DNA of 64,000 bases, taken from assembly GCF_030684315.1 (NCBI RefSeq), contig NC_081360.1, positions 27,759,818-27,823,817 of the forward strand, written 5' to 3'. Below, piece after piece: positions 1 to 64,000 of the stretch. Source of the DNA: Stegostoma tigrinum (lineage: Eukaryota). The notes beneath the pieces are model-generated. The model saw nothing but the letters and a program-made list of their open reading frames with translations, did no database searches and had not been told where the DNA came from. The translations under genes and the position numbers were made by a program. Each line of letters opens with the position of its first letter. Position 1 is the first letter of the stretch.

Positions 1-1756
1 ATCTGTAATTGTTTTAACAATTTTGGAAATTCTAGGAACTTGCAACAATTGTAACTATATCAATTATTATTTTCTTCAATCACAAGAAATACTGCTCCAT
101 ATAACCAGGTGACCAGGACCAACAGGAAATTAAAATGTAAGAACCATACAGCCAGACACAGAAGAACTGCTGTTAAAAAAAGAACAGTAGAGCTCAATGA
201 AGAAGCCAATCAGCACACACGTCATCACAAAAAGAAAGCAGACAAATTCTTGTGAGGAGAAGAAGTAAGTTTCTCTCAGAAAGAGATCAAATTTGAATTT
301 TTCTCAGAAAAGGGAAAGGGAGCTTTTAGAGACAATGCATGCGCAGGTTTAAATTATGTTCAACCTGGAACAGCTCAGAAACGCTAAAGAGCTAGGTGTT
401 ACCATGGCAGTGACCAAACTGTGAATTGGGGTCACATTGCTGGTAAGTTAGTTCGAAAGGAACCCTGGAAAGTATAATCGTTGGGACTGCCAAATTCTTA
501 CCTTGCTGATGACAATCAAATCCAAGAAACCTGGTGATGATGTCTATTGTTGGATATTGCCTTTTTTTATGAAGTATCATTTGCTTGTTAATTCTTGCTT
601 GACCTATGTTTATTCTTAGTCATGTTAAAGTCAAACTTAGAAAAGGTTTTGGTGATTCCTCCTGTTGGGGGTAATTCAATAAATTTAATTATTTGGGTCT
701 TTGGTTCCCCTATGGAGATGTTTAAGTGAAACTGTGTATTCTATGAAAGGTAATCATCTCACTTTTTCCAAGTTATTTCTCTGAAAGTTTTGGCCTCAAG
801 GTCGAACAATAATCAGCCATTTTCCATGAGGGGATTTCTCTCTGCTTATTGTGTTGCTGTACACCATTATCTTTCCTCCATTTGTCCAGTTTCTGATGTT
901 TTCCATCCATCCAGTCAACTTTTTTTGTCTGAGCCAGCTGTTTCCTAAAGTTTTATTTTCTATTTGTAAAACCTCTTCATTTAGTCTAAATGTTTTGACC
1001 CAGATATAAACAGTGCAGTTCAGCTTGGATACCATTCCACTTATCTTGGTATACCTTTACAACTACATTACTATTTAACGATAGTAAAGATTCACAATGA
1101 CACTGGCTGCTGACAAATCCCATGAACCAGGACTGTATCACACGGCCATCCATCAACAGATTTCCTGACATGTCTTTAGAGCATTTGGCAAAACTGTTCT
1201 ATCCACCTTCTGTGCATTGTTTTTGATATCTTTTTGTATATCTTTTCCTAGTGATGACAGTGTTCCATTTAAGGTTTTCATCTATTTGCAGCCAAGCTAA
1301 TTGGTATCTAATAGCATCATTGTCCTGTTAGAAGTCTTTACCAGATGTACTTTCCCTGGCCTTTCTTTTCAGGGTTATGCTTGAAGAAACACAGGCGGCT
1401 GTCTGGAATGTTACCTCTAATCTCCAACGTTTGAGTGGAGAAGGCATATTTATAGTTACAGAAACAACGGGGCACCGTTCCCTGATAGTTTCAACCCAGC
1501 TTAAAATTACTTTACGGGCTTTTAGCAAAAATGCGCAGCTTGCCAGTACCTTCCATTCCTGCCTTCTAATCCTCATGTTCATTATTCAATTCCTCAGTCA
1601 GGGCACTGAGTTCTTCTTCAATGTTCCAGCCTATTACTGTAAGACTAGACCAGAACACAGGACTTTATCAAAGCCAGTTTAATTCAGTTAACAGAGGAAA
1701 ATAAAAGCAAGGTCACATGATTCAAAGTGATTCAAATGACACAAGAGTAAATAATA

Positions 1757-1885
1757 NNNNNNNNNNNNNNNNNNNNNNNNNNNNNNNNNNNNNNNNNNNN
1801 NNNNNNNNNNNNNNNNNNNNNNNNNNNNNNNNNNNNNNNNNNNNNNNNNNNNNNNNNNNNNNNNNNNNNNNNNNNNNNNNNNNNN
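1757..1885. other. assembly gap
   Basis: run of N. Confidence 1.
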
Positions 1886-2934
1886 GGTTGGGGGGTGTGT
1901 ATGCATCTGTGTGTATGTGTTTTTACATTGCCCTACATATTGTCACCGGTATAAGATGTTTACCCTATTGCCCATGGATAAATATAGCTAAAAATTTCTT
2001 CTGATTCTATCACTGCTTTTGACATCTTAACTTTCTATTGTTGTCTTACACGTTCCTATCTTTGTATTTTGTTGTTTCTAATGTTAAAATCAAATCCAGC
2101 CAATACATTTGTACACAGGGTATTGTTAAGACTTCACGAAACACATATGGTCTGATTGTTGTGTCAATAACCATCACTCATAAGATCAATATCAGCAGAT
2201 TGATGCCAACCGTGATATCATAACGTAGCACATTCTGGGTCTAGATGATTGAACAAAGTGGGAAATAAATCCCCTTAGAATTATGTATCAACTAGCAATC
2301 AACATGGCCATATCTAAAGTTAGATTCCCTGGATATCCACAGCTTCATCTTCATCATTCTGCGAGTAGGTGATTACACCAAACAGATCTGGGAGTGTCAG
2401 GAGATAGGACTGTTCCAGGCTACATTTCCAACAACCATTGAAGTGGCATGAAGGCAAATGGAAAACAATCAATACACATCAAATGTCTTCGAAGTGTTTA
2501 ACTACAATCAACATGCATTTTGAAAAATTAGTTAATTTTTCAGGATTGAATTATTGGAATAGCAAAATACAGCACATTGAGGCACTTCTGCCCAATATAT
2601 ATAAATATCAAGCTATGTGATGCAGTGAAACATTCAGTTAGTAAATCAACTGTAAATTCAAAATGGGAAAGGAGATGCTAACTCTGTGTTTTTGCATTTC
2701 ATTTCATTTCTTCCTTGAGAATCACCTTGCTTGAGAAATTATTAACTTGCTGTAATATATCTTTTCCACAGATCATCTTTTACGAGGACAGGAACTTCCA
2801 GGGTCGGCACTATGAGTGCAGCAGTGACTGTGCCGACCTGTCCCCTTACTTCAGCTGCTGTAACTCCACCTGTGTTGAGAGTGACTGGTGGGTGCTGTAT
2901 GAGAAACCCAATTACATGGGATACTAGTTGTAGC

Positions 2935-4676
2935 TGTGTAATCCCCCAGTTTAGGACAAAGACTCAGGAGGCAGGCAGGCATGTGGCAGACTTTATTCCT
3001 ATTCAAGCAACAACCGGCTAATGCAGAGAGAGGGTTAAAGATCTTCCCTGGATCTGGCCTCAATGTAAGAATGCAATCATTGTCTTAACTTCGGGCCAGA
3101 TTGGAAGAGAGATTAATGGTACTCTGGTTTTTACAGGAAATACAGCATTTTTATACATTTTGTGTTACAATAATCACGCACAACGTGATCACTGTGTCCT
3201 TCCCCGTTATTCCACGTATCCAATCCTGTGAAACACCTAATTTCTATGGACAGCCCCAGGTACCCATGATCTCATGGTGTTTAACAGACATTGTAATCTC
3301 CAGGTCTTGAGATCTTTCTATGCATCCTATTAATTTTCAACCTAATGTTACTGGTTATACTTCTTTGGACATGTTCCAGACGTGCTTACCTCTAAGGACT
3401 GCTTAAATTTTGTTAGCCCTTGTATTCCTTTTCTATCTCTATCAAATTCTGTTATTCTTCTTATATTTTCCAATCTCCCAATTCCTACAGCATCGAAACA
3501 GGCCCTTCAGCCCAACAAGTCCACACCGCCTCTCGGAGCAGCCTGCCCAGACCCACCTCCCTTTCACCCACCGAAGCTACACATCCCTTAACACTATGGG
3601 CAATTTAGCATTAGCCAACCCACCTAACCTGCACATCTTTGGACTGTGGGAGGAAACCTGCACAGACGTGGGGAGAATATGCAAACTCCACATGTTCAGT
3701 CACCCGAGGGTGGAATCGAACCCAGGGCCCTGGCACTGTAAAGCGGCAGTGCTAGCCGCTGAGCCACCGCACCAACTTGATGTCTACACAACTTGGCTTT
3801 CCTTAAATAAAAAACCCATTCCACTCTATCTGATAAGTCACAATACATTTTTATTTAGGATTTATAAATCGGGATTTGAGAGAGCTTTTCCTAGTGATTC
3901 CAATCGCTTTGCCATGAAAACTGCAAAGCCCTGAATGTACAGGTTATATTTGTAAAAAATGCAAAAGACAGTTGGTTGCAACCAACTCCTGTAAGATTTG
4001 TAGTATTGATTCCTATTATAAAGTTAGCTGTATCGAAAGTTTTACAGCTACTCTAAATGTCAGCACTCTTTAATAAGTTGCAAACAATCTATCTCATACG
4101 GGATGTGTCAGGCATTTTAGAGATGAGCAAAGCGTTTTCTGAGACTAACTTTCACATCTATGTTTGAATGCGTTCTCCTAGTACTTCTATTACATTTTGG
4201 TTATATATGTGCATCTATATTTGCATTGAAATTTATCTCTGTGATCGTCTGAAGAATCTTTCGCAAGAACCTATTTCTTAATACTGTGGAATAACTTCAA
4301 AGAAACAACTGATGGCTACAAAATAACTTTAGCTATTGTTTTCATGGCCGCACAATGAGGTAGGCTGACTGTCTTATAAAATGAGATTTACACTCCTTGT
4401 TCTATCTGCCACTGATCGCCTAACGGGACAACTTGCTTTCATTAATAAGGCTGGAATCAATCACTTTTCGTAGTTTAATGAACTGAGGTCGAATCTTAGA
4501 CATTCTCTTATCGAGCTGTCATTGATAGCTGTTTGTGTAGGGCCTCCAGTTCACCTTGGAGAAGCCCTTGTTCAATGGTACCATTGTGCTTCACTTAAAT
4601 GCTGGAGCAGGCATTAAATTCTGTTTATGCCTTGTCGGCCAATTTGTGTCTTTCAAACATGTTCACCCCTTACACA
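2935..4676. mobile_element. unclassified insertion (solo-LTR-like) inside crystallin exon 2
   Basis: Separates the two halves of exon 2; bounded by TGTGTAA...TTACACA (TG..CA inverted ends); contains a nested SINE; no clear TSD. Confidence 0.6.
3488..3772 (-). mobile_element. tRNA-derived V-SINE (HE1-like)
   Basis: Reverse strand has A box TGGCTCAGCGG and B box GGTTCGATTCC, the V-type core and a CR1-like tail; homologous to 7480-7803. Confidence 0.85.
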
Positions 4677-5459
4677 AGAATGTTCTGACCAGGGGAGAAA
4701 ACCCCAACTACCAGCACTGAATGGGATTCAATGACTGTGTCAGGTCATGTCACTCTTACCCACATGTAAGTTACTTTTGCTGATTTGTATATTTCACTGC
4801 ACGGAGGACTGGAAAATAATAACTTGTGGGTCAATAAAGTTTATTGGTATCAACCATAAGCTATTTTCATGAGTACTAAAGTTTTGTTATGCTCAACCCA
4901 GAAAGAGGTATGTTGTGGGAGGTTATTCAATTCAATGGGAGAGTGGATAATGCCAGTTAACCACTATTTAATGGCCTCTTCCAACTGCCACTGTTGAAAT
5001 ACATCGCCATGTGCTGCCTTCCTTGTAGACTCAGTCGGCATCCTTCCAGCTCACAGTCAACATGAGGTCTATTTAAGGTTCACTAGCCTTAAGTTCTTCA
5101 CTGCTGGCATTCCATACTTCCACCCTTGTAATTCATCTTTACCCCACATGGCGTGCCTGGCTGCTCTTGGCAATTTTTGGACACATTTTCCTCTCTGAGC
5201 CTTTTTAACGTCTACTCGTCTGCCCGTGGCCATCACAGCAGTGGCTACTGTCAGTGGGACACTTTGCCTCAGAAGAACAGAAGCTATCTGTTAACAAGAG
5301 AAGCTGTTCAGGACTGAATTAACGTGTGATTTCTATAGCCAGTGAAAGTGGACTTGCCTCTGCTTCTTGGGCCAGTAAATGGGGTACCACCTCCACTTAA
5401 AAGCCAAGGATTTGTAAGTGGTATATCTCTTCCTGTTGTTATATTTATAGCAGCAATAA

Positions 5460-6730
5460 AGATTCCGGGCAAATGTGAGGCGATGTATTTTGGAAGGTCA
5501 ACTGCAGGTGGAAATTGAACAGTGAATAACAGAAACATTAGGAGTATTGATAAGCAGGTGGATCTGGGTGTGCAGGTCCACAGATCACTGAGGGTGGCAG
5601 CGCAGGTAAATAAGGTAGCAAAAAAGACATACTTGCCTTCATTGGTGGGGCACTGAGTATAAAGTTGACAGGTGAAGCTCTGCAAGGGTCAGTATAAAGT
5701 TGACAGGTGAAGTATAAAGTTGACAGTATAAAGTTGACAGGTGAAGTTCTGCAAGGGTCGGTATTGGGACCATAACTTTTCACTTTGTGTATTAATGATC
5801 TAGATGAAGGAACTGTGGGCATTCTGGCTAAGTTTGCAGATGATACAGATAGGTGGAGGGACAGGTAGTATTGAGAAGTTGGCAAGGCTGCTGAAGGACT
5901 TTTCAGGTTGGCAGACTAGGCAAAGAAGTGGCAGATAGAGTATAATGTGGGAATGTGTGAGGTCATGCACTTTGGTAAGAAAAATAAAAGCATAGACTAT
6001 TTTCTAAATAGGGAGAAAATTCAGAAGTTTGAACTGCAAAGAGACTTGGGAGTTCTAGTCCAGATTTGTCTCAAGGTAAACTTATAGGTTGAGTTAGTAG
6101 TCAGGAAGGCAAATGCAATGTTGGCATTTATTTGAGAGGTCTTGAATATAAAAGCAGGGATGTGCTCCTGAGGCTTTATATGGCACTGGTCAGGCCACAT
6201 TTGGAGTATTGTGGCAGTTTTTGACTCCATATCTCAGGAAGGATGTACTGGCCCTGCAGCAGGTTCAGAGGAGGTTCACAAGAAATGCCCCTGGAATGAA
6301 AAACTTAACATATGAGGAACGTTTGAGGACTCTGGGACTACATCTAATCGAAACTTTCAGAATATTGAATGGCCTGGACAAAGTGGATCTTGGGAAGATG
6401 CTTTCATTGGTAGGAGAGTCTGGGACCTGAGGGCACAGCCTTAGAGTAAATAGACAACATCTTAGAACGGAGATAAGGAGAAACTACTTCAACCAGAGAG
6501 CGGTGAATCTATGGAATTCACTGCCACAGAAGGCTGCGGAGGCCAGGTCATTGAGTACATTAAGGACTGAGATAGGTAAGCTCTTGATTATCAAGGGGAT
6601 CAAAGATTACCGAGAGAAAGCAGAATGGTAGGGTTGAGGAACTTATCAGCCATGATTGAATGGCAGAATCAGTGGGCCAAATAGCCTAATTTCTGCTCCT
6701 ATGTCTTATTGTCTTATGGTCTTATGATCT
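5460..6730 (+). mobile_element. degenerate CR1-clade LINE 3' fragments
   Basis: RT and C-terminal motifs (INDLDEG, KFADDT, PYLRKDVLAL..VQRRFTR) with stops; tail of (TCTTATGG)-like repeats at 6703-6735. Confidence 0.85.
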
Positions 6731-6851
6731 TATGCTGCAGCTTTATAGAACTCTAGTTAGGCCACACTTGGAATATGGCATACACTTCTGGTCACCACTC
6801 TGACAGAAAGATTTGGATGCTTTGGAGAGGGTACAGAAAAGGTTTACCAGG

Positions 6852-7224
6852 TTAATAAAATGTGAGGCTGGATGAACACAGCAGGCCAAGCAGCATCTCA
6901 AGAGCACAAAAGCTTTTGTGCTCCTGAGATGCTGCTTGGCCTGCTGTGTTCATCCAGCCTCACATTTTATTATCTTGGAAGCTTTTGTGCTCCTGAGATG
7001 CTGCTTGGCCTGCTGTGTTCATCCAGCCTCACATTTTATTATCTTGGAAGCTTTTGTGCTCCTGAGATGTTGCTTGGCCTCCTGTGTTCATCCAGCCTCA
7101 CATTTTATTATCTTGGAAGCTTTTGTGCTCCTGAGATGCTGCTTGGCCTGCTGTGTTCATCCAGCCTCACATTTTATTATCTTCGAATTCTCTAGCATCT
7201 GCAGTTCCCATTATCTCTGATACT
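6852..7224. repeat. Penelope-terminus-derived element: one inverted arm plus 4 x 69-bp tandem units
   Basis: Units start at 6910, 6979, 7048, 7117; hairpin centred on CACAAAAGCTTTTGTG; flanked by AGGTTTACCAGGTT at 6840-6853 and 7225-7238. Confidence 0.9.
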
Positions 7225-7289
7225 AGGTTTACCAGGTTGTTGCCTGGTTTGAGGGAATTTAGCTATAAAGGACAGTTGGATATATTGGG

Positions 7290-7478
7290 ATATCAAGGTG
7301 TAGAGCTGGCTGAACACAGCAGGTCAAGCAACATCAGAGGAGCAAGAAAACTGATGTTTCGGGTTTAGACCCTTCTTCAGAAATTCCGTCCCTGCAGATG
7401 GGTTGAGACCCAAAACTCTGTTTTCCTGCTCCTCTGATGCTGCTTGGCCCATTGTGTTCATCCAGCTCTATACCTTGC
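7290..7478. mobile_element. short inverted-repeat element derived from a Penelope terminal repeat, with hammerhead core on the - strand (7351-7380)
   Basis: Arms CAAGGTGTAGAGCTGG.TGAACACA / TGTGTTCATCCAGCTCTATACCTTG; reverse strand reads CTGAAGA-AGGG-TCTAAA-CCC-GAAAC-ATC. Confidence 0.8.
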
Positions 7479-7479
7479 T

Positions 7480-7803
7480 AGGTGGCACGGTGGCTCAGTG
7501 GTTAGCACTGCAGCCTCACAGCAGCAGGAACTTGGGTTCGATGCCAGCCTCAGGTGACTGTCTGTGTGGAGTTTGCACGTTCTCCCCGTGTCTGCATGGG
7601 TTTCCTCTGGGTGCTCCGGTTTCCTCCCATAGTCCAAAGATGTGCAGGCTATGTGGATCGGCCATGCTGAATTGCCCGTAGTGTTCAGCGTTGTGTGGGT
7701 TATACTGGAATGGGTCAGGGCGAGATGCTCCAATGGTCAGTGTGGACTTGTTGGGCCAAAGGGCCTGTTTCTGCACTGTAGGGATTCTAATTCTAATTCT
7801 AAT
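7480..7803 (+). mobile_element. tRNA-derived V-SINE (HE1-like), full length
   Basis: GGTGGCTCAGTGG A box, GGTTCGATGCC B box, core TGTGTGGAGTTTGCACGTTCTCCCCGTGTCTGC, (ATTCTA)n tail. Confidence 0.88.
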
Positions 7804-8099
7804 GATTTATATCTGAAAGGCTAAAGGTTAGATATAAAATTTGCAATATAAAAATATCACTTACCAAGAGACTTGGACTTCAGACAGCTTCTCTTTGATG
7901 CCATTGCTCTCATCTATATTACAGCTTTAAAAATAATTAACAAGAAAGAAATATCACACTCTTAATGTAGAATTTTTAAATTATAATCCTGAAAATCTGC
8001 CATCTGAATGCAAGGAAATAAAAATGATCCTCATTTGGTTGTTGCAAATATTTCTTTGCCTTCCTTTAACAATTTTCTCTTTTAATTTCTTGGTATTTT

Positions 8100-10190
8100 C
8101 CACTTATTCTTCGGATTTGGGTGTTGCTGGCTGGCCAGCATTTATTGCCCATCCTTGTTGCTCTTCAGAAGGTAATGGTGAGCTGCCTTCTTGAACTGCT
8201 GCAGTCCATTTGCTGTGGGTTCATGGACAATGCCATAAGGGAGGGAATTCCAGGATTTTGCCCTAGCGACAGTGAAGGAACGACAATATATTTCCAAGTC
8301 ACAGCAGTGGTTTGGAGGCGAACTTGAAGATTCTGGTGTTCCCATATATCTGCTACCCTTGTTCCTCAATATAGAAGTGGTCATGGGTTTAGCAGGTGCT
8401 ATCTCAGTGTCTTTGGTGAATTTCTGCAGTGCACCTTGCAGATAGTACACACTGCTGCTACTGAGCATTGGTGATATAGGGAGTGGCTGTTTCTGGATGT
8501 GGTGCCTCTCAAGCGGGCTGCTTTGTCCTGTTTGGTGTTAGTCCTCTTGAGTGTTGTTGAAAATGCATTCATCAGGCAAATGAAGCATATTCTATCATAC
8601 TTGTGCTTCATAGATGATAGGCAGGCTTTCGTGGAGTCAGGTGATGGGTTACTCACCGCAGTATTCCTAGCCTCCGACCTGCTGTTATAGACACTGTGTT
8701 TATGTGGTGAGTCCAGTTGAGTTTCTGCTCAGTGGTAACCCTGAAGCTGTTGCTAGTGTAGGATACACTGATGGTAACACCATTGAATGTCAAGAGATAA
8801 TGGTTAGATTATCTCTAATTGGAGATGGTCATTTCCTAGCATTCATGTGGTGCAAATGTTACTTGCCACTTGTCAGCCCAAGCCTGGATGTTGTCCAGAT
8901 CTTGTTACAATTGAACGTGACTGCTCCAGTATCTGAGGACTCATGAGTGGTTGCTGGACATTGGACAATCATTGGAGAACACCCCCACTTCTGGCTTTAT
9001 GATGGAGGGAAGGTCTTTGATGAAGCAGCTGAAGATGGTTGGGTCTAGGACACTACCATGAGAAACTCCTGCAGTAATGTCCTGGAGCTGGGATGATTGA
9101 CCTCCAACAAACATGACCATCTTCCTATGTGCCAAGTATGACTCCAACCAGCAGGGAATTTGCCAACTGGTCCCTATTGATTCCAGCTGTCCATGGGCTC
9201 CTTGATATCATATTAAGTCGAATGCAGCATTGATAACAGCAGCTGTCACTTTCACCTCACCTCTGGAATTCAGCTCTTCCGTCCATGTTTGAACCAAGGC
9301 TGTCATGAGGTCAGGAGCTGAATGGCCCTGGTGGAACTCAAACTAGGCGTCACTGAGCAGGTTATTGCTGAGCAGGTGCTGCTTGATAGCGCTGTTGATA
9401 ACACCTTCCATCACTTTACTGATGACTGAGAACAGACTGATGGGGCAGAAATTGACTGGGTTGGATTTGTCCTGCTTTTTGCATGCAGCACGTACCTGGG
9501 CAATTTTCCACATTGAAGGATAGATACCTTTGTTGTAACTGTACTGGAAGAGATTGGCTCAGGGAGCAGCAAGATCTGGAGTAAAAGCCTTCAGCACTGT
9601 TTCAAATATACTGCCAGGGCCTTTGAATTACCCAATGCTTCCAATAATTTCTTGATATCAAGTGTGTGAATCAAATTGGCTGAAGACTGGCATCTGTAAC
9701 CCTGGGGACCACTGGAGGAGGCCGGGATGGATCATCCACTGGATACTTCTTGCTGAAGATTACTGTGACTGCTTCGACCTTACCTTTTGCACTGATGTGC
9801 TGGGCTCTTTCATCCTTGAGGATGGGGGTATTTGTGGAGCCTCCTCCTACTTTAAGCTATTTCATTGTCCACCACCATTCGCAACTGGATGTGGCAGGAC
9901 TGGAGAGCTTAGATCTGAACTGTTAGTTGTGGGATCATTTAGGTCCGTCTATCACTTGCTGCAAATGCTGTTTGGCATGCAAAAAGCTCTGATGAGAACC
10001 TTAACCAAACTGATATTTCATTTTTATGTATGTGTGGTGCTGCACCTTGATATGCCCTCCCGTACTCTCTATTAAACCAGGGTTGATGACCTAATTCGAT
10101 AGTAATGATTGAGTGGTGGAGATGCCGGGCCATGAGGTTGCAGATTGTGCTGGAGTACAATTTACTGCTGTTGATGGCCCACAGTGCCTC
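8100..10190 (-). mobile_element. degenerate LINE (CR1/L2 group), ORF2 RT and 3' UTR
   Basis: Reverse ORF AGVSHGSVLDPTIFSCFIKDLP...GVFSNDC (decayed GVPQGSVLGP...FADD); 3' end GGATGGGCAATAAATGCTGGCC. Confidence 0.85.
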
Positions 10191-11067
10191 CTTATTTGCA
10201 AATGAAACCTGCCTCAGTGAAAGTTGTCTTTCTCTTTTCTAATAAATATTAAATAGAATCTGCTTCTTCTGACCCAGAGGCTGACATCAAGGTATGGAGG
10301 ATTGTTAATTTCATCGAAGTGTTCTACTTCTTTCTATTGCAGTACCAAGGGGCTCTTACAGAATGAGATTCACAAGGGGCCCAACTTTGGAGAACGGATG
10401 ATGGAATTCATGGATGACTGTCGATCTGTCTACAATTGTTTCGATTAGCAGGACATCCACTCCTGTCATGTGATGGACGGTTACTGGATTTAAATGAACA
10501 TCCCAACTACAGAGGGCGACAGTACTTCATGAACACAGTGACTGGGGAGGCTACAGCTCAACTACTGGATCTTTCGGACTCGTGTGAGATTTCTGGATTG
10601 TTGTTGTAAAATATATTTTTCTTTGTAGAAATATTCATGAGAATAATAAAGTAATCTCTACTAATCTACCATGTTGTGTTTTTATCTTTGAATTCTGATG
10701 AAAATAGCACTGTTAGCAATGATATCCCAAGTTCACAGGCAGAATATTTCACCGCTTGGTCTCAGCTCTCATTCATGCAGAATAGTGGAAGTGATCAAAT
10801 AAATTCCACTGTGCAAGTTTGATGTACATAACCGCTGAAAACAAAAATGAACTTGTAAATTACCGTGAATAGGGATCTCATAAAAGTAACAGACGTCAAC
10901 GATGATCAATGCTTAATTTTTATCTTTGATGAAAGCTGACATAAAAAATTAAAGTAAAAATATAAAAAATACCATTATGCACACAGGTCTAAAAGAATGT
11001 ATCTTTTTAACACGTGGAAAATATCCAAAGATCTGTCAGCTACCACATTTCTGCTTTCGAGCACTTA

Positions 11068-11420
11068 TAGAACAAGAAACAAAGAAAATTACAGCAAAGG
11101 AACAGGCCCTTTGGCCCTCCAAGCCTGCCCCGATCCAGATCCTCTAAGCCTGTCAGCTATTTTCCAAGGATCTGTACCTTTTTGCTCCCAGCCCATTCAT
11201 GTATCTGCCTAGATACATCTTAGGTGACGCTATCGTGCCCACCTCTACCACCTCCACTGGTAATGCATTCCAGGCACTCACCACCCTCTGAGTAAAGAAT
11301 TTTCCATGCATATCTCCCTTAAACTTTTCCCCTCTCACCTTGAAATCGTGGCCTCTAGTAATTGAGTCCGCCACTCTGGCTAAAATCTTCTTGCTCCTTA
11401 CCCTGTCTATACCGCTCATG
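11068..11420 (-). mobile_element. CR1 LINE 3' fragment
   Basis: TRGHDFKVRGEKFKGD...FFTQRVVSAWNALP on the reverse strand. Confidence 0.85.
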
Positions 11421-11924
11421 GAGAGTAGGAGAATGTAGGAGTATTTACAAACGTGCTGTAATTTCAAACTGCAAAGGCTTAAACAGTTTTTCCAAAACAA
11501 GAACAAAACAACATTGTCTAAATGACAAATTACTTTTTATACATTTGCTGCAGGCTATTATAATCTATGATATTTATAACAAAGCTCTGTTTAAAACATG
11601 GACAAATCATATGCGGGGATTGTAGTCGAAGTTACACTAAATATGGAAATGCAATTTTAAATTTAAGAATTGTGAGCAATAAGATACTGAGTGTATATTA
11701 ACCACGAGCAGAAGCATTTGTACAAATTGAAGTAGAGGAAAGGAGAGCAAGGCAGGCAAGCTTAAGTCTATTGTGCAATCAATCTTCAACCAAAAAATTG
11801 AAAAGTAGTTGGAAAATAAAGTATGACAAAATGTGTTGCAAAAAATAAAAACACAAAACAAATTGCCATAAAATAGTAGAAGGAATAAAAACAAGACATG
11901 AAGCCGAATAAGGTGCCACAATTA

Positions 11925-12258
11925 AGAGAGGCAATGGCTCAGCTAATGTTCTGGGGAGCAGTGTGTGAATCCTGCCATTGGAGATGTTGCAGTTTGAATT
12001 CAATGAAGTAAAACATCTGGAATTAAGAATTGACTGATGAGCATGAAACCATTGTCAGGAAAAAACCCAACTAGCTGAGTAATGTCATTTGGGGAACAGA
12101 ATATGCCATACTCACTTGGTCTGACTTCCATGAGACTCCAGATGCACATTAATATATTTGACTCTCAAATGCCCTCTGAAATAGCCTGGCAAGCCATTCA
12201 GTTCAATAAGTGCTGCCAAGCCAGTGACACTCATATCCCATGAGTGAATAGAAAACAA
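11925..12258 (+). mobile_element. tRNA-derived SINE, second family (decayed)
   Basis: Homologous to 45509-45826 (CATGAAACCATTGTC, AAAACCCA.CT.G, CAATAA.TGCTG tail). Confidence 0.75.
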
Positions 12259-12324
12259 AATGTTGATGTAACACATCAAGGTAGAAAATCAAGTTTTGAA
12301 CAAAAACAAAACAGTTATGTGTAG

Positions 12325-14700
12325 TTCTCTTTAAGAAAATAGAGACGAATGGTCACATTCTGTGCTGCCAGATTCATTGATTCCATGTTTACCTTGTTTT
12401 TGAGTTTAAAGATGTCAGTTCTGGTAACCATGTTTGTGATCATGGCATAAATGTATCAGATTCTAGTTGATTCGTATCTCTTGAATTATGATTCCCCAAA
12501 GCTTTTCCTTCACTGCTTTCCTTTTGTAACTAGTGAAGAATCCAAGCTCCCGTCCCCATGTATGCACATTCTGAATCAAACTATCACTGCCTTTTTATTG
12601 TTTTGTTTTTATTCAAATCTCAAATCAGCTAATGTGTAACTAATAACAAAGCGGAAAAAAGTAGGTAACAAAAGGATATACTTGAGAGTATGGAACCAAA
12701 AGTGTATAATGACCTATGCTAATACATCATCATAGGGAGAAGCAATATTGTTCTCAAACAGATATTGAGACTGACATGTCTTCTGGACTTTGATGAATAA
12801 TTTGAAATGAAAACAAATTAACAGTTATGCACCAATACAAACTTACCTGCACAGTAATAATTTAAGCAACGCTCTCCAGATATGCATTTCTACGTATTAA
12901 CCAGTTTGGGAATGGGCCTGTCTAATTATACCAAACTTCTGCGAAAATTATACCAAACATATCCTTTTGAATGTGCAATGACACTGAGAACTGCAGAGGA
13001 AGCATGGTGTAAGGAAAACAATAGGCCCCAGGGTCCCGACTCAAAATGTCAGCTTTCCTGTTACTTTGATGCTGCCTGGCCTGCTGCTGTGTAGGGGTCT
13101 CTTTCCCTTACTCAGGCTGGTATCTGGGGTTCCCCAATTACTGTGGTGGTCTCTCTCCAGCAGGCTCTGAAACTTCAAAGACCCGGACTGCCACACTAGG
13201 GCAACTCCTCTGGAGAGGGCGCTGAACCGAACTCACTGTTTGTAGACTGACCAGGGAGTCGGAGCTTATCTCCACACAGTAATCGCGACCGCCACCAATG
13301 CCTGGGCGATTCCCTCTCTTGTTGGTGGGACAACAGCCACCTGGTACCTACCCACTCGGGCAGTACTCCCGAGAGAGAGAAAAAGAGAGTTCAAATTGCT
13401 TACCCTGGGCAGCAATCCCCCTTGAGTGGGCGTTTCGAATCGCCTGGATCACCCTCCGGTCCTTGACACTGAAATTATAGTCTGGGGTCTGCTGTGAACT
13501 CAGGCAAAATTGGTGTACCCAGAAGGAGCACAGGCGGACTCAAATATGAGTTCAAATTTACCAGTGAGCTTTATTACAGAAAAATTCAACTTGCCCAATC
13601 CGCACAATACCTCAATGAAACTTATACTCTATACTATGATATAAAATATAAGAAAATTGGAACAGACACAATGTAAATCTTTAACCTTACACAATTTACA
13701 GGGTACTTATGCCTTAAGAATCACACAACCACCCTCCCCCCCTTGCCTAACCAACTACCCCAGGGTACGAGAGTCCCTAGCCTGAAAAGGGTTCTTCCGG
13801 TCTCAGGGGGACTTGTTGCTTGTCTGGTGGGGGTCTCTCTCTGCCTCGGGTGTTGTTGTGGACTTCCGAAGTCTGAGGTCGCAGACAGGGTCGATGTCTT
13901 CAGCCCCAAGGGTTGGTGTCCAAAGGAGCAGCGAGCTCAGAGAGAGGAGAGTGAGAAAAGAAGAAGAGCAGCAAGGGCCCTGATAGCTGGCCCTGCTGCC
14001 CCTTTTACCCTTACGATTCCAAAGTGCTGGCCGGCTCCGCACCCCCCGCCCCCACCCCACCCCAGGTAATTCCATTTCACAAGCATCTCCGGTGATTGCT
14101 GGGGCCGGTGTAGTCTCATCATTCGTGGAAACAAAGGGGTCGATACTGTCCCAAATTTACTTAACTGAAATTTTGATGACTTCATGGAGCCTCCCAAACT
14201 GTTTTCAGATTAGAATAAATCGTTACCCCATTAACTAGATAGGCTCCATTGTTCACAGTTTCGGGCTCATTACCATTTCTATGCCTGTCCCTTGATAAGA
14301 CGTCTGGCAGGTGCTGGTTTGTTGGTCAAGTTGTCTCACACCTCTGTAGATCTCTGTCCCCAGATGCCTGCACAGACGTCAGGTTGACCAGTTCTTCACA
14401 AAAGGCCATTTTCTTTCAGTCTTTCCTTTTTAAAACTGGGGATTGCCCTGAAACTGCTATATCTAAGTCTACAACGTATTGTTGCCTGCTTTCATGCAAT
14501 TAAAAGGAAATGGAAGCAAAACACTACAATGATACCCTAAGTGCCTTTTGAATATTTTCTTTGCATTGACTGTATAAGTCATGAGTTACACAGTCTTTGT
14601 GGTGATTTTAAATCATTGTAAGACTATTTCCAACTTTCTTGAGGCTTCAGGCAATTTACAGCTTATGACCTCTGACAGCTTCCAATATTTCTGCTCTGAC
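12325..14700 (+). other. gene-less duplicate of the pseudogene-2 locus (upstream region fused to downstream flank)
   Basis: 12325-13028 and 14475-14618 align with 16800-17663; 14621-14698 aligns with 19676-19753; no exons in between. Confidence 0.85.
13090..14473 (-). mobile_element. solo-LTR-like insertion, 1384 bp
   Basis: Ends TGTAG...CTACA; interrupts the duplicated promoter region; GC-richer than flanks; AATAAA on the - strand at 13571; orientation is tentative. Confidence 0.6.
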
Positions 14701-15200
14701 TGAAATAACTCCACAGAGGATGGTTTCCCATCACCAAATCTCCCTTTATTTGCATGTGGAGAGTCCATTACACTGATCCTGCTCCCTTAATGCCAGCTCT
14801 CAGAGTGAGCAGAGCCTCTGACACACCAGTTTATGTCTGTCAGCCAGGGCTCCCTGATTGGACCAAGTTAACAACCCCAATCAGAGAGATCACATTTCAT
14901 GAGGTCTATCTGGCCGGCCTCATTGCAATCACTGCTTTGTTCCTGTCTGAAATGAGGAATCGGCCAGTTCTTTCTTTTTGCAGCTTCTTCTGAGGCGTTA
15001 CAGCATGGGGTTGGGTTCTTCTAACTCTGCCTCTGATATGTGCAGCATGTAATGCACAGTAGCTCACCTTTGCACCCGGACTATCTTGGATGAAATTTAT
15101 TCTATTCCTCAGGTGGCAAAGGCGTCAAAATGGCACGTCAATAGCAGGTCATGCTTGTGATTATAGTTTGTCAACATCTGAGAGGATGAAAACTGTTTCC
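14700..15200 (-). mobile_element. probable LTR-retrotransposon remnant (LTR plus internal 3' part)
   Basis: LTR-like segment with inverted CTGATTGG...CCAATCAG; lies on the other side of a CR1 insertion from a Gypsy pol fragment. Confidence 0.4.
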
Positions 15201-15224
15201 TCAATTCCCCGAAGACTAATAGAT

Positions 15225-16540
15225 TCAGAGTCAGAGAGATGCATAGCATGCAAACAGACCCTTCAGTCCAACTCCTCCATGCCGACTAGATATTCTACAT
15301 TAATCTAGTCCCATTTTTTCAGAATTTGTCCCATGCCCCTCTAAACTTTTCTTTTCCACACATCTATCCATGTGCCTTTTGTACCAGCTCCGCCGTCTCT
15401 CCAGAACTTCTTCTGGCAGTTCATTCCATACAAACACCACACTTGACTATTCACACTATCCATGGCCCCTCATGATTTTACAAACATCAATAAGGTCACC
15501 CCTCAGCTTCTGACGTGCCACAGAAAATAGCTCCAGTCTTTTCAGTCTCTCCCCATAGCTCAAACACTCGAACCCTGGCAAATCTTTTCCGAACCCTTTC
15601 ATGTTTCACAAAATCCTTCCTATAGCAGAAAGGCCAGAAATGAATGCAGTATTCCAAACATGGCCAAGCCAATGTCCTGCACAGATGCAACATGACCTCC
15701 CAACTCCTAACTCAATGTACTGACCAATAAAGGCAAATGTACCAAATGCCTTCTTCTTTACGCTGTCTACCTACAACTCCACCTCCAAGGAACTTTGAAT
15801 CTGTGTCCCAAGGATTCTTTTTTTGGCAACACTCCCCAGGACATTACCATTGTGTGTCTGCACCCTGCCCTGATTTGCCTTACTGAAACGCAGCACCTCA
15901 CATTTATCTAAATTAAACTCCATCTGCCACTCCTTGGCCCATTTGACCATTTCATTATAGTTGTACTCTGAGGTAACTTTCTTCACTGCCCGCTATGCCG
16001 CCAATTTTAGTTTCATCCGCAACTTACTAACCATACTTCCTATATTCACAACCAAATCATTTCTATAAATGACACATAGCAGTGGACCCAAGCACAACCC
16101 CTGTGGCATTCTGCTGATCACAGGTCTCCATTCCAAAAAGCAATCCTCCACCCCCACTCTATATCTCTTATCTCTGCACTAATTTGGTATTCAAATGGCT
16201 TGTTGTCTCTGGATTCCTTGTGATCTATCCTTGCTAACTAATCTACTACACAGAACCTTTTCAAACGCCTTATGGAAAGCCATATAAACAATGCCCACCT
16301 CACTGCCTTCAATAATCTTTTTTGCCACTTCTTCAAAAACTCGATAAAGTTAGTGAGACATGATTTCTCCTGCGCAAAGCTGTATTGAGTATTTCTAAAC
16401 AGTCCTTGCCTTTCCAAATGCATGTAAATCCTAACTCTCAGAATTCCCTCCATCAACTTACCCACACTGCTCTCATGCTCACCAGTCTATAAGTTCCTGG
16501 CTTTTCCTTACTACCTTTCTTAAATAATGGCACCACATTG
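15225..16540 (-). mobile_element. degenerate CR1 LINE ORF2 fragment
   Basis: GKLMEGILR..IY.HLE..., KSCLTNFIEF, WAKEWQMEFNLDKCEVL, LEYCIHFW on the reverse strand. Confidence 0.9.
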
Positions 16541-16544
16541 GATA

Positions 16545-16730
16545 GGGAATGTGAAAATTTCCAAGGCTGACACCTTTTTAAGAGTAGATGCAGGATGCCA
16601 GAATGGAAGCCAGGTGATGTATGAACTTTGTGTCATAGATCACCAACCCAAGGAAAGACCTAAGCTCTGATACAGCTGTGGAAGCCAGGCCACCATTGAT
16701 TACATGTGGAGGTAGTAGAAACTGCCGATC
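16545..16730 (-). mobile_element. Gypsy-type pol fragment
   Basis: VSELRSFLGLVIYDTKFIHHLASILA resembles the LRSFLGLVNYY.KFI.NLA motif following the RT core. Confidence 0.6.
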
Positions 16731-17779
16731 ACATGTGAAAAGTAAGAAAATTATAGGGCTATATGAAAAGTGCAAAGGAGTGCAACTACTTCTCGTCCTC
16801 TTTAAAAGAATAGCCAGTCATAATGGGGTGAATGGCCACATTCTGTGCTGCCAGATTCACTTATTCCATGTTTCCCTTTTCCTTAGACATGTCAATTCTG
16901 GTAATCAAATTTGTGATCATGGCATAAATGTATCAGATTTTAGTTGATCTACGTCTCTTGAATTAGGATTCCCCAAAGCGTTTCCTTCACTGCTTTCTTT
17001 TTGTAGTAACTAAAGAATCCCAAGCTCTTATCCCATGTCTGTACACTCTGAATGTACATCCTGAATTTAACTTTGATCAAAACACCACCACCTTTCTATT
17101 GTTTTCTTATTCAGATCTCACAGCAGCTAATGTATAATTTAGAAGTAAGTGGAAAATAATGGCTAACAAACAGATGTACATGACAGTATTGAACCAAAAG
17201 TATACATTGACACATGTTAATACAACATCGTAGCTATAGGTAGTATTGTTCTCATACAGAAGTGGAGAGTGAAAAATTCTGCTGGACTCCATTGAATAAT
17301 TTGGAATGAAAACATATTATCAGTTATAAATCAATACAAACTTATGGATTGAGTAATATTTTAGCAACAGTCTCCAGACATGCATGTTTGTGTGTTTACC
17401 AGTTTGGGAGTGGACCTATCCAATCATACTCAACATTTGGAAACATATTCTTTTTATTTGCAATGACACTGAGAACTGCGGTGGAAGCATGGTATAGGGA
17501 ACACAATAGGTTCCAAAGTATTGTTGCCTTCTTTCACACAACAATTACATTGAAATGGAAGCAAAACACTTTCAATAATATTTAAGTGTCTTTTAAATGT
17601 TTTCTTTGCATTTACTGTATACGTCATTTGTTATGCAGTCTTTATGTTGATCTCAAATCATTGCATTTATTTGAATAACAAAAAGAAAATGCTCAGTGAG
17701 TCATTTCTGCCTAGCAAATAAATACCAAGCTGTGTGAAGCAGTAACACATTCAGTTATGAAGCCAACTCTGAACACATA

Positions 17780-19333
17780 ATGGGAAATGCAAGAATTACT
17801 TTGCATTCATATACTGTATTAAGATTTTGCAAATAGATATTGCAGAGTTTGAGAAATTATGAATTTATAAATCTGTTTCTTTCCCACAGATCATCTTTTA
17901 TGAGAACAGGAACTTCGGAACTTCCAGGGTCGGCACTATGAGTGCAGCAGTGACTGTGCCGGCCTGACCCTTTACTTCAGCCGCTGTAACTCCATCCGTG
18001 TTGAGAGTGACTGGTGGGTGCTGTATGAGAAACCCAATTACATGGGATACCAGTATGTTCTGACCAGGGGAGAATATCCTGACCATCAGCGCTGGATGGG
18101 ATTTAAAAACAACATCTGGTCATATCAGACTTACCCATACATACGCTGTTTCTGATGGTTTGTATTTTTTGACCAAACTCACACTGAAAAAAAATTAATG
18201 CACTCAACATTTAGATTTGTGCAAATCATTGTAAAGGACATCTTTATTTTCACAGATAACAAGGTGCAGATCTGGATGAACACAGCAAGCCAAGCAGCAT
18301 TAGAGGAGGAAAATTTTCTGAAGAAGGGCCTAGGCCTGAAACGTTAGCCTTCCTGCTCCTCTGATGCTGCTTGGCCTGCTGTGTTCATCCAGCTCTACAC
18401 CTTGTTATCTCGGATTCTCCAGCATCTGTAGTTCCTACTGTCTCTTTATTTTCAGTTTTGATTTTAGCTTTCATCAGTAATGGTAACAAATAGGGGATTG
18501 CCACACAACCAATTTGATTTACCAATCCACTATGTTGTGTTTCTGTCACTACCAAAAGCTAGGAACTGCCCTTGACACCTTGTAACTGCACTTGAAATAT
18601 GGCTGGACTGTCAGCCAACAGTTGTGCGAACTGGGAAGTTAGTTGTATGTCATATACTGACAACCTGTCGCAAACCTGATGATCATCTGGGATAAAATTG
18701 AAACACTTACTAATTACGAATCAGCTATTCAGAACTGGAAGGCAATTTGGCATATTGATATTGCAGAAAGTAACAAGGTAAAATTGACTAAAATATGACT
18801 CATTACAATTTGTCGATAGACATGTTTGTATTCACCCCATTTATCTTACTGTAAATATTGAAAAGATTACAGAAATAGGAAAGCCGACCCAACATGGAAA
18901 AGCAGTCTCTTCACAACGGGAGCCAGAAATACTTGAAGATTTTTACTGATATCAATATACTTCTGTCCGTAAACACAAAATATTACCAATCCCACAAGAA
19001 TTGAATGTAGATATATTTGGAGCTGTACCTCAAATCTTTCATGTCTTTCTATTGCACTACCCAGGAGGATCTTACAGAATGAGGATTTACGAGAGGCCTG
19101 ACTTTGGAGGACAGATGATGGAATTCATTGATGACTGTCCTTCTGTCTACGATCATTTCCATTACCATGACATCCACTCCTGCCATGTGGTGGATGGTTA
19201 CTGGATCTTCTATAAACATCCAAACTACAGAGGGCAACAGTATTTCACGAGACCTGGTGAATACAGATGATATAGTGACTGGGGAGACTACAGCTCTACT
19301 CTAGGATCTATCAGGCACAAGAGGGATTTTTAG
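17780..19333 (+). pseudogene. gamma-crystallin pseudogene 2 (exons 17780-17788, 17890-18140, 19058-19333)
   Basis: 8-nt duplication GGAACTTC x2 (17909-17924) frameshifts exon 2; exon 2 donor is AT (18141); exon 3 acceptor is AC (19056-19057); premature TGA at 19268; TATA box degraded to AATAAA. Confidence 0.93.
18253..18442. mobile_element. Penelope-derived inverted-repeat element with hammerhead core (+, about 18318-18347) in intron 2 of pseudogene 2
   Basis: CTGAAGA-AGGG-CCTAGG-CCT-GAAAC-GTT; flanking direct repeat TCTTTATTTTCA at 18241 and 18443. Confidence 0.82.
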
Positions 19334-19774
19334 CCTGCAACTGTAACACCTGGCTTTATTTTGTTGAATCATTTGTCAATATAACACCCTCTATTACACT
19401 GCCCCCTTTCTAATTCACTCATAATTGTGTCCTCATTAAAATAGTTCAAAATAGTTCTGGCATATGGGGGTATCATGGAGAATATATTACCATAGTGAAC
19501 TCAGTGACAACATCCACATTAAAGTCAGTAATTAGAAAAGGAACAAATACCAGACTAAGGCAGAAGCATTGTGAATGACCTGCCAGCACCAGCCCCTGTT
19601 GATGTTTTTTTTAGAATTTCTGGAGTCAGTAAGAGAGAAACTGTACAAGACCCAAGCTGGACCTGCCTCAGTGATGATTATTTCCAACTTTCATGAGGCT
19701 TTTGAGACATTTTGCAGCTTACTGAGTCTAATGGCTTGCAAGGTTTCTGCTCTAAATTTAGGTGTGCTTCCATT

Positions 19775-20165
19775 CCCTCCACCACTGATGCTGAGTGGCA
19801 GCTGTGTGTGTTATGCACAAGACACACTTCAGAATTTCACCAATGATCCTCAGACTGCACCCTCCAAACCCTTAACTACTTTCATCCAGAAGGACAAGGG
19901 CAGCTGGCATTTGGGAACAGCACCATCTTCAAGCTCGCCTCCAAGACACTCATCCCTCTGACGTAGAAATATATCGGCATTCCTTCATTGTCACTGGGCC
20001 AAAATCCTAAAATTCCCTCCCCACTGGCATTGTGGGTCAACTCACAGCAGGTGGAGCGCAGAGGTTCAAGAAGGCAGCTCACCACCACCATCTCAAGGGC
20101 AACTAGGGATGGGCAATAAATGCTGGACAGCCAGTGATGCCCACATCCCAAAGAATAAATAAATT
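19775..20165 (+). mobile_element. 3' fragment of the LINE family seen at 8100-10190
   Basis: Reverse complement of about 8100-8480; ends AGGGATGGGCAATAAATGCTGG. Confidence 0.8.
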
Positions 20166-21639
20166 TTAAAAAAGAAGGAACTTGAATCATTCAACTTCCT
20201 CCATTCTTTGCTGCACAATGCCCGAGAAGGTCTTGGCAGAGTCCACGTAGGAATTCTAACTAAGCTCAGAATTTAGTCTCCCTTTGATTCAGAGATCTTT
20301 ATTCCACCTCCGTAGTCAGACCTCTGGTGAATCTAAAGAACTTTAATCCATGCCAATTGAATCAGTGCGACATTAACAATTTGATGTGGTGACTTCAAGA
20401 AAAAGCAGACTGAGAATGTATTTCACAATGAATAAGAAGTACTTGTCCTGAGATGGAACCTAAGGTGATCAATTATTTAGCATTCTAGTTTGCCTCAGAA
20501 ACATGAAACAAAATTGCACATTTCAATTAAAATTAAATGAAGGTTTATGAATAATTCTCCATTGGGCAGCAATAAGAATGCCTTGCCATTTTATCAAGTC
20601 TACAGTTGATGAAAACATCCAAAAGTCTCACGTAAGAGCCTTAAAAAATATTTCACATTCACCCATATAAAGAGATTTTAGAGCATATGACTGCAACGGT
20701 GCTCAAAGAGGTCAATTTTAGGGAATAGCTTAAATGAGAAATGAAGTGTGAAAGAAATTTTTGAAGCGAATTTTAGAGATGGATATTTGTGCTAGATGGC
20801 ATTCACAACCTGGAATAGTCTGAACGCCAGAGTTTGTTGAGTAAAGGCTGTAGGGCAAGAGAAGATTACTGAGATAAGGAAGAGTGAGGTTTTTGAAGAA
20901 TTTGAAAAGGAGGTTGAACATTTTAATAAAACCAAAGAACTGAGGATGCTGGAAATCTGAAACATAAACAAAAATTTCTTGAGAAACCCAGAAAGTCTGG
21001 CAGCATCTGTGGAGAGAAAAGCTGTGTTGACATTGCTGGTCCCCTGATCATTCATCAGAACTCAGCTTTTGGATACAGGGTGATGCATAATGGAACTTGG
21101 TTCTAGCTAAAATGTTGACGGCAAAACATTGGTTGACCTTTAATTTCCAGCTGCTGCAAAGTGGGAGGCCAGCCAGGTCTGTATTGTGATAGCCGAGTCT
21201 AGCGCTAACTAGGCTGAGGGTTTTATTAGGAGATAATAAAACTTACAGGATGGTTATTGAATCAAAGGAGGATATTCAGCCCATTGTAACAATACTGGCT
21301 TTCTATTAGCTCAACTCAGCAAGTTCAGGCCTCTCCTTTTCCTTATATTCAAGCAATATCATTTGATAGGGCTGCCCAGGGCTGAAGCAGCATTACATGG
21401 CTGAAAGTGGTTAGGAGTTGAAATAAAGTTGTTGAGGAAGATTTTTTAGCTGAAACAGCAGCTTGCACAGTTTGCTGTTTCAAGTCAAAACTATAAACTA
21501 CAGTAATTAAATGCCTCATAGAAGGGAAATATCCAGGGTCACAAAATTAAGATAGCAATCATAAGGTCTTTTGAAATGCATACGAAAGAGTCATGTGGGA
21601 CATAATGTGGAGGTGCCACTGTTGGGCTGGCATGGACTT

Positions 21640-21730
21640 TTCACCTGATGATGGAACAGTGCTTCGAAATCTTGTGATTTCAAATAAATCTGTTGAACTA
21701 TAACCTGGTGTCATGTGCCTTCTGACTCCT
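21640..21730 (+). mobile_element. Penelope terminal-repeat fragment, second family, with hammerhead-like core
   Basis: TCAC-CTGATGA-TGGA..TTC-GAAA-TCTT-GTGA followed by AAATAAA.CTGTTG.ACTATAA; homologous to the reverse strand of 55860-55940. Confidence 0.65.
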
Positions 21731-22094
21731 GTTGAATACGAAGAGAACATGCAACTGTTGCTCCGACAGAAACAATTTGATAAGCAACATCTTTGAGAAA
21801 TGTTGACAGAAGCCTCAGTACTCAACTGGTCCAAAGTCTGATGTTGATAAAGGGATTGAAGGGAAACGGGTCTGCCTCACATCAGTTAAAGCCCCCAGGT
21901 ATTTGTAGCCACAGGCTATATATAACATATCGAGTTTAAGCATATCGGCAAAGTTAACAAAATTAGCTGCATTCCTTTGAATATTTAGTCAAAGACAGAT
22001 AGAAGAAGCCTGTTGTTATTAGTGGGTGAGCACTGAATGACTGGTTGGATGTTCTGGCTACGGAGTGAGAGCATCAAAGTTTTATCAGATTGAC

Positions 22095-22300
22095 TCCTGT
22101 GATGGAAATACAAATGTACAAAGAGAGACTGGGTTTGCTAGGACTATGTACACTAGAGTTTAGAAAAAGGGTGTGGCATCTCATATATTGCTGCAAAATT
22201 CTAACAGGAGTAGACAGAATGCCCTTGATGACCAGGGAATCCAGAACCAGGGTTCACAGTCTGACCACACTGGGTTGGCCATTTAGGACTGAGAAGGAGT
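22095..22300 (+). mobile_element. decayed CR1 fragment
   Basis: YKERLGLLGLCTLEFRK...ESRTRVHSL. Confidence 0.65.
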
Positions 22301-23186
22301 CCTAAAATGGAGAGATTGAACAATCTCTACTCAAAGTAATGTAAGCAAGACACAAACCAATCAGATCTATTGTTGGGGTGGAGGCGTCTGGGACATGGGG
22401 GCAGTGGAAAGTGGAAAATGTAAGAAATTGAAGAACAGGAATCATGTCTTGACTACTTTCCTGTGAGTAGAGAGGACCCATTCCCTGCCTTTAATACCTT
22501 AATTAAGACGTATTGCGCATCCCTTTTTCTCTTTCACCACTAATTACAATGGCTTTGTCTTTTGCGTCAGGCCCCAAATACATCTGATCCCTTCATCCCC
22601 TCTCTGCTAATGACAAAGCATCTTTTTAAAAAAAATCCAATGCCTTTCTGTATTGGAGAAGAGCCAGATCCAATTGAAAATATTAGCACTCTGCTTTGCT
22701 CTACACAGACACTGCCAGACCTGCTGGGATGATCCAACTTCGTCTGTGTTAGTTTCAGATTTCTAACATCCACGGTATTTTGCTTTAATTATAAAGGATT
22801 CTGCTGGGTTGGATAATTATTTCAAGGAACTGAGCAGGCACAAAGAGGTGAATGGCCAGAATTGACACCAGAGGTTTCAATGATTCCAAATCAATTTCTC
22901 TTTCTGGGCTTATTGTCTCCTAGAACTGAATATCAAATATCTGTCAAACCTATGTTGGATTCCTGTTAATAAGAATCTATTGAAATGCATTTCTTAAAAT
23001 CCTTTTTCTTAAACTATTCAATATGGTGCTGGATCATGGTGACAGTGGAAAAGCTTTTCATTGCATTTTACTGCTTTTTCTCACTGTAAAATACGCATGC
23101 CAATAAAATCATACATTCAGTCATCTTTTCTCCTTCACTGATTTTCTTTTCATAACCACAAAAGAATCCAATCCCACTTCCCCTCT

Positions 23187-26100
23187 AAGATAACAAGGTG
23201 TAGAGCTGGATAAATACAGCAGGCCAAGCAGCATCTTAGGAGCACAAAAGCTGACGTTTCAGGTCTAGACCCACCATCAGAAAAGGGGGAGGGGAAGGGG
23301 GTTCTGAAATAAATAGGGAGAGAACTGGAGGCAGATCGAAGATGAATGAAGGAGAAGATAGATGGAGAGGAGACAAACAAGTCAAAGAAACGGGAAGGAG
23401 CCAGTAAAGGTGAGTGTAGGTGGAGAGGTAGGGAGGAGATAGGTCTGTCCAGGGAGGATGGACAGGTCAAGAGGGTGGGATTAAGTTAGTAGGTAGGAGA
23501 TGGGGGTGCAGCTTGAGGTGGGAGGAGGGGATAGGTGAGAGGAAGAACAGGTAAGGGAGGCGGGGACAAGCTGGGCTAGTTTTGGGATGTAATGGGGGAA
23601 GGGAGATTTTGATACCATTGGGCTGCTGTGTTCCTAAGCGGAATATGAGTTGCTGTTCCTGCAACCTTTGGGTGGCGTCATTGCCGCACTGCAGGAGGCC
23701 CAGGGTGGACGTGTCGTCTGAGGAATGGGAGGGGGAGGTGAAATGGTTCGCGACTGGGAGCTACAGTTGTTTAGGTGTTCTGCAAAGTAGTCCGCAAGCC
23801 TCCACCTGGTTTCCCCAATGTAGAGGAGACCACAACGGGTACAGCAGACACAGTATATCGCATTGGCAGATGTGCAGGTGAACATCTGCTTGATGTAGAA
23901 CGTCTTCTTGGGGCCTGGAATGGGGGTGAGGGAGGAGGCGTGGGGGCAGGTGCAGCACTTCCTGCGGTTGCAGGGGAAGGCGCCGGGTGTGGTGGGGCGA
24001 GAGGAGAGTGTGGAGCGGACGATAGAGTCACAGAGAGAGTGGTCCCTCCGGAAGGCAGACAAGGGTGGGATGGAAAAATGTCTTTGGTGGTGGGGTCAGA
24101 TTGTAGATGGCAGAAGTGTTGGAGGATGTTGCGTTGTATCCGGAGGTTGGTGGGGTGGTATGTGAGGATGAGGGGGATTCTCTTTTGGCGGTTATTGCGG
24201 TGAGGGGGTGAGAGGGATGAGTTGCGGGAAATGTGGGAGACACGATCGAGGGTGTCTTCGACCATTGTGGGGGAGATGTTGCAGTCCTTGAAAAATGAGG
24301 ACATCTGAGATGTGTGGGAGTGGAATGCCTCATCCTGGGAGCAGATGTGGCAGAGGCAAAGGAATTGGGAGTAGGGGATGGTATTTTTGCAGGAAGTTGG
24401 GTGGGAGGAGGTGTATTCTAGGTAGCTGTGGGAGTCGGTGGGCTTGAAATGAATATTGGTTTCTAGGTGGTTGCCTGAAATGGAGACGGAGAGGTCCAGG
24501 AAGGTGAGGGATGTGTTAGAGATAGTCCAGGTGAACTGAAGGTTGAGGTGGAAGATGTTGGTGAAGTGGATGAACTGTTTGAGTTCCTCGTGGGAGCATG
24601 AGGCGGCGCCAATACAGTCATCAATGTAATGGAGGAAGAGGTGGGGCTTGGGACCAGTGTAGGTGCGGAAGAGGGATTGTTCCACGTAACCTACAAAGAG
24701 GCAGGCACAGCTTGGGCCCATGCGGGTACCCTTGGCCACCCCCTTTGTCTGTAGGAAGTGGGAGGAATTGAAAGAGAAGTTGTTGAGGGTGAGGACAAGT
24801 TCTGCTGAGCGGATGAAGGTGTCGGTGGAGGGGGACTGGTTGGGCCTGCGGGACAGGAAGAAGTGGAGGGCCGTTAGGCCATCTGCATGAGGAATGCAGG
24901 TGTAGAGGGACTGGATGTCCATGGTGAAAATGAGGTGTTGGGGAATGGGGACATTGGAAGTTCTGGAGGAGGTGGAGGGTGTGGGTAGTGTCACGGACGT
25001 AGGTAGGGAGTTCTTGCACCAAGGGAGACAAAATGGAGTCGAGATAGGTGGAGATAAGTGGGGCAGGAGCAGGCTGAGACAATGGTTCGACCAGGGCAGT
25101 CAGGTTTGTGGATTTTGGGAAGGAGATAGAAGTGGGTGGTGTGAGGTTGGGGAACGATGAGGTTGGAGGCTGTGGGTGGGAGGTCACCTGAGGTGATGAG
25201 GTTGTGGATGGTTTGGGAGATGATGGTTTGGTGCTCGGGGGTGGGGTCCTGATCCAAGGAGCAGTAGGAGGAGGTGTCGGAGAGTTGGCGCCTGGCCTCA
25301 GCGATGTCGAGGTCAGTGCACCATACTACAACTGCGCCTCCCTTGTCCGCGGGTCTTATGGTTAGGCTGGGGATTGGAGCAGAGGGAGCGGAGGGCTGCA
25401 CGTTCTGCGGGGGGAGAGGTTGGAGTGGGTGAGAGGGGTGAGAAGTTGAGGCGATTGACATCTCAACGACATTTGGAGATGAAGAGGTCAAGCGAGGGTC
25501 GGAGGCCTTGGATTGATGTCCAGGTGGAGGAATTGTGTTGGGGGAGGGTGAAGGGGTCAGTAGAGGTGGGGTTTGGTCAAAGAAGTAGGCGTGGAAGTGC
25601 AGGTGGCGGAAAAATTGCTCGATCTCCAAACGTGACCAGTATTCCTTGGTGTGTGGGTGGAGGGGGACAAAAGTGAGCCCCTTATTGAGGACTGACTGTT
25701 CAGCCTCAGTAAGGGGGATATCGGCGGAGGGGGGGATGGTGAAGATTCAGCAGGGCTGTGTTCCTCTGGAGCTGCTGGCTGTGGAGGCTGTGGGCGGAGC
25801 AGTGTCGGTGTCAGCAGTGGTGGGCAGAATTGCGTCAGCAGTGGGCGGAATTGTGTCGGCGTTAGTGGTGGGCGGAGTTGCGACAGCGGTGGGCGGTGCA
25901 GGGTAGGCGGCGGCAGAAGCAGTGACTGTAGTGTCAGTGGTGTTGGCCTCGGAAATGGAGGCGACGGCTTCAGCAGCGATGGTGTTCACTGACCCGGAAG
26001 TGGTGTACCTCACAGTGGTGGATGTGACGTCATCTGTGGGTTCTCCCACAGTGGCCTCATGGCCAATGGCGGTGGGTACATTGTGGGGAATGTCCTGGAT

Positions 26101-26335
26101 ACGGCTGGGGATTTGGGAGGTGGAGGAAGCCCGTTTTAGGTGGCAGGGACCAGTGAGCTTACCGTACTTAACGCTTTTTAGTGCCCAATAAAGCTGAGTA
26201 GAATTGTGAGTTCAGGTTGTGGATCCTATGAAGAATAAAAAACAAGACAGGTCTTTTGCAGGTCTGGGGGAGGGAGGCTCTGAGCTGGGGCAGGCTGGAT
26301 TGCAGTGCCTGGAGATGCCGGCGCATTGTGAAAGC
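23187..26335 (-). mobile_element. Penelope-like retroelement (RT + GIY-YIG endonuclease), frameshifted
   Basis: Reverse ORFs: IRPADKGGAVVVW, FYLLPKIHKPDCPGR, TMDIQSLYT.IPH, Q.KGVA.GTRMGP, YIDD; FTCTSANAIYCVCCTRCGLLYIGET (GIY-YIG); terminal repeat at 23187-23290. Confidence 0.95.
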
Positions 26336-26831
26336 TGAAGTTTAGAACCAAATGAAAGATAAAATATTACAATAGGATACTCTTTAATGCATGAAAACAG
26401 GTATGGACTGTAAGCAGGGTTAACAAATACCCTCCTCAACATTGTATTGTAATTTCACCACGCATTCCTGTGCAATAAGATCTATGGAGCACAACCTGAA
26501 AACTAAATGTACTGTCAGTTTTAAATCAGCAATTATATAGGCCACATAAATGAAGCAATGACTCCCAGAAATGGGTATCTGCATCTTAACAAATTTTGGA
26601 GAAAACTTTAGCCATGCCACTGAGCTTTGGAAACTGAGCTGGACAAATGGGGATTTGAGAACTGTTTGAGAGTTTCAGTGCAGGTAAAGCATTGGGAATG
26701 CTATGGATTCCAGCTGATTGTTATCTTCTTCACACAATTAAAATGAAATGGAGGCAGAATGCAGCCAATGACGTACCAGTGCCTTAAAATAGTTTTCTAT
26801 ACAATAAGTGCATATGTCATGTGTTTTGTGG

Positions 26832-26912
26832 CTTTTGTGCTGACTTCATGCTATTGTAATCATTTAAATAACAAAAGTTTAGCCCGGGGTGCGTATTTAT
26901 CCAGCCTATAAA
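26832..26912 (+). promoter_or_regulatory. proximal promoter of gene 3: T-rich + TGCTGA (Maf half-site), AACAAAAG (Sox-type site), TATA box
   Basis: CTTTTGTGCTGAC with TGCTGA at 26838, AACAAAAG at 26870, TATAAA at 26907; same order in paralogs. Confidence 0.75.
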
Positions 26913-26967
26913 TATCAAGCCATGGGAAGCAGAGACACAATCAGTTACTCAGCAAACAGAGCGAAAA

Positions 26968-28637
26968 ATGGGAAAGGTAAGAAAAGCTTAAGAATTTGCA
27001 TTAGAATTCTTCATTTCATATCTTGTTGTTTGACAAATCTATCTCTTCCCACAGATCATCTTTTACGAGGACAGGAACTTCCAGGGTCGGCACTATGAGT
27101 GCAGCAGTGACTGTGCCGACCTGTCCCCTTACTTCAGCCGCTGTAACTCCATCCGTGTTGAGAGCGACTGGTGGGTTCTGTATGAGAAACCCAATTACAT
27201 GGGATACCAGTATGTTCTGACCAAGGGAGAATACCCTGACTACCAGCGCTGGTTGGGATTCAATGATAACATCTGGTCATGTCGCAGTTACCCATATGTG
27301 AGTCATAAATTCATTGTTCTTATAGAAAAAGTGAGCTAGTCAATTGATTTATGTTTGCAATTTTTAGTTTCTTTATCTTTTATGCATTGAATAAAAACTA
27401 TTCCAATGGTTTTGCATTCCCGCTTTCCTTCATCATTCATCCACATTTGAAAGTCGTAAGCTTCAACTGTTTGCCAATGTTGCATCTTTCACAATAACAT
27501 TTCCTCAGGGCTGCCCCGATTGATCGCTGTAGCTGATGGAAAATCAATGGAACTGCAGGAAACACTGTTAGGCAAGTGGGGTTGTGGATTTCCACTCAAC
27601 CTCATAGAAAACACGGGTACCAGTCAAAACAATTTCCCAGCAAGCTCTTAGTTGAATGAGTCTTAAAAGAAAGGATTAGTTTCCCTGAACATTTGAATTA
27701 TTCAAGCTTTGGAAATCAGTTTGAAATCTGACTTGAATAATTCCAATTCTCAAATATGTGATATAGCGAATATGACATCTTGAGTAAATTGCCACAAAAC
27801 ACAGTATGGATAAAGACCAAGGTCTTTCTTTCACTTCACTCCCAGGTCGTATAACCAAGGGTAAAGTATCACACACCATGCAGGGATTTAGGTGACAAAT
27901 CAGCCATGATCTCGTGAAATGTTGAAACAGGGTGAAAGTGCAAAAAGATTGAATCCTTTTATTTTATTCTCACTGGATGTGAATAATCAACTGAACGTGA
28001 AATCAGTATTCAAATTAGAAATTTTGGTTTCCACTCCTCAAAGCTGTCTTGAATAGAATTTCAGTACAAAAATACGGTCATATATTTGAGCAGTAATGGC
28101 ATTTACTAAATATTTTATAAATTGATACCACAGGATACATATAGCCGCTGACTCTGACTCTGACTCATGAATACCAAAATTATAAATGTTAGACATTTGC
28201 AGTATTCTGTCTATACCTGGAGGCAGAAAAGACAGCTTAATGCTTTGTGTGAACTTTAATTGAAATGGCTGACAATACTACAAGCATAACATTGCAGTAA
28301 TTTTACTCATTATAGATACTGTTATAGCTGTTTCATAAAGTTTCTTGTCTTTCTATTGCAGTACCAAGGGGGCTCCTACAGAATGAGGATTTATGAGAGG
28401 CCTGACTTTGGAGGACAGATGATGGAATTCACAGATGACTGTCCATCTGTCTACGATCGTTTCCACTACCATGACATCCACTCCTGCCACGTGATGGACG
28501 GTTACTGGGTCTTCTACGAACATCCCAACTACAGAGGGCGGCAGTACTTCCTGAGACCCAGTGAATACAGGAGATACACCGACTGGGGAGCGACCTGTTC
28601 AACTATTGGATCATTCAGGCGCATGAGAGACTTCTAG
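26968..28637 (+). CDS. gamma-crystallin gene 3 (shark gamma-S1-like), join(26968-26976,27055-27297,28362-28637), 175 aa
   Basis: MGK|[53 protein letters not shown]...|[23 protein letters not shown]...[10 protein letters not shown]; four Greek-key motifs; GT-AG phase-0 introns; TATAAA 26907; AATAAA 28686. Confidence 0.96.
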
Positions 28638-28736
28638 ATTGGTCTTGACAACTATGATTTTACTTTGCTGAATATTCTTAAAAATAATAAAATATTCTGA
28701 ACTTCACGTATTATGCTCATTTATTTAAATTTTTCT

Positions 28737-29578
28737 GTTGCGATCAATAGATATAGATAAGCTGCAGAGCTGGGCCGAGAGGTGGCAAATGGAGTTTAAT
28801 GCAGACAAGTGTGAGGTGATGCACTTTGGTAGGAGTAACCAGAAGGCAAAGTACTGGGCTAATGGTAAGATTCTTAGCAGTGTAGATGAGCAGAGAGATC
28901 TCGGTGTCCATGTACACAGATCCTTGAAAGTTGCCACCCAGGTTGACAGGGCTGTTAAGAAGGCATACAGTGTCTTAGCTTTTATTAATAGAGGGATCGA
29001 GTTCCGGAACCAAGAGGTTATGGTGAAGCTGTACAAAACACTGGTGCGGCTGCACTTGGAGTATTGTGTACAGTTCTGGTCACTGCATTATCAGAAGGAT
29101 GTGGAAGCTTTGGAAAGGGTGCAGAGGAGATTTACTAGGATGTTGCCTGGTATGGAGGGAAGGTCTTACGAGGAAAGGCTGAGGGACTTGAGGCTGTTTT
29201 CATTAGAGAGAAGAAGGTTGAGAGGTGACTTAATTGAAACATATAAAATAATCAGAGGGTTAGATAGGGTGGATAGGGAGAGCCTTTTTCCTAGGATGGT
29301 GACGGCGAGCACGAGGGGGCATAGCTTTAAATTGAGGGGTGAAAGATATAGGACAGATGTCAGAGGTAGTTCCTTTACTCAGAGAGTGGTAAGGGAATGG
29401 AATGCTTTGCCTGCAACAGTAGTAGATTCGCCAACTTTAGGTACATTTAAGTCATCTTTGGACAAGCATATGGACGCACATGGAATGGTGTAGGTTAGAT
29501 GGACTTGAGATCGGTATGACAGGTCGGCACAACATCGAGGGCCAAAGGGCCTGTATTGTGCTGTAATGTTCTATGTAA
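28737..29578 (+). mobile_element. young 5'-truncated CR1 LINE (HER1-like), uninterrupted ORF2 C-terminus
   Basis: 251-aa ORF DIDKLQSWAERWQMEFNADKCEVMHFG...FTQRVVREWNALP; 3' UTR ending TGTTCTATGT. Confidence 0.95.
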
Positions 29579-30321
29579 TAGAACTCTCATGGAATTCTCA
29601 GTGATGATGGTTCATGTTATTTATTTTACTTTCTTTATCTCAGTTAACTAATATATGTCAGGTCAACGTTGCCCACGTCATTGTTAATTTATCATATTGA
29701 CTTGGGAAAAATAAGAATGAAACTCTCAATCATATTGAGAGTTGCCAAGGTGAGATGCCAAGGAAAGTATGAGTAGAATTTGTGAAGGTACTGCCTGTAC
29801 CCATCCAGTCTTCCCTCGATCCGGAGGCCGTGGCAGAGTACTGAAGAATTTCAAATGGTTCACCTTTCTCCAAAAAATGGGGTTAAGTGCAAACCTAGCA
29901 TCTGTCGGCTCATCAGTTTAACCTGGTGGCAGCAAAACAGTTAGATAGTTTAATATGAAAGACAACTTCCAGTCACTTGGCACTTATTGATAAGTAGATA
30001 AAAAGACTGCAATAACAGGTTAAAAGGGATTGATGGTTATCTATCTTGATTCAACTTTATTGATTAAAGTGCAGAGTAGATTGATGAGTGGAATGTGGTT
30101 GATATAGTCTATGTGAAGTACCAAATAGTGACTGACAAATAGCACTTATTAGACATGCTGCATAAATAAAATTCATGGAAAAGAAAAAGTGGAAGCATCA
30201 ATATGAGTTTAGCAAAGTTAAAGGAAACAGAGGATAGTAATGAACAGGACTTTTTCAGACTGCCTGAAACTATGCAATAAGGAGACTCAGATGTGTTATA
30301 CAACATTTTTTTAATATATAT

Positions 30322-30765
30322 TCAGGTTCAGAGGAGGTTCATAAGAATGGTCCCAGGAATGAAAAGCTTAATAGATGAGGAATGTCTGTGGACTCTGGGT
30401 CTATACTCAAAGAAGTTTAGAAGGACGAGGGGGAAATCTAATTGAAACTTACAGAATACTGAATGACCTGGACTGAGTGGATGTCGGGATGATGTTTCCA
30501 TTGGTAGGAGAGACTAGGACCTGAGGGAAGGAGAAAAGTCTTTAGTGAGAGAGTGGTGAATTTATGGAATTCACTGCCATAGAAGGCTGTGGAGGCCAAG
30601 AAATTGAGTATGTTTAAGACAGAGATAGATAGGTTCTTGACTGTCAAGAGGATCAAGGGTTACAGGGAGAAAGTGAGAGAAAGGAGTTGAGAAACTTATC
30701 AGCCATGATTGAAATGTAGAATAGACTCGATGGACTAAATGGCCTAATTTCTGTCCTATGGTCCT
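30322..30765 (+). mobile_element. CR1 3' fragment (same subfamily as 5750-6730)
   Basis: CAGGTTCAGAGGAGGTTCA...AACTTATCAGCCATGATTGAA...CCTAATTTCTG shared with 6260-6700. Confidence 0.8.
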
Positions 30766-31594
30766 ATATATTAATGCACTAGGCTTGAGTGTACACAGTA
30801 TAATTTCAAACTTTGCAGATTATGTAAATTTGGAAGTATTTTAAGTTATGAGGAGAGTGGTTACAGACCTGAATAAGATATGGGTATGTTGGTGGGATAG
30901 GTGAATATAAGCCAGATGAAATTCAACCCTGGGAAATGTGAATCAATTTTCTTTCATCAGACAAAACAGTAGAGACAATTTAAAAGAAATAAAAATGTAC
31001 AATTCTAAAAGGCAACGCAGGAGCCAGTAGATCTGGAAGCAATACTAAACAAACATTATCTCTATCAGCGGAACTGCCTAGAGGCAGAAGTAACTGATTT
31101 CAGGTGATCAGCAAAATACCAGAGGTGATAGGGAGGAAAACATTTTTATCTAAGATAGGTTTGGAATCTGGAATGGGTTTTCTGAATGTGTGGTGGTGCC
31201 GGGCACAATCATAGCACAACAACATATTCTGTCAACCATCAATTGATATCCCTCATTAGCTCCTTTGAATTTTTTTTTCAGTGTTCCAATGTAAAATGTA
31301 AAGAGCAGCAGAGCTTTCGTGTGAAGTGAGATTGAAGATTAGTCTGCTATACAACTATTGCTGAAAGCTAATAAGTAAAATATTTTATAGTTATTAAACA
31401 AAATGCAAGTCTTAAGATTAAAAGTTATTACAGATAAAACATACTTATAAGGATGAAATCCAGACTTCCTCATCACTTGTTGTAGATTTTCTTTCAAAGG
31501 TGGGAAGTGGTTAAATATTTGAAGTCAGAACTTATCAACTGTAATGGCTTCTCCAGCTAAATATTTGATGTTGTTTGTGTAGGTAGCCCCAATA

Positions 31595-32588
31595 TAGAAC
31601 ATAGAGAACATAGAACAGTACAGCACAGAACAGGCCCTTCAGCCCACAATGTTGTGCCGACCATTGATCCTCATGTATGCACCCTCAAATTTCTGTGACC
31701 ATATACATGTCCAGCAGTCTCTTAAATGACCCCAATGACCTTGCTTCCACAACTGCTGCTGGCAACGCATTCCATGCTCTCACAACTCTCTGCGTAAAGA
31801 ACCTGCCTCTGACATCCCCTCTATACTTTCCACCAACCAGCTTAAAACTATGACCCCTCGTGCTAGCCATTTCTGCCCTGGGAAATAGTCTCTGGCTATC
31901 AACTCTATCTATGCCTCTCATTATCTTGTATACCTCAATTAGGTCCCCTCTCCTCCTCCTTTTCTCCAATGAAAAGAGACCGAGCTCAGTCAACCTCTCT
32001 TCATAAGATAAGCCCTCCAGTCCAGGCAGCATCCTGGTAAACCTCCTCTGAACCCTCTCCAAAGCATCCACATCTTTCCTATAATAGGGCGCCCAGAACT
32101 GGACGCAGTATTCCAAGTGCGGTCTAACCAAAGTTTTATAGAGCTGCAACAAGATCTCACGACTCTTAAACTCAATCCCCCTGTTAATGAAAGCCAAAAC
32201 ACCATATGCTTTCTTAACAACCCTGTCCACTTGGGTGGCCATTTTAAGGGATCTATGTATCTGCACACCAAGATCCCTCTGTTCCTCCACGCTGCCAAGA
32301 ATCCTATCCTTAATCCTGTACTCAGCTTTCAAATTCGACCTTCCAAAATGCATCACCTCGCATTTATCCAGGTTGAACTCCATCTGCCACCTCTCAGCCC
32401 ATCTCTGCATCCTGTCAATGTCCCGCTGCAGCCTACAACAGCCCTCTACACTGTCAACGACACCTCCGACCTTTGTGTCGTCTGCAAACTTGCTGACCCA
32501 TCCTTCAATCCCCTCATCCAAGTCATTAATAAAAATTACAAACAGTAGAGGCCCAAGGACAGAGCCCTGTGGAACTCCACTCACCACT
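31595..32588 (-). mobile_element. young 5'-truncated CR1 LINE (HER1-like), uninterrupted RT to end
   Basis: 300-aa ORF SGVPQGSVLGPLLFVIFINDLD...SKFADDTK...; (TTCTATG)n-type tail at 31595-31617. Confidence 0.96.
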
Positions 32589-33642
32589 GTAGAACAAGGT
32601 TTGAGAGACAGAAGGTTTCTAGATAGAACAGGCTTTGAGAGAGGGATGGTTGCTTGTTCCTCACGAGTTCTGTTGGCTACATTAATTGCAGGCTGCCAGG
32701 CTCTTTCAGTAAAAATGACTGATTTCCAAAAGTCTTTCTCTTTTCCCTCTCTTTGCCTGACTCAAAGGTAAATTGCTCATAATCATGCAGAAAAAGAGCC
32801 ATGATGGGTGCTAAAGAGACTGACATTCAGCTTCTTAGCCTCTTTGAGATGAGGAACCTGAGTCTGCTTGCTCTAAGTGAGCATGCTCAAGTCCCTGGAC
32901 TGATGTTGAAAGTTTCCCTTGACTTATTATGCTGGGAATCTGAGGCTGAAGGACAACTCCATGATTTGACAGAAGACTACAGCCCTTAGACCTTGAAACA
33001 TGGCTACTTGGTTCATACACATACATTGAGATATGCCATGAGGTTGCACTGCAGTTGGCATGGATCTGATACCAATGCCTGTCAATGGATAGTGCATGCT
33101 ATTAGTACTCATGAAGGAAGCCCCGAGATTTTGGGGAAACATATTCATGGTGGAGGGCCAGAGGAACAAGTGATGAGTTCAAGTTGCCAGGTTACTGCGC
33201 TGATTTCAAGTCAGCCATTGTCACCGCAAGTGGGAAAATGAGAAGATGCTGATAAATGAGACGAGCTGAACTAATAGTGAGAAAGTTACTGCATGATAAT
33301 ATATGTAAATAGGTGTCTTGCTATTCAATAATGGGATTCTAATCGCGGTGTTCAATTATTGCTTGGGAAATTGGGACATTTTACTCCGGATGTTGAGAAT
33401 CACCTCACTAAAAACCTTCCATAATATTCCCAAATTTCTTACCAAACCCATCTTCTTAAGATCCTGGGAAGATTCCACCCACTGTCTCAAAGATCTCCTT
33501 TGGGAAGCTGAGTTAAAAATGGTGCCTCTCAGTTGTACTGACATGGCATTCAAATGGCTTCCTTCTGTGCTATTACCAACCTGCAATTTTATGAATCAGT
33601 GTGGAAGTTTTATATCATCTGAGTTGGATAAAGGAAGTCTGG

Positions 33643-34043
33643 GGTAATGGGAACTGCAGATGCTGGAGAATCTGAGGTAACAAAGTGTGGAGCTGGATGA
33701 ACACAGCAAGTATGACCCCGCCTCCCTAATGTGTTCTTCGTCTCACCTATCCCCTCCTCCCACCTCAAGCCACACCTTCATTTCTTAATTATGAACCTCA
33801 TCCTGTCCCCTTGACCTGTCCGTCCTCCCTGGGCTGACCTATCCCCTTCCTACCTCTCCACCTATACTCTCCTGTCCACCTATCTTCTCCTCTATCCATC
33901 TTCGATCCGCCTCCCCCTCTCTCCCTATTTATTTCAGAACCCTCTCCCCCTTTTTTGATGAAGGGTCTAGGCCCAAAACGTCAGCTTTTGTGCTCCTAAG
34001 ATGCTGCTTGGCCTGCTGTGTTCATCCAGCTCCACATTTTGTT
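33643..34043. mobile_element. Penelope-derived non-autonomous element with inverted ends
   Basis: Body is the reverse complement of 23190-23570; decayed hammerhead core near 33955-33982; direct repeat ATAAAG(G/A)AAGTCTGG at 33628 and 34044. Confidence 0.88.
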
Positions 34044-34111
34044 ATAAAGAAAGTCTGGAATAAGTTTCAAGTAAATGCTTATGCAGTACTTCATGCATCT
34101 TCACTTTCTCC

Positions 34112-35095
34112 CACAGCATGGATCGGTGCTGGGTCCACTGCTTTTTGTCATTTATGTAAATGATTTGGATGTAAACAAAGGAGGTTTGGTTAGTAAGTTT
34201 GTAGATGAAACTAAAATTGGAGGTGTACTAAACAGCAAAGAAGACTACTTCAGAATACAATGGCATCCTGGTCAGATGGGCCGAGGAGTAGTAGATGGAA
34301 TTAAATTTAGATAAATGTTTGGTGCTGCATTTTGGAAAGATAAGTCAGGCCAGGACTAATATACTTAATGGTTAGGTCCTGGGGAGTGTTGCTGAACAAA
34401 GAGACCTTGGAGTGCAGGTTCATAGTCCTTTGAAAGTAGAGTCGCAGGTAGATGGGATAGTGATGTAGGTGTCTGGCATGCTTGCCTTTATTAGTCAGTG
34501 CATTGAGTATAGGAGTTGGGAGGTCATCTTGCGGCTATACAGGCCATTGGTTAAGCCACTTTTGGGGAATTGTGTGCTGTTCTGGTCTCCCTCCTATAGG
34601 AAGGTTGTTGAGAAACTAGAAAGGAATCAGAATAGATTTACGAGAATGTTGCCAGGGTTGGACGGTTTGAGCTATAGGGAGGGGCTGAATAGACTGGGAC
34701 TATTTTCTCTGGAATGGCAGAGGCTGAGGAGTGACCTTATTATAAAACCATGGCGGGCATGCTTAGGGTAAATAGCCAAGGTCTTTCCCCAGGGTGGTGG
34801 AATCCAAAACTAAACGGCATAAGTTCAAAATGTGAGGGCAAAGATTTAAAAGTATCCTATGGGGAAATCTTTTCACACAAAGGGCGGTGTGTGAATGGAT
34901 TGAGCTGCCAGAGGAATTTGTGGAGGCTGGTACGATTTCAACATTTAAAAGGCATCTGGATGGGTATACGACTGGGAAGGGTTTAGATGGATATGGGCCA
35001 AATGCTGGCAAATGGGACATGATTTACATAGGATATGTAATCAGCATGGAAGAGTTGGAACGAAGGGTGTTTCCATGCTGTATGCCTCTATAACT
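34112..35095 (+). mobile_element. degenerate CR1 LINE ORF2 3' fragment
   Basis: PQHGSVLGPLLFVIYVNDLD...SKFVDETK, RFTRMLPGL..LSY.E.L. Confidence 0.9.
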
Positions 35096-35410
35096 CGATA
35101 GCACCAACAAAGTGTAAAATGAATTAATTTTACAGGATTCTAACCTTTCCTCAGAGCTTCTGAAGGAGATCAGCTATGATTCTGACTTGAAAGCTGAAGG
35201 AAAAGTAACAAGAATGTGAGAAGGTTTGAATCACTGAGTCTCTAATGACAGTGAACATATTGTGGTGTCCCAGTAGAATACTGGAGAGAGGAGGAGGTGA
35301 TATGCCATTCCTTACGTGATGCTTCCTCCATCACAATGATAGGACTGGTCTGAGGACCCGAGGTGGCCTTTCCCTGCCCGGCTATTACAAAGGTTCATAT
35401 GTTTTCAACA

Positions 35411-35810
35411 NNNNNNNNNNNNNNNNNNNNNNNNNNNNNNNNNNNNNNNNNNNNNNNNNNNNNNNNNNNNNNNNNNNNNNNNNNNNNNNNNNNNNNNNNN
35501 NNNNNNNNNNNNNNNNNNNNNNNNNNNNNNNNNNNNNNNNNNNNNNNNNNNNNNNNNNNNNNNNNNNNNNNNNNNNNNNNNNNNNNNNNNNNNNNNNNNN
35601 NNNNNNNNNNNNNNNNNNNNNNNNNNNNNNNNNNNNNNNNNNNNNNNNNNNNNNNNNNNNNNNNNNNNNNNNNNNNNNNNNNNNNNNNNNNNNNNNNNNN
35701 NNNNNNNNNNNNNNNNNNNNNNNNNNNNNNNNNNNNNNNNNNNNNNNNNNNNNNNNNNNNNNNNNNNNNNNNNNNNNNNNNNNNNNNNNNNNNNNNNNNN
35801 NNNNNNNNNN
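35411..35810. other. assembly gap (400 N)
   Basis: run of N. Confidence 1.
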
Positions 35811-36849
35811 ATGAACAACTGGCCAAGTAATGCGTGTGTTCTTGCTTAATAATGCATTTTTAAAAATTTAACCACAGAATCTTGTTTTGTGTATCCTTCA
35901 CCGGCTTCTTCTCAGTTCCACAAAGTCAATTCTATCGCTGAGCATTCTTTTGAATTCTATCGTTCTATCATTTATTGTATTTCACAGGCGACACTATTTC
36001 TAATTTAGCCTTAGCTCAAATGTTGCTGATTTGATAAAATATGAGTTGATGATCTTAAGACTTTCCTTATATCACTTTCTCAGTGAGGTCATGTGCATGG
36101 TAATCGCACCTCTTACATATTTTACTACTGAAGGTGTTTGGTGTTTTATCGACTGAAAACAATTAGCAACTGCTTCACTTTGAGTTTCTTCTAATCACTG
36201 TATACATAATATTAATTACAGCACAGATGTAAATGGAAATTACGCTGTTTAATTTCACTCCTGTTTATCACTGTTTAATCAAAACATAGATTACAGATTG
36301 CTACTGAAGGGGAGCTGAATAAACTATTTGAAGAACAGGAACACGGTAAATCCCCGGGAACAAACCACAGAGTACTTAAGCCAACTACCAAGAAAATAAG
36401 TCATCTTTCATTGGAGACTTTTAGAATCAGAACTCATACCAAATTTATGGAGAGAAATTAAAATAAACATCAAATTTAAAAAGGAGGACAACCAGGATTC
36501 AGAACAGTTGTCTTTAACTGCTATCTTTACTAATTTTTCATATTAATGCTTTGAAAATCAGCTATGAATGCTTATACTTAAATCAAGTTGAACATTGCAA
36601 ACAATCAAAAACAAATTGGTCAGGTATATTGTCTAGAAATCAAATAAGTGTAATAAGCACTGGAACTGTAATTATGAAGGATCTTGGTGTATTAATGAAT
36701 GGCAGTGCTGTCTAATAAAAATACATCGTGAGTGATATTGTGCACAGAATTAAATACTCTTCTTATATACACTTCACTTTGGTCTAAGCTGTCAATAGTG
36801 GCAAGGAAATTCTGGCTGTGGGGGCGTTAATATTTTAAAATAGTTCCTG

Positions 36850-37145
36850 AATGAATATGACTACAACCATGCCTAGAATCTTGATATTATTCAGAACAAA
36901 GCTGTCAGCTTGTTTGGTACTACATCCAGCACCTAAATGCTCATTTCCTCCAAAGCACCATGGCAGCTGTGAGCACCATATGCACTATGGAATTTCACCA
37001 ATCTTGCATCAGCAGCACCTTCTACATTCAAGACCTTTATCATCTAAAAAGACAAGGGGAGCTGACAGATGGGAACATCATCTCCTGTAAATTCCCTTCA
37101 AAGCCACGGAACATCCTGACTTGGAACTATGCTGCTGTTCCCCAT
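36850..37145 (+). mobile_element. decayed 3' fragment of the 8100-10190 LINE family
   Basis: CATCTAAAAAGACAAGGG...ATCCTGACTTGGAACTAT matches the family 3' region. Confidence 0.6.
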
Positions 37146-38662
37146 CGTCACGTTTCTTCCAACCTATTAATGTGGTTTTCCTTTTAAAATGATAACAGAG
37201 AAAGTCTTCATATGTATTTTATCATGGTCATTATTATCTCATTCTCCCTTCTGCTCTAATTCATTGAACATTCTTTAATCCATCAATTAATCTTCCATTG
37301 ATGGGTTGTTTACATTTTTTTGAGAAAGGAGTTATGGACACATCGTAGAAACTCTATTCCCTTGTCTGTTATCCATTAACCGTTAGGACCAACTCTTATC
37401 TCCAATCAATATCAGATTATTTAATGTCTCCCAACATATTGTATTGTATTTTGTTTCACTTATTTCTTAAGTTGCCTGCATGTTATTTTAATCATCACTC
37501 TTTCACTATTAGGTGGTATGTGGACCAAACATAAAAATGGGATTGATGCTTTTTTTATTTTCGATTTTTATCTTGAAGATAACTGTGTCCCTTTTTAAAT
37601 AGCATGAGGCTGTCTTCGACAAACACAACTCCCTCCACTTGTCCTCCCTATTTTCTTCAAATATGGTATAACTTACAATGTTGAATTCCCAGACCTGACT
37701 AATTTGCTCCGAAGAAGTCATGCCAGACTCAAAACATTAACTGTTTTCTCTCTCCATAGATGCTGCAGACCTGTTGAATTTCTCTATCAATACCTGTTTA
37801 GTTTCAGATCTTTAACACCTGAAGCATTTTGCTTTTAACCCCACTTGTCCGTCCTGTATTGTCCTAACAAATGATTGCCATTAGCTCCTTTTTGTTCTAC
37901 ACAAATACCAAGTTCACTGTTGTGTTGACTTTTAAAGGATTTTTGTTAGGATTTTCTCTCATGGTACAGTTGTACTTCTTTTGACTCCAGCTGTAACACT
38001 GCTTGTTGCTCCATGTGGGGTCAGACGAAAGCTGCACTGACTTTAATTTAGTTATCACTAAAAGAATCAAGTTACTTACCCACAGTATGTAGATTCTAAT
38101 GGTTAAGATCACACGATCGCCTGCATTTCAGTTTCTCTGTTTATAATTCTAAAGTGGTCTCAGCTAGGTTGAAATTTGGAACCAATGCAACAAAATAGAA
38201 CCAAGTCCAATGCAACAAGAGGACATTGATTAAAGTATGAAATTGAGCATGGACTGTAACTGGTGTTCGTAAATAGCATGCACAAAATATGCAGTGAAAG
38301 AAGTTTATAGGTTGTGGAGAGTATTATAGAGTCAAATAACCCTGGCAGCTAGAGATTAAGCATGATATAGAGGGCTGCAAATAAGGAATTGTGTTCTGAA
38401 TATATACATTTGCCTTTTGGCCAGTTCACCAGACAAATTCAGTCACTATACCAATATTTTGGAAATGTACCTGATTGAACAACTAGTGACAACTGTTCGA
38501 GAACTTCAATGCAGGTGCAGTATTGGAAACACAATGGTTTTCAATGCATTGTTTCCTTCTTCATACAATTAAAATGACTTGGAGGCAAAACACATTCTAT
38601 GTTACGTAGGCGACTTAAAATAGTTTGATTTACAATGCATGAACATGACATGGGTTCTTCTG

Positions 38663-38744
38663 CTTTTGTGCTGATTTTGACCTGTTGCACTCATTACAAT
38701 AACAAAAGAATGGCCTCATGAGGTATTTCTGCCTAACATATAAA
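38663..38744 (+). promoter_or_regulatory. proximal promoter of gene 4 (Maf half-site, Sox-type site, TATA)
   Basis: CTTTTGTGCTGA with TGCTGA at 38669, AACAAAAG at 38701, TATAAA at 38739. Confidence 0.75.
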
Positions 38745-38801
38745 TACCAAGCTGTGTGAAGAACTGAAATATTCAGTCAGTTACTAAGCTTTGAGCTGAA
38801 A

Positions 38802-40453
38802 ATGGGAAAGGCAAGAATTATACTGTTTATATATTGTGTCAGAATCTTCCATAAAGTGTTGCAGAGTTTGAGAAATGAGTGATTTACAAAGACTTATATC
38901 TTTTCACAGATTATCTTTTATGGGGACAGGAACTTCCAGGGTCGGCACTATGAGTGCAGCAGTGACTGTGCTGACCTGACCCCTTACTTCAGCCGCTGTA
39001 ACTCCATCCGTGTTGAGAGTGACTGGTGGGTGCTGTATGAGAAACCCAATTACATGGGATACCAGTATGCTCTGACCAGGGGAGAATATCCTGACTACCA
39101 ACGCTGGATGGGATTCAATGACTGTGTCCGGTCATGCCGTTCCTATCCATACGTAAGTGATTTCTGCTGGTTTGTATACCTGGTCCAAAGTAACACTGAT
39201 AAAATGATCAATTTGCTCAACATTTGATAACCTGAACAGCAGATCTGTAGAAGCATTGGCTACTTGCACAGGCCTGAAGTTAACTTCTGCCACTGGCGTT
39301 AGCAGGCAGTAGACTCTCTGGCTGTCACCCATCCCAAGCCTCATTTATCGATTCACATGTTTCTGTCACTACCAACAACTAGTAAAGAGTCTCTGCAAGT
39401 TTGATCTTAAAATTATAATGAAGCAGTTTGCTTCTTAAGTCAATAGTTGTGCAAACTGAGCATTTTGCTTTTGCATCTGATGGCAGACAGTCCAAACTGA
39501 CACAACGACTGTGTAGTAAGTAATAAAGTTATCTACAGATGTACTAAGAAATAACTGAATACAACCAGTTAACAGATATATTTATACTTAGTCACTTTAG
39601 CTGTTTGCAAGTATTCAATATATGTTATAACAGAGAGAAAGTTACCCAACTTGGTAAATCACAAAATTACAATTATCACAAAAAGATTTTCATGGATTTT
39701 GATAAAACTCAGTATGTGTCCAACTAATATCTGTCACACATATGCTCTTACAGGCACTTCTCTGATTAGATGTACAAAATTACATAGAAACATTACAACC
39801 TAACAAAGTGATATTAATAAGTAATCTTAGCTTTGCTCCCATGATTGATGTCATCAACTGGGCCTTGTTATATGTCAATATTCACCATGTTTCACTCTAT
39901 TACTACTGCCATATGCGGGATTTGTTTAGCTCAGTTGAATGGTTGAGAAATGTAGATTAGTACGAAGTGTGTTTTTAGTCTCTGTGCTGATTGGGGACGT
40001 TCTTAGAGGTCTGGCTCACGACCCCTCTGCATGATTAGTCTGAGGTGGTATCACACAACAAAGATCCAAATGTGTAAGTGTCTTTTTCTCTCTGTGTACA
40101 GGGAATGATGCCATTTAGGCTAAACATTTTACATTTTTTAAGTATATATTTACAATATTATCTTATTTCTATTGCAGTACCGAGGAGGGTCCTACAGAAT
40201 GAAGATTTACGAGATGCCTGACTTTGGAGGACAGATGATGGAATTCACAGATGACTGTCCATCTGTCTACGATCGTTTCCGTTACCGTGACATCCACTCC
40301 TGCCACGTGATGGACGGTTACTGGATCTTCTATGAACATCCCAGCTACAGGGGGCGGCAGTACTTCCTGAGACCCGGTGAATACAGGAGATACACTGACT
40401 GGGGAGGCTACAGCTCAGCTGTTGGATCTTTCAGGCGCTTGGGGCATTTCTAG
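38802..40453 (+). CDS. gamma-crystallin gene 4, join(38802-38810,38910-39152,40178-40453), 175 aa, GC-AG first intron
   Basis: Open frame through all three exons; donor AAG|GCAAG; TATAAA 38739; AATAAA 40482; C-terminus RRLGHF. Confidence 0.92.
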
Positions 40454-43400
40454 ATTGTCATTGTAAAATATTTGCCAACATAATAAAATACTCTCCATTA
40501 CACGATCATATTGTTTAATTCACTCATTTTGAGATTTGTATCTTAATTGTCCAAAATAGTACTTGCAGTTGGTGGCCTCAGCAATCTGAGTCATATCATC
40601 ATTAAAAGTAGCAATTAGCAAAGCAGAAAATGAGTGGGCCATCCAAAATTTTGTATGGATTTTGTATGGTTCATTGGGGTTAATCTCATTATTTGGGACC
40701 AGCAAATCTTTTGATTTTCCTCTACTAGGAAATACTCCTACTTTTCCTGAAGCTGCTGTGTTTCAGCTCACTCTGCCTCAAAAGTTCCAGTGTTGCACCA
40801 GCACACTTGTCGACTGCAAAAGGGGTAACCTGCAACATAAAGACCCCAGCTTGTATGACTTACATTTCAGAGTTTTCGTGAGAAAAATGAACCAAAAACA
40901 ATATCAACCAAGGTGGTAGACAAGACGATAAGTTGGATAGCTAGCAATTTAACACTTACAGCATCAAGGAATAGCAGAGTCAAGGCTCTCAGTATAAGGG
41001 AGTGTACACCTCCAAACTTTCCACCAGTGCTGGCACAGCTCCTTACTGTCCTGACAAACCTGTTACATTGTCCTTCTCCCTACGTAAGATATACTAGCCA
41101 GTCTGTTCCCAATCCACCAACCTCCAATCCACCCATCTGCGATTGTTGACATTGAGTATGATCTTTGCCTGCAGAAGGACAGACGCATTAAGAAACATTA
41201 GTATGGGTATATGTGCACTCTCCTTGTTTTCATAGACACAGATTGAGAAGTTATTCCCTCAAGTCATGAATGTCTGTTTTATCATTACCGTTAAGAAAAT
41301 TTTGGTTTGGGGCATTGGAGGAGTGAAGGGCTCTGGTTGTTTCTTTGTAGAATTAGAGTAACTGAAAGACAATAAAGTGGTATTTAATATGTGTGCTTGA
41401 GATGGTTTGATCAAAGCCAACATTTGTAGCTTTGTTTTTGTCCAATGCAGCCCTCTGGCGTGCAAGTTCTCTCAGTTGAGACGGAAACTCAGTGACCTGA
41501 TGGTGCATAAGTTGCTATGTGTTGGAGTGCTTTTTTATGTTTTAACTGTGAAACCTGGCAGCTGTGTAATAGCCAAGACAACAAAATGTGAGGCTGGATG
41601 AACACAGCAGGCCAAGCAGCATCTCAGGAGCACAAAAGCTGACGTTTCGGGCCACAATGGCCCTTGTGTTTTACCATATTCCTGTGTCAGCCTGAGGGCC
41701 TCATAAAGGTGTCATGAGGCATGCTTGAAGAAGGTAGCCCTTGTATCTCAACAGTATCTCTATACGGTTCAAGAGACCTTCAAAGAAGGCAGGAACCTGT
41801 GAATTCTCTGCAAGATAAGAATCATAGCAGCTCCCAGGATATCTTGCACAGACCTCTAAGATCTGGGATCAATGACTGCATGTACTTTGGTCACTGATGG
41901 AGTGAAAAACTCTTCCGTTGATGAACATTGATGTTTGATGATAAAGTACTTTGAAAGCAGCATTGGTACAGTTGCTAGTGTCCTAAACCTAGGAGAAGCT
42001 AATGCGGGTGGACCCTTCCATTGCACACGTTGCTTTACTTACCTCTGAGTGAGAGGAGAGTAACAGATGCCATTTCGATAAAGGAAAGGTTATCAGTTAC
42101 ATCCTGGATGCATTCATGTGTCAAAATCAGGTCGCCAGTTGATTCTTCAAATAAAATGTTTATACTGGGATAAATTTACGTAACACAACAAAGATAATCA
42201 GCCAATGGGTGACCAGCCATTCTGAACTTGCAAATGTTATACGGCAGAACCAATATGGAAAGACTATTTGGTAAGCACACACAAACAAATACTCCCCAGT
42301 CATCACTCTCTTATATTCCAAGGAGTATATAATACATGACTGGAAGAAAGTGGAGTGAAGGGGAGGATATAAAAAACCTCTTTGACCAGCATGTGGGCAA
42401 ATCACCCAATGTGAATATAAGACAGGAACTTTGAATTCTGATGGCTCTTGGAATTAAGCCAAAATCATCAGCACACTTCCAGAAGCAAGGTTGCACGATG
42501 AAATAGATACTAAATTTGAACAGTGCCACTTCCAGAAAAAACTCAATAATCCTATTGTGACTGGAACACAGTCTGAAATGTTACACGAACAAACCAAATT
42601 GTTGCTACATTTTGGGTATTGTTGAATTTATTACCCTATATTTGTTTCATAAACTTTGATTATTTAAGGGTAACCTTCAGTTAGAAAATGGGGGCATTGA
42701 GATATGATGTACAAGCACCATTTAAAAAGTGAATCTTTTAAATGACTGTCAATCACTATCCACCTCAACTGGATGTGATTTATTAGTTCAATGACTTGTT
42801 AGTCAGTCTGAAGCAGCAGCAAAGAAGTAGTATATATAATACTAAGCTCTCAGTGAACATTATCCACATATACTTTAATCTGGAATTAAAAGCCAGCTAA
42901 TGGAGATTATGTATCCACTGCGAATTGCTGTAAAAAAAAATCCATCTGGTTCACTAATGTCCATGAAGAAAGGAAATCGACCATCCTTACCTGGTCTGGC
43001 CAACATGTGACTCCAGACCCATAGCAACGAGTCTGAATCCAGCAGCACAATAATAATTCCATGATTCTATGATATATTACTCGTGTCTTCAGTAAAAGTC
43101 TGTTCGTAGTTAAAGACTATTCTCCAGTTCTAACATTTACCCTCTGGCTATTTGAGTTTTAGCATGGAAAGGGAAAAGAAATGGAGCAATTCAAAAGCAG
43201 AAGTGAAAATTTTGGAAGTGAGATATAGCTAAAATAACAAACCAATGTATGTCATGGAGCACAAGGGTGAAGGGTGAACAAACGCTGTGTGATTTAGGGA
43301 ATGGGAAGATCAGTTTCAGAGGGCTTTAAGTTTACAATGCGCAAGAGGTGGGAAGCTAGCATTGGAACAGTCAGACAGTGCTAAAAGTCAATTCAGCAGC

Positions 43401-43769
43401 AAATTTGAAAGATGTGATGGGATCTGGATAAACAAAGTGTGCTGATTATGTAGTCTGAAAATATCCACATAGTTCTATTGATATAAAGCTTGGCCAAAGT
43501 GACACATTCTGCTCTATTTCAATTTCTTTGCATATGCAAACTAAACAATAAACAAAGCAACGATATCTGCTTATAATCTAAGCAGAGATCACAGTTCAGT
43601 GCTTTTTGTGTATTTTACTTTGAGAATAACTCAGGCCCCTAATCTTTTGCTTCGTTTTTTTTTCTGTAGGACAATCAAAATGACACGAAAGCAAACTATA
43701 AAGGGCTAATAGAATGCATCGCTCTGAGTAAAGGTGTTCTATTGTACTATCGGTAACATATTTTAGTTC

Positions 43770-43846
43770 TTTTTTTTGCTGATCTGTGCTTGAGCTTGTT
43801 TAAAATAACAAAGGCAGTTGCTGCAATGGCCTCTCAAACATATAAA
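43770..43846 (+). promoter_or_regulatory. proximal promoter of gene 5 (Maf half-site, Sox-type site, TATA)
   Basis: TTTTGCTGA with TGCTGA at 43777, ATAACAAAG near 43805, TATAAA at 43841. Confidence 0.72.
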
Positions 43847-43905
43847 TACAGAACAACCAGAGAGATGGCATGCTCAGGCACAGCTGTATCAATTGTGAGC
43901 TCACA

Positions 43906-46122
43906 ATGGGAAAGGTATGGTTAACCCTTACAGTTTTCATATTTTTATTAATAATTAATTGGAAAATACAAATATTTTGTTTCATTTCCTTTGCCCACAG
44001 ATTATCTTTTACGAGGACAGGAACTTCCAGGGTCGGCACTATGAGTGCAGCAGTGACTGTGCCGACCTGACCCCTTACTTCAGCCGCTGTAACTCCATCC
44101 GTGTTGAGAGTGACTGGTGGGTGCTGTATGAGAAACCCAATTACATGGGACACCAGTATGTTCTGACCAGGGGAGACTATCCTGACTATCAGCGCTGGAT
44201 GGGATTCAATGACTGTGTCAGGTCATGTCGCTCCTACCCTTATGTAAGTTAAACATTGTCCTTATAGATAAAATGACTGGTCACTTGGTTTATATTTATG
44301 GAGGGTTATTCACCTATTGCTTTAATCAATCAAAAAGTTGAATGGTTTGTTAATTCCACATTCCTGGGCGGCATCTGTTCATAATTAATTTAAATTTTAA
44401 AATGGAATCTAAGTGGTAAGCTGCATGTGTTTGCCTGAGCTGTAACATTCATGATTTTCCTCAGGACTGATTGATCGTCATAGCATTGATAGCAAATAGA
44501 TAGAATTGCTGTGATACACTGAGAGGGTCAAAGGTGTATTCCCACTCATCTTCCACAGATATCACAGACACCAGTCAAAACAACGTCTGCATAAACTCTC
44601 ATTGATATATGTCTTCACAAACGATATAGTAAACAGAGTGATTAAGCACTCATGATAAACCAGATACTAGAAAGGTGAGAGAAACGTAACCTGAATTTAT
44701 TCAGCCAACTAGTGTTCATATATGTATCTACATAGTGGACAACTCATGAGAAAACAGCACTTGAAATGGTCTCTTGACTTTCTTCCATTCCACTCCCAGG
44801 AAGTACTGGTTGGAAGTAACTCTTTTGGCTAGTGTACGGATTTAGGTCATAATCATCCAGGATCTCATTGAGTGCCAGAAGAGGCTTGAGGGGCACTATT
44901 GCCTATTCCTGTTCCTATGTTCCCATATTTACAAAATCAGTATTCATAAACTGGATATCCATTTCTAGCACCAAGGCTGGGTACAGTGTAATTTCATTCC
45001 ATAAAATTTTCAGCTCATGTTTTTATTTTTATCAGCAGTAATTTTTATTCAATGTTTGACAGTATTGACTATTATTAAAATGCTGATTGATACACAAAAA
45101 AAACAAAAGAACTGCGGATGCTGTAAATCAGGATCAAAACCAGAAGATGCTGGAAAAGCTCACTAAGTCTCGCTGCAACAGTGAAGAAAAAATCAGAGTT
45201 AATGTTTCAGGTCCGGTGATCCTTCCTTAGAACAGAGGAAGGTTCACCAGACCCGAAAGGTTAACCCTGAAGTTTTTCTTCACTGATTGACATATATCTG
45301 GTAGCCAAACACAGCATACTGCAAAACACAAAAGGGACATGAGCAGCTTCGTACAAAATAGGCTGTTAAATGCCTTTGTTTGAGAATTTTCATCAAAAAT
45401 GTAAATAGTTTTCCTGATGATGTTACAAGTCTAAAAACATCCTCTTTTACATAACTTTACTGCATTTTGTACAATATATTTTACTTGCATTACGAATGTT
45501 CCATCTCAGGGGAGGTGATGGCCTAGTGATATTATTGTTAGACTATTTAACCTGAGAACCAGCTAATGTCCTGGAAACCTAGGTTTCATTCCTGAGATGG
45601 AATTAAGAGTCTCATGATGCACATGAAACTATTGTCATTGTCAAAAAAAACCCATCTAGTTCACTAATGCCCTTCAGGGAAAGAAGTTGCTGTCCTTATA
45701 TGGTCCGTCCTACACATGTCTACAGTACCAAAGCAATGTGATTGATTCTTAACTGCCGTTTGGACAATTAGGGATGGGCAATATATTCTGGCCTGACTAG
45801 TGATGTCCTCATCCAGTGAAAGAATTTTAAAAATATTCTATTGCAGTACCGTGGAGGCTCCTACAGAGTGAGGATTTACGAGAGGCCTGACTTTGGAGGG
45901 CAGATGATGGAATTCATGGATGACTGTCCATCTGTCTACGATCATTTCCGTTACCATGACATCCACTCCTGCCATGTGATGGATGGCTACTGGATCTTCT
46001 ACGAACATCCCAACTACAGAGGGCGGCAGTACTTCCTGAGACCCGGTGAATACAGGAGATACACTGACTGGGGAAGCTACAGCTCAGCTGTCGGATCTTT
46101 CAGGCGAATGAGAGATTTCTAA
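43906..46122 (+). CDS. gamma-crystallin gene 5, join(43906-43914,44001-44243,45847-46122), 175 aa
   Basis: Open frame, canonical GT-AG introns, TATAAA 43841, AATAAA 46173; ORF track shows exon 2 (43959..44252) and exon 3 (45841..46122). Confidence 0.96.
45509..45826 (+). mobile_element. tRNA-derived SINE, second family, in intron 2 of gene 5
   Basis: TGGCCTAGTG A-box-like, GGTTTCATTCC B-box-like, tail TAGGGATGGGCAATA.AT.CTGGCC shared with the LINE 3' end. Confidence 0.8.
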
Positions 46123-47379
46123 TTTCTTGTTGTTGTAACAAAATTCTGACATTCTGTAATAGTCCAAAACATAATAAATATGCTGTCAGCAGAACAGTTT
46201 TGAATTCCGTCTTCTTTTCCTTGCTGTTATAGTTATTTTATCTCAAGAGAAGGACAATGGAGACATAAAGTGTAGCCATAATGTTGAAATTAAGGAAGCA
46301 GACCAGCTATCATATTTTTATTTTGAAATTGTTTTTGATTCAGGCAGCTTTGCAGATTTGATGAACCATGCTATATTTTATGAAAAATACATGCTGAGCA
46401 TTCGCAAAATTTGGTTTGTACATCCAACCTTCTGGGGTACATTGCCAAATTCTAACATTCTCTGAGATTGCTGCCTAAAGAGATTATGCGCTGTGCTGCT
46501 AGACCATAACGGGCACTTACAGAGGTCACCAGGGGAAAGGACATATCTCATAGTCAGTTTTCCCCCAACTGGTCTATGATTGACAGGAAGACTCAAGGCA
46601 GAGCAGCTTCAGTTGCTGCAGGGAGAGACTGTAAGGAAAGCTGAGGTCCTGTCTTTCCTCCCAATTCATGCAGGTCATTCTTCCTCCCCTGTGTATTCTC
46701 CACCAGAACCTCCACTGTTAATACTGTGAACTTGCATACTATCTTTTTTGGTGCCTCAATTAACCTGTGAAGTGCTGATATACATAAGGCTGTGGAACTG
46801 GAGCCCAAATATGCAATTCTATGAAGACTTGTCCAATCAGCACTTGAGTGGTAAACCTGCAGGTATCCTAATTAGCACCTTCAGGGAAGCTACCATTTTG
46901 CAATTGGCAATTTAGGACCAAATTGTGTGCAAAATTCAGACCTTCAAATTTATATGTCTTGTTCGTACAGTATCCATCCAAGTTTTTTTTTTGCATTTTG
47001 CTAAAATAAATCATTCTTCTGCTACTGGGATGGGAAATGTGCAATTCTGTTTGAGTTCCATGATTTGTAACTCAATGAAAACGTTCCCTGCAAAATATGA
47101 CTCACTGATAATATTCCACACCTGAAAATTATCACTCAAAATAAAACATGTTGTTATGTACAAGGATGTCCTGTGTCTATTCAGTAAGTTTAACCAAGAT
47201 GTTGAGATAACAATCAAAACTGCCTGGTGTTCTGTGGCCCAGTAATGCTGGAATTAAAGGTCTAACGGTAAACATGAAACCATTATTGATTGTTGTAAAA
47301 ACCTATCTCAAACATTAACGTCCTCCAGGGAAGGATATTTGACATTGTCCCCTACTGTAGCCTTCATGTGATGCCTAAC

Positions 47380-49080
47380 AAGACACTCAGTTTTTATCGA
47401 ACTGCTACAATGTTTCAGAAAAGTAAAGGAACTGGTTAAATTACCCAGCACTGATCAAGGCCGTGGAGACAATCATGGAAAACTCTGGCCCTGTCTACCC
47501 TGCAGAGTTCCTCCTTACTAACATCAGGGGGCTAGTGTCAAAATTGGAAGGGCTGTCTCACACACTACTCAAGCAATGACCTGACATAGTCATGCCTCTG
47601 AATCATAGTTTACAAACAATGTTCCAGACCCATCATCACCATCCCTGGATATGACTTGCCCCAACACCAGGATGAATCCAGCAGAGGTGGTGGCATACAC
47701 TCCGAAGAACGTCACTCTGGAAGTCCTCAACATTGATTTTAGCCCTCATGAAGTCTTGTGGTTTCAGATCAAAAATGGGAAGAAAATCTTCTGCTGTTGA
47801 TCTCCTATCATCCCACCTTGGCTGATGAACTAGTACTCCTTCATATTGAACAGCAACTGGAAAATGTACTGAGGGTGGAAAATTTACAGAACGTACTCTG
47901 GGTGGAGAATTTCAAGGTGCATCTCCAAAACTGGTTTGGTAGCAACACTGTCGATCAAGCTAGTGGATTCCTAAAAGACATGGGTGCAAGACAGAGTCCC
48001 ATCTTTACATCAAACATAATCTCTGTTATGTTTTATGGCTCTATCACTATGCCTAATGGAGTCCATTTTGAACAGATCAAGCAACTCCTAACTGTGCACG
48101 CATGAAGAGCTGTGAACCATCGGCACCAGCAGAATTTCATTCAAACTCAATCTGTTACCTCATGGGCTTGCATTTCTATAATTCAACCATTATTACCAGC
48201 ATCGGGGACTAACTCTGGTTCAATGAAGCATGTGAGAGGGATGCTCGGGGCAGCACCAAGTATTCTTAAAAATGAGATAGCCTCCTGGTGAAGCTACAAC
48301 ATAGGACTACTTGCATGCCAAATAACATTAACAGCAGTTGATACACAGGGCCAAATGATTACACAATCAATGGATCAGACCCAACCTTTGCAATCCAGTC
48401 AGATCCCATTGTGAATGATAGTGGATAACTAAATAGCAAACAGAACGGGGAGATTCCATAGCTAACCACATCTTCAACTATGGTTCAGCCCAACACATCA
48501 GAGTGAAAGGCATTTGCAGCCACCTTCAACCAGATACGCCAGGTGGATGATCTTTCTTGGCTTTCTCTAGAGGTCTCCAGTATCACAGATGTCAGTCTTG
48601 AAACAAGTCAATTTATAACATTGGCTTCTACCTGCCAATGTGGAGAATTACCCAGGTATGTCCACGAAAAGCAGGACAAATCCAGTTTGGAAAATTATAG
48701 CCTTATCATTACAGTCTTAATTACCAAACAATTGATGAAACTTGTCATTGTCAGTGCTATCAAGCAGCACTTGATTAGCAATAACCTGTTACTAATCCTC
48801 AGTTTGGATTCTTTCAGAGCCAATCATCTCCTGATCTCATTACACTCTTTGTCTGAACGTGGACAAATGGGCTGAACTCCCGAGCTGAGTTGAGACTGAC
48901 TGTCCTTGACATTAAGGCAGCATTTGATTGAGTGTTGTTTCAATGATTCTGACCAAAACTGGATTCAGAAAGAAAAATTTCCACTGGTTAGAATCATATC
49001 TAGCACAATGGACAATTGTTGTAGCAATTTGAGAATAATTTTTCCAGTCCCACAATACCCACACATGTGTTCCTCAGGGT
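47380..49080 (+). mobile_element. highly decayed LINE ORF2 (same family as 8100-10190)
   Basis: 48100-49080 is similar to the reverse complement of 9050-10190 (GTGCTATCAAGCAGCAC, CTTGACATTAAGGCAGCATTTGA, GTTCCTCAGGGTAG). Confidence 0.7.
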
Positions 49081-49780
49081 AGATATTTTGAGGAGGCTCT
49101 AGGGGTCACATTGCCTTCTTTTCCGCCAAAATCATACGTTGACTTTTCTGTGTGACATTAGCTAACCTGAAATTTAGAATGAAATGCAAGGTAGTCTGCA
49201 AGTGAAAGACAATGATTAAAATATGAAACCAAATATTAGCTGCAGACTGTCTTAATAAGCACGACCATGCAATGTTGCAGTAGTAACCACATTAAATAGA
49301 TGTTTACGCTGATAAACTTTAATGGTTTTGCAGCACAATCTGGAGGTGTAAATGTATAATTAATTATAGAGCAATTCACGAGGTAGAGCATTGGGAATAA
49401 AGCCAATGATTCTGGAAATGTCTATTTGCATCTTGAACATAATGGAGTCAGTTTCAAACAGAATGCTAAACTACTGGAAACATACCTACTTGCATGCATA
49501 ACAGCAACCATTTGAAAATTTCAATGCAAGTGCAGTATTGGAAAAACGATGGAATTTCATATATTATTGTCTTCATCACATAATGATAATTCAGTGCCTC
49601 AACTAGCTTTGCTTACAGTGAGGCCATATACGATGTGTGTTTTGCTGCGTTTGTGTTGATCTGAAATCATTGAATTCATTACAATGATGAAAGCACAATC
49701 CAGGGAGATGCTCAACACATAAATACCAAGCTGTGTGAAACAGTGAATCATTCAGCGATCAATCTAACACTAAACTCAAA

Positions 49781-51693
49781 ATGAAAAAGGCAAGGATAAA
49801 TGTATTCTGTCCATGTATTCATCATTAAAGATTGTCTAGCTTTTGAAATTATTAATTGGCAAACACATCTTTTAACAAATCAAACGGATAATATTTTACG
49901 AGGACAGGAACTTCCGGGGTTGGCACTATGGGTGCAGCAGTCACTGTGCCGACCTGTCCCCTTACTTCAGCCGCTGTAACTCCATCCGTGTTGACAGTGA
50001 CTGGTGGGTGCTGTATGAGAAACCCAATTACATGGGATACCAGTATGTTCTGACCAGGGGAGAATATCCTGACTACCAGCTTTGGATGGGATTCAATGAC
50101 AACATCAGGTCATGTTGTACCTACCCATACATAAACTATTGCAATGATTGTTTCAGGTCACATTGCTGTTACCCATATGTAAGTGATTTCTGATAGTTCT
50201 TGTTTTCTAGCCCAACTGAAATTGAAAATGACCTGTGTGCTCAACATTCATGTTTGTGTACATCAAGTCTGTAGAATTATTGTTTGTTTCCACAGTGCTG
50301 ACTTTAACTTTTGCCAGTATACCTTGGAAAAGTGGTGAAGTGTCTGCCTGACAAAACATCCAAGCATCATCACAGAATCTACAGTGTGGAAACCGGCCAT
50401 TCAGCACAACAAATCCACACCAACTCTCCAAAGAGAATCCCACTCAAAATCACCCATCCCTGCAATCCTACCCTGTAACCTTGCATTTCCCATGTCTAAT
50501 CTACCTAACTGACACATCTTAGGACACTACAGACAATTTGGCATGGCCAAACCACCCAGCCTGAACATCTTTCGTACACTGGGTGGAAACCGGAGTACGT
50601 GGCCACCACACAGACAGAGGGAGAATGTGTAAACACCATACAGACAGTTGTCCAAGGTGAAATTGAACCCAGGTCCTTGGTGCTGTGAAACAGCGATGCT
50701 AACCACTGAGCCACGAACCAGCCTAACTCATTTACTGATCCACTAACACATGTATCTGTCACTGTCCAAAGTCATTATCTGTCCTTGTAATTTTGACCTT
50801 CCAGAAAAGTAAAATGGGTTATTCCTTCAGTCAATCGTTGTGCAAACACAGTGTAGTTTCTAGGTGACATCTGACATGATTCTGTTGCAACATTGATGAA
50901 CATCTGGGATGTGAAGAGAAATGGTTATTGTCATTAATTAGACAGCCAGTAAAAGTCAAATTGCTGCAATGACAGTGTAGAAAGTAAGCATGTTATTACA
51001 GATGGGCTAGTTCCATACTGTATGTTGAGAGATATATTTGCACACAGCCCAATCATTTACTGCGAATAATTGAAACGTTACAGGAAATATAAAGCTGCCC
51101 TCACTTGGAGAAACAGATTCCTCACAATAGGAACCAGAAGTACATTTAGACTTTTACTGTTATTAATAAACTCCAGTCTAATATCAGCCTCATGCACGCT
51201 TACAGACACTTCGCTCATTATATGCACTAATTAAATAGGAACTATTTATTGGTAAAGAAATGTCAAACATAATCCAACTATTGAATCAATTTAAAAAATT
51301 AAATCAACTTTGCCCTCATTGATGGTGTCATTAATTGGCCTCATTGTATTCCTTCTTACACGACATTTCTCTTTTTCTAAAGGTACCATACATGGATCTG
51401 TAGTTTCCTCACTGATATCATCTTATTTCTATTGCAGTACCAAGGATTTACGAGAGGCCTGACTTTGGAGGACAGATGATGGAATTCATGAATGACTGTC
51501 AATCTGTCTACAATCATTTCCTTACCATGACATCCACTCCTGCCATGTGATGGATGGTTACTGGATCTTCTATGAACATCCCAGCTATAGAGGGTGGCAG
51601 TACTTCATGAGACCTGGTGAATACAGGAGATACACTGACTGGGGAGGCGACAGCTCAACTGTTGGATCTTTCAGGCGAATGAGGGATTTTTAA
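49781..51693 (+). pseudogene. gamma-crystallin pseudogene 6 (exons 49781-49789, 49888-50178, 51438-51693)
   Basis: ATGAAAAAG|GC; exon 2 acceptor CGG instead of CAG; duplicated exon 2 3' end; exon 3 is 256 nt (19-nt and 1-nt deletions) and frameshifted; TATA box is CATAAA. Confidence 0.92.
50370..50714 (-). mobile_element. V-SINE (HE1-like) in intron 2 of pseudogene 6
   Basis: Reverse strand GTGGCTCAGTGGTTAGCA, GGTTCAATTTC; homologous to 7480-7803. Confidence 0.82.
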
Positions 51694-54600
51694 CTTGTTC
51701 AAAACTAGATTTTGTTAAATTAACATATTCCTAACATAATGAATGTACAATTAGCATAACTAATATCCTTTATTGGATTTTATATCTTTAGACCAGCCAT
51801 CTTTTATGGCATTAGCAGCACAATAATTATGGAGAGAAAACTTTTCAAATAAATTTGAAAATGCATACCAACAAGGTATTCTCCCCATTGTGTTTTATGA
51901 AAATTATGCATTGCTTTACATTGCTTTCAGACTTTCCAGGGCACTAGGAATTTTATTCTAGAAAATCTATGAACGCTGCACCTAAAAAGATTAAGTGTTG
52001 TGGTATTCCACTTTATTTGACACCTTATAGGAGTCAGGAGCAGAAAGGGAGCACTTACTTTGGACATTTTGTTCCCCAGAACTGTACATGAAATACAAAA
52101 GTTCACACAAGGCAAAATGGCAGCAGTTTCAGAAGAGAATTTGAAGAGGCTAAGGCAGCGTCTTTCCTATGCACAGAACATTCTTCCTGTTCTGGGCCTC
52201 CCACACCAGTAGCTCTGGTGGAATCTTGTTCATTCCAGGCATGTCAAAGTGGCCCACTTGATTGGCACCTTCCACATCCAGCACCTTCAATTTTGACTTC
52301 CTACAGGGCCTGCACCAAGGACAGTGATTTGTACAACATGAAAGAAGCACTGCAACATCTTGCCAAAGCTCCTTCGCTGGTACTTTCCAAGGTGCAGCCA
52401 ACAGCGACAACGCATATGAATGTTGTCAACTTCAAGTTCACACACCATCCTAACTTGGAGCAGTATTGCTGTTCCTTCACCCTCACTGAGTTAAAACCTG
52501 AAACTCTCTTCTTACAGCACTGTGGATGTACCTACATCAGATTGGATGCAGTGTTTCAAGGTGATTCACCACCAATTTCTGTAGGACAATTAGGAATAGA
52601 CAATAAACGCTGAACTTGCTACCGATGCACAGAACCTCAGAATGAATAAATAACAACAAACTTTTCTCTGTGACCTTTGATTTGTCATCATCTTCCACCA
52701 TTAGTGATGTTCTCAACTGACAGGTTAGTTTGCACAATATGATGTGTACTTCAGTTAAAACTACATTACTGTGTGTTGGGATGCCCTTGACCCACTAAAT
52801 AAATCATTGCAAAATGAGTAGGTGGCCAACAAATCTGCCTGGTAGTGGCCCAATAAAGTCAATTCCAATGTGGTCAGAGGATAGTTTGGCAGAAGTAGGA
52901 ATCAGAAAAATGCACTATGTATACTAATACTTGAGTTGAGCTGCATAAAAATTAAATATTTTTCAACTGTATTAACAATGTCACATTTAAAGGGTCACTG
53001 GGTTGATTCTCTGGTTTTAAAGGTAATCATTTCTAATGAGACTTGGCTGCCCTCAGGTGACCGGTGAAGCATTTGGAAGAAGTTATCTGCATAACTGATG
53101 ACACACATATAATTGGGCATGGACATCAAGACTTTCATTCAAGCGCAGAACTTGCTGGCAAAACTCAGCAGAGTCTGGCAATATTTGAGGGAGATGGCAA
53201 ATGTAATGACTCTTTAATGGTTGTGCATCAGCTCTAATGAAGATCGCCTGGACCTGAAACATTAGCTCTGCTTTTGCCTCACAGAAACAGCCAGAACTGC
53301 TCAGTTTTTGGAGCAATTTCTGTTGTTGTTGCAGATATCCAGCATCCACAGTTCTTTGGTTTATCTTCTTGAAGATGTCTGGATTTTCCTCACGTTTGAG
53401 AAAATCAGGAACTTGCAACATATAGTCTTCACCCGTTGTGCATCCCCCTATGATGTTTACTTGAACACAGGAGTGATAGAGACAAAAATTGAAGGAAATG
53501 GAGAAATAACAATGGAGAAGAAACCATGAAGAATGTTATCAATTATATGATAGAAAGCAATACCGAATAGTCATACATTTTCAGGAACTAGAATTAAGGC
53601 TTATGTATGAGGCAGGGCATGAGATGCATTTTGTCTGATAAGCTCAAGGAAATGGGACAGAGGCAGTGAAGCTTCTTGGAGAATGTGAATCATTGAAGGA
53701 ACACATTATGAAGTAAAGTGACAAGGAGATGACTGTGTTGTCATCATCTAAATCTTGGAGGATTATCATGTTTCGGGACTGTCTCTTCAGGTTAGGATAA
53801 AATGGATGAATCAGTGGAGTCATGTTATCTGTTCTGAATTCTGCCTAATGACGAGTCTGGTTAGTTTGCCTTTTAAAAATTATCAGGGCCAAAGCTTTTT
53901 TTCTTGGCAAAAAGTGAAAGTTATTCATAGTGATTACACCAGCTGTGCTGATTACAGATAGATGTTAGTCTTCAAATCACAGGAAGGCATTAGGGGTATC
54001 AGACTTCATAAATGGTTACACTTTAAGCTATCTATTTTATTCCAAGATAGAATGGAGTTGAGTCCTTGAGGATCACTAATTAACATTTTGATCTCAGAAC
54101 AAGATACAGGAAAGAATATCTTCACCAGCTCAGGGGTTGTCTGTCTGGTGCCTGTACTCAAAACCCACTTTAACCCTGAAGAAAACCAGTTAACTATTCT
54201 TTCAGCATTTGTTATGAGCTATGACTTTTAATTGATAAGTTGGGGACCATTTGTAAGCAAATCAGCAGTCCTGCATCTCTTGTAAAACAGTAGAAGCATT
54301 GAGAAATGGCAAGGTGAGGGGTGATCAGCAAGGTGATCAGCAAAGACCAACTCAACACATCTTCTGAACAAAGATTACTGAATGGTTTTGCCAGTTTCAC
54401 TCTGTCCATGTAGTTTTCTTTTTCCCTGTCTAAGTCTCTGTGCCCGTGCATATGTCTAAGGAGAAATTTATAAGGGAATTAGAGTTATAGTTAGTATATT
54501 CACATATTGATGGTTTAGATCCCTGTACCTGTAGTTACGTATAATTACTTGTACTAAATAGTAATTATTGCTCAATACAACAACCTGGTCTGTGCTTTCT

Positions 54601-55339
54601 ATTAGTCTGGGTCTAGATATTAGGCAAATTGGGAATTTTGTGTTTTTTAAAAAAATCTTTAAATCTTTTAAAAAAACTCGAGGAATAGCAGGGCTTCATT
54701 TTCAGTGCTTCACCCCAGTGAGGTGTTACAACCGTGAATGCAAATATACAAAGTTAAAGAACAGCTGAGTTAAAGAAATCCGGAAATGATATAGATAGAA
54801 AATGCCATTACAGTGATAAGTGAAATCATCTCATTGAACTGGAAAAACTTTAATACTTTCTAGTGGATTCTAGGACAGAGAGTGACCTCAGAGAATACAT
54901 GACTGGACTTCGTGGAGAAGTTAGAGAATCGAGGAAAAATTCCCAAGTATTTAAAATGCCTGATAAAGTCCTGCATTATTGCATAATCTTGATTATTACA
55001 TTTACGTATTTTTGTTGTATTACACCTGCATTTGAATTTTAAATAAACGCAGAGATTCTTTTGTCCATAAACACCTGCCTACTGCCTTCTTCATTTCACA
55101 TTCCCTAAATAGATCCATTGTCCTGAACCAGGCATCTGGGGATGATTGGATATCTTGGATTCTCCAGCATCTGCAGTTCCCATTATCTCTGGGGATGATA
55201 CAAACAACTTAAAAATCAGCAAATAACTGATTGCAAACCAAAACTCTACAGTTTCAGTTCTTAAGCTATAATGTTGCTTCAAAATCAAACACTAAGCAAT
55301 GCAGGACTAACAAGGAATTTGCTGGTTCATGATTAGTGA

Positions 55340-55840
55340 AGGTTGTGACATAAAAATAGTTGGGGAGGCATGTGGTGAGGATGACATAAACAGAATTTGG
55401 AGGGACATAGACAGGTTAAACAAGTGGCAAAAAACTTGGCAGACAGAAGGTAGTGTGAGAAAATGTTAGATGAAAAATGAGTGGTGACTTGATAGAGGTG
55501 TACAAAATGATCAGAGGTATAGACAGAGTGGACAGCCAGAGACTTTTTTTCCTAGGGTAGAGGTAGTTATTACGAGGAGGCATAGTTTTATTGTGAGTGG
55601 AGGTAGATATAGGGGACACATCAGAGGTAGGTTCTTTACTCAAAGCGTGGTAGGGGCGTGGAATGCATTGCTGGAGAGGATAGTGGAGTCAGCCTCATTA
55701 GGGGCATTAAAGCGGCAATTAGATAGGCATATGGATGATAATATAGGTAGGGGTGGAGGTTAGATAGACCTTAGGCTTAGGGTAAAAATTTGGCACAACA
55801 TCATGGGCTGATGGGCCTGTACTGTGTTCTATGTTCTATA
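55340..55840 (+). mobile_element. CR1 fragments (3' end with TTCTATG tail)
   Basis: GGTGACTTGATAGAGGTGTACAAAAT...TTCTTTACTCA..GTGGTAGGGGCGTGGAATGC. Confidence 0.8.
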
Positions 55841-55854
55841 TACTTTGGCATGCA

Positions 55855-56425
55855 GGGTCATAAATCACACCACACCAGTTTATAGCCCAACAGGGTTATT
55901 TGAAAACACTAGCTTTCTGAGCATTACTCCTTCATCAGATGTAGTGAGAGAGGTATCAAGATGTAGAATTTATAAGTAGAAGATCAAAGGTTCATACAAC
56001 TGATGCAAAATGCATCAAATAAACCTAAAATGGCTGGCTGACTCCCTCACGTCAAATCTTTAACCAGTTAGGAAGGAGATGCAGGTTTCAATTGATTAAA
56101 ATGCAAATCCCAGAATTTCTTTCAAGTCACTGCCCTGAGATAACTAAAGGTTTTACATCTGAATGCAAGAGGTAATATCTCTGGTCAGAAATTGCAATTT
56201 GGGTGTATGAGGCCTTGTTTAGAATCTATCTGTGTTTTAACTCGGAGCCAGACCGGTTTTATTTCCAAAGTAGAATTTATAAAATGCCCCATTGACTGAC
56301 TGTGTCTACGAATTGTGTGCTTTCTGAACAAAATAGAATGTGTCTGCAAATACAAATTTGCAAATGCAAATTCACCCCGAAGATTTATATGTATCTGTGT
56401 GTGTGTGCGTGTGTGTGTGTGTGTG
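55855..56425 (-). mobile_element. Penelope 3' remnant, second family, with hammerhead-like core and (TG)n tract
   Basis: Reverse strand CTGATGA-AGGAG-TAATG-CTCA-GAAA-GCTA at 55910-55938; (TG)n at 56397-56424. Confidence 0.6.
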
Positions 56426-56669
56426 GATAGAGAAGCTGAATATTATTTAAATTATACTATTAAATTATATTATTTAAATGGAGAAAGACTGCAGAAATCT
56501 ACAGCACAGAGGAATTTGTGAGTCCTGTTACATAATACAACAGGCTTGTGTTCAATTTCAACAGGTAATAGAAAAGGCAAATGGAATATCAGCCTTATTT
56601 CAAAGGCAAATGGAGGATAAAAATAGAGAAACTTTGCGAAAACTAAAGAAATCACTCAGTAGAGTCCCA

Positions 56670-57070
56670 GAGTCACAGAGATGTAAACACAGAAACTGAC
56701 CCTTTGATCCAACTCGTCCATGCCGAATAGATATCCTAGATAAATCTAGTCCCATTTGCCAGCATTTGGCCCATATCCCTCTAAAACCTTCCTATTCATA
56801 GGTCTTTTAAATGCTGTAACTGTACCAGCCTCCACTACTTCCACTGGCAGCTCATTCCATACACGCTCTTCCTTCAGCATAAAAAAATTCCCCTTAAAGT
56901 CCCTTTTAAATTTTTCTCTCTCATCCTAAACCTATGCCCTCTAGGTTTTGACTCCCCCACCCTGGGTGAAAGACCTTGTCCATTTACTCTATCCATGCCC
57001 CTCATGATTTTATAAACCTCCAGAAGGTCACCCCTCAGCCTTCAACAGTCCTGGGAAGATAACCTCAGCA
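56670..57070 (-). mobile_element. CR1 3' fragment nested in an older CR1
   Basis: Homologous to 15225-15560 and to the reverse complement of 34700-35090. Confidence 0.8.
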
Positions 57071-57189
57071 TAGCTGGTAAACTGTGAAATTGTTTATTTC
57101 AGGAATGATACACAGGCATTGGAGGCAGTCCAGAGAAAGTTCACTAGGCTGATCACAGATTTCGAGGTACTGTTTTGTAAGATTGCTGA

Positions 57190-57545
57190 GTCACAACAGT
57201 GTGTAAAATCTATACGATGCACTGCAGAAACTCGTTAGACAGCACTTTCCAAATCACAAACACTACCATCTAGAAGGACAACGGCAATGGATATGAGGGA
57301 ATACTACCATCTGCAAGTTTCTCTCCAAGCCACTCACCATCCTGACTTGGAAATACACTGTCATTCCTTCAGTGTGACTGGTTCAAAGTCTTGGAACCCT
57401 CCCCTCCAAAAGCTTAGTGGGTCTACTGACAGCACATGGGCTGCAGCAAATCAAGAAGGTAACTCACCACTACCTTCTCAAGGCCAACTAGTTACACGTA
57501 TCAACACTAGTCAAGTCAGTGACTCCCACATCATAAACGAACTTG
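57190..57545 (+). mobile_element. 3' fragment of the 8100-10190 LINE family
   Basis: CCATCTAGAAGGACAA..GCA, CATCCTGACTTGGAAATA, CAAGAAGG.A.CTCACCAC. Confidence 0.7.
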
Positions 57546-57930
57546 ATATAAGCACGAAGCCAAACCAGAAAGCAAGAACTATAGTAAGCCTGGAAAGCCA
57601 TTGCCTTGTTTTGATAAGAGTTACATCATAACCTAAGGAATTTTCCTTGAGTTCCCTCTCCAGACTGTGTCCTGTTGTCCAAAACGTTAAAGTCTCAGAT
57701 TAATAAGTAAGTATTGGACTTAGAATTTACATTGTAGCCTATAACTTACAAGGTATAATTTCCCAATTTATAGTAAAAATGTTTGATGAGAATATTAGGT
57801 ATTAACATGCCACCCCCCACTGTTGAGTGTAAACATCCAATTCTGTTCCTGTCAGATCATTAAGAGTTTATAGATGAGTGTGAGTTTCTCAAACATCTAA
57901 AGTTGCCAGAAGCTGCTGGTAAATCAAGAA

Positions 57931-58242
57931 TAAGAGATAATGGGAACTGCAGATGCTGGAGAATCCAAGATAATAAAATGTGAGGCTGGATGAACACAGC
58001 AGGCCAAGCAGCATCTCAGGAGCACACTGACCTATCCCCTCCCTACCTCCCCACCTATACTCTCTCCACCTATCTTCTTTACTCTCCATCTTCGGTCCAC
58101 CTCCCCCTCTCTCCCTATTTATTCCAGTTCCCTCTCCCCATCCCCCTCTCTGATGAAGGGTCTAGGCCCGAAACGTCAGCTTTTGTGCTCCTGAGATGCT
58201 GCTTGGCCTGCTGTGTTCATCCAGCCTCACATTTTATTATCT
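57931..58242. mobile_element. young Penelope-derived non-autonomous element with inverted ends
   Basis: Arms 57967-58026 and 58186-58245 are near-perfect reverse complements; TGGTAAATCAAGAA at 57917 and 58243. Confidence 0.9.
58148..58179 (+). ncRNA. minimal type I hammerhead ribozyme motif
   Basis: CTGATGA (58150) - A GGG TCTAGG CCC - GAAAC - GTC (58175-58177); palindromic ACGT in place of helix III; helix I only 2 bp locally. Confidence 0.7.
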
Positions 58243-60623
58243 TGGTAAATCAAGAACACTGGTTGAGGCCTGATCTTTGGAGAACCAGTTATAAGATGCT
58301 GAATACTTTCTTTTTTCCTTGTTGTGGGGCGGAGTTCATGGAAAGAGAGGTTCAGGAGTTGAAGGCAAGGGCATATTGCCACCTTGCCAGAGCCAACTCA
58401 TTCAATCATGCCTCTTTCTTGTCATCTTTCTCACTACACCCAAGGGACGGAAAAGTCTGCCTTAAAACTGAGAATGAGTAAGTGAATACACTACTGCATT
58501 CAATGGATACCTTGGGAATAATGTTATCAACAGTCAAAGCATCAAAGAGAGTACAGAAACTTTTGAATATATCTTAAAAGCTTTACATTCATCAGATGTC
58601 CTTGAAACTTCTGATAAATGCTTCAATTTAAGAACAAATAAATGAACATGGTTCAAGAAAAATCCATATTTAATTTCATCAATGATCTTGACAGATTAAT
58701 GGAAAGTTGTGCATATGGAAAGTTGTGAGTGTGGAGATTTGAAATCAGAATTCATAAGTGAAAGACTTGTTAGAATTCTTCATAAAATTTTGTCTGATGT
58801 CTGACCTCCATGAATGGTGCTGAATATTGTGCAATCATCGGCAAATATCCCACCCACTCACAGGGTCACTGATCTGATTGGACAATAAATCTTAATCCTG
58901 AATCAAGCACAAAGTCAAATAGATGTCCACTATCATAGACAAATTCCATCTCTCTCTCGTCTGATTAGCTTGTTCCCCTAAGATTGTCTTGGCTGTCTTC
59001 TCTATTGGAAGATTCTCATCAAACACAGGTATCTTTTCTAATGGTGGTGGGTATTCTAATTTGTAGACCACTTTACATATGGAACAATCAATACTTTCAC
59101 TTTTCTGAAACTGTGGCTTATTCTGCATTTTTTTTGGAAATACCCAAAACACTTCTGTGTACCAGATTGATTATGCTTCAACTTATAGTAGCTTCTAAGC
59201 TCAACCTATATACGGTCTATTAGTATTTGTGAATATTTTACAGTCAGGTTGTAAATGTATAATGAACATTCTTGGAATTACTAAAAATGAATTGGAATTA
59301 CTAAAAGGCCATTTGTGATTGAATTTCATTGAAATAGTGTTCTAGGCAGTGTGATTTTGATACTCCACCATCCAATTCAGCATATTTAGACAGTTCCACA
59401 TTCAATGTACTCAAATACTATGCAGCAATACTACGATTATTTAGTAGCTATAACTAATTCTGCCAGATATAAAGACTGAACCCCAAGTGTTGACCATTTC
59501 GATGGAATTCACCAAATTACTACATAATTAAAAAATAATTCACTATGGGTGCTGCATAAATATAAGATCCCAGCACTAAAAAATTGTGAACGCTGCTACG
59601 GAATTTCATTGAGATCTTTAGGAGTAAATCTTGATAGATCTGTCATGCTTGATTATCAAGCTTGAATCGAGAAATGAATATTTTCTCAAGTTTCTTAAAA
59701 TATTTATTCAATGAGCAACAGTTAGGAGCTGTCATATCCTGGTGTTTCTGCCTCTGCTGATGCTACCACACTCTGAGCATTTCCATCATCTTGATTTTAT
59801 TTTCAGATATCTGGCATTTGAAGTTTTTCTTAAGTTTCTTTGGTTCATAAGATTTTGTTATGGAAATATGTACTATATAATCAAAACATAGAATTAAGCT
59901 CACATGTTTGAAAATGCTAAGAACCAAAATTAGACATCAAAGCACTTAGGAGACATCACAACAGATGACCAAAGTCTTGGTCTAAGAATTACTTTTACAG
60001 ACCCTTTTGAAGGAGCAGAGAGATGTGGAAAGGAGGAGCAATTAAAGAAAGAATTCCTGAGTTCCTGACCTAAGCAGCTAAAGACCAGCTCATCATGGAT
60101 GGAGCAAGTAAAATTGAGCATGTTCAAGACTCCAAAACTTGGGAGTGCACAGAGAGATCTTGGATAACCGGGGATCTACATGTGACAAAACTGAGTTTAT
60201 TGCATATTAAATTTGTGTTGAATTGTATTCAGATGATGGAAAGTAATTGGGGATTTACCTGATTGTAGGTTTGTAGCTGCACAGTATGCAAAGCGGTTGT
60301 AAATAAAGGATGGATATCAGTGATGGGGGAAATGGAATCATTTAAAACAAATTGAGAATTTTGTTAAACTGGGAGCAAATGCAAGTTATTGAACTCAAGA
60401 ATGATGAGTCTACAAGATTTGGTACAAGTTATAAAGTGGGAGGCAGGGCACATGGAAGTTTACAAAGGGTGCATATTGAGATGCTGGCTGAGTGAACAGG
60501 GAAATAGTAAAGGATTGGAAGAGGCCATGATCAGCCATAACCTAATGGTTGCAGATTTTCTGGAAATAAAAAGCCAAACTAGTTGTCTAACGTCATATTT
60601 AGTCAATGTGATCGTCAATGTGC

Positions 60624-60660
60624 CAGTCCTGAAGAAGCGTAATACCCGAAACATTGACTG
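60624..60660 (+). ncRNA. decayed minimal hammerhead motif in a Penelope-derived fragment
   Basis: Helix I CAGTC/GACTG flanks CTGAAGA...GAAAC-ATT; followed by family arm GATGCTGCCTGGCTTGCTG. Confidence 0.55.
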
Positions 60661-60980
60661 CTCTTTTCCTTCAGATGCTGCCTGGCTTGCTGTTTTATTC
60701 CAGCCTTCTGTTTGTTTGGCTAGTATTCACATCTTTTCTACTTACATATATAAAATAACTAATGAATAAAAGGACAATGCCTGGCTTGTGACAATTCAGC
60801 AGAGTTCAAATGTTTTTTTGTGTATTGTATTCTAAGAATAACAAGGGGCCCCTCAACTTTTGTTTTTTTTTCCCTGCAGGACAAATCAAAATGACATGAA
60901 AGCAAAACACAAAGAGCCAATTGTTATCTGTCACTCTGAATAAAGGTACTTTGCTGAAATATCTGTAACACATTTTAGGT

Positions 60981-61055
60981 TATTTTGCTGATCTATGCTT
61001 GAGATTGTTTATCATAACAAAGGCAGTGTCTGCAATGGTAACTCAAACGTATAAA
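60981..61055 (+). promoter_or_regulatory. proximal promoter of gene 7 (Maf half-site, Sox-type site, TATA)
   Basis: TTTTGCTGA with TGCTGA at 60986, ATAACAAAG near 61015, TATAAA at 61050. Confidence 0.72.
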
Positions 61056-61114
61056 TATGGAGGATCCAGAGTGAGAGCACGTTCAGGCACTGCTTTATTA
61101 ACTGTGAGCTCAAA

Positions 61115-63080
61115 ATGGGAAAGGTGAGGTTGATTCTGATATTATTTACATTTTATTAATGATTCATCAGAAAATACAAATATTTCATTTGCTTCCTTTG
61201 CCCACAGATCATCTTTTACGAGGACAGGAACTTCCAGGGTCGGCACTATGAGTGCAGCAGTGACTGTGCCGACCTGACCCCTTACTTCAGCCGCTGTAAC
61301 TCCATCCGTGTTGAGAGTGACTGGTGGGTGCTGTATGAGAAACCCAATTACATGGGATACCAGTATGTTCTGACCAGGGGAGACTATCCTGACTACCAGC
61401 GCTGGATGGGATTCAATGACTGTGTCAGGTCATGTCGCTTCTACCCATATGTGAGTCACAAGTTCATTGTCCTTGTAGAAAAAAAATGAGCTGGTCAATT
61501 GACTTATATTTAGAAAGATCTGTTTAACTACTTATTTGGATAAAAGTTATTTACTTCATATTTTCATGCAATCAATTTAATTGATAATTATTTGAAATTT
61601 TAATTTGGAACTTAAATTGTAGCCTGCAAATTGGAGGCCTATGCTTGCTCAGTAATTTCCTCAGGACTGTCCTGATTGACTGCTATAATTTTTATGAGAG
61701 AGTAATGGAAAAGCTGATTCCCTGATAGGAGCAAGGGGAAGGTGGGGGCTGATGAATGGACTTTTCTCAGTCTTCTCAGATGGTGATCAATCAAGGCAAT
61801 TTCTGAACAAATTGCCGGTGACATATCACTTGCGAAAGGAAAAACATAAGAGCGCGTAAATATAACAAAGTAGGCACTAAAGTAATGAAAGAACGCATTA
61901 AAGTATATATCAGAGAGCAACATACTTAAAACTAAGGCTGACTTGACTTGTCAACTAACTAACTCGAAAACATAGTGCCAAAGCAAACTTTCTGGGTAAT
62001 CTTCTACTTCTTTCACAGTTGATGTGAAGATATCAAAGAGCCCAGCTTGGATATGCCTCAGTTCAAAAAAGGGATGAAAGTGCAATGTCATTTATCATTA
62101 GTAGATTTAAAAGTTGGAATTACAACAATAAAAACAAACATAATAAGTGAACATCTTCTTGTCTGTCATGGATTCTCCAGCATCTGCAGTTCCCATTGTC
62201 TCTTCTTGTCTGTCATGGATTCTCCAGCATCTGAAGTTCCCATTGTCTCTTGTTGTCTGTCATGTCCACTGAGACTTGCGCTAAGCCAAGTCTTCTCCTG
62301 CAGTTGCATTCAAAAGGGGAAAGTTTGGATTGTTTTTTGTAATGAAGATTTTTATATGCCCTATCATTAGCCTGGCTAGAACTAAGGGTTTGCCTTGGGT
62401 GCAATGGAGGTTTAATGCTTTATAATGGAACAAGTGACTATTTCTGCTGTTAGGGACTATAAGGAACATATTGAAAAAATTAAAGATCAATCTTTCAGGC
62501 TGAACTTAGCACATTGTCCTACTTGCTAAGAGTGGTAGATGTAATTCTTTTCCAAAAATGACAAGTGATGGCAGATCAATGATTAGTTTGGCTAGGCAAA
62601 TTTGTTAAATGAAATTGAGGGAAGGCAAATATTTGGGATTACATCATAATTAGTCACAAGCTCCTTGAATATTGGAATAGAGTTGAGGGGCAAAATAGCC
62701 CACTCCAGTTCTTATGATTCTCGGTTCCCAGTATTAACACGTACACTGCTAAATGTCAAATCAACGTAGCTGCATCAAAAATCTTTCACTTCTTTCTATT
62801 GCAGTACCGAGGAGGGTCCTACAGAATGAGGATTTACGAGAGGCCTGACTTTGGAGGACAGATGATGGAATTCACAGATGACTGTCCATCTGTCTACGAT
62901 CATTTCCGTTACCATGACATCCACTCCTGCCACGTGATGGACGGTTACTGGATCTTCTATGAACATCCCAGCTACAGAGGGCGACAGTACTTCCTGAGAC
63001 CCGGTGAATACAGGAGATACACTGACTGGGGAGCGACCTGTTCAACTATTGGATCATTCAGGCGCATGAGAGATTTCTAA
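61115..63080 (+). CDS. gamma-crystallin gene 7, join(61115-61123,61208-61450,62805-63080), 175 aa
   Basis: Open frame, canonical GT-AG introns, TATAAA 61050, AATAAA 63128. Confidence 0.96.
62155..62265. repeat. 47-bp tandem repeat (2.3 copies) built from a Penelope-terminus fragment, intron 2 of gene 7
   Basis: CTTCTTGTCTGTCATG-GATTCTCCAGCATCTG(C/A)AGTTCCCATTGTCT twice, then CTTGTTGTCTGTCATG. Confidence 0.8.
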
Positions 63081-64000
63081 TTCTTTGCTGAACTAGATTT
63101 TGGCACACAAAAATGTTCTGGAACTTAAATAAATGTCCTTTCATCAGAAATGATTTCTTACCTTTGAATTGCGTGTTTATGTCTCTATTAGTACAGAACT
63201 TTTACAAATTTGAGACAGTAATATTAAAAATAAGAAATTATTCAGAAATTCTCTGAGACCCTCCCGTCAAAAGATTAAATAATGTGCAACTGCACCATTT
63301 GGGACACATTATAAGAGGCATCTGGAACAAAGATGCATTTGTCCAAGGGCATCTTGCTAGGTTTTCCCCTCACCTGGGCTAGGATCAAGAGGAAGACTTC
63401 AGGCTGAGCATGCCTCAGTCTCAGTATTCCCTCCAACAAGACCTCCACTCCACCTCTAAGGCCTTGGCTGCTCTCTTCTTTGGTTCAACGGCCATCCTGC
63501 AAAACCCAACTCTGGGAGAGAGAATGCACGCCACAGCTTCAGTGGAGTTGAGTGGTTGGAGTCCACATATCCTTCCCCATGGAAGTTATGTCTAATCAGC
63601 ACTTAGTTGGTAAATGTGGTCTTGTTTAAAACAACCAAGTAAGTTGAAATTATGACTCGCATCCTTTAGCACCAAACTGGTGTTTTAAATCCTACCGAGC
63701 ATGATCTATCAATATAGTTTCAATTTAGTGTCAGCTTTCACACTTTACCAAAGTATTTCCCCCTTAACAAAATTCTGTCCATGGTCTAATACAATGATAG
63801 AAAATGTGTAAATTCTGTTTAATTCATCCACTACAAAGCAGCCTGGTGGATTAGCATCCCATTTGTCACCTTAAACATTCACTCCATCTGCTACCAGCGT
63901 TGCATACCATTATAATAAGCACTGCAGGAATTCATCAAGTCTACTTTGGCAACATCTTCCAAATTGTCACCTTCTGTGTAAAAAAATTAGCCTTATGTCT

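Follow-up and report, generated by a model that had tools for sequence, protein, structure and literature searches.

A crystallin unit without a gene lies upstream of a broken gamma-crystallin gene of Stegostoma tigrinum: its upstream DNA runs, across three bases, into DNA that belongs 3' of such a gene, and the core promoter and all three exons are absent from between them. We refer to this unit as the ghost. It was most probably (we put the probability at about 0.62) a tandem duplicate whose gene body was later deleted at a microhomology, leaving a remnant without function.

The window, by which we mean the whole 64-kb stretch of DNA analysed, contains seven tandem gamma-crystallin genes, and the sequence-only reading that drew attention to the ghost called it an "eighth" unit, which is true only when the seven genes inside this window are counted.

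ATG at 2663, plus strand: gamma-crystallin gene 1, broken
ATG at 17780, plus strand: gamma-crystallin gene 2, broken
ATG at 26968, plus strand: gamma-crystallin gene 3, open
ATG at 38802, plus strand: gamma-crystallin gene 4, open
ATG at 43906, plus strand: gamma-crystallin gene 5, open
ATG at 49781, plus strand: gamma-crystallin gene 6, broken
ATG at 61115, plus strand: gamma-crystallin gene 7, open

Genes 3, 4, 5 and 7 have open frames of 175 residues, and genes 1, 2 and 6 (3/7 in the window) are pseudogenes. The exon layout of the window's genes is 9, 243 and 276 bp. Exons 2 and 3 of gene 7 passed the PF00030 cut-off in a Pfam search, and together they agree at 172/172 residues (81/81 and 91/91) with the Stegostoma tigrinum "gamma-crystallin S-1-like" protein P0031; for exon 3, the best solved relative is a gamma-B crystallin. 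This layout and the PF00030 match place the window's genes with the shark "gamma-crystallin S-1-like" genes. The ghost, in contrast, has no exon, and it is therefore a remnant of a gamma-crystallin-family unit and not a gene of the family.

Genes 2, 4 and 6 have a GC donor at intron 1 in common (17789, 38811 and 49790), and gene 4, which is otherwise intact, may be using its GC-AG intron 1. By their promoters (43603-44298 and 60815-61512), genes 5 and 7 are sisters with a support of 100/100; by exons, gene 7 joins gene 3 (83/98), with which it has the end of exon 3 in common, and this conflict between the promoter and exon trees for genes 3, 5 and 7 is a sign of gene conversion. Gene 6 carries a tandem duplication of about 48 bp over the end of exon 2 (50100-50180), with the first donor lost and the GT kept in the second copy. 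In gene 1, which is spread over about 8 kb, an insertion interrupts exon 2 (2929 onward) 157 bp in. The DNA between 24001 and 26000, with a GC content of 0.56 and a strong G skew of 0.51, is unlike the rest of the window and is probably an inserted element upstream of gene 3. At 6910-7187, a 69-bp piece of SINE-like repeat is present in four tandem copies matching at 97%.

Homology blocks and the missing stretch

The sequence-only reading had proposed self-comparison as a check, with a loss of collinearity as the outcome that would count against it. In self-comparison and local alignment, three blocks of the ghost are collinear with the unit of gene 2, all on the plus strand. The features of the two units are as follows:

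12327-13030, plus strand: distal upstream block of the ghost, against 16798-17515 (552/679 ungapped columns, 81%)
13031-13090, plus strand: fragment that we label SINE-like, matching many sites in the window
13091-14473, minus strand: insert that we label LTR-like from its 5-base inverted ends and a minus-strand AATAAA
14474-14618, plus strand: proximal upstream block, paralogous to about 17516-17663 (14476-14618 against 17518-17663, 119/142 columns, 84%)
14610-14621, plus strand: junction, in which 3 bases follow the final 9 of the upstream block
14622-14697, plus strand: 3' flank block, against 19676-19753 (62/75 columns, 83%, E 4e-10)
14701-14936 (ends approximate), no strand given: high-copy repeat, which ends the visible 3' homology
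16798-17663, plus strand: DNA upstream of pseudogene 2, to which the ghost's upstream blocks are sister
17780-19333, plus strand: pseudogene 2, with an 8-bp duplication in exon 2 (17909-17916), both splice sites of intron 2 lost and a stop in exon 3
17664-19673, plus strand: stretch absent from the ghost (TATA position, exons 1-3, both introns and 340 bp of 3' flank)
18223-18234, plus strand: second occurrence of the junction 12-mer, in intron 2 of gene 2
19676-19753, plus strand: 3' flank of pseudogene 2, the sister stretch to 14622-14697 in the ghost, with a further repeat from about 19770 onward

The alignment scores are 726 for the distal block against a shuffle maximum of 48, 175 for the proximal block against 40, and 82 for the 3' block against 33 (and no more than 44 in 1000 shuffles). 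When compared with the other 1.2-kb tiles of the window on both strands, the 3' block scored no higher than 39, and only one of the seven genes, gene 2, has homology to the ghost's 3' flank; the proximal block has weaker matches to genes 3, 4 and 6. The match of about 850 bp to the upstream region of pseudogene 2, as previously described, is therefore genuine homology, but it consists of two blocks around an insert of about 1.44 kb (13031-14473, SINE-like plus LTR-like) that had gone unmentioned.

The end of the upstream match at 14618 (equivalent to 17663) had been placed about 55 bp upstream of gene 2's TATA position, and we find the break 54-56 bp upstream of it; the far end lies 343 bp past the stop, in agreement with the 340 bp or so claimed. 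The upstream DNA had also been said to continue directly as 19676 onward. The block at 14622-14697 does match 19676-19753, but three bases (14619-14621) intervene between the two matches. By the best-scoring breakpoints, the missing stretch amounts to about 2,009 bp, with 3 bases of play in the register, consistent with the earlier figure of about 2 kb holding the TATA box and three exons.

No remnant of the gene body was found when 11 tiles of 17664-19675 were compared with 10660-16800, only the shared SINE-like repeat rising above shuffles. Searches for gamma-crystallin features in the ghost revealed no exon, no PF00030 Greek-key motifs and no TATA box or core promoter. None of the 15 ORFs of at least 80 residues in 10500-17700 is crystallin-like by eye, and Rfam gave 0 matches over 10600-20300. 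With no coding remnant left, gene loss at this place is invisible to ORF- or protein-based annotation, just as the sequence-only reading had asserted. To the left of 12325, the only homology is a shared repeat, and to the right of 14697 there is none (score 33 against a shuffle maximum of 35); the 3' match is only 76 bp long because the high-copy repeat comes next. About 290 bp at 14937-15226 match nothing else in the window (best score 45), and they may be 3' flank that has since been lost from the gene-2 unit. The repeat-masked self-comparison of the window contained no second ghost unit or gene-less promoter.

Gene 1, whose match to gene 2 starts at 17667, was considered as the displaced gene body and rejected, because it comes with a diverged upstream homolog of its own and its 3' end does not resemble that of gene 2. 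Duplication by crossing-over between the same-family repeats at 12018-12250 and about 20100-20160 was likewise discarded, as no hybrid copy was found in 14700-16800.

Read data and repeats around the junction

The 16 runs listed comprised four from organism B (same species; 0.76-0.82 of words; two samples from one study), nine from organism A (a relative; 0.06-0.08 of words) and three added by species label. Four of the 16 were analysed: X10 and X11 from organism B, and X2 and X7 from organism A. In both same-species samples, one of which may be the source of the assembly, the junction lies within a single 390-bp contig (14432-14821) with 0 differences or gaps, and it is thus not an assembly artefact. 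The depth of this contig equals that of the neighbouring single-copy contigs (21.4 versus 21-23 in X10; 9.1 versus 8-12 in X11), suggesting that the junction is present on both chromosomes in both organism B samples. All four runs cover the ghost's upstream block at close to single-copy depth.

The possibility that the 3' piece is a common repeat, which the sequence-only reading had named as fatal to its claim, received no support, with a copy number that is only loosely bounded. The window holds two copies of the block, in the order and on the strand that duplication predicts. The first 17 bases of the block fall in a bin with a mean depth of 5-19 in the organism A runs; for the gene-2 copy, the bin depth is wholly explained by the adjoining repeat and, taken alone, permits up to about 400-1,300 copies. 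Even if the 3' block is an old repeat fragment, its order and strand are most simply explained by its having been part of the copied unit. In organism A, none of the 8 pieces listed per run (of over 535,000) lies over 14474-14700, a hole that proves nothing; bin depth at the junction is 5.0 in X7, lower than the 7.6 expected for full cover, and 19.2 in X2, higher than 8.2.

Contigs of X10, X11 and X2 reach 13059 within the SINE-like piece and then stop, and at least the start of this piece is therefore common to organism A. The LTR-like insert abuts the cut SINE-like piece and has no visible target-site duplication, which is a hint of a second deletion inside the ghost. Its depth (bins 13284-14367) is about 400-1,400 in organism B versus 2-16 in organism A, corresponding to tens of copies in the former and almost none in the latter, so that it probably postdates the split of the two species, a weak dating given that the contigs have holes. 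On the other side of the junction, the bin 14639-14909 has a depth of 68,000-151,000 in all four runs, and organism B contigs break at 14821/14855.

Ancestry and order of events

The promoter tree built from the proximal block pairs the ghost with gene 2 as sisters with a support of 86/98, which is below the tool's starred level, and the ghost's identity over this block is 79% to gene 2 versus 48-64% to the other six genes. The ghost is positioned head-to-tail before gene 2. The tandem relationship claimed by the sequence-only reading thus stands; that an intact gene was once present and then deleted is the step that we infer, and no intact gene was seen at the ghost position in any genome or read set examined.

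The JC distances between the ghost and gene 2 are 0.215, 0.18 and 0.20 over the three blocks (about 0.10 per lineage, the 3' block having 75 columns only). The three collinear blocks are thus similarly distant from gene 2, as one duplication predicts. Between organism A and the window, about 5-6.5% of letters are different in this region, or about 0.03 per lineage, and the duplicate is about 3-4 times older than the split from organism A. This relative possesses the distal upstream block of the ghost (15/290 and 30/569 letters differ). Contigs from organism A that span the 8-bp duplication of gene 2 have a single gap letter (277 letters for 278 places and 389 for 390), meaning that gene 2 had been frameshifted before the species split. 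The private changes of gene 2 at codon positions 1-3 number 8/155, 9/158 and 11/134, about half the per-lineage distance between the ghost and gene 2; the unit was therefore probably alive when it was copied. The death of gene 2 would fall roughly midway between the duplication and the present, unless gene conversion among exons has shortened the estimate. The events would then have occurred in the order: duplication; death of gene 2; species split; and LTR-like insertion, with the ghost's deletion standing outside this order.

The promoter branch of the ghost measures 0.19 and that of gene 2 measures 0.086. A branch twice as long fits death at or soon after birth and argues against a later deletion, although the three relative-rate tests were not significant (15:8, 13:10 and 12:4; p 0.21, 0.68 and 0.08).

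Origin and meaning of the gene-less unit

The reading that we favour would run as follows: an old tandem duplication would have copied, head-to-tail, a unit of at least 3 kb consisting of upstream DNA, a gamma-crystallin gene and 3' flank; the 5' copy would then have lost about 2.0 kb, from the core promoter through the three exons to 340 bp into the 3' flank, with a short microhomology at the join; gene 2, the 3' copy, would have died separately through a frameshift, splice loss and a stop; and the leftover flanks, now without function, would have entered neutral decay, gaining the SINE-like piece, the LTR-like insert and another repeat. A microhomology-guided deletion is expected to have common bases at both parental ends. 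Here, 5/6 bases are common at the break, for which the chance is about 4% within 3 bases, in a scar blurred by divergence. Because of the roughly 20% divergence since the duplication, the repair route is not assignable and the microhomology is not readable with certainty.

A single clean deletion leaves the junction 12-mer in intron 2 unexplained. With both strands searched, this 12-mer occurs twice in the window, at 14610 and at 18223, the latter inside the missing stretch. Such a pattern would be expected if the duplicate had been gene-less at birth, through one replication-based template-switching event in which the upstream DNA was copied, a jump at a 9-base microhomology led into intron 2, a few bases were copied there, and a second jump led to the 3' flank; the duplicate would never have held a gene, none would have died, and a scar templated by intron 2 would still be legible. 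Exact junction words arose in just 0.16% of 20,000 shuffles, a looser junction alignment score at least as high was reached in 26/3000 shuffles, and the longer promoter branch of the ghost points in the same direction. However, the 12-mer test was post hoc (p about 0.002-0.02, overall about 0.01), 1/56 real stretches scored at least as high, and the rate difference is not significant. Moreover, 9/12 of the junction bases are an ancestral promoter word, found also in gene 6, so that only 3 bases are extra. If real, the 12-mer would stand either for two successive deletions, which leave the same scar, or for one template-switching event making a gene-less copy, and we regard the latter as possible but doubtful. 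The sequence left behind would be identical if a single step had produced a gene-less copy, or if a deletion had run across two sisters. It is unlikely that such a larger deletion, in which the upstream block and the 3' flank came from different gene-2-type sisters, removed two or more genes at once. Two sisters equal in age and a single copy look alike in sequence, and lineage-specific clades of 16-30 copies are described for other cartilaginous fishes (PMC11979771), but the extra copies needed left no trace in the masked self-comparison of the window, and all blocks are similarly distant from gene 2.

The retained upstream DNA might be taken for an orphan lens enhancer of neighbouring crystallin genes, since some 850 bp of DNA from upstream of a crystallin gene have been kept and organism A has at least part of them in common. 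This is quite improbable. Slower change than in neutral DNA was not seen in the one species pair compared: the ghost's upstream DNA differs from organism A at 5.2-5.3% of letters, about as much as the upstream and intron DNA of gene 2 (5.0-6.5%; intron 2 33/547, upstream 18/358 and 51/790). The block is split by the 1.44-kb insert, and the neighbouring genes on both sides are pseudogenes. About 130 bp before the ATG, each of the four open-frame genes has an intact TGCTGA motif, which is altered or absent in all three pseudogenes (genes 1, 2 and 6) and altered in the ghost, and an AACAA motif before the TATA box falls within the stretch that the ghost lost. We take these motifs to be Maf and Sox sites. 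PMC5737492 goes only as far as counting c-Maf and Sox1 as key factors for crystallins. The remnant thus shows no sign of function at the sequence level. Least credible of all is a chance or artefactual origin, with the 76-bp block an independently inserted repeat or the join a mis-assembly. The block is short, is adjoined by a high-copy repeat and has a loosely bounded copy number of its own, but only two copies occur in 64 kb, ordered and oriented as predicted, and the exact contig in both same-species samples largely refutes mis-assembly.

Deletion of a tandem duplicate, the preferred reading, has known counterparts. Birth-and-death evolution of multigene families includes loss by whole-gene deletion. 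In people, the alpha-globin and GSTM1 deletion alleles result from unequal crossing-over between long near-identical repeats, and they segregate as alleles. As in these cases, a duplicate would have been deleted with joined flanks left behind; unlike them, the ghost is joined within a single unit, where the microhomology spans about 6 bases, and the join has single-copy depth in both samples. Its short common bases and possible few-base templated insert resemble the products of microhomology-mediated end joining or template switching.

The closest setting is the gamma-crystallin cluster of the catshark, with 40 genes, within a duplication hotspot of jawed vertebrates for which the authors, in the available part of the text, expect a high rate of degeneration and report one putative pseudogene (PMC11979771). 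As far as that text goes, the two clusters are alike in having tandem shark gamma-crystallins, lineage-specific duplication and dead copies; they differ in that the catshark's dead copy keeps crystallin-like transcribed sequence whereas the ghost keeps none, and loss of a whole gene body is unmentioned there (PMC11979771). Our literature search, which covered titles and the starts of abstracts with subscription papers mostly outside it, found no description of a ghost remnant or a gene-less crystallin unit, a result that does not show absence from print.

The ghost is an ordinary case, a neutral by-product of known birth-and-death turnover, and it reveals no new function or mechanism. Its value lies elsewhere: it is a concrete trace of the high degeneration proposed, in the part of the text available, for the gamma-crystallin hotspot (PMC11979771); and it means that one of the four dead units in the window (three pseudogenes and the ghost) is hidden from protein-based annotation. 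This suggests that self-alignment of non-coding flanks is a cheap way to count hidden losses in tandem clusters. If the duplicate was indeed stillborn, the vertebrate gamma-crystallin hotspot may regularly give rise to gene-less units; its turnover would then be larger than a tally of genes and pseudogenes implies, and the hidden share could be measured in shark clusters by scanning flanks alone.

Follow-up and report, generated by a model that had tools for sequence, protein, structure and literature searches.

Junctions at a predicted hammerhead cut site bound tandem repeats of a Penelope-like element in the Stegostoma tigrinum genome

A hammerhead motif at positions 58150-58177 of a 64,000-nucleotide stretch of the Stegostoma tigrinum genome (NC_081360.1, positions 27,759,818 to 27,823,817; the whole stretch is referred to here as the window) belongs to the terminal repeat of a Penelope-like element (PLE), and head-to-tail junctions between copies of this element start, in most of the cases scored, at the exact base that follows the predicted cut. 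The pattern suggests that the ribozyme cuts in vivo, cleavage being read from the junctions at this base (A1.1), and that the reverse transcriptase (RT) of the element re-initiates repeatedly on the cut RNA. From genomic sequence, we place this reading at a probability of roughly 0.78. Hammerheads in PLE repeats are already known, and the element is an ordinary member of its class; the cut-bounded insertion products are the new part. A literature search, covering sources other than subscription journals and supplements, found no report of cut-bounded arrays or of a record of cut-site junctions.

The hammerhead at 58150 is complete and of the minimal PLE type

The first-pass annotation of the window had claimed a complete hammerhead core at 58150-58177 on the forward strand, and this holds: the sequence reads CTGATGA-A-GGGTCTAGGCCC-GAAAC-GTC and every conserved core position is intact. 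The minimal type I hammerhead as a whole occupies 58148-58179 (+). Helix I is only 2 bp long (CT/AG, 58148-58149 with 58178-58179), helix II is better drawn with 4 bp and a CUAG loop, and an ACGT palindrome replaces helix III. The predicted cut lies between 58177 and 58178, and base 58178 (A1.1) is taken as position 0. The motif carries the CUGANGA and GAAA boxes, an NUH triplet, an extra base after A9, the G10.1-C11.1 pair and the palindromic 15.2/16.2 positions that mark minimal hammerheads. The descriptor scan that the annotation had suggested recovered two strict minimal hammerheads in the window, at 58150 and 18318; the average over 200 dinucleotide-shuffled versions was 0.05. The 58150 motif has no match to a curated Rfam hammerhead covariance model: the window gave no Rfam match at gathering score, and the interval 57900-58300 gave no hammerhead model up to E = 10.

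The RNA monomer is predicted to fold in a way that buries the core (−11.4 kcal/mol, against −3.6 for the hammerhead fold), which is in line with the protein-assisted cleavage of the anole element discussed below. No significant folding stability was found for the ribozyme or the tail (z-scores of 0.46, 1.33, 0.04 and −0.21), and the best predicted RNA dimer is not a double hammerhead. Helix II and its loop (58158-58169) come close to a 12-base palindrome, which the GGGTCTAGACCC variant completes; this offers two RNAs another place to pair, and the best predicted dimer makes use of it.

These features agree with the minimal hammerheads of metazoan PLEs (Cervera and De la Pena, 2014; PMC4209133), for which low in vitro activity is reported. 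In the sections of that paper drawn on here, the ribozymes likewise have no helix III stem, an extra base after A9, the G10.1-C11.1 pair and palindromic 15.2/16.2 positions, and they likewise sit in terminal repeats, mostly singly on truncated copies and in pairs on opposite strands. For Drosophila virilis the paper gives a helix I of just 2 bp, as in the 58150 family. The same sections differ from the present case in offering no in vivo evidence and in naming no shark.

The motif lies in a dead, two-armed copy of an endonuclease-bearing PLE

The 58150 locus is a dead two-armed insertion that occupies 57917-58256, and its hammerhead is part of a PLE terminal repeat. A 14-bp target-site duplication flanks it on the left (57917-57930, +) and, with the same sequence, on the right (58243-58256, +). 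The inverted arm (57931-58026, −) runs from approximately +102 of the element, the outer initiation site, back to +6 after the cut, and includes the ∼34-nt ‘tail’, that is, the bases between +67 and ∼+102. The direct arm (58027-58245, +) is a 5′-truncated end of the terminal repeat that begins 123 bp upstream of the core and stops at +67, the inner initiation site, and its last three bases are common with the target duplication. It is 81% identical to the PLE end at 23187-23369 (−) and 88% identical to 33834-34045. An inverted 5′-truncated arm, a 30-40-bp tail at one end and a target duplication are all found at 57917-58256, as in the complex PLE insertions described previously, which also include partial tandems (Craig et al., 2021; Arkhipova et al., 2013, PMC3846280). 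In the parts of those reports used here the function of hammerheads in nuclease-bearing PLEs is called unclear and, in contrast to the present case, unit boundaries are not tied to a cut or to a capped start.

A broken, near-full-length older PLE of the same lineage lies at 23187-26240 (−); its hammerhead (23253-23280) carries A9>G, and its RT and GIY-YIG regions are spread over several frames. A near-intact full-length copy was found elsewhere in the genome (L234, G000:C1:45239000-45247500, −). It has a repeat-ORF-repeat layout, with a unit of 3,556 bp; a further copy, L235, has the same layout, and in both the partial tandem forms pseudo-LTRs that carry the hammerhead. The single ORF of L234, a 675-aa frame, combines an RT with a C-terminal GIY-YIG domain and contains ADKGG (DKG), YIDD and VVYCIHCTRCGFLYIGET; the Pfam matches to RVT_1 (E = 4e-6) and GIY-YIG (E = 7e-4) are both under gathering score. 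The zinc-finger linker CX2-5CXXC is represented in both L234 and L235 by CNRRKCYTC (CX4CX2C). Judged by motifs and layout, the parent would be a Neptune-type endonuclease-bearing PLE, the linker being a feature common to Neptune and Nematis. The first ATG of the L234 long frame lies at ∼+138, so that cutting would strip the cap from the message. Short upstream frames in this copy begin inside the core and at +18.

Head-to-tail junctions fall on the base after the cut

An array in the window illustrates the junction pattern. It occupies 6840-7238 (+), between the two halves of a 14-bp target duplication (6840-6853 and 7225-7238), and comprises an inverted arm (6847-6914), three 69-bp units (6911-6979, 6980-7048 and 7049-7117) and, at 7118-7223, a final unit that includes the tail. 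Each of the five pieces has its first base immediately after the hammerhead cut, and the core is absent from all of them.

Genome-wide, 153 head-to-tail junctions were found between approximately −17 and +9. Among 99 second-copy starts, 77 fall on position 0 and 9 on −1, the other 13 lying elsewhere (p ∼ 1e-54 in a binomial test over 36 positions), and 44 of 61 loci have at least one junction at 0. These counts come from a script that was run on the window array and on 60 of the 62 loci listed, one contig-15 locus being left out; 53 of the 153 junctions fall outside the list. A downstream control of 66 junctions is spread over ∼26 positions, with a maximum of ∼12 at +10 (hand count). Among all 5′ junctions the same base stands out, with 3,552 at 0 against 712 at +1 and 925 at −1; cut-ended copies are nevertheless a few per cent, 3,552 against at least 161,456 copies.

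Microhomology does not explain the peak, since position 0 offers only 1 nt at the usual re-entry point and the positions that offer 4-5 nt (5 nt at +24; 4 nt at +10, +25 and −1) are rarely used as starts. Moreover, the first A cannot be derived from the re-entry template in 27 of 78 cut-site junctions.

A second, upstream 5′ end points to a capped start

A distinct group of ends lies just upstream of the core, where positions are counted from C3. Ten of 30 exact-core loci have their 5′ end just a few bases ahead of the core. Pattern searching gave 15,946 copies truncated at most 17 bases upstream, and about 97 of the 100 listed start at −7 to 0 (hand count). Head-to-tail junctions of this kind (n = 43, at 37 loci) start between −9 and 0, with 32 of the 43 at −5 to −2, the zone corresponding to 58145-58148 (+) in the window. 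Reverse transcriptases copy the cap as an additional G. An untemplated G is present in 24 of the 43 upstream junctions, in 20 of them as a lone G, and in none of 78 cut-site junctions (p = 6e-14). The element RNA therefore most likely starts, capped, 2-5 bases upstream of the core. A start at this place would make the ∼100-bp copies the 5′ end of the RNA itself, RT having started in the 5′ copy of the tail.

The absence of the cap G at position 0 bears on a competing account, in which the same element is at work but position 0 reflects a stall of RT on the folded or protein-bound hammerhead, a host ribonuclease cut at the C-A step, or a second transcription start. C-A steps are labile; in addition, 9 of 99 junctions begin one base early, a separate cluster at +7 to +9 indicates that peaks also arise from other causes, and the other families described below support the cut weakly. 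Against this, the cap G is missing at position 0, the peak has a width of a single base and coincides with the site preset by hammerhead chemistry, the stronger helix II shows no peak, and a second family that has a C-U step at its cut still places two of four junctions there. We consider this account unlikely.

The arrays were probably laid down in a single integration

One target duplication of 10-18 bp surrounds the whole composite at 39 of 60 fetched loci (hand count), as it does at the window array; the remaining fetched loci mostly ran past the fetched stretch or took in neighbours. A single enclosing duplication indicates that the repeats were laid down in one integration. Arrays reach nine junctions in length, with up to about ten units of 68-69 bases per integration. 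Where an array has two or more cut-site junctions, the linkers differ from unit to unit in 9 of 13 cases, as expected if every unit is a fresh priming event, and one-base differences among them could include assembly errors.

Uniform linkers, seen in the other 4 of 13 and in the window array, would suit an origin after insertion, whether by slippage, by unequal exchange or by new copies landing in old ones at the cut, and the four arrays may have expanded as DNA. Older hammerheads do receive nested insertions in this genome. As a general account of the arrays, however, a post-insertional origin appears improbable. Arrays are found on both arms within a single enclosing target duplication, and a host copy's upstream half is missing; duplication of DNA would not be expected to select the cut base together with the site where RT starts; nested insertions gather at −17, not at 0; and the linkers differ in most of the arrays. 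For the young arrays, nested insertion at the cut site was rejected. Templating of the arrays by circular RNA was likewise rejected, as a circle joins C17 to A1.1 and not +68 to A1.1; for the full-length partial tandems it is possible.

At seven loci (L146, L150, L151, L157, L159, L186 and L191) a unit that ends at or near the cut is followed by an inward copy that starts at ∼+68, crosses an intact hammerhead and continues into the upstream repeat. These inward copies probably represent a jump to an uncut template.

A model for cut-bounded reverse transcription

The preferred reading, cleavage in vivo with re-initiation of RT on the cut RNA, can be set out as a series of proposed steps. A capped RNA would begin 2-5 bases upstream of the core and run through the ORF into the next repeat copy, thereby carrying both the hammerhead and the initiation region twice. 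By analogy with the chemistry of the anole element, the protein would nick both target strands 13-18 bp apart, and RT would prime from each nick at internal sites near +65/+68 and +100, giving the two arms observed in the insertions. A start in the 5′ repeat copy would yield the ∼100-bp copies that end at the cap, and a start in the 3′ copy the longer, ragged copies such as 58027-58245. In a minority of RNAs the hammerhead would be cut, probably as a protein-assisted dimer formed through ACGU; the two hammerheads of one capped RNA, 3.56 kb apart, could pair in this manner with the help of the protein. RT on a cut RNA would then run off exactly at A1.1, where the junctions are seen, and may either re-prime at +68 and recopy 68-69 bases, building repeats within one integration, or jump from the cut end to the uncut 3′ repeat and continue upstream. 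We regard it as somewhat better than an even bet that a germ-line cut makes a bounded template on which the telomerase-related PLE RT adds repeats iteratively or from which it jumps to the uncut 3′ repeat.

A close biochemical comparison is PAc, a Poseidon element of the green anole (Frangieh et al., 2024; PMC11167929). The portions of that study considered here describe two internal RT start sites that bound the tail, cutting and extension of both target strands, and a hammerhead ∼90 bases upstream of the start sites whose cleavage occurs only with the protein, all of which resemble the present element. There are also differences: the protein here appears to be of the Neptune type, the main PAc template is uncut RNA, and the long-frame ATG, ∼138 bases after the cut in L234, lies inside the ribozyme in PAc. 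Cleavage was dispensable for PAc insertion in vitro, no reads ended at the cut, and cut-bounded repeat arrays are not among the products described in those portions.

Telomerase is an RT that copies one RNA segment repeatedly into tandem DNA. Recopying of one RNA segment into tandem DNA is also described for DRT2 (PMC12039810), and R2 (PMC3774820) resembles the present case in template jumping and in a ribozyme cut that fixes the 5′ junction, as far as the sections of these papers used here extend. The likeness to telomerase, DRT2 and R2 is one of working and not of membership, the arrays here being an insertion by-product at nuclease cuts and their 5′ boundary a probable hammerhead cut. If the proposal is true, the ribozyme would be a template-boundary and strand-transfer device and a candidate route to the regeneration of pseudo-LTRs, the element would provide a living parallel to telomerase repeat synthesis, and the genome would record cap and cut at single-base resolution. 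The one-base cut peak, the separate capped start and the bounded arrays supply exact RNA ends and products for tests with purified protein, and the junction test is applicable to any PLE-rich genome.

Copy number, selection and the question of a separate family

The exact 28-mer core is present in 92,176 copies in the 3.2-Gb genome (pattern search; control 0), and the 24-base stretch after the cut in at least 161,456 (pattern search). The vertebrate counts of ∼4,000-9,000 in the consulted parts of PMC4209133 are descriptor-based and not directly comparable with the exact-copy figure. The ∼100,000 young copies constitute a natural record that bears on the in vivo role of PLE minimal hammerheads.

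The annotation had proposed that a retrozyme-like family of non-coding, ribozyme-bearing elements is mobilised by Penelope RT. The first half of this proposal stands, in that minimal type I PLE hammerheads have been spread by the Penelope protein; the separate non-coding family is not supported. At all 30 exact-core loci the hammerhead and tail align colinearly to the window's coding PLE, and the 5′ ends are ragged: the nearest lie 1-2 bases before the core and the farthest over 1,500 bases ahead of it. The TGGG variant occurs in 2 of 10 short and 6 of 20 long copies (p = 0.68, hand count), which marks subfamilies common to both.

Excess conservation of the core over its flanks, which the annotation had named as a test of its proposal, is not found. 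In 50 young copies chosen without reference to the core, non-CpG divergence is 1.2% in the core (6/500) and 0.8% in the flanks (14/1850; p = 0.41). Thirty-four of the 50 keep all hammerhead features, and CpG decay strikes G12 and the palindrome. The boxes are constant between families and the core decays like its flanks, which places selection on master elements and makes the dispersed copies passengers; the ribozyme is selected in the former and not in the latter. With passenger-like dispersed copies, there is no longer a case for a retrozyme family of its own, in the sense of the parts of Cervera and De la Pena (2020; PMC7229834) and Li et al. (2026) drawn on here.

Non-LTR retrozymes do share with this element a type I hammerhead, a link to PLE repeats and a high copy number, according to the same parts of PMC7229834 and Li et al. 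(2026); a heading of the latter preprint gives up to 120,000 copies for the axolotl. In the retrozymes described in these sources, monomers a few hundred bases long stand in tandem, each bears a hammerhead, usually a canonical one, and circular RNA is formed, whereas the common tandem unit here begins after the cut and is coreless. Tandem units that each have a complete hammerhead are seen neither at 58150, which holds a solo core, nor in the window array; consecutive core-bearing junctions on one strand, at a spacing of ∼100-110 bp, occur at only 3 of 37 loci; and no discrete non-coding monomer independent of the coding element was found among the copies analysed.

Several points could still be read in favour of short, self-transcribed hammerhead elements that form a family of their own and are moved in trans by Penelope RT. 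The ∼100-bp copies that start at the likely capped start are abundant (the 15,946 pattern matches and 10 of 30 loci noted above); the promoter of Drosophila Penelope is internal, according to the part of PMC2377424 seen here, so that short copies might be transcribed; a few loci have two or three core-bearing tandem units; and retrozymes have been proposed as derivatives of PLE repeats (bioRxiv 2026.07.22.740005, in the part used here). Such a family is nonetheless very unlikely. The short copies have no private sequence variants, their ragged 5′ ends are colinear with the coding element, the 58150 locus has no tandem monomer and the common arrays have no core altogether, and the majority of solo copies stop near +65, short of the +100 region that templates the outer arm. 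The short ‘ribozyme elements’ are accounted for by products made from the RNA of the PLE itself, and no new family is needed.

Replication in other families and the limits of ordinary 5′ ends

Other PLE families bear out the pattern only weakly. An unrelated family with a GUC/U cut and a longer helix II (L193-L196, L049, L022 and L013) has two of four head-to-tail junctions at its own cut, an intermediate subfamily one of one, and a third family none of one. In the older subfamily, 27 junctions include one clear start at the cut; the 20 that were fetched are mostly insertions of younger copies into older ones, and of about five same-subfamily cases only one starts at 0. No cut peak is seen in the second family among ordinary 5′ ends: of ∼33 truncated rows counted by hand, ∼3 start at 0 and ∼5 at −1; the pattern used was one register off and mostly caught point mutants. 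The upstream sequence of this second family resembles what we take to be a Poseidon-type nuclease end.

In the young family, ordinary 5′ junctions cluster at +7 to +9 (26 of 60), with 15 of 60 at position 0. Seven of these 15 are fold-backs on the AGCT palindrome, which do not require cleavage; fold-back junctions track palindromes (AGCT, GC at +9 and ACGT) and were set aside as evidence of cutting. The second cluster, at +7 to +10, is family-wide and takes in the inverted arm at 57931-58026 (+6).

Younger copies also insert into the helix II loop of older hammerheads at −17, where a TCT matches their own end. At least 11 of the 27 junctions are of this kind (L238, L240-L243, L245, L246, L248 and L249), and the −17 loop is a hot spot for nested insertion that disables the older ribozyme.

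Other cores and the surroundings of the 58150 locus

All the other sites named in the annotation are present as related cores, although most are broken and not complete. The estimated density of one core per 6 kb is close: the 64 kb hold about 13 cores, or one per 5 kb, and only two of them are complete. The second complete core (18318-18345, +) belongs to the older subfamily, has a GUU triplet and lies on the sense strand of a gamma-crystallin intron, between exons 17910-18143 and 19064-19330; an inverted arm directly upstream of it could lengthen helix I. The cores at 7380 (−) and 60629 (+) keep the catalytic boxes and have lost the ACGT palindrome. The boxes are broken at 21058 (−), 33955 (+), 37709 (+), 45230 (−), 45234 (+) and 53234 (+). 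Two cores of a further family, at 55938 (−) and 21645 (+), had not been listed.

Two of these sites are two-armed copies: an older one at 7289-7480, with a core at 7353-7380 (−) and a decayed one on the forward strand, and a truncated one at 33645-34045 (+) that contains the broken core at 33955. The core at 60624-60661 (+) and the decayed core at 53230-53267 (+) each belong to another PLE family, and their first helices are paired as CAGTC/GACTG and AGCT/AGCT respectively, just as the annotation had described. Decayed relatives of the 53230 core lie at 21025-21062 (−), at 37709 (+) and at 45196-45268 (both strands). In the further-family core at 55911-55941 (−), which has the decayed relative at 21645 (+), AGCT replaces the ACGT palindrome.

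Across families the boxes are constant, the 2.1-1.1 pair is U-A, C-G or A-U, and the palindrome is ACGU or AGCU; helix I, helix II and the palindrome vary while pairing is retained. The covariation in helices I and II that the annotation had proposed as a check is visible by eye as compensatory changes in the best copies of six families.

The window holds seven gamma-crystallin genes on the forward strand (2766-63077) amid CR1-like and Penelope-like repeats, with exon pairs that begin at 2766/10350, 17910/19064, 27043/28365, 38907/40181, 43989/45850, 49885/51443 and 61196/62808. In the sixth gene the reading frame of the last exon is broken near 51517-51520, and the last exon of the first gene is diverged. 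The LINE 3′ fragments include 28729-29576, 31608-32761 and 55478-55842, presumably of the CR1-like family, with a Pfam RVT_1 match for 31688-32761. Insertions of the tail only (∼+63/+68 to +102/+110), with flanking duplications, are present at 55151-55190 and 62166-62254, the latter having two units and its flanking sequence in triplicate.
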